IMG/VR virus record: IMGVR_UViG_3300036719_006047
Span: 64,001-128,000 of that record
Length of the DNA: 64,000 nt
Reading direction: 5' to 3' (one strand)
From: a virus
Notes under the pieces: model-generated
Told to the model about the DNA's origin: nothing
What the model saw: the letters and a program-made list of their open reading frames with translations, nothing else
The model's database searches: none
Part shown: piece by piece, positions 1 through 64,000 of the stretch
Layout of the letters: each line of letters begins with the position of its first letter
Numbering within the stretch: the first letter of the stretch is position 1
Position numbers and translations under genes: made by a program

Positions 1-7
1 CCAGCGG

Positions 8-712
8 GTGTTCTTCGGCCACACGGCCGAGGACACGACCCAGTACCTCTGGGTGTTCAAGGCGGGGGGCGCCATCGAGGCGTTCCCCGGGCGCGACCCG
101 AAGTCGCTGCCCTCGGTCGAGGGGGTCGAGGGCCGCATCCTCGTCCCCCTCACGACGGACAACTTCGGGGTCCAGCCCGGGGCGCGCGGCTCCACGCTCG
201 TGGCCACCGAGGCGGCCCGCGGCCGCCGCCGCGACGAGCTGCGCGGCCTCGGCACCCCCGCCCCCGCGCCCGCCCCCGCCCCCGTGACCGGCACCCCCGC
301 CGCGGGGCTCGCCTTCGGGGTGCCCCGCGCCCCCACCGCCGCCTCCACGAAGGTCGCCGCGCCGCCCCCGGCGCCCCCGGCGGTCAAGCCCGACGACCCC
401 CGCGCCGTCGGGCTCTACAAGGGCACGCTGACGATCTCCGCGGCCATCGAGGGGCTCACGTCCGCGGAAATCGTGGCCCTCACGGCCGCGGTGAGGGCGC
501 TCAAGGAGCGCCACGCGGCCGAGGAGGCGGCGATGGCCGCCGCCGTGGACGGGCTGAAGCAGCTCATGGGCGAGATCCCCGGCGTCGTGACGCCCGTCGC
601 GCCGTCCGCCCCCGTGGCTCCGTCCGCCTACGACGACGCCACCGCTGACGCCGACGCCGACGACGACATCGGCCTCGACGACGACGAGGCCCCCGTCGCC
701 GGCGTGGGGTAG
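8..712 (+). CDS. Hypothetical protein, Pro/Ala-rich with acidic C-terminus; probably 5'-truncated by the window edge
   Basis: Frame is open to the window edge; very high GC3; PAPAPA linker and Asp-rich tail. Confidence 0.75.
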   Translation: MFFGHTAEDTTQYLWVFKAGGAIEAFPGRDPKSLPSVEGVEGRILVPLTTDNFGVQPGARGSTLVATEAARGRRRDELRGLGTPAPAPAPAPVTGTPAAGLAFGVPRAPTAASTKVAAPPPAPPAVKPDDPRAVGLYKGTLTISAAIEGLTSAEIVALTAAVRALKERHAAEEAAMAAAVDGLKQLMGEIPGVVTPVAPSAPVAPSAYDDATADADADDDIGLDDDEAPVAGVG

Positions 713-718
713 CCCCCA

Positions 719-752
719 GGCAGGGGTGAGGGTTTAGGCCCTCGCCCCTGCC
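719..752 (+). other. 14-bp GC-rich hairpin after ORF1 (possible terminator or processing site)
   Basis: GGCAGGGGTGAGGG-TTTAGG-CCCTCGCCCCTGCC, one G.U pair; no U-tract follows. Confidence 0.55.
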
Positions 753-769
753 CGGTCCGTGACCGTCAC

Positions 770-939
770 GGGCCCGTGCTGACTTCACGCGAGATCGCGT
801 GAGGTCATCTCGGCCTCGTGGCCGTGCGCTCAAGCTCGTGGTGAGCGAGAGCACAACCCAGCGGAGTGTCTACGCGCCCGCGGACACTTCGCATCACGTA
901 CGTCACGTACGTGTTTGAGCGGGCATAGGAGCTACCATG
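770..939 (+). repeat. ~170-nt structured leader repeat, copy 1, ending in RBS + ATG
   Basis: Near-identical to 1298-1458 and 1844-2020; ends TTGAGCGGGCATAGGAGCTACCATG. Confidence 0.95.
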
Positions 940-1284
940 ACCTACACCGAAACCCTCGCGGAAAAGGCGGTTGAGGGCCTGGGCATCGGCTTTGGCGGGA
1001 CCTCGCAAGTCTCGCCCGACGTGCTCGGGCAGGCCCTCGCGGGCCAGATCAACAACGGGGGATGGGCGCTCATCGCGCCCGTCTCCCACTGGCAGGACGT
1101 CCTCTTCCGCGCGTGGGAGGGGGATGGGGATTACTGGGAGGACGACGATCGTGAGGCGGCGAAGGCCGCATTCGTGGCGGGGTTCGAGGCTACAATCCTC
1201 GCGCTGGGCCTCAGCCTCGAAGAAGTGTACGCGGCGCAACCGCCGCCTCCGGCCGAGCCCCCTCAGCCTGGGGATCATTGGTAG
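937..1284 (+). CDS. Hypothetical protein (cassette 1, behind leader repeat)
   Basis: AGGAG RBS, ATG, 115 aa. Confidence 0.8.
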   Translation: MTYTETLAEKAVEGLGIGFGGTSQVSPDVLGQALAGQINNGGWALIAPVSHWQDVLFRAWEGDGDYWEDDDREAAKAAFVAGFEATILALGLSLEEVYAAQPPPPAEPPQPGDHW

Positions 1285-1297
1285 GCGAGGGGCCTGC

Positions 1298-1458
1298 GGG
1301 CCCGTGCTGACTTCACGCGAGATCGCGTGAGGTCATCTCGGCCTCGTGGCCGTGCGCTCAAGCTCGTGGTGAGCGAGAGCACAACCGGAAGAAGTGTCTT
1401 TGCGCCCGCGGACACTTCGCATCACGTACGTGCTTGAGCGGGCATAGGAGCTACCATG
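1298..1458 (+). repeat. ~170-nt structured leader repeat, copy 2
   Basis: Direct repeat of 770-939; lacks one CACGTACGT unit. Confidence 0.95.
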
Positions 1459-1836
1459 ACCGACAAGCCACATCTGTGGCTGGTGGATCCAGCCATCACA
1501 GAGGAGGACCCGTGCGACGAGTCCTCTGAAGAGTCGGAGGAGGACTACGAGCAAGCAAACGAGCTTGCTCGGGGCATTTTCATGCACCTCACGGGTGCCC
1601 TGGGGCACGCCAAGTACGTGTCTCTGTCCCTGCTGGGTCGGGCAGTCGCGACTCGCGTGCTGCTGGGGGAGCAGCTTGCTCCTCGTCTCCTCGCGTTCGC
1701 GTGCGCGTTGAGGTGGCTGGAAGCCCGGCACGGGGAAAGCCCCGTCTCGGACGAGGACTACGCGTTCGCGTCCGACACATGTCGGGCGGCAATGGTCGTG
1801 TTCCTCGCGGAGCACGACGTCACCTCCAGAAGTTAG
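1456..1836 (+). CDS. Hypothetical protein (cassette 2)
   Basis: AGGAG RBS, ATG, 126 aa, acidic N-terminus. Confidence 0.8.
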   Translation: MTDKPHLWLVDPAITEEDPCDESSEESEEDYEQANELARGIFMHLTGALGHAKYVSLSLLGRAVATRVLLGEQLAPRLLAFACALRWLEARHGESPVSDEDYAFASDTCRAAMVVFLAEHDVTSRS

Positions 1837-1843
1837 GCCAGGG

Positions 1844-2020
1844 GGCCACGAGGCCGAGATGACTTCACGCGATCTCGCGTGAGGTCGTCTCGGCCTCGTC
1901 GCCGTGAGCTCAAGCTCGTGGTGAGCGAGAGCACAACCGGAAGAAGTGTCTACGCGCCCGCGGACACTTCGCATCACGTACGTCACGTACGTGTTTGAGC
2001 GGGCATAGGAGCTACACATG
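1844..2020 (+). repeat. Structured leader repeat, copy 3, with extended 29-bp hairpin and inverted loop
   Basis: GGCCACGAGGCCGAGATGACTTCACGCGA-TC-TCGCGTGAGGTCGTCTCGGCCTCGTCGCC, then the same downstream body as copies 1 and 2. Confidence 0.95.
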
Positions 2021-2932
2021 ACCGCGCTTTACACTGACCCCTACGCAGACCCCTACTCGTTCGCCAAGGCCGCCGGCTGGGAGGGGCAGATTGTGCCCTT
2101 CCCGGGCGAGGACCACTTCCGCACCGTCACGGTGCGGGACGAGACCGTGACGGTCCTCGTCGCTCTCGGGCTCGGGGGCTACTACGCCCCCGTGAACGAC
2201 AAGGGGCAGATCCTCGTCCGGCCCCCCCAGGTGGGGGACCTGCTCCACTACCTCCCCGACATCCTGGGCTGGATGGGCCAGCCCACCAAGCTGCGCCCGG
2301 AGGCGCTGCTGACCCCCGGCTGGGCCAAGACCTGGCCCGGCAAGTACACGGACCAGAACCTTCGGGAGGTCGAGGAGCGGCGGGCCGCCCGTGAGGCGAA
2401 GGCGGTGAAGCCGACCTCCGCGGCGTCGGCCCCCGCCGCCCCGTCCCCGGCCCAGGTCGGTCCGGTGAAGGCGAAGGTGAGCTTCGGCTCGCCGTCGCCT
2501 TCCTCCTCGTCGCCCGCGCTCGACAGCGACTCCGGGCCGTTCTCGGTCGAGGGAACCATCGACATGCACGACACCGGCGTCGTGCAGCCCTCGGTCGAGG
2601 CCACCGCGCCGCCGGCGCCCGCCGCCCCCGTGAAGGCGAAGGTGAGCTTCGGCTCGCCGTCGCCCTCCCCCTCGCCCTCCTCCCCGGCCGCCCCTCCTGT
2701 CCTCGACCCCATCGTGGACGAGAGCGGGCTGTGGTTCCTGCGCCGCGCGGAGATCACCTGGGACCAGTGGTTCCAGGAGGTCGTCGCCTTCGCGGAAGGC
2801 GAAGGCAACCCGTCGCTGATCGCGCACGGGCTCGCCGCGGGCCTGCCGCTCGTGCGGCCGACCGACCCGAACCGGGTCGATTTCCGCAAGAGCAAGTTCA
2901 CCGCCCCGCTCGGGCGGCCCCCGGGCTCGTAG
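2018..2932 (+). CDS. Hypothetical protein with disordered Pro/Ser/Ala middle and duplicated VKAKVSFGSPSP motif (cassette 3)
   Basis: AGGAG RBS, 304 aa; 35-nt internal repeat at ~2465 and ~2629. Confidence 0.8.
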   Translation: MTALYTDPYADPYSFAKAAGWEGQIVPFPGEDHFRTVTVRDETVTVLVALGLGGYYAPVNDKGQILVRPPQVGDLLHYLPDILGWMGQPTKLRPEALLTPGWAKTWPGKYTDQNLREVEERRAAREAKAVKPTSAASAPAAPSPAQVGPVKAKVSFGSPSPSSSSPALDSDSGPFSVEGTIDMHDTGVVQPSVEATAPPAPAAPVKAKVSFGSPSPSPSPSSPAAPPVLDPIVDESGLWFLRRAEITWDQWFQEVVAFAEGEGNPSLIAHGLAAGLPLVRPTDPNRVDFRKSKFTAPLGRPPGS

Positions 2933-2940
2933 TGACCTTG

Positions 2941-2980
2941 CCGACTGTCAATGCTTGAGCGATCGAGCATTGACAGTTGG
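2941..2980 (+). other. 18-bp hairpin overlapping the -35 box of the tRNA promoter
   Basis: CCGACTGTCAATGCTTGA-GCGA-TCGAGCATTGACAGTTGG, two G.U pairs. Confidence 0.7.
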
Positions 2981-2998
2981 CACAGCCCGCGATACCCT
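2970..2998 (+). promoter_or_regulatory. Sigma70-type promoter of the tRNA operon
   Basis: TTGACA (2970-2975), 17-nt spacer, TACCCT (2993-2998), 12 nt before the first tRNA. Confidence 0.7.
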
Positions 2999-3010
2999 GC
3001 GGGTACTTGA

Positions 3011-3084
<74 letters not shown>

Positions 3085-3096
3085 CTTCTTTGACAT

Positions 3097-3167
3097 TGGG
3101 GCGTAGTGTAATGGTAGCACAAGGGGTTTTGGCCCCCTTGGTCCGGGTTCGAGCCCTGGCGCCCCAG
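3097..3167 (+). tRNA. tRNA-Gln(UUG)
   Basis: Acceptor TGGGGCG/CGCCCCA; anticodon arm AGGGG-TTTTGGC-CCCCT. Confidence 0.9.
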
Positions 3168-3171
3168 TTTT

Positions 3172-3390
3172 CGTTGGTGCTCCAACGCCCCGTGTGCGCG
3201 GGGCTCCCCTTCGCGGGAAAAGGTGCTTGCTAACCACGCACACGGCGGCAAGAAGCTGGGCGGTCGCTGTCGGTCCGTTTCCAGGGTGGACGCCGTAACA
3301 CTGTCCCACGGTAGCGTGTGGGGCGGATCACGTGCGAACGAGGTCGCACGACGTTTGCCAGCCTTCCTCGTCCTTGCTGAAAAAGGCTGG
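3172..3390 (+). ncRNA. Candidate ~220-nt structured ncRNA with two potential kissing-loop pseudoknots
   Basis: At least 6 hairpins; loop TGTGCG (3193-3198) complements CGCACA (3237-3242); loop ACGAGG (3338-3343) complements CCTCGT (3366-3371). Confidence 0.6.
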
Positions 3391-3395
3391 AATTT

Positions 3396-3479
3396 GCGAG
3401 AGTGGTGGAATAGGTAGACGCGCCGGACTCAAAATCCGGTGACCGGAAGGTCGTGCGGGTTCGATTCCCGCCTCTCGCA
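3396..3479 (+). tRNA. tRNA-Leu(CAA)
   Basis: Long variable arm; CCGGA-CTCAAAA-TCCGG. Confidence 0.95.
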
Positions 3480-3483
3480 CTTC

Positions 3484-3556
3484 GCTGGCGTAGCTCAACT
3501 GGCAGAGCAGCGGTTTTGTAAACCGCAGGTTATCGGTTCAAGTCCGTTCGCCAGCT
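3484..3556 (+). tRNA. tRNA-Thr(UGU)
   Basis: GCGGT-TTTGTAA-ACCGC; acceptor GCTGGCG/CGCCAGC. Confidence 0.95.
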
Positions 3557-3563
3557 TCTTTTC

Positions 3564-3636
3564 GGGGACGTAGCTCAGTTGGGAGAGCACCTGCTTTGCA
3601 CGCAGGGGGTCACGGGTTCGAGTCCCGTCGTCTCCA
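3564..3636 (+). tRNA. tRNA-Ala(UGC)
   Basis: CCTGC-TTTGCAC-GCAGG; G3.U70 pair in acceptor GGGGACG/CGTCTCC. Confidence 0.95.
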
Positions 3637-3644
3637 TTTTGTTT

Positions 3645-3764
3645 GGCCCTCGCGGTGAGGGTAGGGCAGCGTAGCTCATGAAAGGCTTGACCATCGCCAT
3701 CTCCGTGGTTGGTCAGAAGCCCCTCCGAAGCCCTATCCGTTTGACCGTGAGCCCCGCGAGGGCC
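3645..3764 (+). ncRNA. Candidate ~120-nt rod-shaped ncRNA with internal bubbles
   Basis: Nested stems GGCCCTCGCGG/CCGCGAGGGCC, GGTAGGGC/GCCCTATC, GGCT/AGCC, TGACCA/TGGTCA. Confidence 0.6.
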
Positions 3765-3768
3765 TTTT

Positions 3769-3843
3769 GCCGACATAGCTCAGTGGTAGAGCAGGCGGCT
3801 GTTAACCGCCTTGTCGCAGGTTCGATCCCTGCTGTCGGCGCCA
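3769..3843 (+). tRNA. tRNA-Asn(GUU), CCA encoded
   Basis: GGCGG-CTGTTAA-CCGCC; ends GGCGCCA. Confidence 0.95.
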
Positions 3844-3848
3844 CTTCA

Positions 3849-3922
3849 GGGGCGGTAGCTCAGTCGGTCAGAGCACCCGGCTCATACCCGGTATGTCGTG
3901 GGTTCGAGCCCCACCCGCCCTA
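3849..3922 (+). tRNA. tRNA-Met(CAU), elongator type (Ile2 not excluded)
   Basis: CCGG-CTCATAC-CCGG; paired 1-72 position argues against initiator. Confidence 0.85.
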
Positions 3923-3928
3923 CAGTTT

Positions 3929-4012
3929 GCGAGAATGGTGGAACCGGTAGACGCGCTGGATTTAAAATCTGGTGACCGCAAGGTCGTGCGGGTTCGAGCC
4001 CCGCTTCTCGCA
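3929..4012 (+). tRNA. tRNA-Leu(UAA)
   Basis: CTGGA-TTTAAAA-TCTGG; long variable arm; close paralog of Leu(CAA). Confidence 0.95.
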
Positions 4013-4019
4013 CACATTC

Positions 4020-4092
<73 letters not shown>

Positions 4093-4119
4093 CACTTTAT
4101 TCGAGGCCAAGGAGGCCGC

Positions 4120-4638
4120 ATGATGTATGCAGGTATTGGGTCGCGGCACACCCCCGCAGAGATGTGCGCCTACATGGCGCAGCTCGCATCTTTCCTGGAG
4201 AGCAAGGGCCTCATCCTTCGCTCCGGCGGCGCTGCTGGCGCGGACCTTGCGTTCGAGGCCGGGGTCAAAGACCCCACAAAGAAGGTCGTTTACACGGCCC
4301 ACAGCCGTTTGTCTGCCGAGGACTGGAAGTACGGGTTCGATCACGTCTCGTGGTTCCACCCGGCTCCTGACAAGGTTCTCGGCAGCAAGTGGGGCCGAGT
4401 CATGGCGCGCAACACTTTCCAGGTGTTGGGCACTCCGTCCGAGCAAGCCGCAGGCCAGCCCCACAGCGCTTTTGTGGTCTGCTGGACGCCCGACGGGGCC
4501 GAGAAGGTCACCACCCGTGCTACCGGAGGCACGGGACAGGCGATCCGGATTGCCGCTCACTACGGTATTCCGGTGTTCAATCTCCGAGTTCACGATGCTG
4601 TCGATCGTCTCGACAGCTTTCTCGCCAGCCGTGCTTAG
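4120..4638 (+). CDS. SLOG-superfamily (DprA/YspA-like) phage protein
   Basis: YAGIGSR..TP, LRSGGAAGAD.AFE, VVCWTPDG, GGTGQAIR.A...IPVFNL motifs. Confidence 0.8.
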   Translation: MMYAGIGSRHTPAEMCAYMAQLASFLESKGLILRSGGAAGADLAFEAGVKDPTKKVVYTAHSRLSAEDWKYGFDHVSWFHPAPDKVLGSKWGRVMARNTFQVLGTPSEQAAGQPHSAFVVCWTPDGAEKVTTRATGGTGQAIRIAAHYGIPVFNLRVHDAVDRLDSFLASRA

Positions 4639-4647
4639 GAGGCACCC

Positions 4648-4893
4648 ATGAAGTATCCCATGAAGTATGTCGAGTTGACGCATGTCTTGAGTCAGGACGG
4701 TACCAAGTTCTACCACCCGATGTTGGTCCCCGTCGGGCAGTTCTCGGTCGTGGGGCCGCCCCCGGAGCAGGGTGGTTGTCTGATCATCCTCAACGGCTCG
4801 AACACGGGCCTCGTGATCGACGAGCCTTACGAGAAGGTCTGCGAGATCATCTCCTCGCTCTGCGACGTCACCCGTCTGCCCGGCGAGGAGTGA
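4648..4893 (+). CDS. Hypothetical protein
   Basis: GGAGG RBS, 81 aa. Confidence 0.75.
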   Translation: MKYPMKYVELTHVLSQDGTKFYHPMLVPVGQFSVVGPPPEQGGCLIILNGSNTGLVIDEPYEKVCEIISSLCDVTRLPGEE

Positions 4894-4896
4894 GCT

Positions 4897-5256
4897 ATGG
4901 TCGAGAAATACTCGAAGATCATGCAGGACCCCGCCTGGATTGCCTTCGCCTCCATGGCGGAGCGATTCAACCAGGTCGCGCTTCGACTGGAAAGCGGCAA
5001 GCCCTCCTCGATGGAGGTGTTCTCGACGCACCTCAACGAGGCGGTCGCGCCGCTGAAGATGGTCACTCCCAGCCCGAAGGTCGCGGCCATCTTCAAGAAG
5101 GCCGCCAATCGGGCCGCCGCCCAGTTGACGCTGGCCGCCCAGACCTACGGCATGGGTCCGTTCGGGGCCCAGCATCACTGGTGTGGAGCGATGCGTGCCG
5201 ACTTGCAGCGCCTCGCAACCGACCTCTACTTGCAGCTCGCGGTCGAGATCGAGTAG
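4897..5256 (+). CDS. Hypothetical protein
   Basis: 119 aa, tightly coupled, high GC3. Confidence 0.75.
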   Translation: MVEKYSKIMQDPAWIAFASMAERFNQVALRLESGKPSSMEVFSTHLNEAVAPLKMVTPSPKVAAIFKKAANRAAAQLTLAAQTYGMGPFGAQHHWCGAMRADLQRLATDLYLQLAVEIE

Positions 5257-5271
5257 AACATCGGTTTGTCT

Positions 5272-5309
5272 GACCCCGGGGTTCGCAGCCCCGGGGTTTC
5301 GTCGTTTTT
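5272..5309 (+). terminator. Intrinsic terminator
   Basis: ACCCCGGGGTT-CGC-AGCCCCGGGGT followed by TTCGTCGTTTTT. Confidence 0.7.
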
Positions 5310-5333
5310 GCACTTACTTTCGGCGAGGTAGTT

Positions 5334-5780
5334 GTGATCTTTCTGTTTCTCGCGGCGGCTGCGGGCGGTCACGGTATCGAACCCAGCCGTGATGATATTT
5401 CGTTCGTCTCGGTCGAAGGCTACCCGGTGGCGAAAACAGATTGCCCGCTGGACTTGCTTTTAGCGGCTGAGTACGCGGCTGAAGTTCTCGGGGTTCCCGA
5501 GAGACTGGCATCGACTATCGCCATCCACGAGAGCCGTTGCGACGAAAAAGCTCTTGGGGCTTTGGGTGAGGTCGGAGTAATGCAGATTCGCCCTGAGTTG
5601 TGGTTGGGCGACTTGTGCCGGGCAGGCATTGCTTGCTCGGAGGCAGAGTTGTGGGACGCCACCACGAATGTCGAGGCTGGCGTCTGGATACTTTCTCGCT
5701 TCCCGGGGTCTGCGTGGTCCCGTGCGAAGCGCTACAACGGCTCGGCGGCTTACGCCGATGCGATCAGGAGAAAGATGTGA
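5334..5780 (+). CDS. Lytic transglycosylase (SLT domain) with signal peptide
   Basis: IAIHESR (catalytic Glu), GEVGVMQI, NVEAGVWIL, YNG motifs. Confidence 0.85.
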   Translation: MIFLFLAAAAGGHGIEPSRDDISFVSVEGYPVAKTDCPLDLLLAAEYAAEVLGVPERLASTIAIHESRCDEKALGALGEVGVMQIRPELWLGDLCRAGIACSEAELWDATTNVEAGVWILSRFPGSAWSRAKRYNGSAAYADAIRRKM

Positions 5781-5839
5781 AGAGAAGGAAACATGTAGAC
5801 CACGCTGTCCGTGGTTTCGTGGTGGGGAAAGACCGCAGC

Positions 5840-6238
5840 ATGACTGACACAGAGCTGATGTCTTGCTTGACACAGTGCAGCCTCACCGAAGCTGTCTTCT
5901 TCTTCGAGGGGGGCGGCGACTCAGGTGACCTGTCGTCGGAAAACTACTTCTGTGACAATGGAGAAGTTTCGATCGAAGGGCTCTTTGTCGACATTCCCAA
6001 GGTAGATGTGCGGCCTTTGTACGGTCGCGACTTCACGCCTACCGAGGTCATCGTGTCGCTGCGGCAGAGCGCGATCGACGCCTTGAGCAGCATCGCGTGG
6101 GGGAAGGCCGACTCAGTGCCGTTCGACTGGGTCAACAACGAGGGGGGCTGGGTACGCGTCACCTTCTCAGTCGAGAACGGTACGCTTATCGACTGTGGAG
6201 AGAATGAAGTCGAGTATTCTGATGAGGAGGAAGAGTGA
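5840..6238 (+). CDS. DUF6878-like acidic protein
   Basis: FEGGGDSG and WVNNEGG motifs; start re-assigned to ATG 5840. Confidence 0.55.
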   Translation: MTDTELMSCLTQCSLTEAVFFFEGGGDSGDLSSENYFCDNGEVSIEGLFVDIPKVDVRPLYGRDFTPTEVIVSLRQSAIDALSSIAWGKADSVPFDWVNNEGGWVRVTFSVENGTLIDCGENEVEYSDEEEE

Positions 6239-6456
6239 ACTACCTGTTGTCTCTCCCGGCATTGCCGAGTTGGGTTCAATTCTACTGCGTGGGCGTCATT
6301 ATCACTGGGCGCCACACGGCGGTGAGGCGGGTGCTGAACAACCTGTCTCCCGCAGATCGTCGGGTCGTGCTCGCAGTCATCGAAGACTGCGTGAAACGTG
6401 ATCTCAACAAGGTTCCCTGTGTCGAGGGAGACTTCTTGCCTGCGGAGTGCAACTGA
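6235..6456 (+). CDS. Small membrane protein
   Basis: GTGA overlap; hydrophobic N-terminus; 73 aa. Confidence 0.65.
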   Translation: MNYLLSLPALPSWVQFYCVGVIITGRHTAVRRVLNNLSPADRRVVLAVIEDCVKRDLNKVPCVEGDFLPAECN

Positions 6457-8639
6457 TGAAACAGATTGTCGAGAGAGGCGATGTGGAGCTCCTCGCCGGC
6501 GGTGTCGCGGCTGTGGGAGCCTACAAGATTTCTGACCGAGAGGAGGATGTTGCTCTGCTGTCGGTCCTCTTGCGGCAGAAGCTTTACCTTGACCCCACGT
6601 GGGCCGCTGTCCGGGAGGTCGTCAGCAACGCGATCGACGCGCACGAAGCTGTCGGTCAGACGAAGAAAGTCAACATCCACTTCCCGACTTCGATGGACCC
6701 GACGTTCCGCGTGCGGGACTACGGGCCTGGTCTGTCGGAAGAAGATGTTCTCGGGCTGTACTTGACGTTCGGGTCCAGCACGAAGCGCAATTCCGATTCC
6801 CAGATCGGCGGCCTTGGCCTCGGCTGCAAAGCTCCGCTCGCTTACGCGGAGAGCATGTCTGTCGAAAGCCACCACGGCGGCGTCAAGAAGACCTACATGT
6901 TTTTCCGTGATCTGGGTGCGGCCGGCCAAGCCCACAAGGTCGCGGAGGAGCCCACGACAGAGACTGGCATCGAGGTCTCTTTTGCCGTCAAGCTCGCGGA
7001 CACGCATCTGTTGCAGACTTACGCCGCCAGGATGTTCCTGTGGCACGACCAGCTTCAGAGTAACGTGGAGATTCCCTCAGTGCCGGAGTCTTCGCGTAGA
7101 GGGGATTACATCGTGTTGCCGAATGACATGCTGCGCAGCACAGGCAGCTCGCTGCACGTTGCAATGGGCGGCATCATCTACCCGCTGCTGAGCGACAAGC
7201 TGATGGGCGGCTACGATTCGACTGAAGACGAGAGGGCCAAGTTAGAGCGAGTGCTCCGATTCTTGAATCACTTCAATCAGAAGTTGGTTCTTCTGCGGTC
7301 GGTGGGGTTTTGCCCAGTCTCTCCTTCTCGGGAGAACTTGGAGTACACCAAGAAGAGCACCATTGCGCTGCTCCGCTCGCTGGTAGAGTCCACGTCCGGC
7401 ATCTACGCCAAGACGCGAAAAGACTTCGTAAGCATGCCGTTTTGGCAGCAGCTCGCGATAAGTTATTTGTGCGGCAACAACCGCTCTTATGACGGAATGG
7501 GAACGCTCTCGTACATCCAGATGACGCACAAGGCGTCGTATCTCTTGGTCGACCCACAGCTCAGAATTGAGCTCAACGACAAGAAAAACGAACTTGTCCA
7601 GCTACTGGAAGCGTCGCTGAAGAAGCACAAGCTCACGCTGAAAGTTCTCGATTGGGAGAAGAAAGCCAAAGCTGTACCAGCGGAACGGATCTTCGTGGGT
7701 CCTTCTCGTCATCGTTCAGCGAGAAACCTGTTGAATGACGAGCCACCCACGCTCGTGTTGTGCGACAAACGCAACTACATTGAGCGCGGGTTCGGTCCGG
7801 GTTCCCTTCTTGTGGTTGCCAGCTCAGGGACTATCGCTGACACGGCGAAGGTTTTGGCTCTTTTCGCAGCGGAGCTGTCAGCTAAGCTCAAAGAGTTTGA
7901 GTTTCCTGCGTTTGAGTTTGTATACTGCTCGTCGCAGAAGCCTCCCGATAGGCAGAGATCGGCCACCAAGGCTCTGCGCCGCAAAAAGGGTTTTGTGTAC
8001 TACTGCAACACCATGAAGCTCTTTCGCGACGAGAACTACAAGGACTGCGACCGGTACGTGGCCGAGGACGACGACACCATCCCTTACGTGGTGGTGAACG
8101 AAACAACCGGAAAGTCTTACACAGGGGGCCTTCCTTCTGTCGAAGCGCTCGGATCTGTCATGCGGGCAGTGAATGAACCTTTTCCTGAAGTAGTGCGTGT
8201 ATTCTTCTCGGCCGAGACTCCCACGGGTCTGTCCTTGTTCGAGTTGTACAACAGGATGGGGGCAAAAGCCATTGCGAACAACTGGGATTTAGTTGTCAGG
8301 GAGGTGAAGCGCGTCGCCTACACGCCTACCACCAGAGACTTTGACGTTGTTGAATGTGTCAGTAAAGCATGTGGTTTGCCTCCTGACATGGAAGCTGTTG
8401 CGAACAACTACACCATTCCCCGATTGACTGGATCCATGAGCAGCGTCATGATCCAGCTTGACTACCACTCAAAGTGGATCACGCCTGATATGCACAAGGA
8501 ACTTGAGGCTGTCCGCGCGGAAGCAAGAAAGGCCATTGAGGCCATGCACAACAAGTACGCTTTGCTGTTTTTGGGTTTTTCCCACCATGATTCCAAGTCT
8601 GATCTGGAAAGTTACATCTCCCACCGCAACGAGGTCTGA
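6456..8639 (+). CDS. rIIA: rIIA-like protein (N-terminal GHKL ATPase)
   Basis: REVVSNAIDAH, VRDYGPGLS, STKRNS..QIGGLGLGCK; directly upstream of rIIB; TGATG coupling at 6454. Confidence 0.88.
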   Translation: MKQIVERGDVELLAGGVAAVGAYKISDREEDVALLSVLLRQKLYLDPTWAAVREVVSNAIDAHEAVGQTKKVNIHFPTSMDPTFRVRDYGPGLSEEDVLGLYLTFGSSTKRNSDSQIGGLGLGCKAPLAYAESMSVESHHGGVKKTYMFFRDLGAAGQAHKVAEEPTTETGIEVSFAVKLADTHLLQTYAARMFLWHDQLQSNVEIPSVPESSRRGDYIVLPNDMLRSTGSSLHVAMGGIIYPLLSDKLMGGYDSTEDERAKLERVLRFLNHFNQKLVLLRSVGFCPVSPSRENLEYTKKSTIALLRSLVESTSGIYAKTRKDFVSMPFWQQLAISYLCGNNRSYDGMGTLSYIQMTHKASYLLVDPQLRIELNDKKNELVQLLEASLKKHKLTLKVLDWEKKAKAVPAERIFVGPSRHRSARNLLNDEPPTLVLCDKRNYIERGFGPGSLLVVASSGTIADTAKVLALFAAELSAKLKEFEFPAFEFVYCSSQKPPDRQRSATKALRRKKGFVYYCNTMKLFRDENYKDCDRYVAEDDDTIPYVVVNETTGKSYTGGLPSVEALGSVMRAVNEPFPEVVRVFFSAETPTGLSLFELYNRMGAKAIANNWDLVVREVKRVAYTPTTRDFDVVECVSKACGLPPDMEAVANNYTIPRLTGSMSSVMIQLDYHSKWITPDMHKELEAVRAEARKAIEAMHNKYALLFLGFSHHDSKSDLESYISHRNEV

Positions 8640-8640
8640 C

Positions 8641-9726
<1,086 letters not shown>

Positions 9727-9769
9727 CCAGTGGGGGCTCCTTCGCCCTACGCAGACCGAGAGGATTACA

Positions 9770-10270
9770 ATGAATACCATCCTGTGCGTAGCCATGCATG
9801 TGCAGGAAGGACGCTTGCGTGGGCTCGGGGGAGCCCTCCTGGCTCGCCTTCCCGCTGGTTCTTGGGCTGTCATCGACGACGCCCTCTGGGAACACCCTGA
9901 GGGCATCAACTTTGCCGATGCGTGGCTTCTCTTTCTCGAATGGGCCCGCGGCCTGTCCCGAGGCGATAAGCCTGTGCTTGCTGTGTGGGGGCGTCAAACC
10001 CTCACACAGCTTCGGCGGAACTGCTACGAGTTTGAGCTTAGCTTCCCTTGGACAGATGACTTCGTGTACGACGTAAGGGAGGCAGTTTCTTGCCAGTACC
10101 CTGCCCTCGAACTCAACCAGATTCGCGTAGAGGCGGTCTGTCGAGACTTCGGTGTGGGGAATGGCGTCTACAACGTCCTTCTCGATGCTCGCGACCGCGC
10201 AAACGCTTTGGCGGGTGTCGCGAAGATGCTTCAGAATCACCGCTTGTTGGCCGCAGAAGCGGCAAAGTGA
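9770..10270 (+). CDS. Hypothetical protein, possibly a degenerate DEDDh 3'-5' exonuclease fold
   Basis: VWG..., FPW....YDVRE and DRANALAG resemble Exo II/III segments but catalytic residues are altered. Confidence 0.4.
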   Translation: MNTILCVAMHVQEGRLRGLGGALLARLPAGSWAVIDDALWEHPEGINFADAWLLFLEWARGLSRGDKPVLAVWGRQTLTQLRRNCYEFELSFPWTDDFVYDVREAVSCQYPALELNQIRVEAVCRDFGVGNGVYNVLLDARDRANALAGVAKMLQNHRLLAAEAAK

Positions 10271-10277
10271 GGCTCGT

Positions 10278-10676
10278 TTGAGCAAAGTTTTCGTGTGTCC
10301 CCACTGCGACGTGGAAGTTTCCCGGAAGAATGTTGATGTCCCGTATCGTGTTAACGCTCTGCCTGACGTGATCATCGTCGGCGCGAAGTTGGCTCAGTGC
10401 CCGGGATGCCAGGAATACTACTTTTGCGATCCAGCCCACTACCGCTACATGACGCAGTGCATTGCACGCTCGATCGCGCTTCGCCCCGGCCGGCTGACCG
10501 ACAGCGAAAAGTTGTTGCTCTTGCTGCGCTTCAAGAATCGTGTCGCGCCCGAGATGGCGCATATGTCAGAAGGTGCCGAAGCCAAGTACCGTGCGCTTCT
10601 GGCGGCAGTGCCTGTGACTGAGATCATGGCTGTCATGGCCATGCCACGCTGCAAAACTTTCACCATCACTCTGTAG
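10278..10676 (+). CDS. MqsA/YgiT-type zinc-ribbon protein (antitoxin-like)
   Basis: CPHC...VPY....DVII.GAKLAQCPGCQEYY then IARSIALRPGRLTDSE; TTG start after GAGG. Confidence 0.7.
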   Translation: MSKVFVCPHCDVEVSRKNVDVPYRVNALPDVIIVGAKLAQCPGCQEYYFCDPAHYRYMTQCIARSIALRPGRLTDSEKLLLLLRFKNRVAPEMAHMSEGAEAKYRALLAAVPVTEIMAVMAMPRCKTFTITL

Positions 10677-10684
10677 GAGACGCC

Positions 10685-11146
10685 ATGAAGAAGAAAGACG
10701 CGGAAGCTGTGTTTCGTGGGCTCGCCGAGGAAGTCCGCCGGCGCAAGAATGAAGGGGAAAGCATCCCCCACATCTTCTTCCTGCTGGTTCCTGGCGTGCA
10801 GCCACTGATGATCGATGTGTCTGAGTTGCTGCGACTGCAGCCGGATCTGACGAAAGACGAGGTGGCTCAGTTCGTCAAGCTCGCGAGCTTGAACACGGGT
10901 GCTCGCTACGTCATTCAGATGACGGAAGCGTGGTGCCTCACGACGCACCAACACCCTGGCGACATCGAGATCTCGAAGCACCCCGACCGCCAGGAGATCA
11001 TCATGCTCACGGTCGACGGCGTCGACTACAACAGCACCATCATGATGGCCATCGAGAACGACCGCGTAGTCGGCGAGAACAAGGAAGTTGTCGGCACCTT
11101 CGACGGGCGCTTCTCCAACATGTCCGGCAACGTGGGGATCAACTGA
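10685..11146 (+). CDS. Hypothetical protein
   Basis: GGAG RBS, 153 aa. Confidence 0.8.
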   Translation: MKKKDAEAVFRGLAEEVRRRKNEGESIPHIFFLLVPGVQPLMIDVSELLRLQPDLTKDEVAQFVKLASLNTGARYVIQMTEAWCLTTHQHPGDIEISKHPDRQEIIMLTVDGVDYNSTIMMAIENDRVVGENKEVVGTFDGRFSNMSGNVGIN

Positions 11147-11706
11147 TGCAGATCACGTTTCATCAAGCCGACATGCTCGAACTCGGCAAGAACGAAGCGG
11201 CCAAGGGCAAAATCACTGTCGTGCACGCGTTCTCGAGCGAGGACCAGTACCGCGGTAGCGGTCAGCTCGGACACCTGCTGCGAAACACCAGCCTCAAGAA
11301 CCGTTCGCCTCCCGACGGCATCTACCCCATCGGCGAAAAAGAGGTGAAGACCTACTGCTTGTCAGCCTCCCACGACCAGTCGGGGACAGAGATGTTCTTC
11401 GTGTTCTCGCCGTGCGTGAAGTGGGGTGTGTCGAAGATGACCTACGATGAGAAAGTCGAGGTCATGGAAGCGAGGGCTTCGGCTGTTCGGGCAGCGGCGA
11501 TGAGCCTGAACGCAGAGACGCTTGTGTTGGGCGCTTGGGGCTGCGGCATCTACGGTGTGCCTGACCGTGTGTCTGCTCAAGTCCAGTTCGACAAGATCCT
11601 GACGGGAGGTGGTTTCAAGTCCGTCCTGTTCGGCTTCACTGACCGCAGACAGCGCCTCGCGTTCGAGCTGGAGCGCAATGCCTGGCAGAAGAAGTCTCAA
11701 GCATGA
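11146..11706 (+). CDS. Macro-fold protein, DUF2263/bacterial PARG-like
   Basis: TLVLGAWGCGIYG motif, FKSVLFGF; TGATG coupling. Confidence 0.7.
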   Translation: MQITFHQADMLELGKNEAAKGKITVVHAFSSEDQYRGSGQLGHLLRNTSLKNRSPPDGIYPIGEKEVKTYCLSASHDQSGTEMFFVFSPCVKWGVSKMTYDEKVEVMEARASAVRAAAMSLNAETLVLGAWGCGIYGVPDRVSAQVQFDKILTGGGFKSVLFGFTDRRQRLAFELERNAWQKKSQA

Positions 11707-12005
11707 AAGAAGCTGATTACACATCTGCGTTGATCGCGATGACTGCTTGTTTCGTCATTGCAAGCCTTGTGCTGCGGCGAGTTCAGGCCAAGGCGAAGGA
11801 CACAGAACTAACGCAAATGATCGACTCTGCGGCTGAAGTAGTCATGCTTTCGATGTACTTCGCAGGAACTGTTGTGGTGGCTGTCGTTGCGAGCGAAGTC
11901 TTGCCGCAATGGGCCACCCTTCCTGTGGTAGAGCTGTGGATGTGGTTGTATGTCTATCCAGTGATCGCCTTGACGAAAGCTATTTTGCGAGTTCACAAGC
12001 CATGA
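11703..12005 (+). CDS. Membrane protein (~3 TM)
   Basis: Three hydrophobic stretches; ATGA overlap. Confidence 0.7.
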   Translation: MKEADYTSALIAMTACFVIASLVLRRVQAKAKDTELTQMIDSAAEVVMLSMYFAGTVVVAVVASEVLPQWATLPVVELWMWLYVYPVIALTKAILRVHKP

Positions 12006-12244
12006 CGCCCCTGTCCGTATTCGTAATCTGCTTTATAGTCCTGCGAAACGTGAAGAACAGTTCGCAGGCAACAGGCTACGCAAAGATGATCAACTACGTC
12101 GTTGGCGTTCAGGCCGTCAACACAGTATACGTCATCGTGTCTCGTGTTGTCGGCCATAAGCCAACGGTCGCAGAAGTGATTGCATTGAGCTTGCCTTTCC
12201 TGTACGTGGCCAAGCTCGAACTCGAAATCAAGAAGGAGAAGTGA
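12002..12244 (+). CDS. Membrane protein (2-3 TM)
   Basis: ATG 12002 overlapping previous stop; hydrophobic. Confidence 0.65.
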   Translation: MTPLSVFVICFIVLRNVKNSSQATGYAKMINYVVGVQAVNTVYVIVSRVVGHKPTVAEVIALSLPFLYVAKLELEIKKEK

Positions 12245-12573
12245 ACATGACCCCTCTGGACCTCGAGCGGCTTGCCGTTCGCATCGAATCCCTCGTCAAC
12301 ACTTCCACAAACGGCTGGTCGGCAAGTGAAGCGTTCGATATGCTTCGCCTTCTGCCGGACCCTTCTGACGCAGAAGGTCGTGTCCGACTGCCGCAGACGA
12401 AGCGTCTTCGTGAAGCAGCAAAAAGGCAGGCTCCTTTCCCGACTCCGGTCGACTACCAGAGATGGCTTCGAGCCTGCATGGATCTCGAGCATCATGTGTC
12501 GCGCAACCGCCCCGGCAGTCCGACCCGCATGATGCGGGAAGCCATGCGCGGTCGCTTCCCCCTCACTAGGTAG
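12241..12573 (+). CDS. Hypothetical protein
   Basis: GGAG RBS, ~110 aa. Confidence 0.75.
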   Translation: MNMTPLDLERLAVRIESLVNTSTNGWSASEAFDMLRLLPDPSDAEGRVRLPQTKRLREAAKRQAPFPTPVDYQRWLRACMDLEHHVSRNRPGSPTRMMREAMRGRFPLTR

Positions 12574-12589
12574 GAAACAGGAATACACA

Positions 12590-13126
12590 ATGCCGAACGC
12601 AACGACATCTCAGTCTTCGCATCTTTCCCGCCTTCTTCGAGAGGCGGCCGATACCATCGACACTCTGGCGGCGAATCGATCGCAGGAAGTAGAACTCAAG
12701 AAGATTTACGAGCTGCTCGAATGGTCCGGATTCCCTGTTCAGGCCGACGTAGACAAGGCGACAGAGGACGACTTCGTTCGCTCAGTTCGGGCTCTGGCGA
12801 GAAGCAGAGAGAGCATCAGTCACGATTACGAAGCCCTGAAGCTCGAACTCGCCAAACTCCGCGAGACCATCGACCTGGCCAGCCGAACGCTGACTGCTTA
12901 CGGATTCGGTGAATGCCAGCGCACGGCCCCCAGCGTGAATCACCTCGCCGATGCCATCTCCTCCATGCGAATGGCACACTTGACCACCATTCAAGGCCAA
13001 GAGAGAAGGATCGCAGAGCACCGCAATCGGGCTGACACGAACCAAGACCGGGCGCGCGATCTCGAAAAAGAAGTCGAAAGGATGAAGGCTGGGCTGCGAA
13101 ATCTCATCACGGACAACAACAAGTAA
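12590..13126 (+). CDS. Coiled-coil hypothetical protein
   Basis: Heptad-rich, 178 aa. Confidence 0.75.
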   Translation: MPNATTSQSSHLSRLLREAADTIDTLAANRSQEVELKKIYELLEWSGFPVQADVDKATEDDFVRSVRALARSRESISHDYEALKLELAKLRETIDLASRTLTAYGFGECQRTAPSVNHLADAISSMRMAHLTTIQGQERRIAEHRNRADTNQDRARDLEKEVERMKAGLRNLITDNNK

Positions 13127-13136
13127 GGGTGCCAAC

Positions 13137-13334
13137 ATGGAAGTAGCTGTCGCTGTCATCGTCGTTTGCTTTGTGCTCTACGTCTTGTTGGATCTGTACT
13201 CGCACTTCTCCAATCGCGCAGAAGAGGAGCGCCGCCAGAGACAGGCGCAGGAGCTGATCAACGAGGCGAAACTCAGACTCGAAGAAGCAGAACGCAACAC
13301 CAGAGAAGTGCTGGACCTGTACAACAAGAAGTAG
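13137..13334 (+). CDS. Small membrane-anchored coiled-coil protein
   Basis: N-terminal TM helix plus charged coil. Confidence 0.7.
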   Translation: MEVAVAVIVVCFVLYVLLDLYSHFSNRAEEERRQRQAQELINEAKLRLEEAERNTREVLDLYNKK

Positions 13335-13403
13335 CGCAACAAACATAACGACAGTTTTGCGACCCGCATTGCGACATCTCTTTGAGTATTCGAGGTATGA
13401 CGT

Positions 13404-13502
13404 GTGCGAAGTATATCAGTCGCGGAATTGAAGGCTGCCCACAAAGCTCTTGCGGATCGGCTGCAAGAAGGTGTCTACGATTACGGCTTTTTGCGCAAGT
13501 AA
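13404..13502 (+). CDS. Small ORF not in the track (MRSISVAELKAAHKALADRLQEGVYDYGFLRK)
   Basis: GAGGT RBS 7 nt before GTG; amphipathic 32 aa. Confidence 0.45.
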   Translation: MRSISVAELKAAHKALADRLQEGVYDYGFLRK

Positions 13503-13531
13503 GCAACAACAAAACCACGAAGGACGAAGAA

Positions 13532-13813
13532 ATGAAGAACAGAATCATCAGCATCGGACTTGCGTTTGTGCTTTCCTGCACCGGCGAGAACCCTGAGTAC
13601 GACTTGGGGTTTGAGCAGGGCTGTGAGAGCGGCCGGTATGACGCGTACAACTGCTACGCGAAGAACCCGCGGATCGACGGCCTCGAAAAGGAGGAGAGCG
13701 AATACGCTGAAGGGTTTTACGAAGGGTATGTCGACTGCTACGACGCTGCTGTGCTGCTGTCGAGCTGCAATGACTGGCAGACGAACAACGCCTGCAACGC
13801 CTGCGCAGAATAG
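13532..13813 (+). CDS. Predicted lipoprotein, Cys/Tyr-rich
   Basis: MKNRIISIGLAFVLS-C lipobox; Y..GF..G repeats. Confidence 0.7.
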   Translation: MKNRIISIGLAFVLSCTGENPEYDLGFEQGCESGRYDAYNCYAKNPRIDGLEKEESEYAEGFYEGYVDCYDAAVLLSSCNDWQTNNACNACAE

Positions 13814-13933
13814 ACCTTCACCAAGAACGCGACAGAGGAAGAGCTTTTCAGTTACCTTTCTGCTTTCTGGAGCACGCGGGGCGGCAAACTCATGCAGTCT
13901 CGCTTTATCGACAGCTAACACAAGAGGTGATTT

Positions 13934-14728
13934 ATGGCGTACAAGAAATCTGGTCCTCCTGAGTGGGTTCTTGCGGCTCGCCCCCTTCTCGGGACGATGC
14001 GGGACCCCGAGCTCGCCCGAATGCTCGGCGTCAACAAGGGCACGCTTCGCGCCCTCCGTCTGCGCGAAGGCATTGCGATGAGTCCGGACATTCCGAGAAT
14101 CAAGCGAAGGAAGCCTGATGCCGAGGCTATGGCTTACGCAGACGAGAAGCATCCCGGAATCCTGGAGAAAGTAGGTCTTTTGTCGGACACTGACATCGCA
14201 AAGGAATACGGAATCTCGAGAGCACGGGTCCGAAACATCAGAAACCGGACCAACAAGAAGTCACCGGCCTCAAACGTCTTTTTCCCGAATCGCTTGGATC
14301 TGCCCCAAAGCGAAGTCGACAGGATCGGCAAAGAGCCTGACGCGAAGCTGGCGAAAGAGTGGGGCGTCTCCGCTTCTTCCGTCTGCAGATGGAGAAAACT
14401 CAACAGAATTGAGACCTTCGAGAACAACGATGCGTGGCTGAAGATTGCAGCAGCCCACGATCGCGTGGGGCAGGTGTCTGATCTCAAGCTGTCGTTGGAG
14501 TTGCAGGTTTCGCCACACACTATCATGAAGTACCGCAAAAAGCACAACATCAAGCCTGTGCGTGCTTCGCCTGCTTCAGAACACTTCGTGATTGTCGATA
14601 AGGACGAACTGAAGAGGCTGATCGACGAAGGAAAGAGTATCAAAGAGATCGCAACGCACTTCAACAGAAGCCCCGCTTGCATTCACGCCCACAAGAAGAG
14701 CTTGGGCCTTACCCGGAAAAAACCATGA
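13934..14728 (+). CDS. Protein with five tandem HTH-like repeats
   Basis: Repeats of hG..sD..hA..hGhS...V...R; GAGGT RBS. Confidence 0.8.
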   Translation: MAYKKSGPPEWVLAARPLLGTMRDPELARMLGVNKGTLRALRLREGIAMSPDIPRIKRRKPDAEAMAYADEKHPGILEKVGLLSDTDIAKEYGISRARVRNIRNRTNKKSPASNVFFPNRLDLPQSEVDRIGKEPDAKLAKEWGVSASSVCRWRKLNRIETFENNDAWLKIAAAHDRVGQVSDLKLSLELQVSPHTIMKYRKKHNIKPVRASPASEHFVIVDKDELKRLIDEGKSIKEIATHFNRSPACIHAHKKSLGLTRKKP

Positions 14729-15081
14729 ACAACGACACAAATCTTATGCGCGTCTGCAATGTCATTCGGCTGCTTCTCAACTTGGCCGATGACATCGAGA
14801 AATACTCTTTGCCCCCTGAGGGTATCAAAGCGAACGCCGCGAGCCTCCGTCATGTTATCATGCACTGGTGCGGAGAGTGCAAAGAGCTGAACTTCGTCAG
14901 AATCATGGAAATCTTCTTGTCGGAAGATGCTCGTGTAGTAGAGACCCCGATGCTGTTGGCGGCTGCCATTGCGCGCTACGGAGGCTACATGGAGAGATCG
15001 GGCAACTTCAACGACAAACTCGAAAAAGTGATTGCGCAGACCTTGTGGAACCTCACTGTTATCACGGAAGGAACACAATGA
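14725..15081 (+). CDS. Hypothetical protein
   Basis: ATGA overlap, 118 aa. Confidence 0.7.
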   Translation: MNNDTNLMRVCNVIRLLLNLADDIEKYSLPPEGIKANAASLRHVIMHWCGECKELNFVRIMEIFLSEDARVVETPMLLAAAIARYGGYMERSGNFNDKLEKVIAQTLWNLTVITEGTQ

Positions 15082-15311
15082 GCCCGTCAGAGAGAGCAGC
15101 CCGGAACTTCACCCGGACGCGAGGCAAAGCTGCCTTTAGACTGTTCATACAGATGCTCTGCGAGAAGCAGAGTGGCACGGACATCGGGAAGCAGTTCGGC
15201 GTCTCCCGAGAACGCGTCAGACAGTGGAAAGAGATTTTCGGGACTACGATTTCGATCTACCAACCTCACGCAGAAGTGATGCGTGTTATCGGAGGCGGCA
15301 ATGGACATTGA
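15078..15311 (+). CDS. Small HTH protein (sigma region-4-like helix)
   Basis: GTDIGKQFGVSRERVRQW. Confidence 0.75.
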   Translation: MSPSERAARNFTRTRGKAAFRLFIQMLCEKQSGTDIGKQFGVSRERVRQWKEIFGTTISIYQPHAEVMRVIGGGNGH

Positions 15312-15648
15312 CGAGATCAAGAAGAACTTCATCGAGATGAAAGAGAGACGAGATGAGCAAGAGCTGCGGCTTCAGCAAGGTCGCGACACCTTGTGGCTCG
15401 CCAACAAGATCCGCGAAATCCAGCACAATTCTCGCGCCAACGCGCAAGACATGATCGCGCTGGTCGAGGGTGATTCTCCTGATGAGTGCCGCCGCAGGCT
15501 CAAGCTTCTTGCGGAAGAGCTTCGCCTCGATCTCAGCAAGGGCGCGAACCTCAAGGTCCAAGAGATCCCACTGCACGCGAGACGCAGCCACTCTCCGAGC
15601 CCGTTCCTGATCCAATGCAGCCTCGAAGACTTTATTGCGATGTTCTGA
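15301..15648 (+). CDS. Hypothetical coiled-coil protein
   Basis: GGAGG RBS, 115 aa. Confidence 0.7.
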   Translation: MDIDEIKKNFIEMKERRDEQELRLQQGRDTLWLANKIREIQHNSRANAQDMIALVEGDSPDECRRRLKLLAEELRLDLSKGANLKVQEIPLHARRSHSPSPFLIQCSLEDFIAMF

Positions 15649-15675
15649 GTCCTGAGTACAGTACGAGAGGTAAAC

Positions 15676-15948
15676 ATGTTGAACGCGATTAGCCTGAACG
15701 AAGTGTTTTTCCACGCAACCCGGCTGGGGCTTAGCTTGTTTGACATCGTCGAAGACGCGGAAGAGCAGACGATTACTGCTGTCTTTCGCGGCAACGAGAG
15801 AATGGCGTTGGTTACGGTGTTCTTAGACGGGGAAGTTATCGTTAGCTGGAAAGCGGAAAAGCCCGTCTTTGTCGAGATACAGCCCGGAAGAACAGCGGCT
15901 CTCGACGCTGCTACCCGAGTACAGTCCTACCTTGCCACAGGAGAGTGA
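15676..15948 (+). CDS. Hypothetical protein
   Basis: GAGGT RBS, 90 aa. Confidence 0.75.
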   Translation: MLNAISLNEVFFHATRLGLSLFDIVEDAEEQTITAVFRGNERMALVTVFLDGEVIVSWKAEKPVFVEIQPGRTAALDAATRVQSYLATGE

Positions 15949-15949
15949 C

Positions 15950-17107
15950 ATGAACAAATTCGTTTTGCGCTGCTGGTTGTCGCGGTTGTCTTCCTTGAGG
16001 GACATCAACAAGGAGATCAGCTACTTGAGCCACGCGAAAGGCTGGGGAAGAGTTATTGCTTTTCCGGGTGCATTCTTCAGCATCGCTGATGTCCTTGCGG
16101 ACATCGACCACAGTGGGCCGCTCACTTCTCTGTACGACAAGGGGTGGAAGGATTCACCTTGGTCCTGCATTGGAAACGACTGGGTCGCGAGTTTGATCGC
16201 GGCGGATCGAAGCCTCTCTTGCATGAAGTTGCGTGTACCTAGCGGAGACAAGACCGACTACTACCCCGACCTTGGTATTGTCGTGGTTCATGAGTCAAAC
16301 AACACAGCGTCTATTGTGGTCTCGCCCGACACAAGCGCTTTCCGCTCTTGGCTGAATGTGCGCCTCGCAGACAAGGCCCACGCGGCCCAGCAGATCATCC
16401 GGTTGCAGAAAGTCTCTGTTGTTTCCAGCTCCTCGTGGCGAGGGAGCAGCGAGATCACGAAGTGGGGCTTTCGCTCGGATGCTGCCGAAAAGAAAGAGCT
16501 TGTGCGAGGGACGTGGGCTCCGAGTGTAGAAAACATCGCAGCCACCCTGAAGCCCGGAAACTCCATCCTGTTGTTCGGTCCCTCGGGCTGCGGCAAGACT
16601 GAGACCGCCATTCAGGCGGCACTTCACAACGGGGCGTCTCGAGTTCTCGTCATTCCCGGTGGCGTCGTGGGGTCTGAGCTGTACGGCTCCTCTCTCGCAA
16701 GCCTCATGGACCTGCTGGGCGCCTCGGTCCTCGTCATTGATGATCTGGCGGGGGACGCCACTGTCGCGATGCTTGATCACTTCGAGATGCTCAAGAACAA
16801 CAACTTTAGCGTCATCGTCACCCTCATGACTGACAACGGCCCTGTGAGACTTCCCGGCTTGCGTCCTGGGCGAATCGATCAGTTCTTCTCGTTCGATACG
16901 CCCACAACGGAAGACCGACTCAACTTGCTTCACTACTACGCTCCGAACGTCAACTTTGCCGGGAGCGACCAGCTCACGAGAAAGTTCACGCCAGCCTACT
17001 TGAAAGAGCTGGCCAAGAGAGCCGTGGCTTCGGGTGACACCGACAAGAAAGCCTGGGAATCTGCCGCAAGGTCGCTTCAGATTCAACTCGACATCGTCAA
17101 CCGATAG
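15950..17107 (+). CDS. AAA+ ATPase
   Basis: Walker A GPSGCGKT, Walker B VLVIDD, LRPGRID second region of homology. Confidence 0.88.
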   Translation: MNKFVLRCWLSRLSSLRDINKEISYLSHAKGWGRVIAFPGAFFSIADVLADIDHSGPLTSLYDKGWKDSPWSCIGNDWVASLIAADRSLSCMKLRVPSGDKTDYYPDLGIVVVHESNNTASIVVSPDTSAFRSWLNVRLADKAHAAQQIIRLQKVSVVSSSSWRGSSEITKWGFRSDAAEKKELVRGTWAPSVENIAATLKPGNSILLFGPSGCGKTETAIQAALHNGASRVLVIPGGVVGSELYGSSLASLMDLLGASVLVIDDLAGDATVAMLDHFEMLKNNNFSVIVTLMTDNGPVRLPGLRPGRIDQFFSFDTPTTEDRLNLLHYYAPNVNFAGSDQLTRKFTPAYLKELAKRAVASGDTDKKAWESAARSLQIQLDIVNR

Positions 17108-17118
17108 AAGGAGCTGAC

Positions 17119-18114
17119 ATGAACACCGAGAAAGAAGAAGTCCGTCACGCTGACAAGACCTGGATCATGGTTCTCGACGATCTCGACGTCGAGGGGGCTC
17201 GCCAGAAGCTGATCGAGGCGGGCGTGGATGGCGACACTCTCGTCGTCGAGAAGGGTGACGAGTCTGATCTGTGGCAGAACCCCGACGTGGTGTTCCGCAC
17301 CTCGCACATGCGACTCAACGACTTCACGTACACCCGAGTCCCGGAAAACTCGATCACGCTGAAGATGCTTGTCGAGCAGATCGCAGACGGCCAAAAAGCC
17401 CAGAGTGCGTGGCTCGTCGCACGACAGAAGCTCAAGAGCTTGGACACCGTGGCCCAGTGCCGCCTTCCGATGTCGGCCCTTACGCACCCCGGCTTCCAGG
17501 TCTTCCTCTCGGAGTGCGCCCGAGGCCAGACGCAGATCATCCGCTACTCCACGGTGCAGTCGAGCTGGTCGAAGCACCGCTACAACACGGTGTCTCTCGT
17601 CGCCGACATCACCACGCGCAAGTTTGGCGATGATCGAGACGACGACTACAGCGAGGTGTCGGGGCAAGTCACTTTCGAGGTTCCCATCACCAAGGTGGTG
17701 ATCGGCCTGGGTGACAGGGTGACCAAGAACGTGACCCACGTCGTCGTGATGAACAAGCTTGAGGCCGGGATGCCGGATTCGCGCTGCTCCTTGCCGCAGG
17801 TCCCGCAGAATAGCTACAGCTTTCTGGCGACCCCTCGCAGCCATTTCGAGCGCAAGCTGCATTACGATCTTCGTCTCCTTCTCGGAATCGACGTGAATCC
17901 CGAAGAGTTGCCGTACTTCGTGCGATCCGAGACTCTTGTGCGAGACGGAACCAATCGTTACGTCTATCTCGTGAAGTTCATCGTCCGCAACGTTGGCTTC
18001 TCCCAGCAGAGGTCGAGCACGATCGAGACCGCTCAGATCCTGCCTCTGCAAGACGCAGTACTTCGGCTTCACCCCGAGGATGCGGGTTTGCTTTACGTGG
18101 CGTCCAACCTGTAA
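17119..18114 (+). CDS. Hypothetical protein
   Basis: AGGAG RBS, 331 aa, high GC3. Confidence 0.8.
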   Translation: MNTEKEEVRHADKTWIMVLDDLDVEGARQKLIEAGVDGDTLVVEKGDESDLWQNPDVVFRTSHMRLNDFTYTRVPENSITLKMLVEQIADGQKAQSAWLVARQKLKSLDTVAQCRLPMSALTHPGFQVFLSECARGQTQIIRYSTVQSSWSKHRYNTVSLVADITTRKFGDDRDDDYSEVSGQVTFEVPITKVVIGLGDRVTKNVTHVVVMNKLEAGMPDSRCSLPQVPQNSYSFLATPRSHFERKLHYDLRLLLGIDVNPEELPYFVRSETLVRDGTNRYVYLVKFIVRNVGFSQQRSSTIETAQILPLQDAVLRLHPEDAGLLYVASNL

Positions 18115-18138
18115 CAGACAAGTCGAGAGGACGGGACA

Positions 18139-18819
18139 ATGAGAATTTGGCACATCTCTGATACGCACGGACTTCACGATCAGCTTGTTGTCCCTTCCGG
18201 CATCGACGTCGTCGTTCACAGCGGAGATGCGACCAACAGTCGTGCCAGCTGGGCAAACAAGAACGAGATGATTCGTTTCGTCGAGTGGTTTGCGCAGCTG
18301 GCCATCCCGCACAAGATCTTTGTGCCCGGCAATCACGACAGCTCGGTCGCGGAACGAGAGTACAAGGCCGAGCTGTTCGAGGAGTTTGGCATTCACCTTC
18401 TCGTCGATGAAGATGTCACACTCGATAGCATCAAGTTCTGGGGCTCTCCTTGGGTTCCTCGTTACGGCGACTGGGTATACATGGCAGACCGCAGCAGCTT
18501 CACGCGGCGGTGGTCTTTCATCCCAGACGACACCGATGTGCTCATCACACACGGCCCTCCGTTCGGCGTGCTTGACGCCACTTACGGAAGCACCAACAAG
18601 TTCGAGTTGACTGGTTGCCGGGCTCTGCAGAAAAGAGTTTTTGTGTTGCGGCCGAGATTGCACCTGTTCGGTCACATTCATTCGTGCGATGACATCAGAA
18701 ATTCGGGTACGCGAGTGCTGCCCGATGCAGGAGACACCGTATTTTCCAATGGCGCTTGCTGCGATGATGGTGTCTACGACAAACCAACGAGCAACGGCAA
18801 TGTGCTTGAGCTCAACTGA
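18139..18819 (+). CDS. Calcineurin-like metallophosphoesterase
   Basis: SDTHG, HSGD, GNHD, THGPP, GHIH motifs. Confidence 0.92.
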   Translation: MRIWHISDTHGLHDQLVVPSGIDVVVHSGDATNSRASWANKNEMIRFVEWFAQLAIPHKIFVPGNHDSSVAEREYKAELFEEFGIHLLVDEDVTLDSIKFWGSPWVPRYGDWVYMADRSSFTRRWSFIPDDTDVLITHGPPFGVLDATYGSTNKFELTGCRALQKRVFVLRPRLHLFGHIHSCDDIRNSGTRVLPDAGDTVFSNGACCDDGVYDKPTSNGNVLELN

Positions 18820-18868
18820 ACTACGTCAGCACCGTGGTTGACTACTCCAACAAACTCCTCCCGGAGAA

Positions 18869-19372
18869 ATGAAGATGTTCGCTTTCCTTCTCGCTTCCTC
18901 GATTGCTTCTGCTCAAGACAGGCCCTACGACTGCTTGGCGGGAGTGTGCCTCAACGATGTGGCTGTTTCTGTGCAAGACAGCACGGTCTCGATGGCAGGC
19001 CGAACCTGGCAGCGCAGCATTGAGGTCTGTCAGAACCGAGTGGCTTCCATCGCGCTGAACACGGGGTGGTACCAGCCTGGGATCAAGCTCGATGGTGTGC
19101 TCCCTGGGGTCTACACGCTCACGCAGGGTGACGCAGGGCCGGAAGCGATGGCTTTGCGCAGCAAGGTAGACGCAACGATTCGCGCTCAGGAGTGGCGCGA
19201 GGTGACTGTGCAGGGCCCGGCCACTGTCTACAGGTTTGCCGTCTCCGCTTTGGGCGGTACGCGTATTCTCGCCCTCGAGAGGCTGGAAGCGACGGCTCCT
19301 CACGTCTGGACCGTGACGCTGGGTTCGGCTCACCCCAACCGCACCGAGCTGTGCAAGACAGGAGGTCTGTGA
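18869..19372 (+). CDS. Secreted protein with YDCLAGVCLN domain
   Basis: Signal peptide; domain shared with the C-terminus of 46908-48065. Confidence 0.75.
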   Translation: MKMFAFLLASSIASAQDRPYDCLAGVCLNDVAVSVQDSTVSMAGRTWQRSIEVCQNRVASIALNTGWYQPGIKLDGVLPGVYTLTQGDAGPEAMALRSKVDATIRAQEWREVTVQGPATVYRFAVSALGGTRILALERLEATAPHVWTVTLGSAHPNRTELCKTGGL

Positions 19373-19716
19373 TGGGAAGGCGCGCGTGTCGAACGTGCCC
19401 TTGGCGGAAGTCGGTGCCTCCGGGCGGCTTTCCTGGGGGCTGCGTGAACGAAAAAGAGCTGAAGCAGATGGCCTCGGGTGTGCCCGTCCTCAAAGTCATG
19501 CAGTGCCACAGCACACCTGATGGGAAAGACGCCAAAGTCTGCGTCGGCTTTGCGATCAAGATCGGGACAAAGAGCGTCGGCTTTCGCTTTGCGGCAAGCC
19601 AAGGTCTGATTGACGAGGTCGAAGACGACGGGGATCTCGTCGATAGCGTTCACGAGTTCATCCAGAAACACAACACGGGAAGGGGGTTGGTCTGCGACCC
19701 TTCTCGGAAAGAGTGA
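19372..19716 (+). CDS. Cys-rich protein (DUF6283-like)
   Basis: CRTCPWR...MQCH...CVGF; TGATG coupling. Confidence 0.6.
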   Translation: MGRRACRTCPWRKSVPPGGFPGGCVNEKELKQMASGVPVLKVMQCHSTPDGKDAKVCVGFAIKIGTKSVGFRFAASQGLIDEVEDDGDLVDSVHEFIQKHNTGRGLVCDPSRKE

Positions 19717-19779
19717 CAAACGCGAATCGATGGCTTTCGTCACGAGTTCACTCTGTCGAAAAGAAGCCCAGGGAGGCTC

Positions 19780-20313
19780 ATGACACGGAAGGTACTTTTC
19801 TTGGACTTTGACGGTGTGCTCAACGACAACGCGTGGTTCGAGACAGAGGAGAGAAAGAACCTCGAACGCGAGTACAGGAGGCGGGACAAAGCTCTGCCTC
19901 CGACAGAGAGTGAGATCACGATGAAGCTGGGGCTGGCGGACATTCGACCCCAGTACGCGGCAAGAGTAAGGGAGATTGTCGATAGGACTGGTTGTGAGGT
20001 CATCGTCTGCTCTGCTTGGAGGTACACCTTTACAGCAGAACAGATCTGGTACTTGCTTCAGTCTCAAGGCATCCCCTGCAACGGAGTGGTTCAACAGACA
20101 AGAAGACGTAAGTTGTCGGATTTGCTCGACTACCGTGTTCCCGACATCAAAGCTGTGGTTTCCACCTTTGCAGGAAAGACGAACTGGTGTGTCTTGGACG
20201 ACAGCGTGAATGCCAGCGAAGTGGACGGAAGAGCAGTCACTCCTGTGGATGGCGTGACTCGAGACAACGTAGAAGAAGTGGTTCGGATCCTCAACAACAC
20301 TGACACCGAGTAG
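19780..20313 (+). CDS. HAD-family phosphatase (type found in Swiss-Army-knife RNA repair proteins)
   Basis: FLDFDGVLN, VCSAWR, VLDD motifs. Confidence 0.85.
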   Translation: MTRKVLFLDFDGVLNDNAWFETEERKNLEREYRRRDKALPPTESEITMKLGLADIRPQYAARVREIVDRTGCEVIVCSAWRYTFTAEQIWYLLQSQGIPCNGVVQQTRRRKLSDLLDYRVPDIKAVVSTFAGKTNWCVLDDSVNASEVDGRAVTPVDGVTRDNVEEVVRILNNTDTE

Positions 20314-20324
20314 CGGAGAAACAA

Positions 20325-21617
20325 ATGACCCTGCGTCGTTACCTTGATGGTCGCATCACCCTCAACACCCTCAACTACCAGCCCTGGGAGCTGGAGCCCG
20401 GTCAGGTCTACACCTTCGAGAAGGACATGCAAGTCGGCTTGCACCTCGTCAAGAGCAAGGAGGGCTTGACCTTGCCCCCCAAGCTTTACGGCAACGTCGA
20501 AGCGCGCAGCCAGCGCGTGCTCAAGACGTTCGGCCTCCTGGGGCGCCTCGGTGTCGCGCTCTACGGGCTCAAGGGAAGCGGGAAGTCGCTGCTCGCGGCG
20601 CACATCCTCAAGTCGAGCAACCTGCCGATCATCAGCATGAACAAGCCGTTCTCGCCGTCCGAGTTCGGACCGTTCCTCGATTACGTCGGCCCGCACGCCG
20701 TGTTCTTCGATGAGTTCGGCAAGATATACAATGATGCGGACCTGCAAGCTCAGCTCTTGCCGTTCTTCGACTCCGCCCATGCGGCCAAGCGCCTGGTCGT
20801 GGTCACGGACAACACGGATCACGCGGTCTCGGATGCCAACCGCAACCGACCCGGTCGGTTCCACTACCTGTGGCGCTTCTCGGGACTCGAAGAGGCGTTC
20901 GTTCGGGACTACATCAACGACCACTTGACGGCGCCTGCCGAGTACCGCGAAGCCGTGCTGCAGCGGGCCGAAGACATGAGGTCTGAGCTGTCCTTCGACA
21001 TCCTGCGGGCCCTGGTGTGGGAGTGCAACAACTACCACACGGAGCTTTCGCCGGCTGACGTGCTGGCCCCGCTCAACGCCGAGGTCAAGCCGGTCTCGTA
21101 CGGCTGGTCAGTAAGCTTTGAGTGGAGTGAGCCCTTCGCTGCTGTCGGCTTTCTCTGCAACGCGTCGAAGTACGCCGAAAACGTGGAGGAGATCATCGAG
21201 TCGGCCGGCTTGTACTCGGTCACTGTCCTCGTCAAGCGCGAGCATCCCAAGAAGCCGTTTAACGCAGAAAGCGGAGAGGACGAGGATGAGGACATCGACG
21301 AGGACTACTCCAACAGCATGACGGACGAAGAGTTCGCTCAGACCAACTACTGGGATTCGACCAAGTTCCAGCGGTACAGCACCTCGTTCAACTTCCCGTC
21401 CTCGTTCTTGGTTCAGGAGACTGCCAAGAAGCTCCAGTACCGTTTCCCCATCGTGGTCAACGGTCGCCTGGATTTCGCGCTTCTGCGTGACCTCAACCTC
21501 TTCTCCTACCTCTCTGCGTCGCATCTGGTCAAGGAGTTCAGGAAGCACCAGAACTTGGAGCTGAGCCTCTTCCTCGAGCGGAAGAATCGCGAAGTCTTCC
21601 GGTCGTGGGCCATGTGA
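20325..21617 (+). CDS. AAA ATPase
   Basis: GLKGSGKS, VFFDEFGK, RNRPGRFHY. Confidence 0.88.
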   Translation: MTLRRYLDGRITLNTLNYQPWELEPGQVYTFEKDMQVGLHLVKSKEGLTLPPKLYGNVEARSQRVLKTFGLLGRLGVALYGLKGSGKSLLAAHILKSSNLPIISMNKPFSPSEFGPFLDYVGPHAVFFDEFGKIYNDADLQAQLLPFFDSAHAAKRLVVVTDNTDHAVSDANRNRPGRFHYLWRFSGLEEAFVRDYINDHLTAPAEYREAVLQRAEDMRSELSFDILRALVWECNNYHTELSPADVLAPLNAEVKPVSYGWSVSFEWSEPFAAVGFLCNASKYAENVEEIIESAGLYSVTVLVKREHPKKPFNAESGEDEDEDIDEDYSNSMTDEEFAQTNYWDSTKFQRYSTSFNFPSSFLVQETAKKLQYRFPIVVNGRLDFALLRDLNLFSYLSASHLVKEFRKHQNLELSLFLERKNREVFRSWAM

Positions 21618-21652
21618 GGTAGCGCAAGCAGGGTGGGGTTAGGCCCTGTGCG

Positions 21653-21674
21653 GCTTCCGGCTTCGGCCGGGAGC
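21653..21674 (+). other. UUCG-tetraloop hairpin (terminator or stabiliser)
   Basis: GCTTCCGGC-TTCG-GCCGGGAGC. Confidence 0.55.
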
Positions 21675-21697
21675 GTCCCCGACGACAAACACTTTTC

Positions 21698-23785
21698 GTG
21701 CTTGCGAGGTATCAGTTGACCACAGCAAAAAGCTATACTCTCCCCACTCTCCCCGCTCGGTACCGCATCAAAGACGCACTCCTCGAGGCGAAGATTCGGA
21801 TCACTGACTGGAACGGCCACATGAAGCGCGGCTCGTACTGGTTAGAAGATTTCTGGAACGAGCCGCCAGAAGTGAGAGAGGAGAACTTGCTGACCTCGTC
21901 TTGGTTTTTTGGCGTGTCCGATGAAAAAGTCGACGAGCTGATCGAAGCGCTGAAAGGCGGTCCAGCTCTGACCGAGTTCGTGGAGATCGAGACCTCGTCA
22001 AATCGACTTCTTTGCCCTTTCTGCGACAAAAGACTCGATCTGGCCACAGACGGCCACATTCTTCGCGTTTCTGGTGCTCCTTGTCCCCTCCCAGAAGGGA
22101 TCGACCACTTCGACGTAGAGCTGAACATCCCTTCGGGGCGCATCGTCGTCAGTGATGACCTGAGAGAGTGGTACAAGTCGGACCACAAGGACGAAAACAT
22201 CAATCGCCTGAAAGGCCGCATCAATACGACTGCGGCCTACGCCGAAATCAACCTGGCTGTAGGGTGTATCGGGAACAGTGACCCGGGTCTTTACCGCAAA
22301 GGCGGGAAGATCACGATCGGCCTCAAAGGCTCTTCTCGGAAGGGAAAGAAAAACTTGATGCCGTCCGCCCCTTGGGGCAGGAAGATTGCTGAGATCAGAA
22401 CTCAGTTGTGGTGGTATTCACTGGCAGACCTCGATGACTTTACGGAGCGTCTGGCCTACTACACTCCGGACTTGTCGCTGAGCGACTGGGAAAAGGCATA
22501 CGGCAACAGCGTCATCAAGGTAAAGCCTGGTGTGTACCGCGTTCGCTGGTATGCCAACTTCCAGGATACCGACCAAGGCGAGCGAATGGCTGAAGTGGAA
22601 TGGATTCGGCCGGCTGACCCGAGAGTCGACCACTTGACTCGATACAAGAACACGAGGCTGACGGCTCTGGAGTGTTGCATCCAAAGTGTCTTGGACTGGC
22701 CGACGCTGTATCTGCCTCACAGGACCGAACACGGCAGATACGAAGACCGTCTTTCGTGGGAGGAACTGGACGAGAGCCAGCGTCTTTACTCTATCGCAAG
22801 GGCAGCAGATCACTTGATGTGTGTTCTTGGCGGTGGGGTCGAATGGCACGAAAACGGTCATGTTTTGACCCGTGTCAGTGCGGAAACAAAGAAGTTTGCC
22901 GCAGGAATCTCTGCGGACGGAATCGTGCCTCTCTTTGAAGAGGGTTACAACTGGTACCCTTTCAGCGAAGGCTACGGAGGGATGTGTCTCGGCGCTGGGT
23001 TGCAGAATCACTACAGACAAGTGCCTGAGATCAACCTGAACCCTACGTTTGCCCTGTTGTCGCTCAACATCGCGGCCAACTACTTGCGGTACCCGCCGAA
23101 GCCGCGGCTGAACGGAGAGGCCTGGCCGCCAGTTTTCCTTGTCAGCGAAGTTCGCGATCGGATGAAGCTGGCTCTGCGAGTGTACCGCGAGACGCGAAAG
23201 AGGTACGACGTCGGTCCCATGGACCCTGTGTTTGATGCTCTTGCAATGGATGCCGCGTATGACGACGTGATCGAACAGTGCGACCTGGGCCCAGACCACC
23301 CGCCCGAAGACCAGTGGGGTGATCCTCCTGGCATCCTTGAGTTCGAGAAGTTCAAGTTCGTCGAGTTCGACGCGAGCCTCAGCCAGAGCAAAGACGGATA
23401 CTGCTGGCACCCAAAGAACCCGGGCTGCTCCGGCTGCTGGGCTCGTCCCGAAGACGCTCAAAGGTATGCGATCAATTCAAATCAAAGAGAGGAGGGTTTC
23501 TACTCCAACGCGGGTAGGTCAGTACCGCTAAAGTTCGTCGCCAGAGTGGTCAAGATCGTTCCCACCCATATGGGCCCTGTTCTTGAGGTCAGTTTCGATT
23601 ACGGCGACGACAAGATGCACGGACCGAGTGCTTGCCGTTGGGCAATCGCGAAAAAACAAGCTGATGCCGTTAGAGGTTTCAACGACGAGGAAGAATACGA
23701 AAAACTTCTCGCTCCGATGAAGAAGGTCTTCGATGACATGGAACAGCTGATCGAGACCAAGAAAAAGCAGATTTTCGGGGGATGA
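21698..23785 (+). CDS. Large hypothetical protein (true start uncertain, possibly 21821)
   Basis: 695-codon ORF; no family recognised. Confidence 0.75.
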   Translation: MLARYQLTTAKSYTLPTLPARYRIKDALLEAKIRITDWNGHMKRGSYWLEDFWNEPPEVREENLLTSSWFFGVSDEKVDELIEALKGGPALTEFVEIETSSNRLLCPFCDKRLDLATDGHILRVSGAPCPLPEGIDHFDVELNIPSGRIVVSDDLREWYKSDHKDENINRLKGRINTTAAYAEINLAVGCIGNSDPGLYRKGGKITIGLKGSSRKGKKNLMPSAPWGRKIAEIRTQLWWYSLADLDDFTERLAYYTPDLSLSDWEKAYGNSVIKVKPGVYRVRWYANFQDTDQGERMAEVEWIRPADPRVDHLTRYKNTRLTALECCIQSVLDWPTLYLPHRTEHGRYEDRLSWEELDESQRLYSIARAADHLMCVLGGGVEWHENGHVLTRVSAETKKFAAGISADGIVPLFEEGYNWYPFSEGYGGMCLGAGLQNHYRQVPEINLNPTFALLSLNIAANYLRYPPKPRLNGEAWPPVFLVSEVRDRMKLALRVYRETRKRYDVGPMDPVFDALAMDAAYDDVIEQCDLGPDHPPEDQWGDPPGILEFEKFKFVEFDASLSQSKDGYCWHPKNPGCSGCWARPEDAQRYAINSNQREEGFYSNAGRSVPLKFVARVVKIVPTHMGPVLEVSFDYGDDKMHGPSACRWAIAKKQADAVRGFNDEEEYEKLLAPMKKVFDDMEQLIETKKKQIFGG

Positions 23786-23823
23786 ATGCTTCTCCCTCAA
23801 CTCAACGCCACAAGGAGTGAACT

Positions 23824-24006
23824 GTGATCGAATTCTTTGTTCACCTCATCTGCGCCGTAGCCTTGAGCGGCATCGTCTACCAGTTGATCCGTTTCGCATA
23901 CTTCACTTGGCTGCTGTACAAGATAGAAAATCGACTTCACTTTCTGGAAACAGAAAGCCAGAAGCTCAGAAAGCGCCAGTGGGATGAACAACAACGCCAG
24001 GAATAG
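23824..24006 (+). CDS. Small membrane-anchored protein
   Basis: AGGAG RBS; N-terminal TM helix. Confidence 0.65.
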   Translation: MIEFFVHLICAVALSGIVYQLIRFAYFTWLLYKIENRLHFLETESQKLRKRQWDEQQRQE

Positions 24007-24014
24007 GAGGCGAC

Positions 24015-24590
24015 ATGCTGCGCGGAGAGATCGTACTGCACACAGAGCGCATCTGTGAGGTCGTCGATGTGATCGACGCCAAGTCAGTGAGGCTCAAAAC
24101 ACTTTTCTCGTCTTCATGCAAACCAGTGCAGAAGGACTCTGTACGAGCGGTACGGGTCGACGCCGTGGAGACAAGAGATCGCGCCGTCGTTCGTCTTAGA
24201 GCAAGGCGCGATAGATGCGATGAGATCCTCAGCCTTCTCGAGGCGAGGTCTCCGTTTGTGCCGAGCTTCACCCGGCCTCGTCATGGCGAGTTGTCGTCGC
24301 GCATTGACTTCAGCTTGTCTTCGAGCTGGAGAGCAGTTACCTACCCTCACGGCACGACGCACCATTACTTGTTCTACGCGAAGTTTGTTGATGTCGTTGC
24401 TGTCGAAGTCACAGAATACGATGCCTGCGTCAACTGGTGCTTCTTCTTGCCATTCGTGCCAGACGCGCCGGTACCAGACAGCGGCAACGTGTTCGTCACG
24501 AAGACGAAATCACCGGCAGATGCTTTGCGAGAAGCGAAAAAAGTATCTGTCGAGAGACTACTCAAACATCTCTCGAAGGACACGAAATGA
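24015..24590 (+). CDS. Hypothetical protein
   Basis: GGAGG RBS, 191 aa. Confidence 0.75.
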   Translation: MLRGEIVLHTERICEVVDVIDAKSVRLKTLFSSSCKPVQKDSVRAVRVDAVETRDRAVVRLRARRDRCDEILSLLEARSPFVPSFTRPRHGELSSRIDFSLSSSWRAVTYPHGTTHHYLFYAKFVDVVAVEVTEYDACVNWCFFLPFVPDAPVPDSGNVFVTKTKSPADALREAKKVSVERLLKHLSKDTK

Positions 24591-25144
24591 TGGTCTTGCT
24601 CTTGGCCCTTCAAGTTGCTTTCGCGGACGCGATCTGCCGCGACGGTTGGCGCAGCAGCTCGAGTGGTTCGGGAACGTGTTCGCACCACGGAGGAGTGGCT
24701 TACTGGATCCCGTCGACGTCTTCGCCAGGTACTGCGCCAAGTGGGTTGTATGTATACAAACCCCGCTACCCGCGATACGACTTCGGGCCATTCCAGAACT
24801 TCGTTCTCGACGTCTACTCAGGGATAAACCCGGACTTGTACCTGGGTTGCTTGACGTGTGATCCCAATCACGACGACCCTGAAATTTGGCTGAAGAGCGT
24901 TCGTCGTCGCGAAGGGAAGTACCACGTCAACGGAAAGTTGTGGGGTTCCAGCACAGATGGATACGCTTCTTGGTATGACGATCACTCGATGTGCAACCCC
25001 AAAGCGAAAAATCCACCGAAGGTGTTCAACCGTGAAACGAACGAATACGTCGGTAGGTTGACGCTGAACATGAACCTGCCGGACAGCATCAAGGTTCCCG
25101 AAGTCATCGGATTCATCAACAAGTCTTGCGAGGAGTGGTTGTGA
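24587..25144 (+). CDS. Secreted protein with DUF3761-like CRDG..S..GTCSHHGGV motif
   Basis: Signal peptide; CRDGWRSSSSGSGTCSHHGGV; YLGCLTC. Confidence 0.7.
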   Translation: MMVLLLALQVAFADAICRDGWRSSSSGSGTCSHHGGVAYWIPSTSSPGTAPSGLYVYKPRYPRYDFGPFQNFVLDVYSGINPDLYLGCLTCDPNHDDPEIWLKSVRRREGKYHVNGKLWGSSTDGYASWYDDHSMCNPKAKNPPKVFNRETNEYVGRLTLNMNLPDSIKVPEVIGFINKSCEEWL

Positions 25145-25158
25145 TCAACAATAAAAAC

Positions 25159-25899
25159 ATGAAGTTGATGCGTCTCATCTCTGAGAGACAAAAAGCATCA
25201 TCGGATCCAGAAAAGCTCGCCTTGACACAGATGATCAAGGCGAACGAAGAGCTGGGAGAGGCGGCGGCTGAGCTGTTGGCGCTGTCGAAATCGAAAAACG
25301 CTTCGGCGAGCGCTGCCGGCAACATCGAAGGCATGCTGGAAGAGCTGACTGACGTCCTCAGCTGTGTGATCGACATGCTCCTGACGCAAGGGGTCACGGA
25401 AGAGAAGCTCAACTCGATGCTTCTCCTCAAACTCAAGAAGTGGGGCTCGAAGCTGTTGCCTCGGCATCACAGCGACCTGGCCATGCATGGAAATCTCGCT
25501 GCTTGGACCTTGTGGGACCGCTCTTACATTGAAGTCCTCTCGTTCAACAAGCTCGACAAGTCGACCTCAGTCATGCCGCGTCCGTTGACTCTCGGCGAGC
25601 ACAACAAGATTTTGCTGGGAGCAACGCCCTACGTATACATGACCTCTCCCGAGAAGCCTATTGCATTGCACCGAAAGGAGGCAACCGACTTTATCGAAAC
25701 GCTCAACTACATCCTTGCTTGCAATTCAACAGATATGTGGCAGGAAGGTTTTTGCTTCTGCCTTCCCACAAAGTCTGATTTGTTGCAGGCAGGCATTCTC
25801 GATGACGACACGGACAAGTACTGGTTGTTTCCTCCCGACGACAACGGAACCGAAACGCCAGACACCAAGAAAATGGTCCTTGTCGTTTTCGGACTCTGA
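25159..25899 (+). CDS. MazG-like nucleotide pyrophosphohydrolase fused to an unknown C-terminal domain
   Basis: KANEELGEAA...LEELTDVL (EExxE...EExxD). Confidence 0.75.
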   Translation: MKLMRLISERQKASSDPEKLALTQMIKANEELGEAAAELLALSKSKNASASAAGNIEGMLEELTDVLSCVIDMLLTQGVTEEKLNSMLLLKLKKWGSKLLPRHHSDLAMHGNLAAWTLWDRSYIEVLSFNKLDKSTSVMPRPLTLGEHNKILLGATPYVYMTSPEKPIALHRKEATDFIETLNYILACNSTDMWQEGFCFCLPTKSDLLQAGILDDDTDKYWLFPPDDNGTETPDTKKMVLVVFGL

Positions 25900-25910
25900 A
25901 AGGACTACTC

Positions 25911-26210
25911 GTGCCGGTAGACACAAAAGAACTCAGAAAGCGCTTGAGGCGCTACGACAAGAGTGCACCACGGTGCAGCGGCGCGTCATTGCGCAAAACT
26001 TCTTGGGCTCCGGACTGGGTGCATAAACAAGATCCGGAAGCTGAGGAATTTTCTGTTACTCTGACCTCTCCGTGCGCATTGCCTGAAGGCCACGATGGGC
26101 CTTGCAGTTCAATTCGGCCTGTATTGAGCTGGCCTGGATACGACATCATCAACTCGATGCTCGATGAGATCGATTCACTCCGAAACAGCAGCAACGACCC
26201 TGAGCCCTGA
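25911..26210 (+). CDS. Hypothetical protein
   Basis: AGGA RBS; C.L..GH.G.C motif. Confidence 0.65.
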   Translation: MPVDTKELRKRLRRYDKSAPRCSGASLRKTSWAPDWVHKQDPEAEEFSVTLTSPCALPEGHDGPCSSIRPVLSWPGYDIINSMLDEIDSLRNSSNDPEP

Positions 26211-26219
26211 GGAGGGGAC

Positions 26220-26318
26220 ATGAGCAGCGACTGCTTAAACGGGGACGACAAGTTTGACGCTTTTGTGGGCGATTTCGTGCAGCAAGAGTTACTCAACCCC
26301 ACACAAACAGGCAAGTAG
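26220..26318 (+). CDS. Small ORF (32 aa) not in the track
   Basis: GGAGG RBS; fills the gap exactly up to the next ATG. Confidence 0.55.
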   Translation: MSSDCLNGDDKFDAFVGDFVQQELLNPTQTGK

Positions 26319-26759
26319 ATGAGCAATTCTCTTGTACGTGACCCAAAGGTTGACTGGCGATTCAAGTCCCTCCTGAACACAGCTGACTCTTATCGGGCAG
26401 CGAAAGAGGATCGCCTCAAGGCAGGAGAAATTCTTCGTTCCGATTCGGGGATGCGTTCGTTCTGGCGCAGCTCGCTCCCTTCTGAGGAGGAGCGTCAAGC
26501 TGCGAAAGAAACCCTCGACGAAAAAGTAGGATTCAAGTCCTACTGTCCCTGTTGCAATCGGTACTACGGGTTCCCGTCTGCCTATTGCTCTGTCCAAGAA
26601 CACGGACTTTGCGGTACGTGCCGCCTCTTTGAAGAAGGCAAGTTTGATGGAGTGGAATCTTTCCGCCATCCGACACTCGAAGAGGCGATGTCAGTCAAAG
26701 AGGTTCGCCCGGCCGAGGGCTACGTCCTTCAGCAAGCTATCCGAGAGTTGCGTAAATGA
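26319..26759 (+). CDS. Hypothetical protein with CPCC...C..C zinc motif
   Basis: 146 aa. Confidence 0.7.
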   Translation: MSNSLVRDPKVDWRFKSLLNTADSYRAAKEDRLKAGEILRSDSGMRSFWRSSLPSEEERQAAKETLDEKVGFKSYCPCCNRYYGFPSAYCSVQEHGLCGTCRLFEEGKFDGVESFRHPTLEEAMSVKEVRPAEGYVLQQAIRELRK

Positions 26760-27043
26760 AGAATGACCTCGTTAGCGCAGGAAAGAATGAACTTGTTAGC
26801 AAGGGGAAGAAAGAAGTTGAGGCGCAGACAGAGAACTGCGCGAACAACAAAGGAAGCGACACTGACTGGCGGAAAGCCTACTTGACGTTGTGCCACTTGA
26901 TCGCTACTGATTTTATCTCCAGTCATAAAGTCTCGAACTATGTCGACAACATCAGAAAAACGTCAGGAGACGAAGCAGCAGATTCTCTCGTAAAAGTGTT
27001 CAATTCTCTTCGGACACAGTTCATGCAAGACTTCATGGGGTGA
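26756..27043 (+). CDS. Hypothetical protein
   Basis: ATGA overlap. Confidence 0.7.
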   Translation: MKNDLVSAGKNELVSKGKKEVEAQTENCANNKGSDTDWRKAYLTLCHLIATDFISSHKVSNYVDNIRKTSGDEAADSLVKVFNSLRTQFMQDFMG

Positions 27044-27046
27044 AAC

Positions 27047-27403
27047 ATGTTCACGTTCAGGTCGCCCGAATGGGCAAACAAAGAAGGCGCTCCTCGGGAC
27101 GGAGCCGGAATGCTGTCTCGCGCGCGCGACTTGGCGAGCAGCTACTACCCGCTCGGAGTCCAGACCGGTGTCCACGCCATGATTGAATGGTGTGGAGTCA
27201 TGGGAGAGCACGTGAAGATGCTGGAAGATGCGTTTGCTCAAGGAATTGAGCCCAACAACATCGATCAGCATTCAGGTGTGACCGTCAAAGCAAAACCCTA
27301 CAGGGTTGCCTACATCTGCGAGAAAATCGGTTGTCAGCTGAAGCCTTTCGTCAAGGCGGACGCTGATTTGTGGAAGCGTGAAATCAACAAGTGGTTCGAG
27401 TAG
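27047..27403 (+). CDS. Hypothetical protein
   Basis: 118 aa. Confidence 0.75.
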   Translation: MFTFRSPEWANKEGAPRDGAGMLSRARDLASSYYPLGVQTGVHAMIEWCGVMGEHVKMLEDAFAQGIEPNNIDQHSGVTVKAKPYRVAYICEKIGCQLKPFVKADADLWKREINKWFE

Positions 27404-27411
27404 GAGACATC

Positions 27412-27918
27412 ATGAACAGCATCAAGACCTTTTTCGTGGCGGCTGCGCTTACCCTCCCCTCTGTCGCCTCTGCGGGCAAGCTCGCGGAGGGCATCTTCGG
27501 CATCCCTTGGGGCGAGAAGACAGAGTTTCCCGCACCTTTCGAGGATTGCGTCAAGGACACTTCGAGCATCACGCCGTGGGAGTGTCAGCGCGAAATCGAC
27601 GGCATCAAGTTTGAGGTCGCTTTCGTGTGGGAGATGAACCTGTTTTACGGGGCCGCAATCCGCAGCAAGGACGGCTACGAGTCGTGTTCTCGCCTCCAGG
27701 ACATGCTGGAGGCCGCTTGGGGCAAGTCGTTCCCGACGTCTCGCTACCTGACCGGGAAGATGGACAACCGGGCGTGGAACGACGGGAGAGTGTCGGCTAC
27801 CTGGAAGTACAACACAGTGACCCACCACTGTGATGTCTTCGTCTTCCACCTCGACATGCTCGATACGATCAAGGCCGAAAAGAAGAAGAAGGCTGCGGAG
27901 GCGGCGTCCAAGTTCTGA
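27412..27918 (+). CDS. Secreted protein
   Basis: GGAG RBS; Sec signal ...SVASA; high GC3. Confidence 0.75.
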   Translation: MNSIKTFFVAAALTLPSVASAGKLAEGIFGIPWGEKTEFPAPFEDCVKDTSSITPWECQREIDGIKFEVAFVWEMNLFYGAAIRSKDGYESCSRLQDMLEAAWGKSFPTSRYLTGKMDNRAWNDGRVSATWKYNTVTHHCDVFVFHLDMLDTIKAEKKKKAAEAASKF

Positions 27919-27934
27919 GCAGACAAAGAAGGAG

Positions 27935-28516
27935 ATGATGATGGGCGACACACTGACTGAGTTGTTCGACACCCTCAACAAAGAAGTCGAAAATGCTGTC
28001 CGCTCTGAGGTTAGCCCCGACGTCTTGCGCGCCACGGCAACAGAGTGGGTCAGAAAGGTCAGCAATCAGAAAAACGAAGAGCTTCTCTTCAAGTTCTGCT
28101 CGCAGGAAGACGAACAGATCAAAGTGATCATCGAGGAAGCAGTCAGAGAATCAACAATGATTCACTTGGGACGTGAGATCGAAGACGCGATCACTCACGT
28201 CGTCGGGAAGCGGCTCCTCGAGATCACGAAGAAACGAAAGAAGAAGCTGGAGCAGATCCTCGAAGAGATGATCACTGTCGAGATGGTGGAAAACTACTTT
28301 CCTCGCGTCATAGAGCTGACTCACAGCAAAGTCGACGAGATCGCGCACAGACGTTTGCTCAAGCATTGCATCAAAGCTATCGCAACTGCTCGCATCAACG
28401 CAATCGTAAAAAGAGCAGCAGAAGTTGGAGTGAAGCTCGGAAGAACTCAAAGCAAAAATCTACAGCACGCTATCGAAACAGAGCTGCACAACACGACCCG
28501 ATGGAGGGGGCTGTGA
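27935..28516 (+). CDS. Hypothetical helical protein
   Basis: AGGAG RBS. Confidence 0.75.
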   Translation: MMMGDTLTELFDTLNKEVENAVRSEVSPDVLRATATEWVRKVSNQKNEELLFKFCSQEDEQIKVIIEEAVRESTMIHLGREIEDAITHVVGKRLLEITKKRKKKLEQILEEMITVEMVENYFPRVIELTHSKVDEIAHRRLLKHCIKAIATARINAIVKRAAEVGVKLGRTQSKNLQHAIETELHNTTRWRGL

Positions 28517-28902
28517 CGATCGAAGAATGGCTCAAAGAGAACAAAGTGAAATATGATGTTCTCTCCTTCCGCCACCTGGATACAGGGGAAGTCTTGGCGC
28601 GAACCAAGCTGGGAGAAGCGCCCAGTCGCAGGTTTCTGCGAGACCTGAACGGCGCTGTTCGTGAAATCACGACCTCAGAGAGGAAACACATCGCAGCGAA
28701 GGCGAAAGCTGATGCCCGCAAAACCCGAAATCGTGGATCTGTGCCTGTTCCGCCTGTGTCGCCAGATCAGCCGAGAGAAGGAGAAAGTGACGGCGAGAGT
28801 GCTTGTCTCCCACGCGTACTTCGAGCTCGTGGGCCCCACAAGCAAGCTTCGCGTAAGGTTCGCCATCACCCCCGATCTGCAAAGGCTCGCAGGAAGGGTT
28901 GA
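28513..28902 (+). CDS. Hypothetical protein (3' end overlaps the next gene by ~190 nt)
   Basis: GGAGG RBS and GTGA coupling. Confidence 0.55.
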   Translation: MTIEEWLKENKVKYDVLSFRHLDTGEVLARTKLGEAPSRRFLRDLNGAVREITTSERKHIAAKAKADARKTRNRGSVPVPPVSPDQPREGESDGESACLPRVLRARGPHKQASRKVRHHPRSAKARRKG

Positions 28903-29281
28903 AGTTTCTCTGCCTCATGTCCAGTTTAGCTGGCAAGGCGCAACTGCTGGAAGGGAGCTGTTACAGCCTTTGGGCCGTTTGATGGGGAAAAACTACGGGA
29001 TGTATCCCATCACCTCCAAGGGTTACTACATCAACTATCCCGAGTTCGAAGAGATCGAAAAAGGAGAAAGAGAGACCGCGTGGAGGTCTCTTGTCTTGAG
29101 AGACAGCAAAGACAACGGAATACTTGTTTTTCGGTCGCCTGAATTCCAAGAGCGCAGGATTTCTTGGTTGCAGTCAACCGTCAGGCCGTTGGCCCCTGAA
29201 CTTGCAGACGAAGAAGAAGTTCGGCAAGCGGACATTGAGGAAATCCTCCGTGTTCAGCACCTTCAATCCACCACCAAGTGA
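28712..29281 (+). CDS. Hypothetical protein
   Basis: 189 aa from ATG 28712. Confidence 0.65.
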   Translation: MPAKPEIVDLCLFRLCRQISREKEKVTARVLVSHAYFELVGPTSKLRVRFAITPDLQRLAGRVEVSLPHVQFSWQGATAGRELLQPLGRLMGKNYGMYPITSKGYYINYPEFEEIEKGERETAWRSLVLRDSKDNGILVFRSPEFQERRISWLQSTVRPLAPELADEEEVRQADIEEILRVQHLQSTTK

Positions 29282-29292
29282 GATGCACAGAG

Positions 29293-29979
29293 ATGCACTT
29301 TTCAAGCGCTGTTCAGTTGTGGGAGAGTGCTCGGCAGGGTCTTGTCCTTCCCGTCGAGACGATCCAGCAGTATGTGAGTGGCCTGGCTGCGCGTGCTGGC
29401 GGTGTTCATCGCGAGTGTTGGACTCGCTACCTGAAGCTGGCTCGCGCGCTCGATGTGCCGTGGGCAGTTCGTTTGCGGACTGCTCTCGATCGCCGGCTCC
29501 CCTGTCCCGGGGCTTGGTGCGGCCGCCATGAGTTTTACGAGTCGTGGCGTAGCCAGATGGTTGGCTGGTACGAGATGTTCTTGCTCGGCCCCATGAACAT
29601 CAACAGCGACACCGCTCCTCCTGCAGTGCGAGAAGGTCTTGTCGTGTTCCGCGACAACGTCCTTTCTTGTGCTCAGTTCGACGGTTCTTTGCTGTTGGTG
29701 TTCATCGAGAACGTCGACAAGGACAACGCCCGAATCACAAGCATCTTCGACATCTCGTTCGACGACACCATCACTGTTGCGTTCGGCAACAACACGGAGA
29801 TGACAAAGTTCGAGGACACGCCTGAGCCCGTGCCTGTTGTCCGTGCCCACTTCAAGCTCAAGGACTTCCCCGATATCCTTTGGGGCCAGGCGTACGAGAG
29901 TGACAAACCTGTGCGTGATGACAGTGCGCAAGCACGCGAACTGATCGAGAAACTTGCCCCCAACACCCTGTCCAAGTGA
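29293..29979 (+). CDS. Hypothetical protein
   Basis: 228 aa. Confidence 0.7.
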   Translation: MHFSSAVQLWESARQGLVLPVETIQQYVSGLAARAGGVHRECWTRYLKLARALDVPWAVRLRTALDRRLPCPGAWCGRHEFYESWRSQMVGWYEMFLLGPMNINSDTAPPAVREGLVVFRDNVLSCAQFDGSLLLVFIENVDKDNARITSIFDISFDDTITVAFGNNTEMTKFEDTPEPVPVVRAHFKLKDFPDILWGQAYESDKPVRDDSAQARELIEKLAPNTLSK

Positions 29980-29990
29980 GGAACATCAAC

Positions 29991-32411
29991 ATGACCACCA
30001 TCAAGTCCCTGACTGAGATCCGCTACACCAAGATCGACCTGTCCGACTTCGGCATCAAGCCCGCAGAGGTGCTGACCCCTGCGCACCACATCGTCGTCGT
30101 GGACCGCTCCGGTTCCATGTACTCCGACATCACTCACGCGCGCGACATGCTCATCCAGACCTTCGCCACCGCCACGGTGCTGAAGCCGCACGTCAAGGTG
30201 AGCTTGCTGTCCTTCTCCTCGGAAGGTGATCTGACGTCGCACTTCGAGAAGGTGCCGGCGACCGACGTCTCGGATCCCAAGTACGTCAGCGCGATCAAGA
30301 GCATTCACGCAACCGCGTTGACGTGCATCTCGCAAGGCATGCTCGCCGCGCTCAAGCTCGTGACGCCGGCAGAGCCGACGGCCATCACCTTGTTGACCGA
30401 CGGCTACGCCAACGACCGCTCGCCGTCCACCGAGATCGCGAAGCTCAACGCCTTCGTCGAGGAGGCCCGCATCATCCCCGGCTTGTTCGTCAACTGCATC
30501 GGCTTCCGCAGCTGGTGCGATTGGAACCTGATGCAGAAGATCGCATCGAACTTGGGCGGCAAGTGCGGCGAGGCAAAGACCTTCCTGGACGTGCACAAGG
30601 TGCTGTTCGAGGTCAACACAGCGCTGTCCGGCAACGTCTCGCCCATCATCAGCATCGGGCAGCCGGACGCGGAAGGTACGCTCCTCGCGGTCTGCCTCAA
30701 GCCCGAGAAGGTGGTCATGGCCAAGAAGGGCAAAGAGCTGATCTTGCCTTTCTTCGACACGAGCCTTGGCGACATCGATAAGATCATTCAGGTGTTCAAC
30801 ATCACCCCGAAAGGCGCTGAGAGCTACAAGAAGGCGGCGAAGTTTACGAACACCCTCAAGGCGGACAACGCGGAAGAAGCTTTCCGGGTTCTCGCGGCCT
30901 ACGCTTCCGCCCTCGTCGGTTCGCGTGAGCTGCGTCTGGCCAAGGAGTTGCTGTTCCTGAGCGGCAACAAGTCGCTTTACGAGGAGTACTGCACCGCCAT
31001 CACGCCGCTCGACCTCGTCGGAATGCAGATGGCGCTCGAGGAGTGGGCCTACATCGGCAGCACCCACTACACGATGGGCAAGAACATGAAGCCCAAGCTC
31101 ACGTTGTCGGATCTCGAAAAGCTGCTGTCAGCGACGACACCGCATCTGGGTTTCGACTTCGAGATCGATACCGACAAGTTCTGGGAGGTGTACACCCGGC
31201 GCAGCACCTCCCGGGTCGAGGGCACCGTCAACGAGCACGGAGAGCACATCCCGTTGCAGTTTGAGCTGTACGCGACCAACGCGCCTCAGATTCGCGGCTT
31301 GTCGATCAACACGAGCGAGGCGACCATTCAGGTGGAGACGGTGTCGCCTGCACTGGTGCGGGACAAGACCAACGGTCAGACGCTGATGAACTGCGAAGGC
31401 GTCAGCCTCATGAACCTCAAGAGCTACCGCAGCTTCACCCTCATGAGCAGCGGTGCTTGGAACATCCGCTACCTTCCCGTCAAGCCGGTCAACCGTGCCG
31501 GCGCCGAGAAGCTGTGCAGCATGTTCCCTGACGCCAACCGCAAGAGCGTCGATGTCGGTGACAGCTACCTGATCGACCTCAAGAAGTTCAACGCGGTCAA
31601 TCCCGAGGCGACTGCGACCTGGGCTGCGGTGCAGGCCGCAGCTTCCTCGATGGCAGTTTACACGGCCAACATCAAGTTCTACAGCGCGATGCTCAGCAAG
31701 GCCGATGCGTCTCCCTTCTCGGAGAAGCAGGTCAGTGAGCTGAAGCGCTTCTACTTGACGCCGGCCTTGTACTGGTCGCCGCCCACCGTCGAGAAGTACA
31801 AGATCAAGGATGCCGACGGCGGGGTCGGTCTCGATCACGCCATCAAGACGGGCAAGGTCGACATGTACACCCGGTTCTCGGTGTCGTTCGGCACGAACAA
31901 GATCCTCACCAAGGACGAGTTCCCGAGCGCCAACGAGTTCCTGGCCAAGTTCTACTTCGTCACCGAGGCCGGAGGCGCCAAGATCGCCAAGCCCAAGGTG
32001 CAAGACCTCCTGCAAGGAGGGAAGTTCGAGCTCAAGCCCTTCGCAGAGAACCGCATGAGCCATGCGCACAAGCTGATGAAGGCCGTTCTCGAGAACATCG
32101 ACTTCGGCAAGATCAAGCAGTCCGAGATCGCCACGAAGCTCAAGGGGTTCGAGGCCGACCGGGAACGGGCCTACAGCGAGCTTCAAGGCATCACGCTCTA
32201 CATCGGCTGCCTCGGCATGCTGCCCGAAGAGCTGGAAGCCGAAGGCGTCGTCGCTCTCACTGGAGAGGAGCTGGAGCAGAAGACGGGCGGGAAGCTCTCG
32301 AAAGATGAGCGGAACGGGATGTTCTTCATGCTCAGCAACGGACACGAACAGGACGGGGGAGAGTACGGGATCATCGGAGTCACCCCCAGCAACGCGTACT
32401 TCTCCCGATAG
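29991..32411 (+). CDS. Large vWA-domain protein
   Basis: MIDAS VVDRSGSM, LTCIS, LLTDG; GAGG RBS; very high GC3. Confidence 0.88.
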   Translation: MTTIKSLTEIRYTKIDLSDFGIKPAEVLTPAHHIVVVDRSGSMYSDITHARDMLIQTFATATVLKPHVKVSLLSFSSEGDLTSHFEKVPATDVSDPKYVSAIKSIHATALTCISQGMLAALKLVTPAEPTAITLLTDGYANDRSPSTEIAKLNAFVEEARIIPGLFVNCIGFRSWCDWNLMQKIASNLGGKCGEAKTFLDVHKVLFEVNTALSGNVSPIISIGQPDAEGTLLAVCLKPEKVVMAKKGKELILPFFDTSLGDIDKIIQVFNITPKGAESYKKAAKFTNTLKADNAEEAFRVLAAYASALVGSRELRLAKELLFLSGNKSLYEEYCTAITPLDLVGMQMALEEWAYIGSTHYTMGKNMKPKLTLSDLEKLLSATTPHLGFDFEIDTDKFWEVYTRRSTSRVEGTVNEHGEHIPLQFELYATNAPQIRGLSINTSEATIQVETVSPALVRDKTNGQTLMNCEGVSLMNLKSYRSFTLMSSGAWNIRYLPVKPVNRAGAEKLCSMFPDANRKSVDVGDSYLIDLKKFNAVNPEATATWAAVQAAASSMAVYTANIKFYSAMLSKADASPFSEKQVSELKRFYLTPALYWSPPTVEKYKIKDADGGVGLDHAIKTGKVDMYTRFSVSFGTNKILTKDEFPSANEFLAKFYFVTEAGGAKIAKPKVQDLLQGGKFELKPFAENRMSHAHKLMKAVLENIDFGKIKQSEIATKLKGFEADRERAYSELQGITLYIGCLGMLPEELEAEGVVALTGEELEQKTGGKLSKDERNGMFFMLSNGHEQDGGEYGIIGVTPSNAYFSR

Positions 32412-32572
32412 GCGTAAGTGTTAATCGATATTGGTTAACACCTACCAAAATAGTACAACTACGTAGTCAACTTTGCTCCGAAAAGTGACTTAGCGGGCGG
32501 GCTACGACGTGCATCAGCGGCACGTCGTAGCTAAACCGCGAACGTCAGATTTTTAGAAAAGTTGCGATAACG

Positions 32573-32578
32573 TATAAT
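32573..32578 (+). promoter_or_regulatory. Consensus -10 box in the left inverted-repeat arm
   Basis: TATAAT; no canonical -35. Confidence 0.5.
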
Positions 32579-32960
32579 AGGATAAACAAACACAGTTATC
32601 GCGTGCACATCGGTCAGAGAAACAAGGACCTCAGACACCCCACACGGGCCCTCGAACCACCAAACAGGACCCTCCTTCCCCTTGACGGACCTTGACTCTC
32701 TCACTACGACAGAACTCGCAGGAACCTCTCCCGACAGACTCCCTTCACCAGGGCTATCTCGACGGAATTCAAGCTCTTTGACACTCCAAAACCTGCACCA
32801 GCAGCCCCATCATGCATGAGTATAAGACGAATGCAGGGTGGGGCGCTTTTGTTTTCACAAACGAATATGAAAGTCGTTTTCAGTTGCTTCTTGAATTACT
32901 GTTGGAGGGATACTGATTTCTCTGACCGACGTGCACGCGATAACTGTGTTCTGTTAATCG

Positions 32961-32966
32961 ATTATA
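32961..32966 (-). promoter_or_regulatory. Consensus -10 box in the right arm, facing the left one
   Basis: ATTATA on + strand, inside palindrome GTTAAT-N9-ATTAAC. Confidence 0.45.
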
Positions 32967-33198
32967 CATTAACGGGACTGAGAGCAGCCGTTTATCGGGA
33001 CTGCGAAGAGAGCTGTGTCGCCGAAGTTGTCGGCAGCGAGCACAACGCAGAGAAGAGCTGTCGCTGGGAAGGAAATAACGAGATGGGCGGGAAACGCACT
33101 TTTCGAGGCCAATTTTCGTAAGTGTTAATGGCTATATGGGTATTACTTACCCGAGTAGGTCGTGTGCCACACGATAGCTCTCACGAAGAGGAGGGTGT

Positions 33199-33630
33199 AT
33201 GTACTTCAACTACAACGTGGCTCCGGGAAGAATAACGATCGTGAAATGGTCGAGTGAATACTTGATCGGCTTCTCGGTTGTGTTCGCGCCGAACGAGAAC
33301 AACGAGATCGTGTCGGACAAGGTCATCATTCAGGCAAAGCAAGAGTTGTACGGTTGGTGCGTGAATGGCTCGATGGTAAGCTACTGTGGGCTACACAATG
33401 TCACCAACCCGATAATGCTGGATGGGATGAACGCCCTGTCTCTGCCCAAAATCAAGAAACTCCAAAAGTTGTTTGAGCCCTCATTCCAAGGAGAGCGCTT
33501 CGTATTCATCGCGGAGTGCGGATTGCACAGCGAGCCAGAGTTGTTGTTCCAGTGTGAGATGAAGCCTCTCGTAATACAGAGGGGCATGTACAACGTAGAA
33601 AGACCAGTGACTCCATTCAAGCCGAAGTGA
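33199..33630 (+). CDS. Hypothetical protein
   Basis: GGAGG RBS, 143 aa. Confidence 0.75.
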   Translation: MYFNYNVAPGRITIVKWSSEYLIGFSVVFAPNENNEIVSDKVIIQAKQELYGWCVNGSMVSYCGLHNVTNPIMLDGMNALSLPKIKKLQKLFEPSFQGERFVFIAECGLHSEPELLFQCEMKPLVIQRGMYNVERPVTPFKPK

Positions 33631-33639
33631 GGGAATGCG

Positions 33640-34506
33640 ATGAGCAAGCACGTAGAGCACAAAATTCAGGTAGTCGAGTCGACTTACTACGCTCGCGGGG
33701 TGACGTTGTCGTTCACGACTGAGCTGTGGCGAAACGAGAGCAAATTCGATTCCGAGCATCTGCTCGAATTGTTCTCAAAAATAATCAGCATCGTCGTGAG
33801 AGAGCGCACCGAAGAAATGAACGACATCCAGCCCAGGCTGGGATGGCGCGCAAAGAGGTTGCGCTTCTGCTTGGATTTTGGGTGCAGCACAGGGCAAATC
33901 TACAAGTTCAACTCGCTGGCGAAAGACATTCACACAATACACTCAGAGGAAGAAAGCAAAGCCGAAGAGGAGAGGTTGATTTTCATCCCAGGGAACCTGC
34001 CCGACGTGATGAAGAACATGTCCGCAGGAGAGCTCATAGCGCACTCCATTGAATCGGTCGATGCGGTAGAAATCAGCGTCGACACTTTGCTCGATAAGTC
34101 GTTATACGCAGTCATCTACAATGCGACCGAGCTCAGCAAGTACCGGTCAAGTTCGATTTTGTCGAGCAAAGAAAGCATAGTCGAGGAAGTGAAAGCGGTC
34201 AGGTCCAAGATCAAAGTCTACCAAGAGAGGCAGCGCCTCAACGCTTTCCGCGCTCCTGAGAAGATTAAGGTAGAGATAAGAAACAAGCTGAGATCGCTGA
34301 CGAACAAGGCCGGGGGCACTTTCTACTACGCAGAGCACAACGCAAACGACATCAAAGTGAGACTGAAGCTGGTCGAAGAAATGCTCGAGAAGAGCGGCGT
34401 CAGCGAGGAGATGAAGAGCAATGTGCAGGCTGCTTTGAAGCGCATAGAAGCAGTTCGCGCAGAGCTGAAGGCAGTCAAAGAACTTGTCGAGAAGGAGCTG
34501 CTGTGA
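33640..34506 (+). CDS. W[RK]N-motif paralog 1
   Basis: ELWRNESKFDSEHLL; C-terminal coiled coil. Confidence 0.8.
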   Translation: MSKHVEHKIQVVESTYYARGVTLSFTTELWRNESKFDSEHLLELFSKIISIVVRERTEEMNDIQPRLGWRAKRLRFCLDFGCSTGQIYKFNSLAKDIHTIHSEEESKAEEERLIFIPGNLPDVMKNMSAGELIAHSIESVDAVEISVDTLLDKSLYAVIYNATELSKYRSSSILSSKESIVEEVKAVRSKIKVYQERQRLNAFRAPEKIKVEIRNKLRSLTNKAGGTFYYAEHNANDIKVRLKLVEEMLEKSGVSEEMKSNVQAALKRIEAVRAELKAVKELVEKELL

Positions 34507-35411
34507 CTGAAAGGGCTGACACAACCATAGTTTCGAGAAGCTTCACGATAGGCAGGCCACAAAATACAAGAACAATTTGTTTCGAGGTGTGGCGAAACAG
34601 GAGCCTTTTCGACAGCGAGGACCTGCTGAGCATCCTTTGCGGGTACTACAGCAAGTTGCTGAACTGCACGTTCGACGCTGATTTCGACCCAGAAGGCGAA
34701 GCTGCTTTCCTGGCAGGCATGCCAGAAAAAGTAGTTGTAGGCGTAGTAGCGGACTGTGTGGCCAACAACCATGCAGGCATAATTGTAATCCGGTTTGGCG
34801 AACTCACTGAGGCCGTTGTAGCGGAGAGACAGCTGGTAGAAAAGTCGACAAAAATGTTCTTCTTGAGAGTTTCGCTGCCCGACCCTCGAACTTCCCTTTC
34901 CGCGAGCGAGCTGTTCGCTGCTTCCACAGAAGAGAACGAAAGTCTGGTACTCAGCTTGAAGCAGCTCGGGATAAAAAGTCTACTCGATGCGTCTTCTGTC
35001 AGCGTGACGACGAGCATGCTGAACAAGACGTTCTTCTACCGATCAGAACTGAAAGAGAAGTTTACTCTGGTTGCGGAAGCTCTTCAGAAAGAAATACCTA
35101 CCGTTGTCGTCCACGCCAAAAAGAGGAACGTAGATGCGTTCTGCAGTGCGAGCACGAAGAGCTCGATCGCAGAGAACAGGTGCAGGCAGCTGTGGGAGTC
35201 TTCAGGGCCTCTCATGAAAGCATCGCAAGCGATCAAGAATGCTGAATTTATGTGTCTCGAAACGCAGCGACTCGCAGAAAGAGCGATGGACGCAGGGTCG
35301 AGCTCAGACGCGGTCCACAAAGTGAAGCGAATATCGAGTGAGTTAGCAGAAATCCAAAAAAGAATAGACGAAATCATCAGCGAGGCAGAGAAAATCGAAT
35401 GGCAATCGTGA
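34503..35411 (+). CDS. W[RK]N-motif paralog 2
   Basis: EVWRNRSLFDSEDLL. Confidence 0.8.
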   Translation: MTERADTTIVSRSFTIGRPQNTRTICFEVWRNRSLFDSEDLLSILCGYYSKLLNCTFDADFDPEGEAAFLAGMPEKVVVGVVADCVANNHAGIIVIRFGELTEAVVAERQLVEKSTKMFFLRVSLPDPRTSLSASELFAASTEENESLVLSLKQLGIKSLLDASSVSVTTSMLNKTFFYRSELKEKFTLVAEALQKEIPTVVVHAKKRNVDAFCSASTKSSIAENRCRQLWESSGPLMKASQAIKNAEFMCLETQRLAERAMDAGSSSDAVHKVKRISSELAEIQKRIDEIISEAEKIEWQS

Positions 35412-36367
35412 CAGCGAAGCAGCCTCTAGTGAGCGAGATTCGCTCGCTCCGAGAAGCAGGAGGCACAGGAAAAAAGATCAAGGTCAGCGTGTGGCGCAAC
35501 ACCACGATCTTTGACGCAGGCGATGTTGCTCGCCTTTGCGCGGCTGTGTCGATCTGTACACAAGAAAGCAATTACTTCATCCAAGAAGAGCCGCAAGAGT
35601 ACAAGTTCGTCTTGCTCAACAAGAAGCAGGAGAGATTCTTTGCGGTGAGTGCCTTGCAAAACGTATCGCTAGCAAAAGTAGCTGCTTGCCCTGACATGAC
35701 CTTAGAGTGGTGGTCCTCGCCTCCGGGAACCACAGGCAGTAAAGTGATCTACGCGTCGAATCAGCTGGCTCAGTCGTCTGCAGCAGAGATCGTTAGCCGA
35801 GAACTCGACTGCTCAGACCCGAAAAGGCCCTTGTTCAAGCTCACGCGAGAAGAGGTGGCTTGCGTTGTGGGAACGATGTATTACGACATTATTTCTGCCT
35901 TCGATTATCGGGAAATCAAAGACTGGCCCATCAGCAGCATAGCGAAAAAGGCATCTCCAATCCGGGAACTGTTCGGGAGAATGCGGCAAAGCGAAAAAGA
36001 GATCAACCCGAACCACCCCGTCATCGCGGGCGTGATCGATCAGATCGAGGAAATGCTGCATCCGCACCCGCTACAGCTGAGATTCGCGAAGAAGCCATTC
36101 TCTTTCAGCGTGTCCCCCGAGAGAGAAAAGCTCCAATTGCTGGAAACGAAGCTGGACAACAGGCGCTGTCGAATCATGACAGCACAAAGAAAGTTGGTTC
36201 GACTGATGAGCAGCAAAAAAGCATTCATTAGCGAACCCTGGGCGTCAGAGGGGTACGATGAAGTGTTGAAGAAGATCGAGCAGTCGTATGAACTGCTACG
36301 TGCAGCAGAGCATGAAATCAGGCTAATGACCGAAAAAGCATTCACCAAGAGGCTTGAAATCAAATGA
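35399..36367 (+). CDS. W[RK]N-motif paralog 3
   Basis: SVWRNTTIFDAGDVA; RFAKKPFSFSVSPEREKL. Confidence 0.8.
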   Translation: MAIVTAKQPLVSEIRSLREAGGTGKKIKVSVWRNTTIFDAGDVARLCAAVSICTQESNYFIQEEPQEYKFVLLNKKQERFFAVSALQNVSLAKVAACPDMTLEWWSSPPGTTGSKVIYASNQLAQSSAAEIVSRELDCSDPKRPLFKLTREEVACVVGTMYYDIISAFDYREIKDWPISSIAKKASPIRELFGRMRQSEKEINPNHPVIAGVIDQIEEMLHPHPLQLRFAKKPFSFSVSPEREKLQLLETKLDNRRCRIMTAQRKLVRLMSSKKAFISEPWASEGYDEVLKKIEQSYELLRAAEHEIRLMTEKAFTKRLEIK

Positions 36368-37329
36368 GCTACACTCCGAAAGACCCTGTCGTTGCTCCCA
36401 TCCGTGTGGAGTTCACTCCCGGCCCGTCCTTCAGCGCGAAACCCAGAAAACAAGTGGGCTTCTTGTGGAAGAACACGTCGATTTTCCACAGCGAAGATCT
36501 GTTGCGTTTGTTGCTCATCGTAGGCGCGATCACAGATGAAGACTCTCACTACGAGAATCCGAAAGAAGAAAAACACTTCGTCTTTAGTACCGACACCAGC
36601 GCAAACTGGGTCAACATCGAGCGGCCTTGGCGCAGGAGTGAGCACATGTACGACGTGTCTCCTGTGATGAAAGAATTGTTGACGGAACAACGCTCAAGCA
36701 GCTACTACTGCAAGATCGTGATTGCCACCAATCACCCGGCCAAAGAGACCAGCGCGGAGCTCTTCTCCCGAACCATCGACAACAGCGACGGCAAGTCTTA
36801 CTTCCTCCTTCGCGACGAAGAAGTGATCGAATTGGCCGTTTCTGTCGTTAACTCCATGTACAACAGGGCGTCTGCCGAACTGCAAGCTATTTTCCGGGAG
36901 ACGTTCTTCGGAGGCGTAGACATCAACAGCTTCCACAGCAGAAAATACACTGTGCAGTCTGCGCGAGAGACGTGCGCAAAAAGAGTCGAAGAATTCATTC
37001 GCATGGCCTGCGATGACAAGATCCCGAAGATCAGGTTCAGCAACAAGCAGCTCTTCTTCAGCACTTCCCCCGACAGAGAGCGGCTCGGTGAGATGCAAAG
37101 AGCCTTCAAGACGAAGGCGTACGATGTGAGAGCTGTGCGAAAAAAGTTGCTCAGCATCAAGAAGGTGTCAGAAAAGCAGCTCAAGATTGAGTTTGCAAAG
37201 GAAGCGAACGAAGCGGCAAGACAGCACTTGATCAAGGCGGCGGAAGAGTTGATGAAAGCGGAACAAGCGATGCAGCATGCGATTGACGAAGCTGCGAAGA
37301 ACTACGACAGGATCTCGGAGGTCAAGTGA
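36364..37329 (+). CDS. W[RK]N-motif paralog 4
   Basis: FLWKNTSIFHSEDLL; RFSNKQLFFSTSPDRERL. Confidence 0.8.
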   Translation: MSYTPKDPVVAPIRVEFTPGPSFSAKPRKQVGFLWKNTSIFHSEDLLRLLLIVGAITDEDSHYENPKEEKHFVFSTDTSANWVNIERPWRRSEHMYDVSPVMKELLTEQRSSSYYCKIVIATNHPAKETSAELFSRTIDNSDGKSYFLLRDEEVIELAVSVVNSMYNRASAELQAIFRETFFGGVDINSFHSRKYTVQSARETCAKRVEEFIRMACDDKIPKIRFSNKQLFFSTSPDRERLGEMQRAFKTKAYDVRAVRKKLLSIKKVSEKQLKIEFAKEANEAARQHLIKAAEELMKAEQAMQHAIDEAAKNYDRISEVK

Positions 37330-38267
37330 AGAAAACTAACCCACAATCAGCAGAGCACAAAGGCCACACAGCTTTCGTCTGGAAGAACAACTCCAACCTG
37401 TACGGGCCCGACTTGGCGCGGTTCGTGTTAGGCGTCATGTCTGTGTCGAATGAGCGCAAGTGCAGAGAGAGCGAAGAGGACAAGGAAGTTCACTTGATCT
37501 TGTTGTCCTCGAAGAGGCTAAACAAGGTTCAAACCGTTGGCAGTTACAGCCCTCTGCTGACGAAAAAGATGGTCGCAAGCTGCCCCAACATGCTGTACAT
37601 GCTTGAGGGGGCGGGTCAGTTGCACTTCAATCACAGGATCTTCCACGTTCCCGACAGGTACTCAGAAGAATCGCACTCACAGAAAATCACGAGAAGGATG
37701 AGCAAAGAAGGCAAGTTAGACCTCTTCAGCCTCAACGGAGAGGAAATCGTCGACATAGCCATAGCGGTATTGAAGTACAGTTGGAACAGCTTGCCGTATG
37801 AAGGCACAAAAGAATTTTGCGATACTCTTGGCGTAGCGGCAGACGTGATGGCTCGCCTTCTGAACATCTCATGCCTCGAAACGTACTTTTACGACAGAGA
37901 GGTAGTTGAGTTCAGGCAGAATCTGGGAGACAAACTCCTCGCAGAGTTCAATGTCACGCGCATCGAAGACATCAACCTCCGCTTCAGGTACCGCAAGTTC
38001 AGCTTCCACACTTGCAGAGACAGGGAAAGAATCAAGGAAGAGAACCAAGTACTGCTCAAAGACTGGCAAAATTTGAAGCAGAGTGCGAAGTACATCAAAA
38101 TCTGCATCGAAAGGAAGCTCAGCGCTTTTGCAGGAGCGGCTGCGATCGAGGAATTTGAAGCGTCAAAGCCATTGCTACAAGAAGCTTTGCTCAATCTCCA
38201 CAAGGCTATGCAGGCCTACGAACTCACCAACAACAAACTCCGGGATGCCTACGATGCGACTCTCTGA
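37326..38267 (+). CDS. W[RK]N-motif paralog 5
   Basis: FVWKNNSNLYGPDLA; FRYRKFSFHTCRDRERI. Confidence 0.8.
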   Translation: MKKTNPQSAEHKGHTAFVWKNNSNLYGPDLARFVLGVMSVSNERKCRESEEDKEVHLILLSSKRLNKVQTVGSYSPLLTKKMVASCPNMLYMLEGAGQLHFNHRIFHVPDRYSEESHSQKITRRMSKEGKLDLFSLNGEEIVDIAIAVLKYSWNSLPYEGTKEFCDTLGVAADVMARLLNISCLETYFYDREVVEFRQNLGDKLLAEFNVTRIEDINLRFRYRKFSFHTCRDRERIKEENQVLLKDWQNLKQSAKYIKICIERKLSAFAGAAAIEEFEASKPLLQEALLNLHKAMQAYELTNNKLRDAYDATL

Positions 38268-39369
38268 TCTGGCTGATGTCATCTTCTCCACTTGGAAGCA
38301 CAACCCCACTCAGTCCATCTTCGTCATGGGGCCGCCCGGCATCGGCAAGACCTCTGTCGCGGCCGCCGTTGTGGATCGCATCCGAAAGTACAACACAGAC
38401 AACAACGTCCAGGGCCCCGTCGTCTGCCACATCAAGGACCTGTCGTCTTCGTTGCCCGAAGACCTCAACGGTCTGCCGAAAACGGACGGCGAGGTGATGC
38501 GCTTCGTTCCCGACACCTGGCTCGCCGAGTGCTGCAACCCTGAAGCCTCCGGCATCCTCATCCTCGACGACCTGCCGGCAGCGACTGCTTCCATTCAGGT
38601 GGCAGCGCGTCAGCTCGTTCTCGACAAGCGCATCCACGAGCACAGGCTGTCCAGCAAAGTCATCGTTGTCGTAACTGGCAATCGTCGTGAGGACGCTTCT
38701 GCGGCCAAGACACTCCCCGCTCACTTCCGCAACTCCGTGTTGACGCTCGAAGCTGAGGCGAACTTGGCGGACTGGACTTCGTGGATGCGCTCCAAGGACG
38801 CAGACCGCTCCGTGACGGACTTCCTGGCCTTCCGGCCGCAGCACTTCTCTCGGCTGCCCGTCAATGCCGACCAGCGCGGGGTGTTCGCAACGCCTCGTAC
38901 CTGGAAGATGCTGTCCGACCTGATGCCGGTCGCTCTCGAGACCAAGAAGCTGTTCGAGATCAGCGCCGGTCTCGTTGGCGAGGGTGTGAGCGCGGAGTTC
39001 GTGGCCTTCAAGGACATGAGTGATGCGCTGCCTGACCCCAAAGCCGTGCTCGAAGACCCCTACAAGCACTACCCCAGCAACCACGACATCTGGTCCAACC
39101 GCCCCGACTTGATGGTTGCCGTGCTGTCGGGCATCTCGTACTACGCAGGCAAGGCCAAGAAGACAAAAGACTTTGTTCCTGTCGACGCTTACGTGAAGGC
39201 TGTTGCCTACTTGTGTTCCCGGTCCACCGAGTACTTCGAGTTCGCTTTCCAGGCTTTCCGCGACAGTGGCGGTCGCGAAATGGCTTTCTTGACGGCCGCG
39301 CAGCAGCTGTCGACGACTGACTCGCGTGTGGCCCAGCTCAAGGCCAAGCTCCGTGAGGTGTTCGCGTGA
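38254..39369 (+). CDS. MoxR-like AAA+ ATPase, copy A
   Basis: GPPGIGKT, PEDLNGLP, LILDDL, TGNR, FATPRTW. Confidence 0.9.
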   Translation: MRLSDLADVIFSTWKHNPTQSIFVMGPPGIGKTSVAAAVVDRIRKYNTDNNVQGPVVCHIKDLSSSLPEDLNGLPKTDGEVMRFVPDTWLAECCNPEASGILILDDLPAATASIQVAARQLVLDKRIHEHRLSSKVIVVVTGNRREDASAAKTLPAHFRNSVLTLEAEANLADWTSWMRSKDADRSVTDFLAFRPQHFSRLPVNADQRGVFATPRTWKMLSDLMPVALETKKLFEISAGLVGEGVSAEFVAFKDMSDALPDPKAVLEDPYKHYPSNHDIWSNRPDLMVAVLSGISYYAGKAKKTKDFVPVDAYVKAVAYLCSRSTEYFEFAFQAFRDSGGREMAFLTAAQQLSTTDSRVAQLKAKLREVFA

Positions 39370-40538
39370 CTAGCAGAGAAGAGACTTTCGCTCGTTTCTC
39401 GAAGGCGAGAACTTGGTTGATCGGCCGGATGCCTTTCTTCGGGCACCTGGCTCTCAACCTCAAGCTCGATCCTGTGGCCGGGGAAGATCAAGGAGTAGAA
39501 ACGGCTTGCATCTACCCGACGGGTGAACTCATCCTCAACGACAAGTTCGTCGCGTCGTTGACCGATGCTCACTTCAGGTTCGTTCTGGCCCACGAAGTGC
39601 TGCATCCAGCATTGTTGTGCCATGTGCGCCGCAAGGGCAGAGATCATCTCGTCTTCAACATGGCGCACGACTACGCCATCAACTTGATCATCACAGAGGC
39701 AGTCGAAACGGCAAAAGAGCACAACAACTGCTGTATGCCGCTCAAAGGGCTCATCGATAACGCTTACAAAGGCCTTTCCGCAGAAGAAATCTACGACAAG
39801 CTGTTGGAGAAAGCAAGCATCGCTTATTACGCAAAAGGAGGCTTCGATCAAGACGTCGCAGAGAAAGAAGCCAAGACTGAGGACAAGGAGCAAGACAGCA
39901 TCTGGAAAATGCGTCTCGCGGCTGCGAGCGTAGCGGCTTCTCGCTCGAAGAGAGGCAACATTCCTGCCGGGTTGCAGAAGATCATACAAGAGATTTTGCA
40001 GCCCCAGGTGTACTGGCTTGATGTTCTCGCGGAGTACGTGTCGGGTTGTTTGGGCGGAGACATTTTCACTTACAGCAGGCTGAACCGCCGGTCAGAGGGC
40101 GCAGGATGCATCCTGGCCGGAAAGATCAGCGATGAGATGCCCGAAGTGACAGTGTTGTGGGACACGAGCGGTTCGCAGCAGGGGTGGGAAGACACCGTTT
40201 TCGCGGAGCTGAAAAAGCTGCAAGATGACATGGCGGTGCCCTTCCGGCTCATGATCATCGATACCGTGTTGTACGCAGACATGATGGTAGACGACGTCGA
40301 CGATACTCTTTCACAGCTCAAAGGTGGCGGCGGCTCCGACTTCAAACCCGCTTTCGAGAAGCTCGAGCAAGAGAACAACCAGTCAGTCGTCATCGCATTC
40401 ACAGACGGCGCGATCGGTGTGCCAGAGACACCGCCACCGTTGCTCAAAGATGTCATCTGGGTGCTGACGGGACACTATTCGAGCCCCCCGGCACAGTACG
40501 GCCGCTCGATCTACATCGAGAAAGGAAAGTCGAAATGA
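39366..40538 (+). CDS. DUF2201-type metallopeptidase-vWA protein, copy A
   Basis: HEVLH (HExxH), N.AHDYAIN, WDTSGS, GGGGSDF, FTDG. Confidence 0.88.
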   Translation: MTSREETFARFSKARTWLIGRMPFFGHLALNLKLDPVAGEDQGVETACIYPTGELILNDKFVASLTDAHFRFVLAHEVLHPALLCHVRRKGRDHLVFNMAHDYAINLIITEAVETAKEHNNCCMPLKGLIDNAYKGLSAEEIYDKLLEKASIAYYAKGGFDQDVAEKEAKTEDKEQDSIWKMRLAAASVAASRSKRGNIPAGLQKIIQEILQPQVYWLDVLAEYVSGCLGGDIFTYSRLNRRSEGAGCILAGKISDEMPEVTVLWDTSGSQQGWEDTVFAELKKLQDDMAVPFRLMIIDTVLYADMMVDDVDDTLSQLKGGGGSDFKPAFEKLEQENNQSVVIAFTDGAIGVPETPPPLLKDVIWVLTGHYSSPPAQYGRSIYIEKGKSK

Positions 40539-41323
40539 AAGAAGGCGATGCCATCACGCACTTCGACAACTCTTTGCTAAACCCAGAACTGGAGGGAAAT
40601 CCGAAATACTGCTTCCGGATTCGAGTGATCGGCAACAACACAGAGCTGAGCACACAGCACGTAGAGAACACGGTCAACAACGCGCTGCGGCTTGCCTGCG
40701 AAGAAGACAAGCTGCCCGCTTCTGTGTCAGAGAAGCTTGAGCCGGTTTACACGCTGTTGGTGCTGAACCGGTTGAGACGAACAAGCAAGCGGGACTGGCA
40801 GTTGTCGCGGTTTGTTGAAAGCTGTCGCCTGTTCGCCAAGGTGAGCTCCATTTACGCCCTGAAACAGGTAAAGCCAAAAATGAGAGTGTCACCTGCTCTG
40901 TTTGTGTTGGACGTGTTTGACGCATCAAAGGTCTTCAGCGCGTCAGAGCTGATCGCTTTTTCTTCTCCCACAGGACTTGTTGTCCCCGGTAGTGAGATTG
41001 CAGGGCTTGCGTCATACGTGCTGCAGAGGCTCGAAAACCCCGACGATGTCAGATTTAAGCGGCGAGATGAGATACTGGTCCGAGTGTGCGCGGAAGCTCT
41101 GATTGCGACAAGGAAGCCGAAGCAAGAAGGTGTAACCGCCAAAGAAGCAGTAGCACTCGGCAAGAAAATCGCAGCGCACCGCACTCGGCGGCTGAAGATG
41201 GAAAGGCTGCAGAAGAACTTGAGAGAAGCACAAAGAACCCTAGCAAAGCTGTCCCGAGATAGCCGCAACGATCTCAAGCAAGACATGAAAGACTTCTACA
41301 CAAAGGGGACTCGCAAGAGATGA
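40535..41323 (+). CDS. Hypothetical protein with basic coiled-coil C-terminus
   Basis: ATGA overlap, 262 aa. Confidence 0.75.
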   Translation: MKEGDAITHFDNSLLNPELEGNPKYCFRIRVIGNNTELSTQHVENTVNNALRLACEEDKLPASVSEKLEPVYTLLVLNRLRRTSKRDWQLSRFVESCRLFAKVSSIYALKQVKPKMRVSPALFVLDVFDASKVFSASELIAFSSPTGLVVPGSEIAGLASYVLQRLENPDDVRFKRRDEILVRVCAEALIATRKPKQEGVTAKEAVALGKKIAAHRTRRLKMERLQKNLREAQRTLAKLSRDSRNDLKQDMKDFYTKGTRKR

Positions 41324-41904
41324 ACGACCGCACGTACCGCTTCCCTCTGAAAAAAGGCGCGAAGCTCAAGGAAGACAACGGCTACGCTCTGTTGGCGGGA
41401 TTGACCTCCATCGCTCCGTTCCTTCACGGCAGGGAGAGTGTCCAGATCGCACCTATCGCGGGATCTCGCGTCAGCAGCGGTGTTCTCGTGACTGACGCAC
41501 GAAGCAAACTGCAGGTGAGAGGCATCACCCGGGAAGAAGCTGAACTGCTCCAGAAAAAGACTTTTCACGTTTCGGGAGAGGAGGTTGAGACTGGCCTGTT
41601 CCAGGAGGTGAAGTTTGCGTTCTTCCCCTGCTTGGCTTCTCGCCTTGTGATCTTCCGAGATGTGTTCAGCAAAGAGCAGTTCATCGAGAAGGTCAAAGAA
41701 GTTGCAAGGTCAGGCGATGTGGAGCTGGGGCGCCGGAGAGTGTTGACTCTCAAGAACAACAGCATGATCGGCTTCAGCGTGGTTTTGAAAGGACTGAAAG
41801 AAGAAGATTCGATCCGACTTCAGGCGGAAGGGATGGGCAAGTTCACGTCGATGGGTTGCGGGGTGTTTCACCACTTCCGACCGAACAGCACTCAACTGCG
41901 ATAA
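41320..41904 (+). CDS. cas6: Solitary Cas6/Cmx6-like protein (type I-B/Myxan family)
   Basis: DNGYALL (family DHGYALY), LHG..., LASRLV, LGRRRVL.LK...IGFSV, LQAEGMGKFTSMGCGVF (GhGxxxxxGhG loop). Confidence 0.85.
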   Translation: MNDRTYRFPLKKGAKLKEDNGYALLAGLTSIAPFLHGRESVQIAPIAGSRVSSGVLVTDARSKLQVRGITREEAELLQKKTFHVSGEEVETGLFQEVKFAFFPCLASRLVIFRDVFSKEQFIEKVKEVARSGDVELGRRRVLTLKNNSMIGFSVVLKGLKEEDSIRLQAEGMGKFTSMGCGVFHHFRPNSTQLR

Positions 41905-41984
41905 GCGGCAGAGGTAGACGATGAAAATGAACTTTGATTGTGTGCCGGAAGAGATGCTGTAGCCCCTGCCTGGAGGAACTGGAA

Positions 41985-42596
41985 ATGAAGTCAGTCGCTC
42001 ATCCGAAAATCCGCACCATGTGTGAGATGGCTTGCCGGATTCGAGACATGTACGGGTACAAGTGGGTCTTGCACAAACCCAAGCACATCGAATGGCTGTT
42101 GTCCGACTCTCCCATCGGCCCATTTTCGCTCAAGTTGACGGGAAGAAAGAGGAGCAACTTTGTAGTGCTGTTATCGGCCGGTCCTTTCGACGGATGGACC
42201 GGAGGCAGCGAAACCTGCCCCGAAGAGCAAAAGTACTACGCAGCTCTGATCCACGAGATGAGCCACCTGACGCTCATGGATGGTTCTCCTGAAGACATGG
42301 GCACCGAAGAAGAAGGTGTCGTGCTCGAGACCGCGTGGCTTGATGCTTTGAGACCGACAAGGGAGATCAGAGCCGGGTACCGGGAGTACTCTATCGACAA
42401 AACAGAGATAGTCATAGACTACGAGAAGTGGGCCACCATGAACTACTCCGATATTCGAGGCCCGAAGAAGATGAAGTGGTGGGAGGAAGCACAGAAAATT
42501 TTGATCGAGAAAGGCGTCTTGACCAAAGGTGGCGCCCCGACCTGGAAGCGTACGAGGATGGGAGATGCCAAACACTCTGCCCGAAAATTGGTTTGA
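41985..42596 (+). CDS. Hypothetical HExxH metallopeptidase-like protein
   Basis: LIHEMSHL...E motif; GGAGG RBS. Confidence 0.65.
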   Translation: MKSVAHPKIRTMCEMACRIRDMYGYKWVLHKPKHIEWLLSDSPIGPFSLKLTGRKRSNFVVLLSAGPFDGWTGGSETCPEEQKYYAALIHEMSHLTLMDGSPEDMGTEEEGVVLETAWLDALRPTREIRAGYREYSIDKTEIVIDYEKWATMNYSDIRGPKKMKWWEEAQKILIEKGVLTKGGAPTWKRTRMGDAKHSARKLV

Positions 42597-42831
42597 GGTA
42601 ACACCAGCCTGCTACGAGTACAGGTGCTTTCCGTTCGATACGGACAAATACGGCAAACCGAAGCCGGGAACAGCATACCTCACTGTCGTTACGGTACAGA
42701 AGCGAGAAAACTCTATCGAGGTCAGCATAGACTCTTTTTCCGGAGGCTACGCTGACGGAGCAGCCGCACTGTCGACAGAGATACCGTTAGAGATTATAAA
42801 TCGCTTGATAGCAAGCAGACCGAAGGAGTGA
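42565..42831 (+). CDS. Hypothetical protein
   Basis: 88 aa; its 3' end lies in the 99-bp repeat. Confidence 0.7.
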   Translation: MPNTLPENWFEVTPACYEYRCFPFDTDKYGKPKPGTAYLTVVTVQKRENSIEVSIDSFSGGYADGAAALSTEIPLEIINRLIASRPKE

Positions 42832-42871
42832 CCGCATGACCCGCTCCCTGATCCCTTTCCTGGCTGTCGTT
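42773..42871 (+). repeat. 99-bp direct repeat, copy 1
   Basis: 97/99 identical to 44972-45070. Confidence 0.95.
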
Positions 42872-43024
42872 TATGGACTACTTCTGAAGTCTGCGCCGGT
42901 TGCGGCGCATGGTGGTGGCTTCGATGCGTCCAGGTTCAAAACCTGCGGGCAAAATCAAAATTGGCCGAAGTGGATGTTCAATCTTGATTGTCTGGAGTCA
43001 AAAAATGAAGTATCTGAACAATGA
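42836..43024 (+). CDS. Small protein starting with the duplicated signal-peptide stub (possibly a junction product)
   Basis: MTRSLIPFLAVV, same start as 45035. Confidence 0.45.
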   Translation: MTRSLIPFLAVVYGLLLKSAPVAAHGGGFDASRFKTCGQNQNWPKWMFNLDCLESKNEVSEQ

Positions 43025-44417
43025 CGATGATCTCATTCTCCCTCCTCCTGAGAAATCACTCCCGCAAAGACATGCCGGGAGGGTGGGTTTGGGAGTAGGG
43101 GTTGCAACAATAGTCGGGGTTATTACCTTTGGCACTATGGTCGATCTCAGGGCAGATCTTGAGAAAACCCAGAGTGAGATTATGAGGCTCAAAGACGCCC
43201 TCGCACTTGAAACCGAACTTCTGAACAGGAAGCTCAATAAAGTCCAGAGGGTCCAGGAGAAAACACTTCAAGTGGAGGCACGGCTCATCCAAGTAGGGAA
43301 GACGGGGCACGAGGCTTGCGTGGAGGCGGGCTTTACTTGTGGCTTTGTCCTTTCTACGTCAGTCGTAGACTCAAAAACAGTAGACTTTGCTGGGTGGCAT
43401 GTGAGCACCTGCGACTCGAAGGTCTACAAGTCCCGCGGAAAACATCTCCTCACTGGAGATTACATCCGTGGACCTGGCGTGAAGGGGGCTTATAGTGATG
43501 ATCTCCTCCTTTTAGAGGGGGAAGATAGCTACACCGCATACTGTATCACCAACCCCAGCCGGGGTTCAGAGATTCCCTTTTCGCCCATTACTGGGGGTTC
43601 GGTGGATTACCCGATGGTTCAAGTCCCAGCGGGCACCTTCGTGATGGGCTCCCCGGGGGACGAGGCAGGGCGGTACATCGACGAGGTGCAGCATTGGGTG
43701 ACGCTGAGCCGCGGCATCTGGATGGGGACGACGGAGGTCACGCAGGGGCTGTGGCGGGCGGTGATGGGGAGCAACCCGTCCACCGCCGAGTACGAGGGTG
43801 TGTCGCTGGTGGGCGCCACGCTGCCGGCGCAGACCGTGAGCTGGTGCGAGGCGGTGGCCTTCGCGAACCGGCTGTCGGCGCGGGAGGGCCTGCCGGCGGC
43901 GTACCGCGGGGTGGACCAGTGCGAGGCCAGCGAAGGCACCAGCGTGGTCTGGGACCGGTCCAGCGCGGGCTACCGGCTGCCGACGGAGGCGGAGTGGGAG
44001 TACGCGGCCCGCGGGGGCGTGGGTGGCGCATATGCGGGCGGGGTGAAGGCGGAGGGGGTGTGCGCGGTGGCGAACGTGCTGAACCCGTCGGCGAAGCAGC
44101 GCTTCGGCTTCGACCATGAGGCCTTCGGGTGCGAAGACGGGCACGCGGGCGCGGCGCCGGTGGGGAGCTTCCGGGCGAACGGGTACGGCCTGCACGACAT
44201 GACGGGCAACGTGTGGGAGTGGTGCTGGGACTGGTACGGGGCCTACGGCGGCGCCAGCGCTGACCCCACGGGGGCCCAGTCCGGCCGCAACCGGGTGGTT
44301 CGCGGCGGCTCCTGGTTCGGCGACCCGCGCCGCGCCCGGGTCGCCCGCCGCGACGGGGGCGTGCCCGGCTTCCGCGTTGACTACCTCGGCTTGCGTCTCG
44401 TGAGGACGGTCTTTTGA
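43005..44417 (+). CDS. Membrane-anchored coiled-coil protein with C-terminal FGE-sulfatase (C-type lectin fold) domain
   Basis: TM helix; FVMGS, TEVTQ, RLPTEAEWEYAARGG, YGLHDMTGNVWEWCWD, RVVRGGSW. Confidence 0.92.
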   Translation: MKYLNNDDDLILPPPEKSLPQRHAGRVGLGVGVATIVGVITFGTMVDLRADLEKTQSEIMRLKDALALETELLNRKLNKVQRVQEKTLQVEARLIQVGKTGHEACVEAGFTCGFVLSTSVVDSKTVDFAGWHVSTCDSKVYKSRGKHLLTGDYIRGPGVKGAYSDDLLLLEGEDSYTAYCITNPSRGSEIPFSPITGGSVDYPMVQVPAGTFVMGSPGDEAGRYIDEVQHWVTLSRGIWMGTTEVTQGLWRAVMGSNPSTAEYEGVSLVGATLPAQTVSWCEAVAFANRLSAREGLPAAYRGVDQCEASEGTSVVWDRSSAGYRLPTEAEWEYAARGGVGGAYAGGVKAEGVCAVANVLNPSAKQRFGFDHEAFGCEDGHAGAAPVGSFRANGYGLHDMTGNVWEWCWDWYGAYGGASADPTGAQSGRNRVVRGGSWFGDPRRARVARRDGGVPGFRVDYLGLRLVRTVF

Positions 44418-44430
44418 TCGCAGGGCATGA

Positions 44431-44458
44431 CTTGGATCGGGAATTGTCCTGATCCAAG
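44431..44458 (+). other. 12-bp hairpin 13 nt after the lectin-fold gene
   Basis: CTTGGATCGGGA-ATTG-TCCTGATCCAAG. Confidence 0.65.
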
Positions 44459-44512
44459 CATCAGTAAGGCTTCTTCAAAGCTTTACTTGACCAGTCACTT
44501 AAGGAGGATCAA

Positions 44513-44923
44513 ATGGAAACCCGCAAAACTGCCACGTTCAAGAATCACTTGTGGCTCAAGCATTACGAAAAGTTGATTGTTTTGGCTACGCTGCTCCAAA
44601 TAACGGCATCCGTCATTAATTCGTTGGGACAAATAAGTCGCAACGTCGACCTCAGCAATGCGAATGGGGCAATCATCGTGACGGGACTCTCGCTGGGGTT
44701 AGTGATCCACGCTGCTGCAGGGTTTGGTCTTATGGCTATAGCGTCTAACCTTCAGGCCTCCAACAGCAGGGCAATCAGGCTTGTCTTAGCCGTGCTACTT
44801 TCCATTTACCCTTTCGTTTGCTTCATGGTGCCCTTCAATCTTATTGCGGGGTTGGTGGTGGGCGTAAACGAGATCGGGGGTTGGTGGAAGTCAAGGTCTT
44901 CGGACTCTGACCCCCGCAAGTAG
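44513..44923 (+). CDS. Membrane protein (3-4 TM)
   Basis: GGAGG RBS; hydrophobic segments. Confidence 0.8.
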   Translation: METRKTATFKNHLWLKHYEKLIVLATLLQITASVINSLGQISRNVDLSNANGAIIVTGLSLGLVIHAAAGFGLMAIASNLQASNSRAIRLVLAVLLSIYPFVCFMVPFNLIAGLVVGVNEIGGWWKSRSSDSDPRK

Positions 44924-44971
44924 GGGATTTTGGTCAGCATATCCCCAGTCTGATTTCTCGCGCTGCCTTGG

Positions 44972-45070
44972 CGACAGAGATACCGTTAGAGATTATCAAT
45001 CGCTTGATAGCAAGCAGACCGAAGGAGTGACCGCATGACCCGCTCCCTGTTCCCTTTCCTGGCTGTCGTT
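44972..45070 (+). repeat. 99-bp direct repeat, copy 2
   Basis: Contains a remnant gene end (TEIPLEIINRLIASRPKE*), RBS and the first 12 codons of 45035. Confidence 0.95.
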
Positions 45071-46855
45071 GCTGGGTGCAACTCGAAGCAAGTCATTGAA
45101 GACGCGCAGTGCTCTGATGAGGAGCAGGGCATGTTTATGGCGTGCCTTTCCTCAGGGTGTTCCGCCTCCTACGCGCAGGACCTCAGCGGCGCGGACTCCT
45201 GTTCGGTCGAAGGTGGCGGTACAGTTGTCTCAGTCGAAGCTGGCGGAGAGTGTGGTTTTACGTCTTCCGGCTCATGCTACGTCTTGTGTGATTGCCCCGA
45301 TGGAGTGGGCGTAGAGTTCAACACCGCGGACCGAGAACCGCAAGAATCTCCTTCTGAGTATGAAGGCGACATGGCAGGAGAGTGCTCAGACAGGGCAGAC
45401 AATGATCGAGATGGCCTGTACGACTGCAACGATCCCGACTGCGAGGGAAGCCCGGACTGCGCGGAAAGTGTGGACACTGCGGATAGTTCGGAGGAACCCG
45501 GCACGGAGGACACTGGCGCTCCGGAAGACACAGGAGAAACTGGGGGAGAAGACCCTGCAGTAGACGCCGACGGTGACGGGTACACCGTGGGCGACGGAGA
45601 CTGCAACGACCGCAATCCGGCGATCAACCCCTCCTCCACGGATATCGTCGGCGACCTGATCGATCAGAACTGCGACGGGATTGACGGCACCGACATGGAC
45701 CGCGATGGGTTTGCTTCCGAAGCCAGCGGCGGCAGCGACTGCGACGACTTCGACGCAGTGATCAACCCCAACTACGGAATTTGGGATGAGACGGATTACG
45801 TAGATTCAAACTGTGACGGAGAGGACGGTCTGAACTGGACATACAAATCATTAACGCTTTCTCACCTGTACATCCGGAATACGGGTGACTTTGACGGAGA
45901 CTCTAAAACTGATTTAGTTCTGTACGAAACAAGAACAGGGGATGTATGTATAATTTTCGGCTCATCTCTATCTTCTTCTGCTGTCAGTGTGATGACTGCA
46001 TCAGATTGTGATATTCTAACAGATATTGGGGGACAAGAATTTTCTGTCGGCGATGTTGATTCTGACGGAAAAGACGACCTCCTACACAAAAATTATTCGA
46101 CGGGAACCGGATACTTGTTTTACGGGTCCACAATAGCAACATCAACAGCATTATGGTCTGGGTCTAATCACGACATTGTTATTTCTCCCGGTTGGGGGTC
46201 GATCACATATTTTCAGATTATCGAAGACGTCAATGGTGATTCTGTCGATGACATTTTTGTCTACGCATCTTCTTACGTGCACATTCTTGTGTCGCCTTTC
46301 ACTCGTTCGTCTTTGACCGTATCAACAGACAAGCTTGTGTCCTTGACAGGAACCTACGCCTATGACGGGATAACTGTCTTACCACTGGATCTAAACTACA
46401 ACGGTAAAATGGATTTTCTATTTGATCGAGGCTATGCGGATGTGAGTACCAGCAAACGAAATTTCTCGACATTTTTCCCAACAGGTGTGTTGCCTGATAT
46501 TGATGGGGACGGAAACAAAGAAATAACAGACGGAAATTGCGTTCAGAACGCTAGCAACTACTCAGACAGTTCTTTTTGTGACTACTACGTAAGCTACACA
46601 TTGACCGCGCGGCAACTGGCAGATTTTGATGGAGACGGACTTGCAGACGACTACTTCTACTGTTCTGTGATCCACTCAACATATTACGACTGCTACATTA
46701 AGAAAGACATTCTGTTGGCGCCGGGCTCAAATGTACACATCCACGGAGCTCACGCTAACGAGAACTATTTCTTCTCTGGTGACTTTAACGGAGATGGAAA
46801 GGACGAGATCGTTGCGTCTGATGGCAGTAGCAGCAATATAATCGGATTCAGGTAA
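45035..46855 (+). CDS. Lipoprotein with MopE-type metal-binding repeats and FG-GAP/VCBS-like repeats
   Basis: Lipobox VAG-C; DADGDGY..GDGDCND.NPAINP....DQNCDG; GDFDGD, GDVDSDG, ADFDGDG, GDFNGDG. Confidence 0.88.
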   Translation: MTRSLFPFLAVVAGCNSKQVIEDAQCSDEEQGMFMACLSSGCSASYAQDLSGADSCSVEGGGTVVSVEAGGECGFTSSGSCYVLCDCPDGVGVEFNTADREPQESPSEYEGDMAGECSDRADNDRDGLYDCNDPDCEGSPDCAESVDTADSSEEPGTEDTGAPEDTGETGGEDPAVDADGDGYTVGDGDCNDRNPAINPSSTDIVGDLIDQNCDGIDGTDMDRDGFASEASGGSDCDDFDAVINPNYGIWDETDYVDSNCDGEDGLNWTYKSLTLSHLYIRNTGDFDGDSKTDLVLYETRTGDVCIIFGSSLSSSAVSVMTASDCDILTDIGGQEFSVGDVDSDGKDDLLHKNYSTGTGYLFYGSTIATSTALWSGSNHDIVISPGWGSITYFQIIEDVNGDSVDDIFVYASSYVHILVSPFTRSSLTVSTDKLVSLTGTYAYDGITVLPLDLNYNGKMDFLFDRGYADVSTSKRNFSTFFPTGVLPDIDGDGNKEITDGNCVQNASNYSDSSFCDYYVSYTLTARQLADFDGDGLADDYFYCSVIHSTYYDCYIKKDILLAPGSNVHIHGAHANENYFFSGDFNGDGKDEIVASDGSSSNIIGFR

Positions 46856-46907
46856 CAAGAGAACAACACAGGCTGAATGCTTAATTACAGCACATTGGAG
46901 GTAAAAA

Positions 46908-48065
46908 ATGCTTTTGTCGCTGTTCGTAGTGCTGTCCCTGTCCGCACAGGCGAGAGATATCACACACTACTTTGCCGCTTGCAAAGACGGTTCACTGCAC
47001 TACGTAGGGCACGAAAAAGAAATGACTTTTGAGGATGCAGAGAGAAGCGGGTGGTCTCTCTGTGATATGTTTATTTTGTCAGATAGAGGCGAAAATAACT
47101 ACAGAGGAATATACAGCAGGCAGGCGCCGCACAATGATTACAAGAAGATTTTTTATGAGCTGACTTTAGCCTACGAAAAGAAAGTTTACTTAGAGATACA
47201 GGAAAAGATTGCTTACAGAGAGCAGCAGAAAAGGCTGGAGGATGAGCGCAAAGCTGATTTAGAATTAGAAGAGAGGCGAGATTGTTCCCGAAAGAAAACA
47301 AAACCCGCAATAGTTTATGCCTGCCCTTTGGGCTCTTATGCTTTACACCCTTCAAACTGTGAAGTTGTCATAGGTCACGTTTCTACGGGCGCTCATGCGG
47401 TTGAACTCGATACAGGAATAAAAATACTTCCAGAAGGCCAGTCTTGTCAAATTTCAGGAAAAACTATTGATAGTGCTTACTTAGACGAAGCTTTGCTGTG
47501 TTCTGTAAACAACAACTGTTCTCGCAATGTTGTTCCTCTGACTATAAGTGTGGATTTAAAGGAACCGCTCAAAAAAGCAAAGGAAGATTGGTCCAGAGCT
47601 GACCAAGAAAACGAAAAGAAAAAAACATATGATTGTCTCGCTGGTGTGTGTTTAAATGCGCCCGCATCAAGTATTTCTTCTAAGTTAGTCACAGTTTCAG
47701 AAGTGGTCATGCACAGAGCGGTAGAAGTTTGCTCTGGTCGAATCGTTCGCATCAGACTGTGGGCAGGTTGGGTCGAAGAGGGCTATGGGGGTTGGGTAGA
47801 CGTTCTACCAGGTGCGCAACACAAAGGTTACAACTACGGCGCGGAAAAAGCGAACAATCACATGGTTCAAATGGATAGTGAATTGGCAAAAATGGGGTGG
47901 GTAGTCGGCTGGCACAAGGAAAGACGAGTACACCCAAGCAAAATGGGTTGGCGTATAATAGAAAGCGCAGAAGGAGGCAACGGCGGAAGTTGGTTAGTAA
48001 GCCTTGAGTCGATTCATGCCGACCACCTTACCCTTTGCGAGCAAAAACGACAAGAGGGACTTTAG
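46908..48065 (+). CDS. Secreted protein with C-terminal YDCLAGVCLN domain
   Basis: Signal peptide; GGAGG RBS; AT-rich codons. Confidence 0.8.
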   Translation: MLLSLFVVLSLSAQARDITHYFAACKDGSLHYVGHEKEMTFEDAERSGWSLCDMFILSDRGENNYRGIYSRQAPHNDYKKIFYELTLAYEKKVYLEIQEKIAYREQQKRLEDERKADLELEERRDCSRKKTKPAIVYACPLGSYALHPSNCEVVIGHVSTGAHAVELDTGIKILPEGQSCQISGKTIDSAYLDEALLCSVNNNCSRNVVPLTISVDLKEPLKKAKEDWSRADQENEKKKTYDCLAGVCLNAPASSISSKLVTVSEVVMHRAVEVCSGRIVRIRLWAGWVEEGYGGWVDVLPGAQHKGYNYGAEKANNHMVQMDSELAKMGWVVGWHKERRVHPSKMGWRIIESAEGGNGGSWLVSLESIHADHLTLCEQKRQEGL

Positions 48066-48138
48066 GTTAGACCTTGTGCAAGCGAGGAGGGCTCGGAGCT
48101 TACTTTGACATCAACAAAACGTTTGCGGGGAAGAAGTA

Positions 48139-49239
48139 ATGCAGTACGTCATGATACCTTTCGCGTTCGACACGCGCGTGAAGCCAGAAGCTCTCTACAA
48201 CAACAGCATCCAGCCTGAAGCCAAGATGGACTTCTTCCCGGCGAAGGTTGTCGGATTCTGTATCGACCCGGGCAAGAAGATTGAGGTGATTGTCGAAGCC
48301 ATCATCGACACCAGCCAAACCCAGACGGGTCGGTTCTACGACGTGCCGTTGAGCTTCCTGGGGAACGACAGGGAAGCAGGCATGTCCTACGACAACCTTG
48401 CTCCCGACACGAAAGAAGTGCCCTTCTACACAGCCGAGACTTGGGTGAGGATGGTCAACGTCTACCGCGAGGGCCGAGTTATTGAAGGAAACAGGGTAGG
48501 AAGCCTCACCTGGAACTACGCAGACGTGACGCTCAACATCGTGGTCACGTCAGCAGGAACAGTCATCATCGCCCCGCCCCACAAGATCACAGTCGGTTAT
48601 CACCCGACTTTTCTGCCGTCTTGGATGCGGAAGCGTTACGATGACAGCCAATTTCCTCTCGAGCTGACTCGAGTGTATGACCCGCCGAAGAAGAAGGCTG
48701 AAGAAGCAAGAAAACTTGCTGTTCGTGCTCTGGAGTCCGACGAAGGTTGGAGGTCTCACGGCTTAGGGCTTATCCAGAAGTATGTAGACGGTCTTCGTGT
48801 TCATGTCTGGTCGAAGGGCGACGTGAAGATCGGGCTCAACGGAGGCATCCACAACCACCGCTACTCGCTCAACAGCATCGTGGTTCTGGGCGTCATCACG
48901 CAGGAGGAGTGGGAAGCTACAGAAAATCCGAAAGGGATGTGGTCGGAGTTCCGCCACGACAACGCTACCTGGGAAGTAGAGTTTACGGGGAAGAGGTATG
49001 ACTTGACCCCAAGGACGCAAGATATTTACGCAGGTCAGATGTACTCTTTCCCGCGTCACTGCTTCCATCGCACACTTCCCAGAAGCGAGATTGCAATTAC
49101 AGTGGTGGACCGGGAAGGTGTTGAGGGCAAGTCTTGTGCTTTGGCTCCTTTGGGGGTCAACATCGTCAACGGGCAGTCGATTGAGCTGGACGTAAAGAAG
49201 ATTGTCAGCTCGGCTCGAAAGCACCTGGGGGTAAAGTGA
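48139..49239 (+). CDS. Hypothetical protein with C-terminal cupin-like domain
   Basis: IHNHRYSL.S.V..G ... Y.F....FH. Confidence 0.6.
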   Translation: MQYVMIPFAFDTRVKPEALYNNSIQPEAKMDFFPAKVVGFCIDPGKKIEVIVEAIIDTSQTQTGRFYDVPLSFLGNDREAGMSYDNLAPDTKEVPFYTAETWVRMVNVYREGRVIEGNRVGSLTWNYADVTLNIVVTSAGTVIIAPPHKITVGYHPTFLPSWMRKRYDDSQFPLELTRVYDPPKKKAEEARKLAVRALESDEGWRSHGLGLIQKYVDGLRVHVWSKGDVKIGLNGGIHNHRYSLNSIVVLGVITQEEWEATENPKGMWSEFRHDNATWEVEFTGKRYDLTPRTQDIYAGQMYSFPRHCFHRTLPRSEIAITVVDREGVEGKSCALAPLGVNIVNGQSIELDVKKIVSSARKHLGVK

Positions 49240-49658
49240 GTGCAACGCCCAAGTACCTCTACTGCATCGAAGCCAAGCTGTCCGATAACCGTTGGACCAC
49301 GGTCGTAGGGGAGCAGGACGGGTCACTTGAATACATGCGCGGCCGCTTCGATGCATTTCGAGAGAGGCCAGGCCCGCAACCTGCCTTCCGTCTCTTGCGG
49401 ATGAACGTTAAAGACGCTTCCGCAGGCGCCAAGGTATTGTACGAGATCCACGAAAAAACTGAGCTTTCTGTAGGCGCGATGCCACAAACAGTCGGGTTTC
49501 AGTGGTCGAGGTATGCCAGTGCTGCGGCTGACGCACTTCACACGGCAGCGCATGATGTTCGATATGCGGCCCGAAACAACCCCGAGCTGCAACAGCATCA
49601 CGAAAAACTCATAGCTCTCGCCTCCGAAGTAGAGAGACTTCTGCCGACAAGTGGTTAA
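49236..49658 (+). CDS. Hypothetical protein
   Basis: GTGA overlap, 140 aa. Confidence 0.7.
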   Translation: MSATPKYLYCIEAKLSDNRWTTVVGEQDGSLEYMRGRFDAFRERPGPQPAFRLLRMNVKDASAGAKVLYEIHEKTELSVGAMPQTVGFQWSRYASAAADALHTAAHDVRYAARNNPELQQHHEKLIALASEVERLLPTSG

Positions 49659-49682
49659 GAGGTAAGGCAGAGAGGTATAAGT

Positions 49683-50474
49683 ATGGAAGGCGAAGAAAAT
49701 CTGCTTGAGTCACCTGATTTGACTTTCATTTTGGGTGACACGACGTCAGTGTGTTCGGCGCTACCCGACGAGAGCTTCAGTCTCATACACTCAGACTTGC
49801 CGTTCAATACGGGGAGAGTGCAGAAGGGTAGTGCCGGGCAGTACGAAGACAAGTTTGACGACTTCAGTGCCTGGTTGACGGAACAAGTCACGCTTTACCG
49901 TAGACTTCTGGCTCCGAAAGGTGTGCTTGCTCTACAGCTTGATGACAGAGAGTATGTAACGCTTCGGTCTGTGTGCAACGCAGTTATGGGACCTGAGAAC
50001 TACAGAGGTACGCTGATCTGGCATTACGACACAGGGGGTCTTGCGAAGAACTGGTGGTCGATGAAGCACCAGTACATCGTGCTCTACGGTTCAGGCAAAG
50101 AGGAACCTGTCTTTCACGCAGACCAAGTGCCTCTGGTGCCACGAAAAGCTCTTCCAAAGAAAGTCGTAAACGCGGCCGGAGAAGAGAAGGTTTACGGCGG
50201 AGACAAAAGGCTTTGCTCTGTGTGGAACATGAACTGGTCCACGACAGACCCACAACGGTGCGGTTACCCGAGTCAAAAGCCTTCTTCGCTCGCAGAGACC
50301 TTAATCCGAGTGCATACGAACGAAGGTGATTGGGTGCTTGATCCTTGTTGCGGTTCAGGCACGACAGGCTTCGCGGCTCATGCGCTGCGCAGAAATGCAG
50401 TGATCGTCGACAAAAACCCAGAAGCTCTTCTTTCTGCAAAAGCAAGAGCCAAGAAGAAGCAGGAGACAACGTGA
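49683..50474 (+). CDS. Solitary beta-class N6-adenine/N4-cytosine DNA methyltransferase
   Basis: Motif IV SDLPF(N), YPSQKP, motif I VLDPCCGSGTT. Confidence 0.88.
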   Translation: MEGEENLLESPDLTFILGDTTSVCSALPDESFSLIHSDLPFNTGRVQKGSAGQYEDKFDDFSAWLTEQVTLYRRLLAPKGVLALQLDDREYVTLRSVCNAVMGPENYRGTLIWHYDTGGLAKNWWSMKHQYIVLYGSGKEEPVFHADQVPLVPRKALPKKVVNAAGEEKVYGGDKRLCSVWNMNWSTTDPQRCGYPSQKPSSLAETLIRVHTNEGDWVLDPCCGSGTTGFAAHALRRNAVIVDKNPEALLSAKARAKKKQETT

Positions 50475-50758
50475 ACGCGGCAGAGAAAGTCGCCAAGATC
50501 AGAGAAGCGCAAAAAGATCTATTCCTACAGGAGATGCGGATCAGGGCAGAGATCGAATGGGTAATCAACGAGGAGTTTGGGGCAGAGTACGAATCGTTGG
50601 TTTCCTTGGCCCACATGCAACAAGGAGTTTTGCTCGGAGCGAACAAGATAACTATTTTCTTGTCTACGGGACCCCCTTTAGCTTCGCAGGAAATCCTCCA
50701 GCAAAAGATGAAGAATGTTGAGCAGAAGACTGGAATTCCAACAGTACTTGGGCTGTGA
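50471..50758 (+). CDS. Hypothetical protein
   Basis: AGGAG RBS, GTGA overlap. Confidence 0.7.
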   Translation: MNAAEKVAKIREAQKDLFLQEMRIRAEIEWVINEEFGAEYESLVSLAHMQQGVLLGANKITIFLSTGPPLASQEILQQKMKNVEQKTGIPTVLGL

Positions 50759-50798
50759 CCACGACTGAACCGCAAACACAATAGGCAGGAAGAAAGTT

Positions 50799-51182
50799 AT
50801 GCCGATCTACGTGTGTTCTGATGGCAATGGTGTGCTCGAGATCGAGGCGGATAGCGGGGAAGCAGCCGCCCATGATTACGTCGACGGAGGCGAGTGGGGC
50901 CACAACAACAAAACCTTCTGGATCAACGTCCGCGTCACCGAGAAGGGCACCAACGACACTGAGCTTCACAAGATCGAAGTGGAACCCGAGGAGCCCGAGT
51001 GTGAGGACGGCAACGATCACCACTGGCGTGAGGTTTCGATGAGGGGCAACGCAGGCGGCGTGATTACCACGTCTCGTTGTGTGCATTGTGGCAAGGAAGT
51101 GACAGTGAACACCTGGGATTACGATCCGCAAGATGGACAGCAAGCACTTTGCAGCGTCGAGTACGGGATGCAGGAATGCTGA
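50799..51182 (+). CDS. Hypothetical acidic protein with C..C motif
   Basis: 127 aa. Confidence 0.75.
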   Translation: MPIYVCSDGNGVLEIEADSGEAAAHDYVDGGEWGHNNKTFWINVRVTEKGTNDTELHKIEVEPEEPECEDGNDHHWREVSMRGNAGGVITTSRCVHCGKEVTVNTWDYDPQDGQQALCSVEYGMQEC

Positions 51183-51745
51183 TCGCTTTCTCTGGTAAGA
51201 AGGGAGCAGGCAAGGACACTTGTGCGGTCATCCTCGACTTCATCGCAAAGTCGGAAGGGATGCAGACCTACACTGTTGGCTTTGCTGATGCGATGAAGAG
51301 CATTCTCGGCATGATCTTCCGGGTGAACCCAAAGATCTTTTACGACAACAAGGACACGCCCAACGAAAGCCTCAAAGGCAAGACGCCCAGAGGTGTGCTG
51401 ATCTCTTTCGCCAAGTGGGTGCGGGAGACCAAGGACGACGCTTGGGTGTCTCACGTGCAAGTGGCACTTGAGAGTTTGGGTGGTCCTGACAAGCTCAATA
51501 TGGTGACGGACTTGAGGCACGTCATCGAATACGAGGCTCTTCGAGGCAAAGGAGCCATCCTCGTTCGAGTCATCCGTCCTGGCACGGAGAACGAAGACGA
51601 CATCTCAGAGACCGCGCTCGACGACCACGAGTTCGACTACGTCGTCTACAACAACGGCACAATCTTAGACCTCACGAAGACTCTCCAGAAGTTGTGGCAG
51701 GACATCAAAGACAAGGAGCAGGAACATGCACTTTCTTTCTCCTGA
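51176..51745 (+). CDS. Deoxynucleoside monophosphate kinase
   Basis: FSGKKGAGKDT, FADAMK, TPR, VTDLR...E, SETALD. Confidence 0.88.
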   Translation: MLIAFSGKKGAGKDTCAVILDFIAKSEGMQTYTVGFADAMKSILGMIFRVNPKIFYDNKDTPNESLKGKTPRGVLISFAKWVRETKDDAWVSHVQVALESLGGPDKLNMVTDLRHVIEYEALRGKGAILVRVIRPGTENEDDISETALDDHEFDYVVYNNGTILDLTKTLQKLWQDIKDKEQEHALSFS

Positions 51746-52814
51746 AGAGATTATGGAAAAGTTCGGCGGCACCTTTTCCGCTTCGGAGAAGAAAAGCTTC
51801 TGGAAGTGGCGTGAAGAAGGAAATCAGTTTTTGCAGCCCTTCACAGAGAGGATCGTGCGCTCGCAGCAAATGGGTTTCCCTCGGTCTGCCGACAGCGTGC
51901 TGCGTGATTGGCGAGAGAGCATGCCGCGACCCGATAATGGGTACGCGGAAGCTCGCTTCAAGCGATGGCCGGACTACGCGAAGGACTGCCAAAGAGCAGT
52001 CGTCTTGAGATCTGCCGAGCACTACGACAAAACACATTGCATAGGCTTTGTGACGGCCGACGGCAACGTGAAGCATGAAGTCTTCTTCTGCAAGAAATCA
52101 GGAAGACACTGGAACCGAAAACTCGGTCATTCCAAGCATCACGCTTGGCTCGACGTAGAAGCAACCAGAAGGAATATCACAACCGAGGAAAGGACGACGC
52201 AGGAAAGGCGGAGCTTCTTCGATCTGTTCCCGTCTGCGTGTTCTCGAGAAATCAAGTTCAAAGCCCTTCATTCCTTGGGCGGGTGGGCTTGTTTTCTTCC
52301 GACGGACGAAGGCATGGCCATCGAGGGTGGATTCTTGCCTTGCCCAGAGCCACACAGGCCCAAGGGTGTTTATCTCTACCAGCTACGAAGCAAGAAGTAC
52401 GCGAGAAGCAATGAGTTCAACGAGATGCTGTGGGGCTGGCGGTACGCTTCGCCTGAGATCACAGAAGAAGAGCTCAAAGCTGCCTCGCTGTTCCGCCCTC
52501 CCACACCAGAGCAGGAAAGAGCAGAGTTTTACACCCGAGGGCAACTGGAAGAGCTTGCGACCAAGCTCGGAGTTGAAGCCGCGGTCAACGCGAATGGTTG
52601 GTTGCAGTTGACGTGGAAAGGCATTTACGGCAAGTACATCTTGGGCGTTGTTGTGGACGGCAAGACTCACCTAACGGAAGAAAGAGAAGTGCTTGACCTG
52701 CTCGAGAAAGAGTTGAACGCTTCTACCGAAAAAGCGAAAGCCGACATCGCCAAGTTGCAGGAAGGTCTTTCTGGTGACCTGAGTTTGCTCGAAAAGATTC
52801 GATCTTTGCGTTAG
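51726..52814 (+). CDS. Hypothetical protein
   Basis: AGGA RBS, 362 aa. Confidence 0.75.
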   Translation: MHFLSPEEIMEKFGGTFSASEKKSFWKWREEGNQFLQPFTERIVRSQQMGFPRSADSVLRDWRESMPRPDNGYAEARFKRWPDYAKDCQRAVVLRSAEHYDKTHCIGFVTADGNVKHEVFFCKKSGRHWNRKLGHSKHHAWLDVEATRRNITTEERTTQERRSFFDLFPSACSREIKFKALHSLGGWACFLPTDEGMAIEGGFLPCPEPHRPKGVYLYQLRSKKYARSNEFNEMLWGWRYASPEITEEELKAASLFRPPTPEQERAEFYTRGQLEELATKLGVEAAVNANGWLQLTWKGIYGKYILGVVVDGKTHLTEEREVLDLLEKELNASTEKAKADIAKLQEGLSGDLSLLEKIRSLR

Positions 52815-52839
52815 TCTGTACGAGCACTCTGGAGGTCCC

Positions 52840-53082
52840 GTGGCGAAAGCGAACTACATCTTCCTCTTGGAACGTCTCGAAGGGGGGACGTGGGATTCAG
52901 TGTACGAAGTAGTCGCAATCGGACCAGACGAAGAGACTGTTCGTGAGATGGTGCTCGAAAAGTTTGATTACGACCCAAGCAGGTGGCCCACCTGGGAAAG
53001 CGGTGTCGAGGTGAAGAAAGTCGGAATCGCCTTCCCAGGTGAGGGGCCTCGCATACTCACCTACTACCAAACGCATGGATGA
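52840..53082 (+). CDS. Hypothetical protein
   Basis: GGAGGT RBS, 80 aa. Confidence 0.75.
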   Translation: MAKANYIFLLERLEGGTWDSVYEVVAIGPDEETVREMVLEKFDYDPSRWPTWESGVEVKKVGIAFPGEGPRILTYYQTHG

Positions 53083-53608
53083 AACAATGGCAAAGTACAA
53101 GTTCACGATCGAGATTGACGAAGAGATGCTTCAGCTGATGCTCGAAGCGCTCGAGTTCTACGAGCGTGTCGTGGGGCTCGGGCAGATCGAAGAGGTCGGT
53201 TACGCCTACAGGATCAAAAAGAAACTCACGACTTCTTGGACAGAGCACAACGAGAGGATGAAGATCGCGGATCTCGCGCTCGACACGTTCAAGATGGCCG
53301 TTGTCGGAATGCCGCGGAACCAAAGCCACGGTATCTACAGCCCCGAGGTGAACGACAACATCAAGAAGATGTACGACATGTACAAGACCTTGCGCAAGAG
53401 CCTTGCAGAGTCCCGATTGCGCGAGGCGATCGAAGCAGGGAACACAGAAACTGCCAACCACTTGAGGATGACGGTAGACATGCAAGGCTTCAGCGGCGTC
53501 TACTTCTCAGAGCCGCCCGTGCATGTCAGTTTCGTGCCCATGGCGCAAGAATCTCAGGCCGAGCCCGAAGAGGTGAACGATGCAACTCCCGAAGAAGTCG
53601 AACCTTGA
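53075..53608 (+). CDS. Hypothetical protein
   Basis: 177 aa. Confidence 0.75.
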   Translation: MDETMAKYKFTIEIDEEMLQLMLEALEFYERVVGLGQIEEVGYAYRIKKKLTTSWTEHNERMKIADLALDTFKMAVVGMPRNQSHGIYSPEVNDNIKKMYDMYKTLRKSLAESRLREAIEAGNTETANHLRMTVDMQGFSGVYFSEPPVHVSFVPMAQESQAEPEEVNDATPEEVEP

Positions 53609-53825
53609 CGCTTACGTGCTTCGAGGCCGAGATCCAAACCAGTTAGACGCTTCCTTTTGGGAGGGACAAGAAGCAGCAAAGAACGCGCTCAAGCCATTCC
53701 GAGATGTTCGGTATGAGCTTCTGAGAGTGCAGGTAAACGACAACGTGGTTTGGGCTCTCGACCAAGTGTGGGTCACACTACCCACAGGCAAAGTCAACTA
53801 CATTCCCGAGGTGGATGATGCGTGA
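53580..53825 (+). CDS. Hypothetical protein
   Basis: GAGGT RBS. Confidence 0.6.
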   Translation: MQLPKKSNLDAYVLRGRDPNQLDASFWEGQEAAKNALKPFRDVRYELLRVQVNDNVVWALDQVWVTLPTGKVNYIPEVDDA

Positions 53826-54009
53826 CGACGATATGAAGTTTCAGGATCCGGGCGGTCGCTCTGCTCTGCGCCGGGCAAGCAAGAGCAATCCGAGAAAGTA
53901 TCCTTGTCCGACCTGCAAACAGCCTGACCGACTGACCCCTGCGGATGTTCGGCTTGGTTACCAGTGCGATACTTGTGCAGACAAGTTGGAGATGGGATGG
54001 GACTACTGA
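53815..54009 (+). CDS. Small zinc-finger protein
   Basis: CPTC...CDTC. Confidence 0.7.
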   Translation: MMRDDDMKFQDPGGRSALRRASKSNPRKYPCPTCKQPDRLTPADVRLGYQCDTCADKLEMGWDY

Positions 54010-54167
54010 AAAAGGTGTTTGTGTGGTGCACTCGATGCCACGGTTCGGGTATCTCCTACACGACGCCCGGCAACAAGCCTGCCGATGGGCCTGATGATTG
54101 CCCTGCCTGCAGAGGCATGGGTCAAGTCGAGCAGCTTGTCGACGAAACAGACCCGGAACAAGATTGA
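53997..54167 (+). CDS. Small DnaJ-type zinc-finger protein
   Basis: CTRCHGSG...CPACRGMG. Confidence 0.65.
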   Translation: MGLLKKVFVWCTRCHGSGISYTTPGNKPADGPDDCPACRGMGQVEQLVDETDPEQD

Positions 54168-54628
54168 GTGTGAAAAAGCTGTTCGCGACGGGTGTGCACG
54201 AGCCCGTTGCGAACATACTTCCCGGTAAGTTCTTCTATTGCAGCATGTCCTTTTCGTATGCGGCGCTACGCGAGTACCCGAAGCTGACTGAGCAGCTCAC
54301 TCGAATGAGCGATGGCTTGCAACAGCCGAAAGTATCCTTCTGGCGAGAAGACCTCGAGCCAGGAGGTCACTTCGGGCCGACGCGAATGCACGTAGATGGG
54401 AAAGGGGACATTTCTGAGATCCACAGATTGTTTATCGTAGGCGGGCTTCCCACCGAAGCACACGACGGAAGCTTGTTACAGACAGGAGCTGTGTGGGAAT
54501 ACTCAGGTGACTTTGTTCACCGCGGCTTACCCGTCACGCAACCTTGTCAGCGCCTGATGCTGAGAGTGTCACAAACAACAATGCACACGAGGGAGACGTT
54601 TTGCTTGAGAACAAAGCACAAGAAGTGA
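54164..54628 (+). CDS. Hypothetical protein, possibly a double-stranded beta-helix fold
   Basis: MHVDG ... HRG...R.MLR pattern. Confidence 0.55.
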   Translation: MSVKKLFATGVHEPVANILPGKFFYCSMSFSYAALREYPKLTEQLTRMSDGLQQPKVSFWREDLEPGGHFGPTRMHVDGKGDISEIHRLFIVGGLPTEAHDGSLLQTGAVWEYSGDFVHRGLPVTQPCQRLMLRVSQTTMHTRETFCLRTKHKK

Positions 54629-54900
54629 AGAAGGAACTGCAAAAGCTTGTTCCTGACGCCGAGGTCGAGATCTCAGAGACAACGGACAAGGAAGAGTACG
54701 CTTACCTGATAATCTCGGCGGACTACGTTATCGAAGACGAAGTCAGCGTCATTTTGGGCTATGCCAAAGAAGACGAAAGCTTCTTCGTGGGATTGGATGA
54801 CGGGTACAATTCAGACGAGGATGAGCAAAGTATTTTGTTTATCACTGTGAAGGATGAAGTTGTCGTTCCCGTTGCGGTCCGTTTCCTGGTAGGAGAGTGA
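54625..54900 (+). CDS. Hypothetical acidic protein
   Basis: GTGA overlap. Confidence 0.65.
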   Translation: MKKELQKLVPDAEVEISETTDKEEYAYLIISADYVIEDEVSVILGYAKEDESFFVGLDDGYNSDEDEQSILFITVKDEVVVPVAVRFLVGE

Positions 54901-54901
54901 T

Positions 54902-55453
54902 ATGGGAAGGGATGAGGCCAAGAAAGTTGACGTAGGCACTCGGCTGTACGTCGCCCCTGGCACTACGATCAAGAGCGCTATTTCGGGAAAGACGTTCAAG
55001 TTGACCGTAAACCGCATTCTTGGTCTTGACTACGACAATCTTCTGGAAGAAGGCAAAGTCTATCGCGTAGTCAAACGTGAAAATGGTCTGTACTTGTGCC
55101 CCGTCGGTATGTCTGCCATCACAGACGAAGAGCTGTTGGACGTATTCCTTGAGACAGAGATCGTCGACTGTCCTCGCTACTATGCGTCAAAGCAGACGAA
55201 AGAAGAGCTGCGAAAGAGGATCGTTGCGCACGTGAGCCGCGTGAACCATCAGTTCTTGAACGTGTGCCTCCTCACGCGAAGCTTGCTGGAAGAGATCACA
55301 GTATCGTACATCTACGCGGAGTCGGATTTCAGTGTGAAGCGATTGTTCGAGAAGATGGAGGGAGGCAACGAAAAGCTGAAAACGATGGCGAAATCGGTAG
55401 AAGTGAAGATAAAGCGTTCCATGATCGAGGAGGCGAGAGGGAAAAATGGATGA
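54902..55453 (+). CDS. Hypothetical protein
   Basis: AGGAG RBS, 183 aa. Confidence 0.75.
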   Translation: MGRDEAKKVDVGTRLYVAPGTTIKSAISGKTFKLTVNRILGLDYDNLLEEGKVYRVVKRENGLYLCPVGMSAITDEELLDVFLETEIVDCPRYYASKQTKEELRKRIVAHVSRVNHQFLNVCLLTRSLLEEITVSYIYAESDFSVKRLFEKMEGGNEKLKTMAKSVEVKIKRSMIEEARGKNG

Positions 55454-56276
55454 GATCTACACCCCCATTCTGTGGTCTTCGTGGTACATGCACAAGCAGA
55501 TGTTCGCGGAAGGTGAGGAGAAGGTCAAGGCTCTTTTCGCGGAAAAGAAGCACGAACGGGACAACTTCCACTTCTCGTTCGGAAGTCGCAACAAGTTCAT
55601 GCTGTCCAGTCACTCTGACGGCTACGGCGGAGACGGACTTGTGGTGCTGCTTTCGTACAGCAAACCAGAAGCGGGTCGAGGCCAAACGCACAGCCACTCG
55701 TGCTACATCAACATCAAGCTGGCTGTGAGGAGGAAGAAGAAAGGCAAGGACGCAATGCCCACGAACGAAGAGACTTTCACCACTATCTTCGAGGGGCGAG
55801 AGGCTGTCAGCATAGAGACGATGTTTAGTGCTGCGGCAGGAGAAAAGAGCGCGAACGACACGCGCATCTTGCTGAAGTTTGTGGGTATGAACAAGAATCT
55901 GGACGATTGGGATGAAATCATCCAGAACCCGTTTCCTTCCTCCTTGTTCGACGTAAACTTGTCCAGAAAGGACGCAGAAAGGCTGTGCATTATGCTGCTT
56001 AGCCCAGACCAAAGCACATTCCACACAGGCAAAGAGCTGGCGAAAGTCTACCCCGGCTTGTCTGCACTCTTCTACGTGAACGATATCATGACAGAGGAAA
56101 TGAACTACTCTTGGGGCAGCCGAGATGACTGGAGCCGCGTGAACAAATACTTCGCCAAGCCGGCGGACGGAGTTGTTGACGCTTCGAAAGCGTTCGGTTC
56201 GATCTACGCGGAGTGCATTGAAGCCATGTTTGCATGCAAGAAATTGCGTAGGCTGTATAACCCTAAGACGAAATAG
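55446..56276 (+). CDS. Hypothetical protein
   Basis: 276 aa. Confidence 0.75.
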   Translation: MDEIYTPILWSSWYMHKQMFAEGEEKVKALFAEKKHERDNFHFSFGSRNKFMLSSHSDGYGGDGLVVLLSYSKPEAGRGQTHSHSCYINIKLAVRRKKKGKDAMPTNEETFTTIFEGREAVSIETMFSAAAGEKSANDTRILLKFVGMNKNLDDWDEIIQNPFPSSLFDVNLSRKDAERLCIMLLSPDQSTFHTGKELAKVYPGLSALFYVNDIMTEEMNYSWGSRDDWSRVNKYFAKPADGVVDASKAFGSIYAECIEAMFACKKLRRLYNPKTK

Positions 56277-56291
56277 CATCGGCCAACCAGC

Positions 56292-56319
56292 TTGACTCCC
56301 CGTGACGCAGAGTTAGAAT
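56292..56319 (+). promoter_or_regulatory. Sigma70-type promoter
   Basis: TTGACT-16 nt-TAGAAT, followed by a hairpin abutting the RBS. Confidence 0.6.
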
Positions 56320-56351
56320 TCTCACGCCCACTTTCGGGCCGTGAGGAAGAT

Positions 56352-56627
56352 ATGTCTAGCTTGCAAATCCAGTTCCCGATGAGCCCAAAGATCGATCGGG
56401 AAGACAACGAGTACTTTATCGGTTCCGCCCACGGACCCTTCACCGTGGACTTGAGCAACGCAACGTTCCTCTTCTTCCCTCCCGTCGACGACGATCCCAA
56501 GTCTCGCGGGACCTTGCTCATTCGGCCGAGCAACTACGTGAACCGCCACAAAGTCAAAGATGATCGCCCGAACGAGCAGTCGAACTGGGCTGACGACGAC
56601 AGAGACGGGGATCGCGATCGTGATTGA
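56352..56627 (+). CDS. Hypothetical protein
   Basis: GAGG RBS, high GC3. Confidence 0.75.
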   Translation: MSSLQIQFPMSPKIDREDNEYFIGSAHGPFTVDLSNATFLFFPPVDDDPKSRGTLLIRPSNYVNRHKVKDDRPNEQSNWADDDRDGDRDRD

Positions 56628-56654
56628 TTGACCCGAAAATTGTTTGACAGCAGT

Positions 56655-56691
56655 CACCCCCGAAGGACGCTTGCAGGCGCCTTCGGGGGTG
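56655..56691 (+). terminator. Hairpin, possible terminator
   Basis: CACCCCCGAAGG...CCTTCGGGGGTG; weak U-tract. Confidence 0.5.
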
Positions 56692-56725
56692 TAGCTTTAC
56701 CTACAACGCAAGAGGGCTACAGAGA

Positions 56726-57079
56726 ATGCACAAGGAAAAGTTCGACATCGTCTTCATCCACACCAAGAACGCAGGCGAGATGACGATCGCCCGGTCGTTT
56801 CGGTCGAGCAGAGCTGCTACCGAGGTGTGGTTCCCCTCGAAGAAGATCAGAGCCGCCATCAAGAAGGTGATGAACAAGAAGTCCGACATCAAGAACGTGA
56901 AGAATGTTGTCTTTTCAAACATCTCTTCGGACGACTTGTTCGAGATCATTCGACTGCTCGGTGGCCTCGACGATAGCATGCACGAAGACGGTCAGCTTCC
57001 TGCAGGCTGCATCAGCACAAAGCTGACCGAGCTTGAGCTCATCGCGAAAAACTACGACTTCGCGCTGTCGCTTGTGTAG
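56726..57079 (+). CDS. Hypothetical protein
   Basis: 117 aa. Confidence 0.75.
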   Translation: MHKEKFDIVFIHTKNAGEMTIARSFRSSRAATEVWFPSKKIRAAIKKVMNKKSDIKNVKNVVFSNISSDDLFEIIRLLGGLDDSMHEDGQLPAGCISTKLTELELIAKNYDFALSLV

Positions 57080-57081
57080 AC

Positions 57082-57591
57082 ATGATCACAGTTCTAGGAG
57101 AACACACACTGAAACTGGACGGGCAAGACGTAGTGCTCGTCGAGCTGAAAGATGAGACGACGGGGGCAATCTCTTTCGTAACCAAGTATCCGGTGACGAG
57201 AGACTTGTTTCCTGCGATTGAACCAAGCGGGAAAGCCAGCGAAGCCCTGCAAATCGAGGAGAGGAACTTCAACTTAGGCACGACAGAAGCTGTGATCGAA
57301 GAGGTTGCGAAGCAAGATCCTATCCTTTCGCACTACCAGTACCCCGAGAGAACAGACCACCTGCTCCGAGCGGTAAGCGAAGACAGTGGTCTGAGAGCAT
57401 CTTTGCTCTCGAGCAGCTTGCTGAAAAAGATGTTTTTGACCGAGAGGATGTTCGGAAACGATCTTGTCTTGTCCCATGAAGTTGCGTTCAAAGAGAACAG
57501 ATTGCCATTCCGTCTGAGCCACGCAACACAGAGTGTTTGCGGAGTGCTCTTTATCCCCTGCAACATCCCTGTCCTAGTGAGGAAGTCATGA
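57082..57591 (+). CDS. Hypothetical protein
   Basis: 169 aa. Confidence 0.7.
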   Translation: MITVLGEHTLKLDGQDVVLVELKDETTGAISFVTKYPVTRDLFPAIEPSGKASEALQIEERNFNLGTTEAVIEEVAKQDPILSHYQYPERTDHLLRAVSEDSGLRASLLSSSLLKKMFLTERMFGNDLVLSHEVAFKENRLPFRLSHATQSVCGVLFIPCNIPVLVRKS

Positions 57592-58694
57592 AGTTCGCCC
57601 AAGCTGTCCGTCTCGTCTGCGCCAACCACAAGTCCAGCACGAAGCAGACGTTGTTTTTCCTCGGCCCGCCCGGCATCGGCAAGAGCAGCATCGCTTACGA
57701 GGCGAAGCGGGTGCTGAAAGAAACTGACTTGATCGACGTTGACGTGGTTGTTGTCGACCTCAGCAACGCTTTGCCCGAAGACCTCAACGGTCTGCCGAAG
57801 ACTGAAGGCGAGGTGATGCGCTTCATTCCAGACGAATGGCTGCACCGCCTTTGTCGGCCGGGGGCACAAGCTATTTTGGTGCTCGACGACCTCGCAGCGG
57901 CCTCGTCTGCCATTCAGGTGGCCACTCGTCAGCTTGCGCTCGATCGCAGGATTCACAATCACATCTTGTCTGATGGCGTAAGCATCATCGTCACGGGTAA
58001 CAGGTCAACAGACGGCGCGAAAGCCACACAGCTTCCGAGCCACTTCCGCAACTCAGTGCTTCTGATCTCGATCGATCCCGACTTTGATGCGTGGGTTTCG
58101 TGGTACAGGCACCAAGAGAACGTCGACCGCTCTATTGTCTCGTTCCTGTTATTCGCAAAGAAGTTCTTCAGCACTGTGCCGCAAGAAGCCGACAAGCTCG
58201 GAGCTTTCGCTACTCCCCGTTCGTGGTCGATGCTGGGTAGGTTGCTGCCACAAGTCGTGCCCTTGGGGGACGAAGACATTCTTCGCGAGACAGTCCACGG
58301 CCTCGTCGGCACAGGGCCGGGCGTAGAGTACTTGGCCTTCCGGTCCATGCAGAACGACACTGTCGACATCCAAGACTTCTTGCGAGACCCGAAAAGGACG
58401 CTGCCTGCTCCTTCCGACCTCGAGCGCTCCTACTTGATCGCGATCTGCTCGGCTGCCGTGACTCGCGTGGTCGAGGGCAAAGGGTCCGATGACTACGACA
58501 AGTTGGTCTACGCGATGGCGCACGTGGCGACCGACAAAAGAGACTTGTTTGCTTACGCCTTCCAGCTCGCTGAGTCGCTCGGAGGCAAGGAAGCTCGCCA
58601 GAGGTTCAGCTTTGCCGTGAGCCGGGTGGCGAAGCAAGACAAGTCGGTTCTCAGCTTGGTCAAGACCATCTCTGACTTGCTGGGTCAGTTCTGA
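57588..58694 (+). CDS. MoxR-like AAA+ ATPase, copy B
   Basis: GPPGIGKS, PEDLNGLPKTEGEVMRF, LVLDDL, TGNR, FATPRSW. Confidence 0.9.
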   Translation: MKFAQAVRLVCANHKSSTKQTLFFLGPPGIGKSSIAYEAKRVLKETDLIDVDVVVVDLSNALPEDLNGLPKTEGEVMRFIPDEWLHRLCRPGAQAILVLDDLAAASSAIQVATRQLALDRRIHNHILSDGVSIIVTGNRSTDGAKATQLPSHFRNSVLLISIDPDFDAWVSWYRHQENVDRSIVSFLLFAKKFFSTVPQEADKLGAFATPRSWSMLGRLLPQVVPLGDEDILRETVHGLVGTGPGVEYLAFRSMQNDTVDIQDFLRDPKRTLPAPSDLERSYLIAICSAAVTRVVEGKGSDDYDKLVYAMAHVATDKRDLFAYAFQLAESLGGKEARQRFSFAVSRVAKQDKSVLSLVKTISDLLGQF

Positions 58695-59950
58695 TGCAAG
58701 ACTTGAACAATAAGTGGGAAGCAGCTCTGCTTTCTCTGTCCTTCGCGTATCCCTTCTACGCGCACTTGCTCTACAAGGCGAAGCTGCAGTTTGTCGACAA
58801 CGACAAGTTGACTGCAAAGGTCAACCACAAGCTTGAGATCAAGATGGGAGCGAAGTTTGCGCGAAGCCTGTCGCAGACAGAGTTCTCGGGAGTTGTTCTT
58901 CACGAGGTATTGCACGTTGTGCTCGGATACCACGAACGGCTCAACACCAAAGACCATGTTTTGTTCAATATCGCTCACGACTACATCGTGAACGGCCTTG
59001 TGCAAGAAGCGCAGAAACACAAGTTCCGAGGGAATGACGTAGTCTGCTTGGCGGATGGATGTCTTCTCGAGCCGACGTGGTCGCACCTGGCTGCAGAAGA
59101 GATCTATGCTTTCTTGTCGGAGAGAGTCGAGAACAACGGAGGCAAAAGGAAGGTTAAGCTCAAATGCTACAACAAGACGAAGGGCAACTCGGAAGAAGTT
59201 GAAGTCGATCTCAACGAAAGCATGTACACGGACGTGGAAGAGTACGATCTACTGAGCGAATCTGAGATCAGGCAGCTGTCCTTGGAGATGGCGCAGCTAC
59301 TCAAAGAAGCAGAAATGCATCACAAGAGCAGCCGAGGAACTCTGCCCAGCGAGCTGCAGATCCGCATCGACGCTATTTGCACGCCGAAGATCCACTGGAA
59401 CTCCTTCATACGGAATCATGTGGGTAGTCGAATCGGTTCGCCCCATCCCACCTACATGCGCCGAAGCAGGAGGTCGGAAGCAGTAGGAGAGATACTTCCT
59501 GGATGGCGCAAAGATTCAGCCTCAAACATCATCTTGTTGTGGGACACCAGCGGGTCGATGTACGGGATGCACGAAGTTATTCTTTCTGAGTTTCGGTCTC
59601 TCGTGAGAGAGATGGGCTACTCGCTGCGCCTCATTCAGTGCGACGCGGCCGTGCAGTCAGACATGCTCCTCGAAGACGAGACTGTCATCGTCAAAGGCCA
59701 CGGCGGCTCCGATTTCCAGCCAGCGTTCAAGCTGCTGGAAGAGGAAAACGAGGATGTGTACGTCATCGCAATGACGGACGGGGAGATTGGGTACCCAGAA
59801 GACAAGCCAAGCTGCGTAAAGGACATTTTGTGGGTCTACACAAGGCTTTATTCCGGCTACCCGCCGCCTTACTTGTTCTCTTACGGAGACTGCATTCAGT
59901 TCGACGTCAAAGAAGGGACCGTCACTATCTTGCGTCGAGGTCACGCCTAA
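58694..59950 (+). CDS. DUF2201-type metallopeptidase-vWA protein, copy B
   Basis: HEVLH, NIAHDYIVN, WDTSGS, GHGGSDF, MTDG. Confidence 0.88.
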   Translation: MQDLNNKWEAALLSLSFAYPFYAHLLYKAKLQFVDNDKLTAKVNHKLEIKMGAKFARSLSQTEFSGVVLHEVLHVVLGYHERLNTKDHVLFNIAHDYIVNGLVQEAQKHKFRGNDVVCLADGCLLEPTWSHLAAEEIYAFLSERVENNGGKRKVKLKCYNKTKGNSEEVEVDLNESMYTDVEEYDLLSESEIRQLSLEMAQLLKEAEMHHKSSRGTLPSELQIRIDAICTPKIHWNSFIRNHVGSRIGSPHPTYMRRSRRSEAVGEILPGWRKDSASNIILLWDTSGSMYGMHEVILSEFRSLVREMGYSLRLIQCDAAVQSDMLLEDETVIVKGHGGSDFQPAFKLLEEENEDVYVIAMTDGEIGYPEDKPSCVKDILWVYTRLYSGYPPPYLFSYGDCIQFDVKEGTVTILRRGHA

Positions 59951-60456
59951 TGCCGAGGAGAGTAATCATCGAGGAGCGCACGTCGCCCGACCTGCAACAG
60001 CTTTTGCTGTCTTCGGGAGCCCTCGATATTGCGGAAGCCATCGACAACAGCCGGTTTCATGTGAACCAGCCGATAGCGATCACGAGGCCGGAAATCGTAG
60101 CAGTCACACTGAGGGGCAAGAGAGACAAGTTGTTTCTGCACGCGGAATGGGCGTTTACGCCACAACAGCTGCAGGAAGCAGTTTGGGTCTCGCAGTGCTC
60201 TGAGCCCCGCGTAGGAGACAGAGTACGGTCGTCTTTCGTGAGAAAGTCAGTCAAAATACATGCATTTTACCCTCACCCGTCGAAGGACGGATCTGTGTTC
60301 AAGAACATGATCGCCCTTTTCGACAACGACTTCGAGCGCTCAGAGAAGGTCGAGAAAAGGTTTGAGACGGAGATGAGGCGTGCTCGCTGCCACCACCTCG
60401 GCATGACCTACAACTTGTCCTTTGCTACCGTCTTTGCGAGAGAGTTGTTGCCGTGA
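59950..60456 (+). CDS. Hypothetical protein
   Basis: TAATG coupling, 168 aa. Confidence 0.7.
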   Translation: MPRRVIIEERTSPDLQQLLLSSGALDIAEAIDNSRFHVNQPIAITRPEIVAVTLRGKRDKLFLHAEWAFTPQQLQEAVWVSQCSEPRVGDRVRSSFVRKSVKIHAFYPHPSKDGSVFKNMIALFDNDFERSEKVEKRFETEMRRARCHHLGMTYNLSFATVFARELLP

Positions 60457-60629
60457 CAGAAAAAACAGAGTCTGTCATTCCGTTCGACTTTGACGTGAAA
60501 ACTGATTCAGAACCGCTTCGCGTCGAGTTCGACGTGATGGGAATCAATACGGATTGTGCCGTGAACTTTGTTTACTTGGTTTTCGAAGATACGCAAAAAC
60601 TCAGAAATGCTCTGGAGAAAAAGTCATGA
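60453..60629 (+). CDS. Small ORF (58 aa) not in the track
   Basis: GTGA and ATGA overlaps fill the gap exactly. Confidence 0.6.
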   Translation: MTEKTESVIPFDFDVKTDSEPLRVEFDVMGINTDCAVNFVYLVFEDTQKLRNALEKKS

Positions 60630-61753
60630 ACGCCACGCCTATCAACAACCTCACCGTCTCCTCTCGCGGTCTCGTCGACATGCGTAGCACGCGCACTCAG
60701 CCCATGAACAGGAGCCTCGAGGAGGTTCGTGACTACCTCAAGGCGCTCAACACCAAGCAGGATCCCGAAGACATCGTCCGCCCCGGCAGCCACTTGGCTG
60801 TGTTCTTCGAGAATGGAGTGATGACTGGTCGCTTCCTCACCCCTTCTGGCCTCGGGGACCAGGTGTACTCGTTCAGCTCCACGGGCGCCGCACAGTTGGC
60901 GAGCGAAGTGTTGCCGTCTCACTTCTTCCGCGGTCTTCGCGGCTTCGTCCAGATCGACGACGACGCCAAGAAGCTGGCTTCGCTCGTGTGGAACAAGTGC
61001 GCCACGCAGAGCAAGAACAACCTCTTGTTCCGCACCGTGAACTACAAGGATCCGGTCGACGGTGCCGTCAAGCGGATGATCCGGGCGGTCGTCAGCGAGA
61101 AGTACGCCGACTACTCGAACTTGCAGTACGTGCAGACGCTGCTCGACCACGGCGGCGACTTGATCCGCAACGCAAATGTTCTTGAGATGCGTGTTACCGA
61201 CGATCTCATGCGTCTTCGCGTGGCGATCGATCCTTTCGCCGAAGTCAACAAGCCCATTCGCATGGTCGAGCTGTGGAACTCGGAGGTCGCCAAGCGGCGC
61301 GTGTCGCTGCGCTCGGGCATCTACAAGCTCATCTGCACCAACGGTATGGGCCACTGGGACAAGGCCAACGACCACTCTTGGGTCCATCGCGGGGAGACGG
61401 GCAAGTTCCGGGATCGCGTCGAAAGTGCGGTCAAGGGGGCCATCACTGACGCGTCTGGCGTTGTCCACATGTACGAGATGGCGATCAACACTGTCATCAA
61501 CAAAGCGTTTGAGTTCATGACGGCGCAGATGACTCTCGAAGGCTTGACCCCCAACCACATCGCGGCTTCCGTCAAAGCTCTTGACGACACCACGACGACG
61601 CCCGGGAGCAAGCTCGCGTCGGTTGTCGACGCCATCACTCTGGCCGCTCAGGCCGAAGATCTCGAAACCCAAGACATGATGGAGGTGGCCGCAAGCAAGA
61701 TCATGTTCCGCGGCTTGCGTATGGCTCGCAATAACATCATCGAAATGGCGTGA
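60626..61753 (+). CDS. DUF932-like protein
   Basis: Y..YSN, D.LM.LR, NSEV....VSL..GIYKLICTNG. Confidence 0.7.
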   Translation: MNATPINNLTVSSRGLVDMRSTRTQPMNRSLEEVRDYLKALNTKQDPEDIVRPGSHLAVFFENGVMTGRFLTPSGLGDQVYSFSSTGAAQLASEVLPSHFFRGLRGFVQIDDDAKKLASLVWNKCATQSKNNLLFRTVNYKDPVDGAVKRMIRAVVSEKYADYSNLQYVQTLLDHGGDLIRNANVLEMRVTDDLMRLRVAIDPFAEVNKPIRMVELWNSEVAKRRVSLRSGIYKLICTNGMGHWDKANDHSWVHRGETGKFRDRVESAVKGAITDASGVVHMYEMAINTVINKAFEFMTAQMTLEGLTPNHIAASVKALDDTTTTPGSKLASVVDAITLAAQAEDLETQDMMEVAASKIMFRGLRMARNNIIEMA

Positions 61754-62316
61754 AGGTAGAGATCAGCAGCATGTCAAACCAGTTCCCGTACGAAGTGTTC
61801 TCAAATAGTGTAGAAAGTTGGCTCGAAGGTAAGGAGTATTGGTGCTGTTGGGCCGTGTGGGAGAGGATGAAGGGTACGGTTCGAGTGAACGCAAACATTG
61901 ACTACGGATACGACTTGGCGAAGAGCCCAGAAGCGCGTGAGGTAGCGCTCGGCTTTGCTTGGGAAGACCTCGTCAATGCATTTTGCGGTTGCGGTACCAA
62001 CCACCTGAACGGTCTTGTTGCTGATCTGTTTTTCGCTATGCCTAAACCAGCTGAGACTTGGCCGGTGTTTTCGGCTCACGTCACAAAAGCTGTGAAAGAT
62101 GTGGAGGGACGACTCGAAATCAACAAATACCCGCGTCGCTATCGCCGAGAGGCTCGTGACCGAGGCTGCATCAGCGGGCCCACAAACGGCGCTTTCAGGA
62201 GCGCAGCTGTCCAAGAAGGAGGCTATCCTTACGCATTTTGGGAGAAGCGTTTCAGAGCTCGTGGTGCTGTTGTTCAAGCTATTGATACAAACGTGATCCG
62301 CTTTCCGAGAAAGTAG
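61750..62316 (+). CDS. Hypothetical protein
   Basis: GTGA overlap. Confidence 0.65.
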   Translation: MKVEISSMSNQFPYEVFSNSVESWLEGKEYWCCWAVWERMKGTVRVNANIDYGYDLAKSPEAREVALGFAWEDLVNAFCGCGTNHLNGLVADLFFAMPKPAETWPVFSAHVTKAVKDVEGRLEINKYPRRYRREARDRGCISGPTNGAFRSAAVQEGGYPYAFWEKRFRARGAVVQAIDTNVIRFPRK

Positions 62317-62366
62317 TTTGTTCGTGTGTTCCGTGTCCGAAGTATACAAAATGACGGGAAGTATCA

Positions 62367-63548
62367 ATGTCAAAGCGGCTCAAGTCTCTCCGCGAGATCG
62401 TCAACAGCGTCAGTGAGCATGAGTACAGAACAGCAATCAACAACCCGCTCAAAGTCCTTTCCGACTGGGACAAGTTCAAAGTCGACAAGGGAGGTGGTCG
62501 CTTCTTGACGATGATCACGGACATCGACCCCCGCGATCGCGCAAGCAACAGCAAAATCGGAAAAAACAGAAACTCAGAGCACTTGATGATCCGCCAGACG
62601 CATCAGATGAGCATGGCGTTGGCGCAGGCGGACAGCAGCGGAGTGTTCGAGGCGTGTCACGGGTGTCGGACGAAGCAGTGCAGCTTGCTCTGCAACGCCC
62701 GCTCCGGTCACATGCGCATCGAGCACGGCACTGCTGAACGCGCGAAGAAGATTCGTTCAATGTACTGGGCCGAGAACCCCCAGTTCGCGGGCGCCCTTGC
62801 GGTCATCGAATCCCGCAAAGGTGCTTTGCTCGCTGGGTCTCTCGGCTTGATCCCCATCATTCGGTCGAACACTTGGTCGGACGTGCCTTGGTACTTGACG
62901 ACACTTGCTGGTCCTTGGATCCACGACTTCACGCAGGTCAACGCTGACTTCATCGGTCTCGCTGCCGAGTATCCGATGCTGAGCCACAGCAACTACACGA
63001 AGCACACCGCAAGCCGCAACCTCAAGACCGGAGAGAAGGAGCCCGACGAGGCTGCTCCGCCCAACTACTACATGACGCTCAGCATCAACGAGAACACGCC
63101 TGTCGCCCGTATTCGTGCGCGGATCGCGAGTGGCAGGACTGCGATTGCGGTTGTTTGGGCCACCCCGAGCACGCCGCTTCCGCAGGAGTGGACGATGGTC
63201 GATCGCTGGGGGAAGCGTGAAACCTTCCCCTGCTACAACGCCAATCTCGACGACGCCCGCATTCACGACGCTGAAGTGGGCCGTCACGGGGTCGGCTTGT
63301 TGACGAAAAAGACGGTCAACAACCTTCCCCTCTTCAAGGGGATGGCTGAGGTCTCGTCTTTCATCCGTCCGATTGATCCTGACGCGCCCGTGGGCTCGAA
63401 GTTCGGCATCCCCAAGGAGTACGCGAAGAGTGAACATATTCGTACTGGAACACTGCCCGAAGAAGTCAGCAAGCAGTCAGTGCAACCGTCACGTAGTGAA
63501 GATGTGCTTGGAGACAGCGCAGATTCTGAGCACTGCACTTTTCACTAA
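62367..63548 (+). CDS. Gp88-like phage protein
   Basis: C..C....C...C...SG, R.N..SD..W, NYTK, Y.MTLS..E, AVV, D.DD.R..D, GL..K. Confidence 0.65.
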   Translation: MSKRLKSLREIVNSVSEHEYRTAINNPLKVLSDWDKFKVDKGGGRFLTMITDIDPRDRASNSKIGKNRNSEHLMIRQTHQMSMALAQADSSGVFEACHGCRTKQCSLLCNARSGHMRIEHGTAERAKKIRSMYWAENPQFAGALAVIESRKGALLAGSLGLIPIIRSNTWSDVPWYLTTLAGPWIHDFTQVNADFIGLAAEYPMLSHSNYTKHTASRNLKTGEKEPDEAAPPNYYMTLSINENTPVARIRARIASGRTAIAVVWATPSTPLPQEWTMVDRWGKRETFPCYNANLDDARIHDAEVGRHGVGLLTKKTVNNLPLFKGMAEVSSFIRPIDPDAPVGSKFGIPKEYAKSEHIRTGTLPEEVSKQSVQPSRSEDVLGDSADSEHCTFH

Positions 63549-63918
63549 CGGAGTGGCCGGCGTTCCGTACAAGCCCACGCACAAAAAGCATCCTTGCTGT
63601 GTGTGGGCGGCTGAAACGAAAGACAACTTCGACTGGCTCGTGATTCACGGTATCGCTTTGTGCGACGAATACACCAGAAGGTTCGGCAAGGTACACGCTT
63701 CCAGAAAAGTGATTGAGTTCTGTGGCGCGCACTCCTATTTGATGCCGCCAGGACCGATCACGCCGTTTGCCCAGGCCATGCCTGATGTCTACAAAGATGC
63801 TTGTGCTGTCACTGCGTACCGCAACTACTACAAGGCGCAAAAAGCTTCCTTCGCTACTTGGGCCTCCAAGACTGGCGTGGAAGTTGAGCCACCAGAGTGG
63901 TTTCTGTCGGTGCTGTAG
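63430..63918 (+). CDS. Pyrimidine-dimer DNA glycosylase-like protein (DenV/endonuclease V family)
   Basis: MNIFVL, HVVKM.LE.AQ.LS, YKPTH..HPC..W, LC.EY..R.GK.H. Confidence 0.8.
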   Translation: MNIFVLEHCPKKSASSQCNRHVVKMCLETAQILSTALFTNGVAGVPYKPTHKKHPCCVWAAETKDNFDWLVIHGIALCDEYTRRFGKVHASRKVIEFCGAHSYLMPPGPITPFAQAMPDVYKDACAVTAYRNYYKAQKASFATWASKTGVEVEPPEWFLSVL

Positions 63919-64000
63919 CACTCAAGCTAAAACGTAGCACATCCCTTCCCTGTCTATCCGAGGCCGAGCACACTATGCTGTGTTCGCGCTTTCGGAGTTG

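Follow-up and report, generated by a model that had tools for sequence, protein, structure and literature searches.

We identified a composite leader that stands, in three direct copies, in front of three unrelated orphan genes of an uncultured phage. Each copy is built of two parts, a variable 5' hairpin of ~28 pairs (module 1) and a 114-nt core (module 2) that reaches from CGCTCAAG to the ATG of the gene behind it. The core is constrained, pairing is specific to the plus strand, the copies have evolved in concert within each genome, and the segment between two of the cores shows mosaic divergence. Judged from sequence comparison, the leader is real, constrained and modular, a variation on known cassette architecture, and by analogy its most likely place is among the known phage regulatory cassettes, as a relative without a promoter. 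We see about an even chance that the repeat acts in plus-strand RNA as a composite, promoter-less intercistronic expression cassette that also supplies homology for recombination.

Three leader copies in a GC-rich island

The window is the whole 64,000-nt stretch that was analyzed. It covers bases 64001–128000 of an IMG/VR virus record that is linear, 136,910 bp long and, by estimate, 85% complete. The gene content of the phage includes RIIA-, DprA-like, SLT and HNH genes, and cultured phages are remote from it (top RIIA identity 27–32%). The leaders lie in an island of 65–80% GC that extends from ~300 nt before the window start to position ~2,950, in a genome with ~55% GC elsewhere. A divergent intergenic region adjoins the start of the island; the features within and around it are collected in Table 1. 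ORF0 has no leader copy in front of it and no Pfam or PHROG match. A strong hairpin is found 3' of every island gene, ORF0 and ORF C included. By reading the letters, the hairpin that closes the island was seen to overlap a possible TTGACA-N17-TACCCT promoter for the tRNA array.

Table 1. Features of the island and its surroundings (window positions unless stated otherwise).
Feature	Position	Strand	Description
Leftward pentapeptide-repeat gene array, DUF3987 primase-like gene, 238-aa orphan			upstream of the island
ACGT-rich tract	7445–7730 of locus L005, just outside the window		~290 nt, 9-nt period; upstream of the island
ORF0, 3' part	1–712	+	259 aa; ATG 67 nt before the window start; first island gene
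GC-rich strong hairpin	719–752	+	directly after the ORF0 stop codon; no U tract; segment 713–765, −39.1 kcal/mol
Copy 1, module 1	765–822	+	long irregular hairpin; inner 12 bp GACTTCACGCGA/TCGCGTGAGGTC
Copy 1, core	826–936	+	closing helix GCUCAAGC/GUUUGAGC; invariant block 828–858; stem GAGTGTC/GACACTTC; two TCACGTACG units 894–911; SD AGGAG 927–931
ORF A	937–1284	+	115-aa orphan; ortholog in the relative L020 42% identical; dS saturated
Copy 2, module 1	1294–1350	+	same hairpin type as copy 1
Copy 2, core	1354–1455	+	one 9-nt ACGT unit deleted; G-C in closing helix, G.U in the other copies
ORF B	1456–1836	+	126-aa orphan; L020 ortholog 78% identical (protein); dN/dS 0.35
Copy 3, module 1	1844–1903	+	near-perfect palindrome, 29-nt arms
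Copy 3, core	1906–2017	+	SD-to-ATG spacer 6 nt
ORF C	2018–2932	+	304-aa orphan; Pro/Ser/Ala-rich internal duplication; L020 ortholog 70% identical (protein)
Hairpin with 20-nt arms	2939–2982	+	closes the island 3' of ORF C
Array of nine tRNA genes	3011–4093	+	downstream of the island

The sequence-only reading had described a repeat of three copies, and three views of the region bear this out. Direct copies are present at 765–939, 1293–1458 and 1840–2020, a repeat finder returned a single family of three direct 169-nt copies (767–935, 1295–1463 and 1847–2015), and a MAFFT alignment of the copies exhibited near-identity from ~column 57 to the ATG. Within this stretch a 31-nt block is 100% identical in the three copies (828–858, 1356–1386 and 1908–1938), where shuffles lead one to expect 0. 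BLAST and a covariance model found no fourth copy in the whole 136,910-bp record. The copies end in GGGCATAGGAGCTAC(A)C-ATG, in which AGGAG and a spacer of 5 or 6 nt precede the start of an ORF. That each copy is followed in this way by an unrelated ORF also held, with no sequence similarity between A and B or between C and ORF0. Every stem that had been listed is present, the G.U-compatible difference between copy 1 and copies 2 and 3, also pointed out from the letters, is real (alignment column 39/64), and the leaders fold more stably than their shuffles (z = −5.6, −2.9 and −7.4 for copies 1, 2 and 3).

No match to ORF A, B or C was found in Pfam or PHROG, and the ESM Atlas offered nothing on ORF B or ORF C; 41 contigs are on record as carrying the ORF B protein. 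A metagenome scan yielded one divergent relative, L020 (1,743 nt), with the gene order A'-B'-C'. By their dN/dS of 0.35–0.66 against the L020 orthologs, A, B and C are real genes. A GTG frame of 36–39 codons that runs through each leader was rejected as an upstream ORF: it has no SD, and its start is gone where a terminator replaces module 1.

The 5' hairpin and the 114-nt core

Module 1 lies 4–50 nt from the upstream stop codon. In an alignment of four copies the 28-pair helix is kept in 89% of cells and has the dsRNA size (at least ~20 bp) of T7-type RNase III sites. Seven pairs are altered on one side with pairing retained, and one pair is compensatory: the U.U of copies 1 and 2 corresponds to A-U in the third window copy and to U-A in the third L020 copy. 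Since module 1 is rich in G.U pairs, its plus strand folds better than its minus strand, by 5.4–7.6 kcal/mol in 4 of 4 hairpins, and by these predicted energies the pairing acts in plus-strand RNA. In copy 3, the left arm of the hairpin matches, as an exact reverse complement, the right arm found in copies 1 and 2. This suggests a strand switch or inversion in which the left arm was copied from the right.

The window hairpins of module 1 have no U tracts, so termination at them is uncertain. Copy 3 of L020 has the long irregular type seen in window copies 1 and 2. In L020 copy 2, which precedes ORF B', module 1 has been swapped for an 11-bp GC stem with a 6-nt loop and TCTCTTTTTCT, a canonical intrinsic terminator, and identity to the window copies restarts exactly at CGCTCAAG. 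With a variable hairpin upstream and a constant part from that point on, the element reads as the 3'-end hairpin of the upstream gene joined to the leader of the downstream gene.

For the core, RNAalifold predicted a closing helix of GCUCAAGC with G(U/C)UUGAGC, extendable by CGUGGUGA and UCACGUACG, a small hairpin, and a stem GAAGUGUC/GACACUUC, with the SD tail left free. The mean unpaired probability of the SD is 0.3–0.8 in the predicted ensembles, and in 4 of 5 cores the fold of the plus strand is favored over that of the minus strand by 1.7–4.0 kcal/mol. Five substitutions fall in core stems, four of which keep pairing via G.U and one of which breaks a terminal pair; with five nearly identical sequences, a shuffle control cannot tell these counts from chance. 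The sequence-only reading had suggested looking for covariation. Module 1 has a single compensatory pair; the core, which has one relative alone for comparison, holds 0 such pairs among its five sequences. RNA structure in the core is thus plausible from the folding predictions, short of proof by covariation. A tRNA-like origin of the 3' end of the leader, considered for its resemblance to the 5' region of a tRNA-Arg (3004–3020), received no support from ARAGORN or Rfam and was dropped.

The same reading had inferred a shared translational switch. Such a leader would respond to temperature, a ligand or a protein by changing between folds in which the SD is hidden or exposed. Two competing folds can indeed be drawn, a P4 hairpin of two ACGT units and the closing helix extended by CGUGGUGA, and the core-only fold of copy 3 pairs the 5' AGCUC with GAGCU of the SD region. 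The latter pairing, however, needs a base unique to copy 3, and the SD is mostly unpaired in all ensembles. The specific pairing put forward, GCCCG with CGGGC beside the ribosome-binding site, has its letters in copies 1 and 2; it is absent from copy 3 and from all minimum-energy folds shown, and in L020 copy 2 the GCCCG lies inside the terminator stem. Rfam returned only tRNAs at gathering scores and only chance miRNA-like hairpin matches up to E = 10. With core variation too low for covariation, an SD that is mostly unpaired in the predicted folds and no conserved alternative pairing or Rfam family, the switch is not supported, and we rate it improbable. What stood from this part of the earlier claim is that the unrelated orphan genes share a structured leader on the plus strand.

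Approximately 12 nt of the invariant 31-nt block (GAGAGCACAACC) are predicted to be unpaired. Structure by itself does not explain their invariance, which hints at a putative sequence-specific factor that binds the block. The leaders also share a 9-nt period with the ACGT tract upstream of the island, and 6 of the 7 ACGTACGT sites in 137 kb fall within this tract and the leaders; the ACGT units could therefore have a role at the level of DNA. Together with the L020 terminator, behind which expression of the core needs either read-through or a promoter in the core itself, the unpaired invariant nucleotides and the TCACGTACG units common to leader and tract lead us to retain a second reading, unlikely though not negligible. 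According to it the leader is a terminator-promoter of the type of the promoter-early stem-loops (PeSLs) of T4-type phages, with a non-canonical promoter inside the core to which a phage factor redirects the host polymerase and with TCACGTACG as operators. It is likewise a minority possibility that these operators would bind the same protein as the upstream ACGT tract, by analogy with the stoperators of Cluster A mycobacteriophages. The divergent intergenic region next to the island also fits a reading of this kind. Against it, a scan of the region for a sigma70-type −35/−10 consensus found 0 promoter-like sites, and the copies have no common minimal TANNNT, the sole instance overlying the start codon and missing from copy 3. 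Neither an RNA polymerase, T7-like or multisubunit, nor a sigma70 region 2 is encoded in the record (85% complete). Where substitutions retain G.U pairs in RNA, the opposite strand, or a palindrome in DNA, would have A.C mismatches, and copy 2 kept its gene despite the loss of one 9-nt TCACGTACG unit.

The phage also encodes a solitary Cas6/Cmx6 homolog at 41320–41904 (TIGR02807, 103.6 bits against an NCBIfam cut-off of 98.85), and no CRISPR array was found in its genome. In four Myxococcota genomes the Cmx6-linked repeats end in a 4-bp hairpin, UU and GAGCAC, and the invariant leader block, GCUC-GUGGU-GAGC-GA-GAGCAC, is laid out in the same way. The leaders might thus be a binding or processing site of the phage homolog, which would release or mark cistrons as Csy4 sites do in synthetic operons; we hold this to be quite improbable. 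The likeness amounts to 6 nt and a small hairpin, found after many motifs had been viewed, and a covariance model of the Cmx6-linked repeats found nothing significant in the phage, the best leader (copy 3) scoring 12.4 bits with an E of 1.4. The (D/L)HGY motif of the phage protein carries Asn in place of the His seen in six Myxococcota Cmx6 proteins, and no Cas6 relatives by which co-occurrence could be judged were found in other viral contigs. Viral cas homologs have been shown to work as anti-CRISPRs (bioRxiv 10.1101/2023.06.24.545427), which also speaks against this reading. Were the hairpin-GA-GAGCAC block nevertheless the cognate RNA site of the His-lacking homolog, a long shot, a CRISPR processing protein would have been recruited to bind, and possibly cut, operon RNA of the phage itself, so that the early orphan genes would have a uniform, insulated 5' UTR.

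Returning to the intercistronic cassette that we favor, we infer that the genes are co-transcribed, that transcripts are processed or end at module 1, and that the leader may affect translation. Transcription of the island would start at a promoter in front of ORF0 and proceed rightward. Module 1 would form or protect the 3' end of the upstream cistron, as a terminator or attenuator or as an RNase III-type processing site, and the core would be a closed multi-helix domain outside which the same AGGAG-N5/6-AUG stays unpaired. In this way three early orphan genes that are unrelated and evolve fast would share one uniform 5' UTR and ribosome-binding context, with the translation of each downstream gene insulated by the core from the coding sequence upstream; the core could serve as a natural insulator part for polycistronic expression. 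Secondarily, the cores would promote the conversion and replacement of the gene-plus-hairpin segment between two of them, as PeSLs do.

Constraint and probable exchange in the relative L020

Core identity between the window and L020 is 95–97% when the 9-nt deletion of window copy 2 is set aside, in comparison to coding nucleotide identities that fall from 85% (B) and 79% (C) to 55% (A). With dS of 0.34 for B and 0.32 for C (A, ~1.3, is saturated), the core has changed ~8-fold more slowly than silent sites, and the onset and the end of conservation coincide exactly with the module borders. On this comparison the core is under strong constraint. The repeat could instead be a functionless remnant of a recent tandem duplication of the intergenic region, in keeping with three copies that are all adjacent and a gene order that is the same in the one relative; this we consider very improbable, as the downstream genes are unrelated, the core is so much more conserved than synonymous sites across genomes, and the limits of conservation fall at module borders. 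A core of this conservation that matches no RNA family is a candidate new cis-acting phage RNA element.

Within each genome the copies resemble one another. At columns 1 and 68 of the core alignment (A3) all the window copies agree on one base, and all the L020 copies that reach the column agree on a different one; the partial L020 copy has G at column 68. L020 cores 2 and 3 are 99% identical. These patterns amount to concerted evolution of the copies in each genome through gene conversion. Cassette A, which extends from the ATG as far as the next core and takes in the 3' hairpin or terminator, has a third-position identity of 41% and a protein identity of 42%, and it is bounded exactly by two nearly identical cores. 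B and C, beyond the conserved core, have a dS of ~0.33. Cores that are long and nearly identical provide homology for gene conversion and segment replacement, and the mosaic divergence of cassette A fits the product expected of homologous recombination inside them.

The sequence-only reading had also seen the repeat as a possible recombination joint through which gene cassettes are gained and shuffled. The concerted copies, the swap of module 1 in L020 and the saturated cassette A between conserved cores speak for the first half of this view. The sole relative speaks against the second half: a different downstream ORF behind a core, for which that reading had proposed to search homologs, was found nowhere in it, and the A-B-C order is kept. 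Tyrosine and serine recombinases (PF00589, PF00239) are absent from the record (85% complete), and attC core sites (RYYYAAC/GTTRRRY) from both strands of every copy. On the proposed reading, the island is also a compact and clean example of concerted evolution, and of cassette replacement with regulatory repeats as its borders.

Searches beyond L020 added no homolog. INPHARED phage records gave no match to window 700–2100 (blastn) or to ORF C (tblastn), exact-pattern scans of IMG/VR with four leader motifs gave 0 matches, and no relatives of ORF C or of the phage Cas6 protein were found in viral contigs. The core covariance model, run on the entire phage and on 14 loci from distant DprA relatives, recovered known copies only, and the loci of these relatives carry no comparable repeated leaders. 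A 20-mer scan of GTDB with the invariant block returned 15 matches in high-GC genomes, mostly actinomycetes, all of which were put down to chance (20–27 nt); the longest stretch is 43 nt at 84% identity.

Comparison with known intercistronic and cassette elements

Compared with the boxA and boxB of a lambda nut-like site, the leader has only the CGCUC of boxA, and the U-rich part is missing. A closer parallel to module 1 is offered by the early operon of T7, in which RNase III sites between cistrons leave a protective 3' hairpin on the upstream RNA and a defined 5' end on the downstream RNA. Both systems have related long irregular hairpins between successive early cistrons, which in the island would belong to a single transcript as they do in T7, but the T7 sites are not followed by a conserved 114-nt leader. 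Integrons resemble the island in their co-oriented orphan ORFs with similar structured repeats between them. They differ in that the repeat described here has no RYYYAAC/GTTRRRY core sites, is accompanied by no integrase and carries the ribosome-binding site of the next gene.

The start-associated sequences (SAS) and their extended form (ESAS) of Cluster K mycobacteriophages are likewise asymmetric conserved motifs around AGGAG near the ATG of unrelated non-structural genes, with inverted repeats upstream. The SAS is a 13-bp sequence, GGGATAGGAGCCC, with at most 2 deviations, located 3–7 bp before the start (Pope et al. 2011, PMC3203893). SAS and leaders have ATAGGAGC in common, and the spacing of the leader motif lies within the SAS range, but its best ungapped match, GGCATAGGAGCTA, has 3 deviations, one beyond the limit of 2. 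Cluster K genomes contain 11–19 dispersed copies as compared to three adjacent ones in the island, and departures in the ESAS arms do not support RNA pairing, whereas those in the leader do.

The nearest relatives in architecture are the PeSL cassettes of T4-type phages (Arbiol et al. 2010, PMC2839356; Comeau et al. 2014, PMC4122927). Like them, the leaders are composite modules repeated between genes. A stem-loop, which in PeSLs acts on the transcription of the gene upstream and in the leaders may do so, is joined to the SD and start of the next gene, and the modules precede ORFans in a plastic region and may likewise provide homology for modular exchange. In a region that is variable, each of the three copies supplies an ORFan with its SD and start codon. 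In place of the PeSL stem-loop, which can terminate or attenuate, they have strong conserved hairpins of putative activity, one of which is replaced in L020 by a canonical terminator. PeSLs lie at the borders of insertions, deletions or replacements that distinguish related phages; in the island, cassette A together with one hairpin module has been replaced or has diverged between conserved cores; gene order is unchanged in the one relative, among whose genes no gain or loss is seen. PeSLs differ in having a strong sigma70-type promoter and an AT-rich upstream region and in numbering ~50 per genome, as opposed to three GC-rich leaders with a 114-nt structured core and no promoter consensus. 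If the proposed reading is true, a GC-rich, RNA-structured and promoter-less form of cassette exists in an unrelated uncultured phage, and portable expression cassettes that drive gene exchange extend beyond the AT-rich, promoter-bearing PeSLs of T4-like phages.

Sequences at the borders of the island

Immediately upstream of the GC-rich island region lies a row of pentapeptide-repeat genes (coordinates in L005, the stretch of the same virus record that includes DNA just upstream of the window). A CpG/ACGT-rich tract of about 20 units with a 9-nt period (consensus CGTACGTGT) is flanked on one side by a 238-aa orphan gene that reads leftward and on the other by the island, which reads rightward. 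The tract adjoins a DUF3987 primase-like gene and has a ACGTACGT/CACGTACG motif in common with the leaders, and it could be an origin or a regulatory hub. At the other end of the island, TTGACA-N17-TACCCT occurs ∼15 nt upstream of tRNA-Arg and, on its sequence, is a plausible promoter of the nine-tRNA array. The tRNA 5′ end carries CTTGAGCGCCCATAG, similar to TTTGAGCGGGCATAG of the leaders.

Coordinates of features in and around the island and of the Cas6/Cmx6 homolog
Feature	Position	Strand	Remarks
Pentapeptide-repeat genes	L005 553-5137 (genome ~56.5-61.1 kb)	leftward	PF00805, up to 3.6e-93
CpG/ACGT-rich tract, ~290 nt	L005 7445-7730 (genome 63445-63730)		271-556 nt before window start
Leader copy 3 hairpin	window 1844-1903		
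ORF C, internal 84-nt duplication	window 2426-2674		80% identity
Hairpin with 20-nt arms (2939-2982) and sequence up to the tRNA array	window 2939-3011		3′ of ORF C; overlaps TTGACA-N17-TACCCT
Cas6/Cmx6 homolog, solitary	window 41320-41904	+	TIGR02807 above cut-off; PF09559 at 2.9e-32

Rearranged and repetitive sequence within the island

In leader copy 3 the hairpin takes a "flip-flop" form: the sequence that copies 1 and 2 carry in their right arm makes up its left arm in exact reverse complement, and the loop is TC, not GA. Such an arrangement is the mark of a template switch or of cruciform processing. The duplication in ORF C encodes VKAKVSFGSPSPS inside a Pro/Ser/Ala-rich linker; similar Pro/Ala low-complexity stretches are found in ORF0.

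A solitary Cas6/Cmx6 homolog

The phage encoding the Cas6/Cmx6 homolog has no CRISPR array. At the His position of the conserved (D/L)HGY motif this protein carries Asn, so it may act as an anti-CRISPR decoy or bind RNA. The CRISPR arrays adjoining cmx6 genes in four Myxococcota genomes (L047, L051, L052 and L053) share the repeat 3′ half GATGCC-N4-GGCGTTGAGCAC, a useful reference for Cmx6 substrates.

Follow-up and report, generated by a model that had tools for sequence, protein, structure and literature searches.

A mirrored inverted repeat around a conserved non-coding core in an uncultured phage: a possible transcription-control locus

The window analysed here, a stretch of 64,000 nucleotides, comprises bases 64001-128000 of a 136,910-bp (136.9-kb) IMG/VR virus record that derives from an uncultured phage. 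The record is linear, with a completeness estimated at 85% (CheckV), and crude gene calls run leftward over the first 63 kb and rightward over the remainder. No nucleotide relatives of the phage were found in INPHARED by blastn or megablast. An inverted repeat described in an earlier note on this DNA is located in a 787-bp gene-free gap (32412-33198) between a gene for a von Willebrand factor A (VWA)-domain protein and a 143-aa open reading frame (ORF), VWA being the sole family match among the ORFs that neighbour the element. G+C content falls from ~0.61 to ~0.51 across the element, and a high-GC ORF considered for inference of the host matched only metagenome proteins. The phage carries several separate genes for AAA/MoxR-like ATPases and VWA or VWA-like (DUF2201) proteins (20325-21617, 29976-32411, 38083-40538 and 57537-59950, two of these sites being adjacent pairs), modules of which it has an unusual number. 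The locus is composed as follows, with conservation and alternative motifs referring to the related contig L005 described below.

29976-32411, + strand: VWA-domain gene, 811 aa, left neighbour of the gap
32413-32439, + strand: site P1, CGTAAGTGTTAAT followed by tandem GTTAAT-GATATT-GTTAAC (GWTAAY-like)
32446-32539, + strand: block A, close behind the stop codon of the VWA gene, 93% conserved, non-coding
32560-32588, + strand: left outer arm, GATAAC-TATAAT-GATAAA with a 7-9 bp period (GTTAAC-GTTAAT-GATAAA in L005)
32589-32622, + strand: left inner box, 34 nt, unstructured as RNA (no local fold, z +0.5 to +1.4)
32623-32799, + strand: C-rich, G-poor tract (40% C, 16% G), weakly structured
32800-32855, + strand: predicted intrinsic terminator, a 16-pair stem followed by GCTTTTGTTTT
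32856-32916, no strand assigned: AT-rich segment after the terminator, ~94% conserved over 32856-32905
32917-32950, - strand: right inner box, mirror copy of 32589-32622
32951-32979, - strand: right outer arm, GTTAAT-TATAAT-ATTAAC (GTTAAT-GTTAAT-GTTAAA in L005)
33117-33146, + strand: site P4, CGTAAGTGTTAAT with TATAT and GTATTA units; the start codon at 33199 is 53 nt downstream
33199-33630, + strand: ORF, 143 aa, right neighbour of the gap

A repeat search delimited two arms of 63 nt each (32560-32622 and 32917-32979) that are 83% complementary and lie 294 nt apart. Their inner 34 nt (32589-32622 and 32917-32950) match at 33 of 34 positions, A32609 opposite C32930 being the single mismatch, and the similarity extends outward to include a GTATAAT in each arm (32572-32578 on the + strand, 32961-32967 on the - strand), both inward-facing. 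The inverted repeat is thereby confirmed, and its position is the one first described. Exact inverted identity extends over 20 nt at most, whereas none of 300 dinucleotide shuffles of the 787-bp gap gave a run above 12 nt. When 32580-32960 was folded as RNA, the arms formed the closing stem on either strand, with -141.6 kcal/mol (z -10.5) for the + strand and -160.4 kcal/mol (z -7.9) for the - strand. No further copy of the arms is present in the genome, in which only the two arms of this locus match, and pattern searches of IMG/VR and GTDB did not recover the element. The covariance models of Rfam gave zero matches at the gathering score and only two chance-level matches at E<=5; no tRNA or tmRNA identity was found for the element.

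The VWA protein has a cluster at 100% identity and a single relative at 84%, all others showing at most 36%. Scanning metagenomes yielded two contigs: L004, which stops just within the left arm, and L005 (Ga0194116_10064999; 2,489 bp), which covers the entire gap; two of the contigs bear JGI metagenome identifiers. The conservation comparison is therefore one of two sequences, the window and L005. The parts, their order and their orientation are the same in both, the core measures 294 nt in both, and the alignment contains zero indels over the 787-bp gap, even where identity is down to 51%. Identities between the window and L005 are distributed along the locus as follows.

Block A, 32446-32534: 93% (93.3%)
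Inner arms: 79-82%
Left, C-rich part of the core: 81.5%
Right part of the core, 32791-32905: 94%
Spacer to the right of the element, 32980-33095: 51%
Next gene: ~70%

The presence of a diverged copy with the same layout in an independent contig shows that the element is no assembly artefact, and its better conservation relative to the surroundings places it under selection, with a stronger constraint than they have; on this comparison the element is taken to be functional in some way. From window position 33631 and L005 position 1410 onward the two phages are unrelated, so that homology on this side is limited to the gap and the first downstream ORF (~430 bp), which places the element at a mosaic (module-exchange) boundary. 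More distant loci gave no counterpart: nhmmer detected no related sequence in 24 IMG/VR loci whose VWA gene is 23-34% identical, and the two closest of them are without a comparable gap. A 21-nt inverted repeat downstream of the VWA homologue in three loci (L016, L017 and L020) is not equivalent, as it lies within coding sequence. Neither single-protein nor alignment-based locus searches recovered closer relatives in IMG/VR.

We rejected a protein-coding core. Scarcity of stop codons on the strand is all that keeps its reading frames open, start codons are absent, and the frames differ from L005 by more amino-acid than nucleotide change (amino-acid identity being below nucleotide identity), which together argue for a non-coding core. 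Taken alone, the core is also barely more structured than its shuffles (z -1.6 and -2.0). Its left part, 32623-32799, has the strongest C-over-G skew (+0.45) in the plus-transcribed half of the genome, and this C-richness is kept in L005 (39% C, 21% G). C-rich, weakly structured RNA is the make-up of a Rho-utilisation (rut) site, which the tract resembles on the + strand, an analogy of composition; the - strand transcript of the same tract would be a G-rich RNA. The core also contains five GGA motifs, one of which is lost in L005; a function as a CsrA sponge is conceivable on their account.

The C-rich tract is followed by the one strong hairpin of the core. The stem at 32800-32855 has a core of 14 positions, GCCCCATCATGCAT/ATGCAGGGTGGGGC, of which one is mismatched and one a wobble, and an AGC/GCU extension. 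On the + strand it folds at -27.3 kcal/mol (z -5.3), is followed by the U-tract GCUUUUGUUUU, and is 100% identical in L005, while the - strand of the region reaches -20.8 kcal/mol (z -1.5) and has no adjacent U-tract. These predictions identify 32800-32855 as an intrinsic (Rho-independent) terminator in the + direction only. Two internal hairpins had been proposed earlier: the one formed by GCCCCATC and GGGTGGGGC is present and 100% conserved in L005, and the one formed by AAACGA and TCGTTT loses two of its six pairs there. The position of the terminator between the arms means that transcription on the + strand would as a rule stop short of the right arm, and the 34-bp stem would form only in read-through RNA. 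The ~360-nt RNA closed by that stem, as the earlier note had envisaged it, thus holds as a predicted + strand fold in which the arms close, but would not be the usual transcript, the conserved terminator preceding the right arm. Beyond the terminator, the ~94% conservation of 32856-32905 suggests a leftward RNA or a role at the DNA level.

Upstream of the left arm, block A ends in a perfect 16-bp hairpin (32497-32539; -28.7 kcal/mol, z -5.3) and holds a 10-bp palindrome, ACTACGTAGT. Block A could terminate the upstream VWA operon, or else be a small RNA in its own right, of ~100 nt.

An inverted repeat around a non-coding core is also the outward look of several known elements, among them retrons, invertible segments and miniature inverted-repeat transposable elements (MITEs), all of which had been put forward for this locus. 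What the locus has in common with a retron msr-msd is a promoter-like box followed by a non-coding, RNA-like core that inverted repeats enclose. Either a retron-like ncRNA, with msr-msd between a1/a2 repeats, or an invertible switch driven by a recombinase would account for the inverted repeat around the non-coding core, and for nothing else. Profile searches of the whole 136.9-kb record (85% complete) gave zero matches to reverse transcriptase (PF00078) at E<=1, the controls being matched, and zero matches to serine and tyrosine recombinases (PF00239, PF00589), which were matched in the control genomes. The a1/a2-like inverted repeats are present, but at 34-63 nt they are far longer than typical a1/a2, and an msd-type long hairpin is absent (core z -1.6 and -2.0), the sole strong hairpin of the core having a U-tract and hence being a terminator. 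The core has, moreover, the same orientation in both independent assemblies. The locus is thus not a member of the retrons: its retron-like look, when tested, was unsupported, and that reading was rejected for want of a reverse transcriptase in the record; the invertible segment is disfavoured, there being no recombinases and one fixed orientation in the window and L005. We regard either as barely credible.

That the locus is the relic of a mobile element (MITE-like, its terminal inverted repeats being 60 bp long) or a recombination site, without present function, is a very improbable alternative in our estimation. Long terminal inverted repeats around a short non-coding core would be in keeping with it, as would the mosaic boundary at which the phages become unrelated ~430 bp into the downstream region. 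However, the element is single-copy in the genome and was not found in IMG/VR or GTDB by pattern search; no target-site duplication is visible, the flanks (TTAGAAA and GAGAGCA in the window, TTGAAAA and TCCGGAA in L005) having no shared direct repeat; the record has no transposase or recombinase; and the element is conserved well above the neighbouring spacer and free of indels. The MITE was accordingly disfavoured on copy number, flanks and conservation.

The outer arms had been interpreted as two inward-facing -10 boxes. The hexamers are indeed there, in the orientation described. TATAAT occurs 7 times in the 136.9-kb genome, 2 of these occurrences being in the arms, and is not rarer than expected from dinucleotide composition. 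As promoters, however, they are weak: both TATAAT boxes read GTTAAT in L005, inspection by eye revealed no usable -35 hexamer in either arm, and nowhere in the window do sigma-70-type sites exceed chance. In 4/4 arm copies three G(A/T)TAA(C/T)-like units stand in tandem, with the TATAAT or GTTAAT box in the middle, and the right outer arm, read on the + strand, contains the palindrome GTTAAT-N9-ATTAAC. Similar triplets recur at P1 and P4, which form a direct repeat (32413-32431 and 33117-33135); the core of P1 is conserved in L005, and the GTGTTAAT motifs of the two sites are spaced by 704 bp in both phages (32418 and 33122 in the window, 189 and 893 in L005). GTTAAY is enriched in the gap relative to local shuffles (P ~0.001), and the gap is the densest GWTAAY cluster of the genome, the runner-up being a divergent control region just left of the window, in which a further triplet lies immediately upstream of a gene start. 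GTTAAT-type motifs are nearly limited to these two loci, and a general class of phage promoter was rejected for this reason. As TATAAT is unconserved, canonical sigma-70 sites are at chance and the triplets are shared with P1, P4 and the divergent control region, we infer that the outer arms are recognition sites for a DNA-binding factor, either an operator or a non-canonical promoter, rather than proven -10 boxes.

The near-restriction of the motif to two loci is fitted by a nucleoprotein complex at least as well as by a promoter class. A site of assembly at the DNA level, be it a replication origin or a complex that synapses the two mirrored sites, would be consistent with the four quasi-symmetric triplet clusters and with their exact spacing (704 bp from P1 to P4 and a 294-bp core, without indels); the exact conservation of length, even in the weakly conserved spacer, hints at a constraint of DNA architecture that an RNA model does not need. 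As an origin, the locus would combine iteron-like GWTAAY triplets, the conserved AT-rich segment (32856-32905) and R-loop priming by a leftward RNA as in ColE1 or T4 oriF, the extreme strand asymmetry making the - strand RNA G-rich. Yet cumulative GC skew is featureless here, no initiator gene was recognised adjoining the element, a more typical origin-like structure is present at the strand-switch point of the genome, and conservation of the whole core, including the terminator, is unexpected for a mere spacer between binding sites. A DNA-level site is on balance unlikely, and of the proposal of a replication origin the rigid geometry is what stands, the GC-skew check having shown no feature and the strand-switch region offering a better candidate. 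At genome positions 63,430-63,730 (L033:830-1130), ~270-570 bp left of the window start and at the divergence of leftward and rightward genes, ~300 bp are occupied by tandem 11-12-nt units (CGTGTCGCACGT, CGTGTCGTGCGT and variants), flanked by GATAAC/GTTAAC-type motifs and an A7T4 run. This array is a more conventional candidate for an origin or master control region than is the inverted repeat.

The inner boxes behave differently from what a structural stem would lead one to expect. Their 3' 21 nt (CGTGCAC-R-TCGGT-Y-AGAGAAA) are common to 4/4 arm copies in both phages, whereas the 5' part has drifted in L005, the inner arms of which match each other at 28/34 positions; sequence is thus kept more faithfully than long-range pairing. 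The arms of the window are near-identical mutually, yet show 5-8 changes from their L005 counterparts, and being closer to each other than to those counterparts indicates that they were recently homogenised, as far as two sequences can tell. With the box unstructured, its sequence kept in 4/4 copies and its pairing loose, the pattern is better matched by a sequence-specific box present in two copies than by a structural stem. By exact matching, the conserved 21-mer occurs in no IMG/VR contig and has one chance match among 185,579 GTDB species genomes. An 11-nt identity (GTCGGTCAGAG) between the conserved box of the right arm and the D-arm region (3863-3873) of a tRNA-Met gene (3849-3923) is probably due to chance (blastn-short E ~21).

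RNase III cuts the stems that flank rRNAs and the processing sites of T7 and lambda. At this locus, an RNA crossing both arms, either + mRNA that has read through or a leftward RNA that spans the right and then the left arm, could form a panhandle with up to 34 bp of dsRNA, and RNase III cleavage would separate upstream from downstream mRNA or free an RNA of ~300-360 nt. The fold is indeed governed by the arms whichever strand is taken (z -10.5 and -7.9); between the phages, one pair of the arms has changed on both sides, from G-C to C-G, the other differences being partly G-U compatible, and each arm is followed by U-rich sequence on the transcribed strand. The 23-34 bp of long-range complementarity around an RNA of a few hundred nt likewise recalls the RNase III stems of rRNA operon flanks and T7 early mRNA sites. 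Unlike in those, a strong, fully conserved + terminator lies between the arms and hence within the loop, the length of the stem is unconserved (with 28/34 matches in L005, the continuous stem shrinks to ~23 bp), and no conserved internal-loop features were identified. The arm mismatch, in addition, is a G-U on one strand in one phage and on the other strand in the other, which leaves neither strand consistently favoured, and the core alone is barely above shuffles in structure. Covariation between two sequences separates neither the strands nor function at the RNA level from function at the DNA level. We consider a processing stem improbable.

The 34-nt boxes were also compared with repeat-like RNAs, because the phage encodes an orphan Cas6: the ORF at 41320-41904 (+ strand, 194 aa) scores 103.6 bits as type I-MYXAN Cas6/Cmx6, above the NCBIfam cut-off of 98.85, and has no homologue in INPHARED phages. 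RNA anti-CRISPRs are solitary repeat-like RNA units made just downstream of a promoter (PMC10651486), and the boxes could be promoter-proximal solitary RNA units of this kind, either bound or cut by the phage Cas6/Cmx6 or acting as decoys of host Cas proteins. The above-cut-off Cas6/Cmx6 in a phage without a CRISPR array is compatible with this, as are the 34-nt length of the box and its place right after promoter-like sequence, which fit solitary repeat units, with no adjacent cas genes (PMC10651486); TATAAT lies 10 nt upstream of the box in the window, but the hexamer is GTTAAT in L005 and there is no -35 hexamer. In contrast to those RNA anti-CRISPRs (PMC10651486), no similarity to CRISPR repeats was found, the box is without a repeat-like hairpin, and its copies are inverted around a conserved core. 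A mimic of CRISPR repeats was not supported by exact matching: the 21-mer is absent from IMG/VR contigs and has only the chance GTDB match, the boxes are unlike the type I-MYXAN repeats of two cyanobacterial plasmids (Gloeothece and Nostoc) except for a shared CTGACC, and the 137-kb record contains neither a CRISPR-like array nor a canonical I-MYXAN repeat. The Cas6 gene is, furthermore, 8 kb away in another operon. We therefore think it very unlikely that the boxes are such units; that they are substrates or partners of the orphan Cas6, in an array-less RNA-processing or anti-CRISPR decoy module with twin convergent transcripts carrying the same 5' tag, seems equally far-fetched.

The reading that we favour, and advance tentatively from the sequence comparison, is that two mirrored promoter/operator boxes produce a terminated leader or small RNA of ~270 nt and its antisense partner. 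The locus looks like a lineage-specific non-coding control locus of the phage, at the boundary between two gene modules. A sense/antisense pair was among the first alternatives raised for this DNA and remains the most plausible of them, with the weakness of the promoters as its qualification. The two boxes of ~60 bp face each other over 294 bp, each consisting of three GWTAAY units and then the 34-nt unstructured sequence, and the triplets would be operator or promoter sites recognised by a DNA-binding factor of the phage or its host. Transcription in the rightward direction, whether begun at the left box or passing it, would halt at 32855, yielding a non-coding leader or small RNA of ~270 nt that would be comparable to the lambda pR'-tR' 6S leader, and the C-rich tract may contribute Rho-dependent termination. 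From the right box, a leftward RNA would start with the same first 34 nt as the rightward RNA, span the conserved 32856-32905 and, lacking a good terminator in that direction, continue into a G-rich antisense of the rightward RNA. The convergent units might thereby set the level of transcription crossing from the VWA operon into the downstream operon, and both RNAs may act in trans via their common 5' sequence.

Parallels to such an arrangement exist in part. The late leader of lambda comprises the pR' promoter, the ~190-nt 6S RNA and the tR' terminator. Our locus is similar in being a short non-coding unit with a strong intrinsic terminator just upstream of an operon of the same orientation, where read-through would be the regulated step. 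As opposed to lambda, no gene for a Q-like antiterminator could be recognised upstream, and a canonical sigma-70 promoter is missing; lambda, in turn, is without a second, mirrored promoter-proximal copy and without a C-rich tract. The likeness is one of functional analogy only. ColE1 RNA I/RNA II, P22 sar and coliphage 186 pR/pL share with the locus two inward starts a few hundred bp apart and complementary RNAs, which are putative here, and primer formation in ColE1 also involves a G-rich RNA over a C-rich template. In those systems the promoters and 5' ends are unrelated in sequence, whereas here both units would open with the same ~60-bp box, and no replication or immunity gene is attached.

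If the proposed arrangement is correct, the locus would be a phage regulatory hub of unusual build, in which a single promoter/operator-plus-leader box serves in two head-to-head copies with a terminator between them, and in which two convergent RNAs share their first 34 nt. It would also provide a defined non-coding control element for an uncultured phage lineage whose genes are almost all unannotated, and the GWTAAY triplets at three control regions would offer a handle for finding the regulator. A 264-aa protein encoded at 13934-14728 (+ strand) has at least 4 separate helix-turn-helix motifs (HTH_23, HTH_17, HTH_7, HTH_38 and others), along with additional weak small-terminase-like matches, and is a candidate for binding short DNA units in tandem, the GWTAAY triplets being an example.

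Follow-up and report, generated by a model that had tools for sequence, protein, structure and literature searches.

In type I-B CRISPR-Cas systems, Cas6 stays on the 3' handle of the crRNA as a subunit of Cascade. One passage in the literature describes type I-B as the most abundant CRISPR subtype (PMC13199841), and there are precedents for Cas proteins that work against it. Cas5-like and Cas8b-like proteins of Listeria phages join a defective type I-B Cascade and are inhibitory (10.1101/2023.06.24.545427). In Thermus thermophilus, an active but non-cognate Cas6 competes with the type I-B Cas6 during Cascade assembly; the resulting complexes cannot bind target DNA, and type I-B interference is suppressed (PMC12102369). 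Katz et al. screened IMG/VR for cas genes found without arrays or operons and put forward 358 orphan genes of this kind from viruses as candidate anti-CRISPRs, while also discussing the possibility that some viral cas genes stimulate immunity (10.1101/2023.06.24.545427; later Nature 2024).

One row of Table S3 in that catalogue gives a 'cas6' at 105341-105868 of IMGVR_UViG_3300036719_006047, a virus from Lake Mendota freshwater (10.1101/2023.06.24.545427). This virus record, from an uncultured phage, is a single linear contig of 136,910 bp, about 85% complete, and carries phage hallmarks that include RIIA-like genes, MoxR/VWA genes, and a nine-gene tRNA cluster. The window analyzed here is the 64,000-nucleotide stretch spanning bases 64001-128000 of the record; positions below are those of the window unless they are called genome positions. 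The phage open reading frame of interest lies at genome positions 105320-105904, with its Pfam domain at 105353-105871. Given this frame, the catalogued interval is in frame with it and covers residues 8-183, approximately the span of the Pfam domain. From this coincidence of coordinates it is very likely that the exact gene has been catalogued before, and the phage cas6 is very probably the one listed by Katz et al.

An earlier, sequence-only reading of the window had called this frame a Cas6 with likeness to Cmx6, and that observation proved real, since profile matches, predicted fold, and structural and sequence neighbors all point to Cas6. The Pfam family PF09559 (Cas6) matched the protein with an E value of 2.9e-32 and 112.7 bits, well above the cut-off of 26.7, over profile positions 8-187 of 191, or nearly full length. 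The NCBIfam model TIGR02807 (cas6_cmx6, the type I-MYXAN Cas6/Cmx6) scored 103.6 bits, above its cut-off of 98.85. In PADLOC, several of the Cas6 models matched as well, with E values down to 2e-33. An AlphaFold2 (AF2) model built from 31 input sequences had a mean pLDDT of 92.9 and presents the double ferredoxin-like (RRM) fold of Cas6, with a glycine-rich loop at the C-terminus. When this model was compared with the PDB using Foldseek, the best matches were all Cas6 chains, headed by 8fcu_B (E 2.3e-17, TM 0.83). This chain and 8fcj_B, both Cas6 from a type I-B CAST Cascade, matched with E values of about 1e-17 and are 28-29% identical to the phage protein, and a sequence search led to the same CAST Cascade Cas6, in agreement with Foldseek. 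Judged by profiles and predicted structure, the gene encodes a genuine and intact Cas6 of the Cmx6/PF09559 class, that of type I-B (Table 1).

Table 1. Features of the phage cas6 gene and its surroundings (window positions)
Feature	Position	Strand	Basis
Five tandem paralogous genes (288-322 aa), operon head	33640..38267	+	Pairwise BLASTP, alignment
MoxR-like AAA+ ATPase, then DUF2201 metallopeptidase/VWA protein	38242..40538	+	Pfam AAA, DUF2201_N, DUF2201; PHROG 1297, 1314
262-aa coupled ORF upstream of cas6	40535..41323	+	11% identity when aligned with paralogs
cas6 (Cmx6/PF09559 class), orphan, 194 aa	41320..41904	+	Pfam, NCBIfam, PADLOC, AF2 model, Foldseek
ATGA start/stop overlap of upstream ORF and cas6 (translational coupling)	41320..41323	+	Sequence read and ORF coordinates
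DNGY codons (D19-N20-G21-Y22; family majority DHGY)	41374..41385	+	Column counts
His36 codon	41425..41427	+	His in 147/150 representatives; kept in phage
Glycine-rich loop GMGKFTSMGCGVF (residues 171-183)	41830..41868	+	Column counts
ORF of 220 aa with HExxH motif (HEMSH), directly downstream of cas6	41934..42596	+	Sub-threshold Aspzincin_M35 match only

Within the assembled sequence, the phage Cas6 is solitary. The claim that the 64 kb holds no other cas gene and no array extends to the whole record: a six-frame search of the 136,910 bp found a single PF09559 match, and Cas7b, Cas5b, Cas3b, Cas1, and Cas4 gave no match in this approximately 85% complete sequence. Likewise, the Cas3, large-subunit, Cas7, and Cas5 proteins encoded by related loci (described below) had no tblastn match in the record, seed-based scans revealed no spaced CRISPR-like repeats, and Rfam reported nine tRNAs as its only matches, the CRISPR-DR family being absent. 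Three repeats from the loci of related Cas6 proteins were also compared with the full 137 kb; the best alignment had 24 of 36 matches, within the 22-26 obtained with shuffled sequences, so that the CRISPR-repeat-like sequence expected of a Racr or solitary repeat unit was not found in the phage genome. The record therefore contains neither co-located Cas3, Cas8b, Cas7, and Cas5 genes nor a repeat-spacer array. The gene is a viral counterpart of a single Cas subunit and lacks the cognate system, as is characteristic of Cas-derived anti-CRISPRs (Acrs).

At genome positions 47,000-61,500, upstream of the window, repeats recur densely with a period of 15 nt, their spacings being multiples of 15. 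This sole periodic region, at genome 47-61 kb, was considered as a CRISPR array and rejected in favor of coding periodicity.

Such isolation bears on the rather improbable reading that the phage Cas6 serves a pro-CRISPR role, either by processing a phage mini-array located in sequence missing from the assembly or by boosting host crRNA maturation against competing phages. The linear, incomplete record and the apparently intact enzyme would be consistent with it, as would the stimulation of immunity by viral cas genes raised by Katz et al. (10.1101/2023.06.24.545427). In cellular relatives, however, Cas6 lies only 0.2-6 kb from other cas genes or an array, while the phage gene has nothing CRISPR-like in approximately 105 kb upstream or 31 kb downstream.

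The sequence-only reading had drawn attention to two sequence features, DNGY at residues 19-22 and GMGKFTSMGCG at residues 171-181, and both are found in the protein. It had also taken DHGY and a basic GGRR as the family norm, which agrees with the column counts. An exhaustive profile search collected 567 relatives of the phage Cas6, and the best 150 representatives were aligned. At position 20, His was present in 109 of these (73%), Asn and Ser in 11 each, and Cys in 4, and the loop reads G-R-R in most of the best 150. The phage protein departs from the majority in having Asn20 at the DHGY position. It belongs, however, to a subclade of 42 representatives in which position 20 is His in 17, Asn in 10, Ser in 7, Gly in 3, and Cys in 2, and in which the loop follows GxG-K/R-F/Y/H-T-S-M-G-C-G rather than GxG-G-R-R. 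Residues T176 and S177 mark this subclade, being present in 39/39 and 37/39, respectively, of its non-phage members. His20, at 109/150 in the family and 17/42 in the subclade, is therefore not family-defining, and since DNGY and a non-basic loop occur across the subclade, they are characters of the subclade and not phage-specific changes.

What is nearly constant in the family has been retained by the phage. Tyr22, shared by 137/150 of the best representatives, is kept together with the other family-invariant residues His36, Arg67, Arg108, Gly151, Ser164, and Gln168; the Arg139/140 positions are likewise kept, as are the loop glycines G171, G173, G179, and G181, which are nearly invariant in the alignment. 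Wherever at least 75% of the sequences in the subclade, or in the rest of the family, agree on a residue, the phage protein has that residue. In the AF2 model His36 directly follows helix alpha1 (residues 21-31), a location comparable to that of the catalytic His in canonical Cas6 (PMC3652601). From alignment and model, it is likely that the family-invariant His36 is the catalytic residue of the phage Cas6. It should also be considered that Cas6 active sites are plastic, with some active enzymes having no canonical His altogether (PMC3652601).

The genomic context of the subclade was obtained from six metagenomic loci encoding its Cas6, five of which extend past the cas6 gene. In all five, type I-B cas genes adjoin cas6, and three also have an array. 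The L004 locus encodes Cas3b, an unrecognized large subunit of 532 aa, Cas7b, Cas5b, and a DSGY-bearing Cas6, followed by ten 37-nt repeats. The L005 locus has a DHGY-bearing Cas6, then Cas3b, the large subunit, Cas7, and Cas5, with approximately 25 repeats after them. In L006, the order is Cas3, Cas8, Cas7, Cas5, and Cas6, and the array that comes next is cut off by the end of the contig; DNGY and GLGKFTSMGCG occur together in the L006 Cas6. The two remaining loci have the order Cas(7)-Cas5-Cas6, with DCGY in L007 and DNGY in L002. The Cas6 proteins of L004-L007 are 36-40% identical to the phage Cas6 and have the TSMGCGVF loop in common with it; their residue 20 is Asn, Ser, Cys, or His, where the phage has Asn. 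Their genes differ from that of the phage in standing in Cas3b/large subunit/Cas7b/Cas5b operons by arrays of 36-37-nt repeats, and in a GC content of 58-68%, compared to 54.5% for the phage cas6. The CAST Cascade Cas6 of the solved structure 8FCJ also reads DNGY.

These findings bear most directly on the suggestion that the phage protein is a cleavage-impaired derivative, a catalytically dead binder in which the His-to-Asn change leaves an RNA-binding protein that sequesters pre-crRNA. This now seems highly unlikely. The predominance of His at position 20 in the family and the loss of the usual Arg-Arg from the phage loop speak for it; against it, Asn, Ser, or Cys at this position and a K-F/Y-T-S loop are native to the subclade in complete type I-B loci beside arrays, the L006 Cas6 combines both features, the CAST enzyme has DNGY, and the invariant His36 is kept in an active site of a kind known to tolerate even the absence of a His (PMC3652601). 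The sequence-only reading had itself named a high frequency of Asn among active homologs as the observation that would speak against it. This is largely what was found, as seen in the 10 of 42 subclade members with Asn, the pairing of DNGY with GKFT in L006, and the DNGY of the CAST protein, with the activity of these homologs presumed from their context. The replaced histidine is, on alignment evidence, ordinary variation within the subfamily. What stands of that earlier account is a true Cmx6-class Cas6, orphaned, in a translationally coupled phage operon; the histidine and loop argument for lost cleavage is not supported.

The related loci have unusual features of their own. The large subunit, of about 530-545 aa, is encoded at 6980-8578 of L004, 11542-13173 of L005, and 4373-5791 of L006, and no PADLOC Cas8 model matched it in any of the three. 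In the L005 array (14755-16433) the repeat occurs in two forms, …GACCGTGAAGG… and …GACCGAAC/TAGG…, and the spacers alternate between approximately 24 nt and 36-38 nt. When 185,579 GTDB species genomes were scanned twice, with the subclade motifs TSMGCGVF and QIAPVRGTR, no confirmed relative of the subclade emerged. These loci may represent a variant of type I-B that has been little described and comes from uncultured organisms. A search of the phage with 34 spacers from the L004, L005, and L006 arrays gave no match, the longest agreement being 14-16 nt.

Several observations indicate that cas6 has long resided in the phage under purifying selection, and it is retained in related phages. Two relatives of the phage Cas6 from other assemblies, 95% and 87% identical, have the same length of 194 aa and are intact, and the substitutions are conservative at 8 of 10 positions in the former and 21 of 25 in the latter. 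The gene has a GC content of 54.5% and a GC3 of 67.7%, matching the flanking phage genes. In a quick and mostly unresolved tree, the phage trio formed one clade nested among other family representatives, with a stem branch of 1.14 that is not unusually long beside the median terminal branch of 0.93. Together with the retained residues, composition, relatives, and stem length suggest long residence and purifying selection rather than decay or recent pickup. They also weigh on the possibility that cas6 is a functionless passenger acquired from a host. Such a passenger would explain why the genome offers no demonstrable target or partner; its fully ameliorated composition, translational coupling, intact frame, conservative substitutions in the 87-95% relatives, and full set of family-conserved residues nevertheless make this explanation improbable. 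Single-protein scans with Cas6 and both flanking ORFs, and an alignment scan, found no related phages in IMG/VR, and 50,697 GenBank phage records contained no PF09559-type Cas6.

The cas6 gene is the last in a run of overlapping or abutting plus-strand genes (33640-41904), in the order of five paralogs, a MoxR-like ATPase, a DUF2201/VWA protein, a 262-aa protein, and cas6. That it is coupled into a phage operon, as had been claimed, is borne out by the ATGA in which its start overlaps the TGA stop of the upstream ORF. No promoter-like or plus-strand terminator-like site flanks cas6. The MoxR ATPase/VWA pair is common in phages. The 262-aa ORF matched nothing in Pfam, NCBIfam, PADLOC, or PHROG and had no pairwise BLASTP match to the paralogs; from its alignment with them, it is possibly a sixth, remote member of this phage-specific family. 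The product of the ORF directly downstream of cas6 may, from its motif, be a small metallopeptidase-like protein. Among the neighbors of cas6, no recognized defense or anti-defense family was found in Pfam, PHROGs, or PADLOC.

The five paralogs share the motif W-[RK]-N-x-[ST] in their N-terminal part and a coiled coil in their C-terminal part; their homologs are confined to close relatives of the phage. With the candidate sixth member, they bracket the MoxR ATPase/VWA pair. The idea that they are hidden RAMP or Cas7-like proteins was considered and rejected: Atlas returned nothing above chance and there was no family match, an AF2 model with a pLDDT of 70.7 had no Foldseek match at E ≤0.001, and VIA-align matched coiled-coil segments only, with Z below 7.

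Elsewhere in the window, a second ATPase-sized ORF is followed by a DUF2201/VWA gene (PHROG 1314, E 2.8e-56) at 57537-59950, and a 59-nt stretch of the first ATPase gene (38452-38510) is 93% identical to one in this second ORF (57771-57829). A 99-nt direct repeat, 98% identical between its copies at 42773-42871 and 44972-45070, encloses a 2.2-kb segment with a gene encoding an FGE-sulfatase domain (GC 63%) together with a small hydrophobic ORF; the two copies may have arisen by duplication of a leader or may delimit an inserted cassette. Three copies of a structured leader, 160-175 nt long and approximately 90% identical, lie at 769-2015 in an island of 66-70% GC beside the tRNA cluster. Each copy ends in AGGAG...ATGACC, and no likeness of these leaders to type I-B repeats was seen.

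The operon setting raises an alternative independent of host CRISPR, in which Cas6 acts as a sequence-specific endonuclease or RNA binder on the phage's own transcripts and might process or stabilize polycistronic mRNAs or structured RNAs. Coupling of cas6 into a large operon of phage-specific genes rather than an anti-defense island is consistent with this, as are the sequence-predicted catalytic integrity of the enzyme, the structured leaders repeated in the genome, and its tRNA cluster. Against it, the 137 kb has no repeat-like sequence above the level of shuffles (24/36 vs 22-26), a search for a dispersed family of short hairpins found none, and the three leader repeats carry no repeat-like 3' tag. 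A role on the phage's own RNA is considered unlikely.

The reading favored here, though tentatively, is that an intact phage Cas6 recognizes and probably cuts the type I-B repeats of its host and acts as an anti-CRISPR by subunit mimicry. It would recognize, and probably still cut, the repeat hairpin of the host type I-B CRISPR transcript. Once on the host repeats, it would fit the host Cas5, Cas7, and Cas8 poorly, and crRNAs would be diverted into defective complexes or kept out of Cascade. Inhibition would come through competition and not through loss of catalysis; given the Thermus and Listeria phage precedents, the phage Cas6 need not be catalytically dead to inhibit. Reading the gene as a Cas-derived anti-CRISPR is a previously published idea and, with those precedents, a reasonable hypothesis. 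It draws on the intactness and orphan status of the gene, its maintenance in the phage, the type I-B surroundings of the five related loci, and the precedents themselves. Several findings count against it. The gene stands in a long operon rather than a small acr-aca cassette, there is no promoter-like site nearby, and its neighbors (a paralog family, MoxR ATPase, VWA protein, and HExxH protein) include no recognized anti-defense gene. Also against it are the absence of the subclade from the GTDB motif scans and the failure of spacers from related arrays to match the phage.

It is conceivable, if somewhat doubtful, that this protein would be the first Cas6-derived Acr, a catalytically competent mimic that takes hold of the repeat hairpins of host type I-B and disrupts the assembly of Cascade; in a more speculative variant, it would form a previously undescribed RNA-processing module together with the phage-specific six-paralog/MoxR/VWA operon. 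If a lone viral Cas6 does block type I-B immunity, the subunit of crRNA maturation would join the Cas proteins that phages have co-opted against CRISPR, and the phage would also have provided a compact RNA binder specific for repeats. For now, the gene adds one more case to the orphan cas genes of viruses, very probably one catalogued already.

Among proteins of known structure, the phage Cas6 most resembles the CAST type I-B Cas6 (8FCJ/8FCU), with which it shares the fold (TM 0.83), the profile family, DNGY, His36, Tyr22, and the loop glycines; the loop itself reads G-K-R-K in the CAST protein and K-F-T-S in the phage. Compared with type I-B Cas6 in general, the phage gene differs in standing in a non-CRISPR operon without partner cas genes or an array. 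It is like other orphan viral cas genes in being a homolog of a single type I-B subunit outside any array or operon, and like AcrIB3 (Cas5-like), AcrIB4 (Cas8b-like), and AcrVIA2 (Cas3-like), all Cas-derived Acrs, in being virus-encoded. It differs from the tested Acrs of Katz et al., which include no Cas6, and searches of its neighbors in Pfam, PHROGs, and PADLOC recognized no acr gene. Racr (PMC10651486) and the role proposed for the phage Cas6 concern the same step, that of Cas6-repeat recognition and Cascade assembly. Racr, however, is a decoy made of RNA and relies on the Cas6 of the host (PMC10651486), whereas the phage, in which no repeat-like RNA was found, would bring a protein. The Cas6-2 of Thermus thermophilus HB27 differs in being host-encoded, in belonging to a type III system and another Cas6 family, and in having an effect shown by experiment (PMC12102369). 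Nevertheless, its mode of action, in which an active, non-cognate Cas6 gives rise to non-functional Cascade (PMC12102369), is the mechanism proposed for the phage Cas6.
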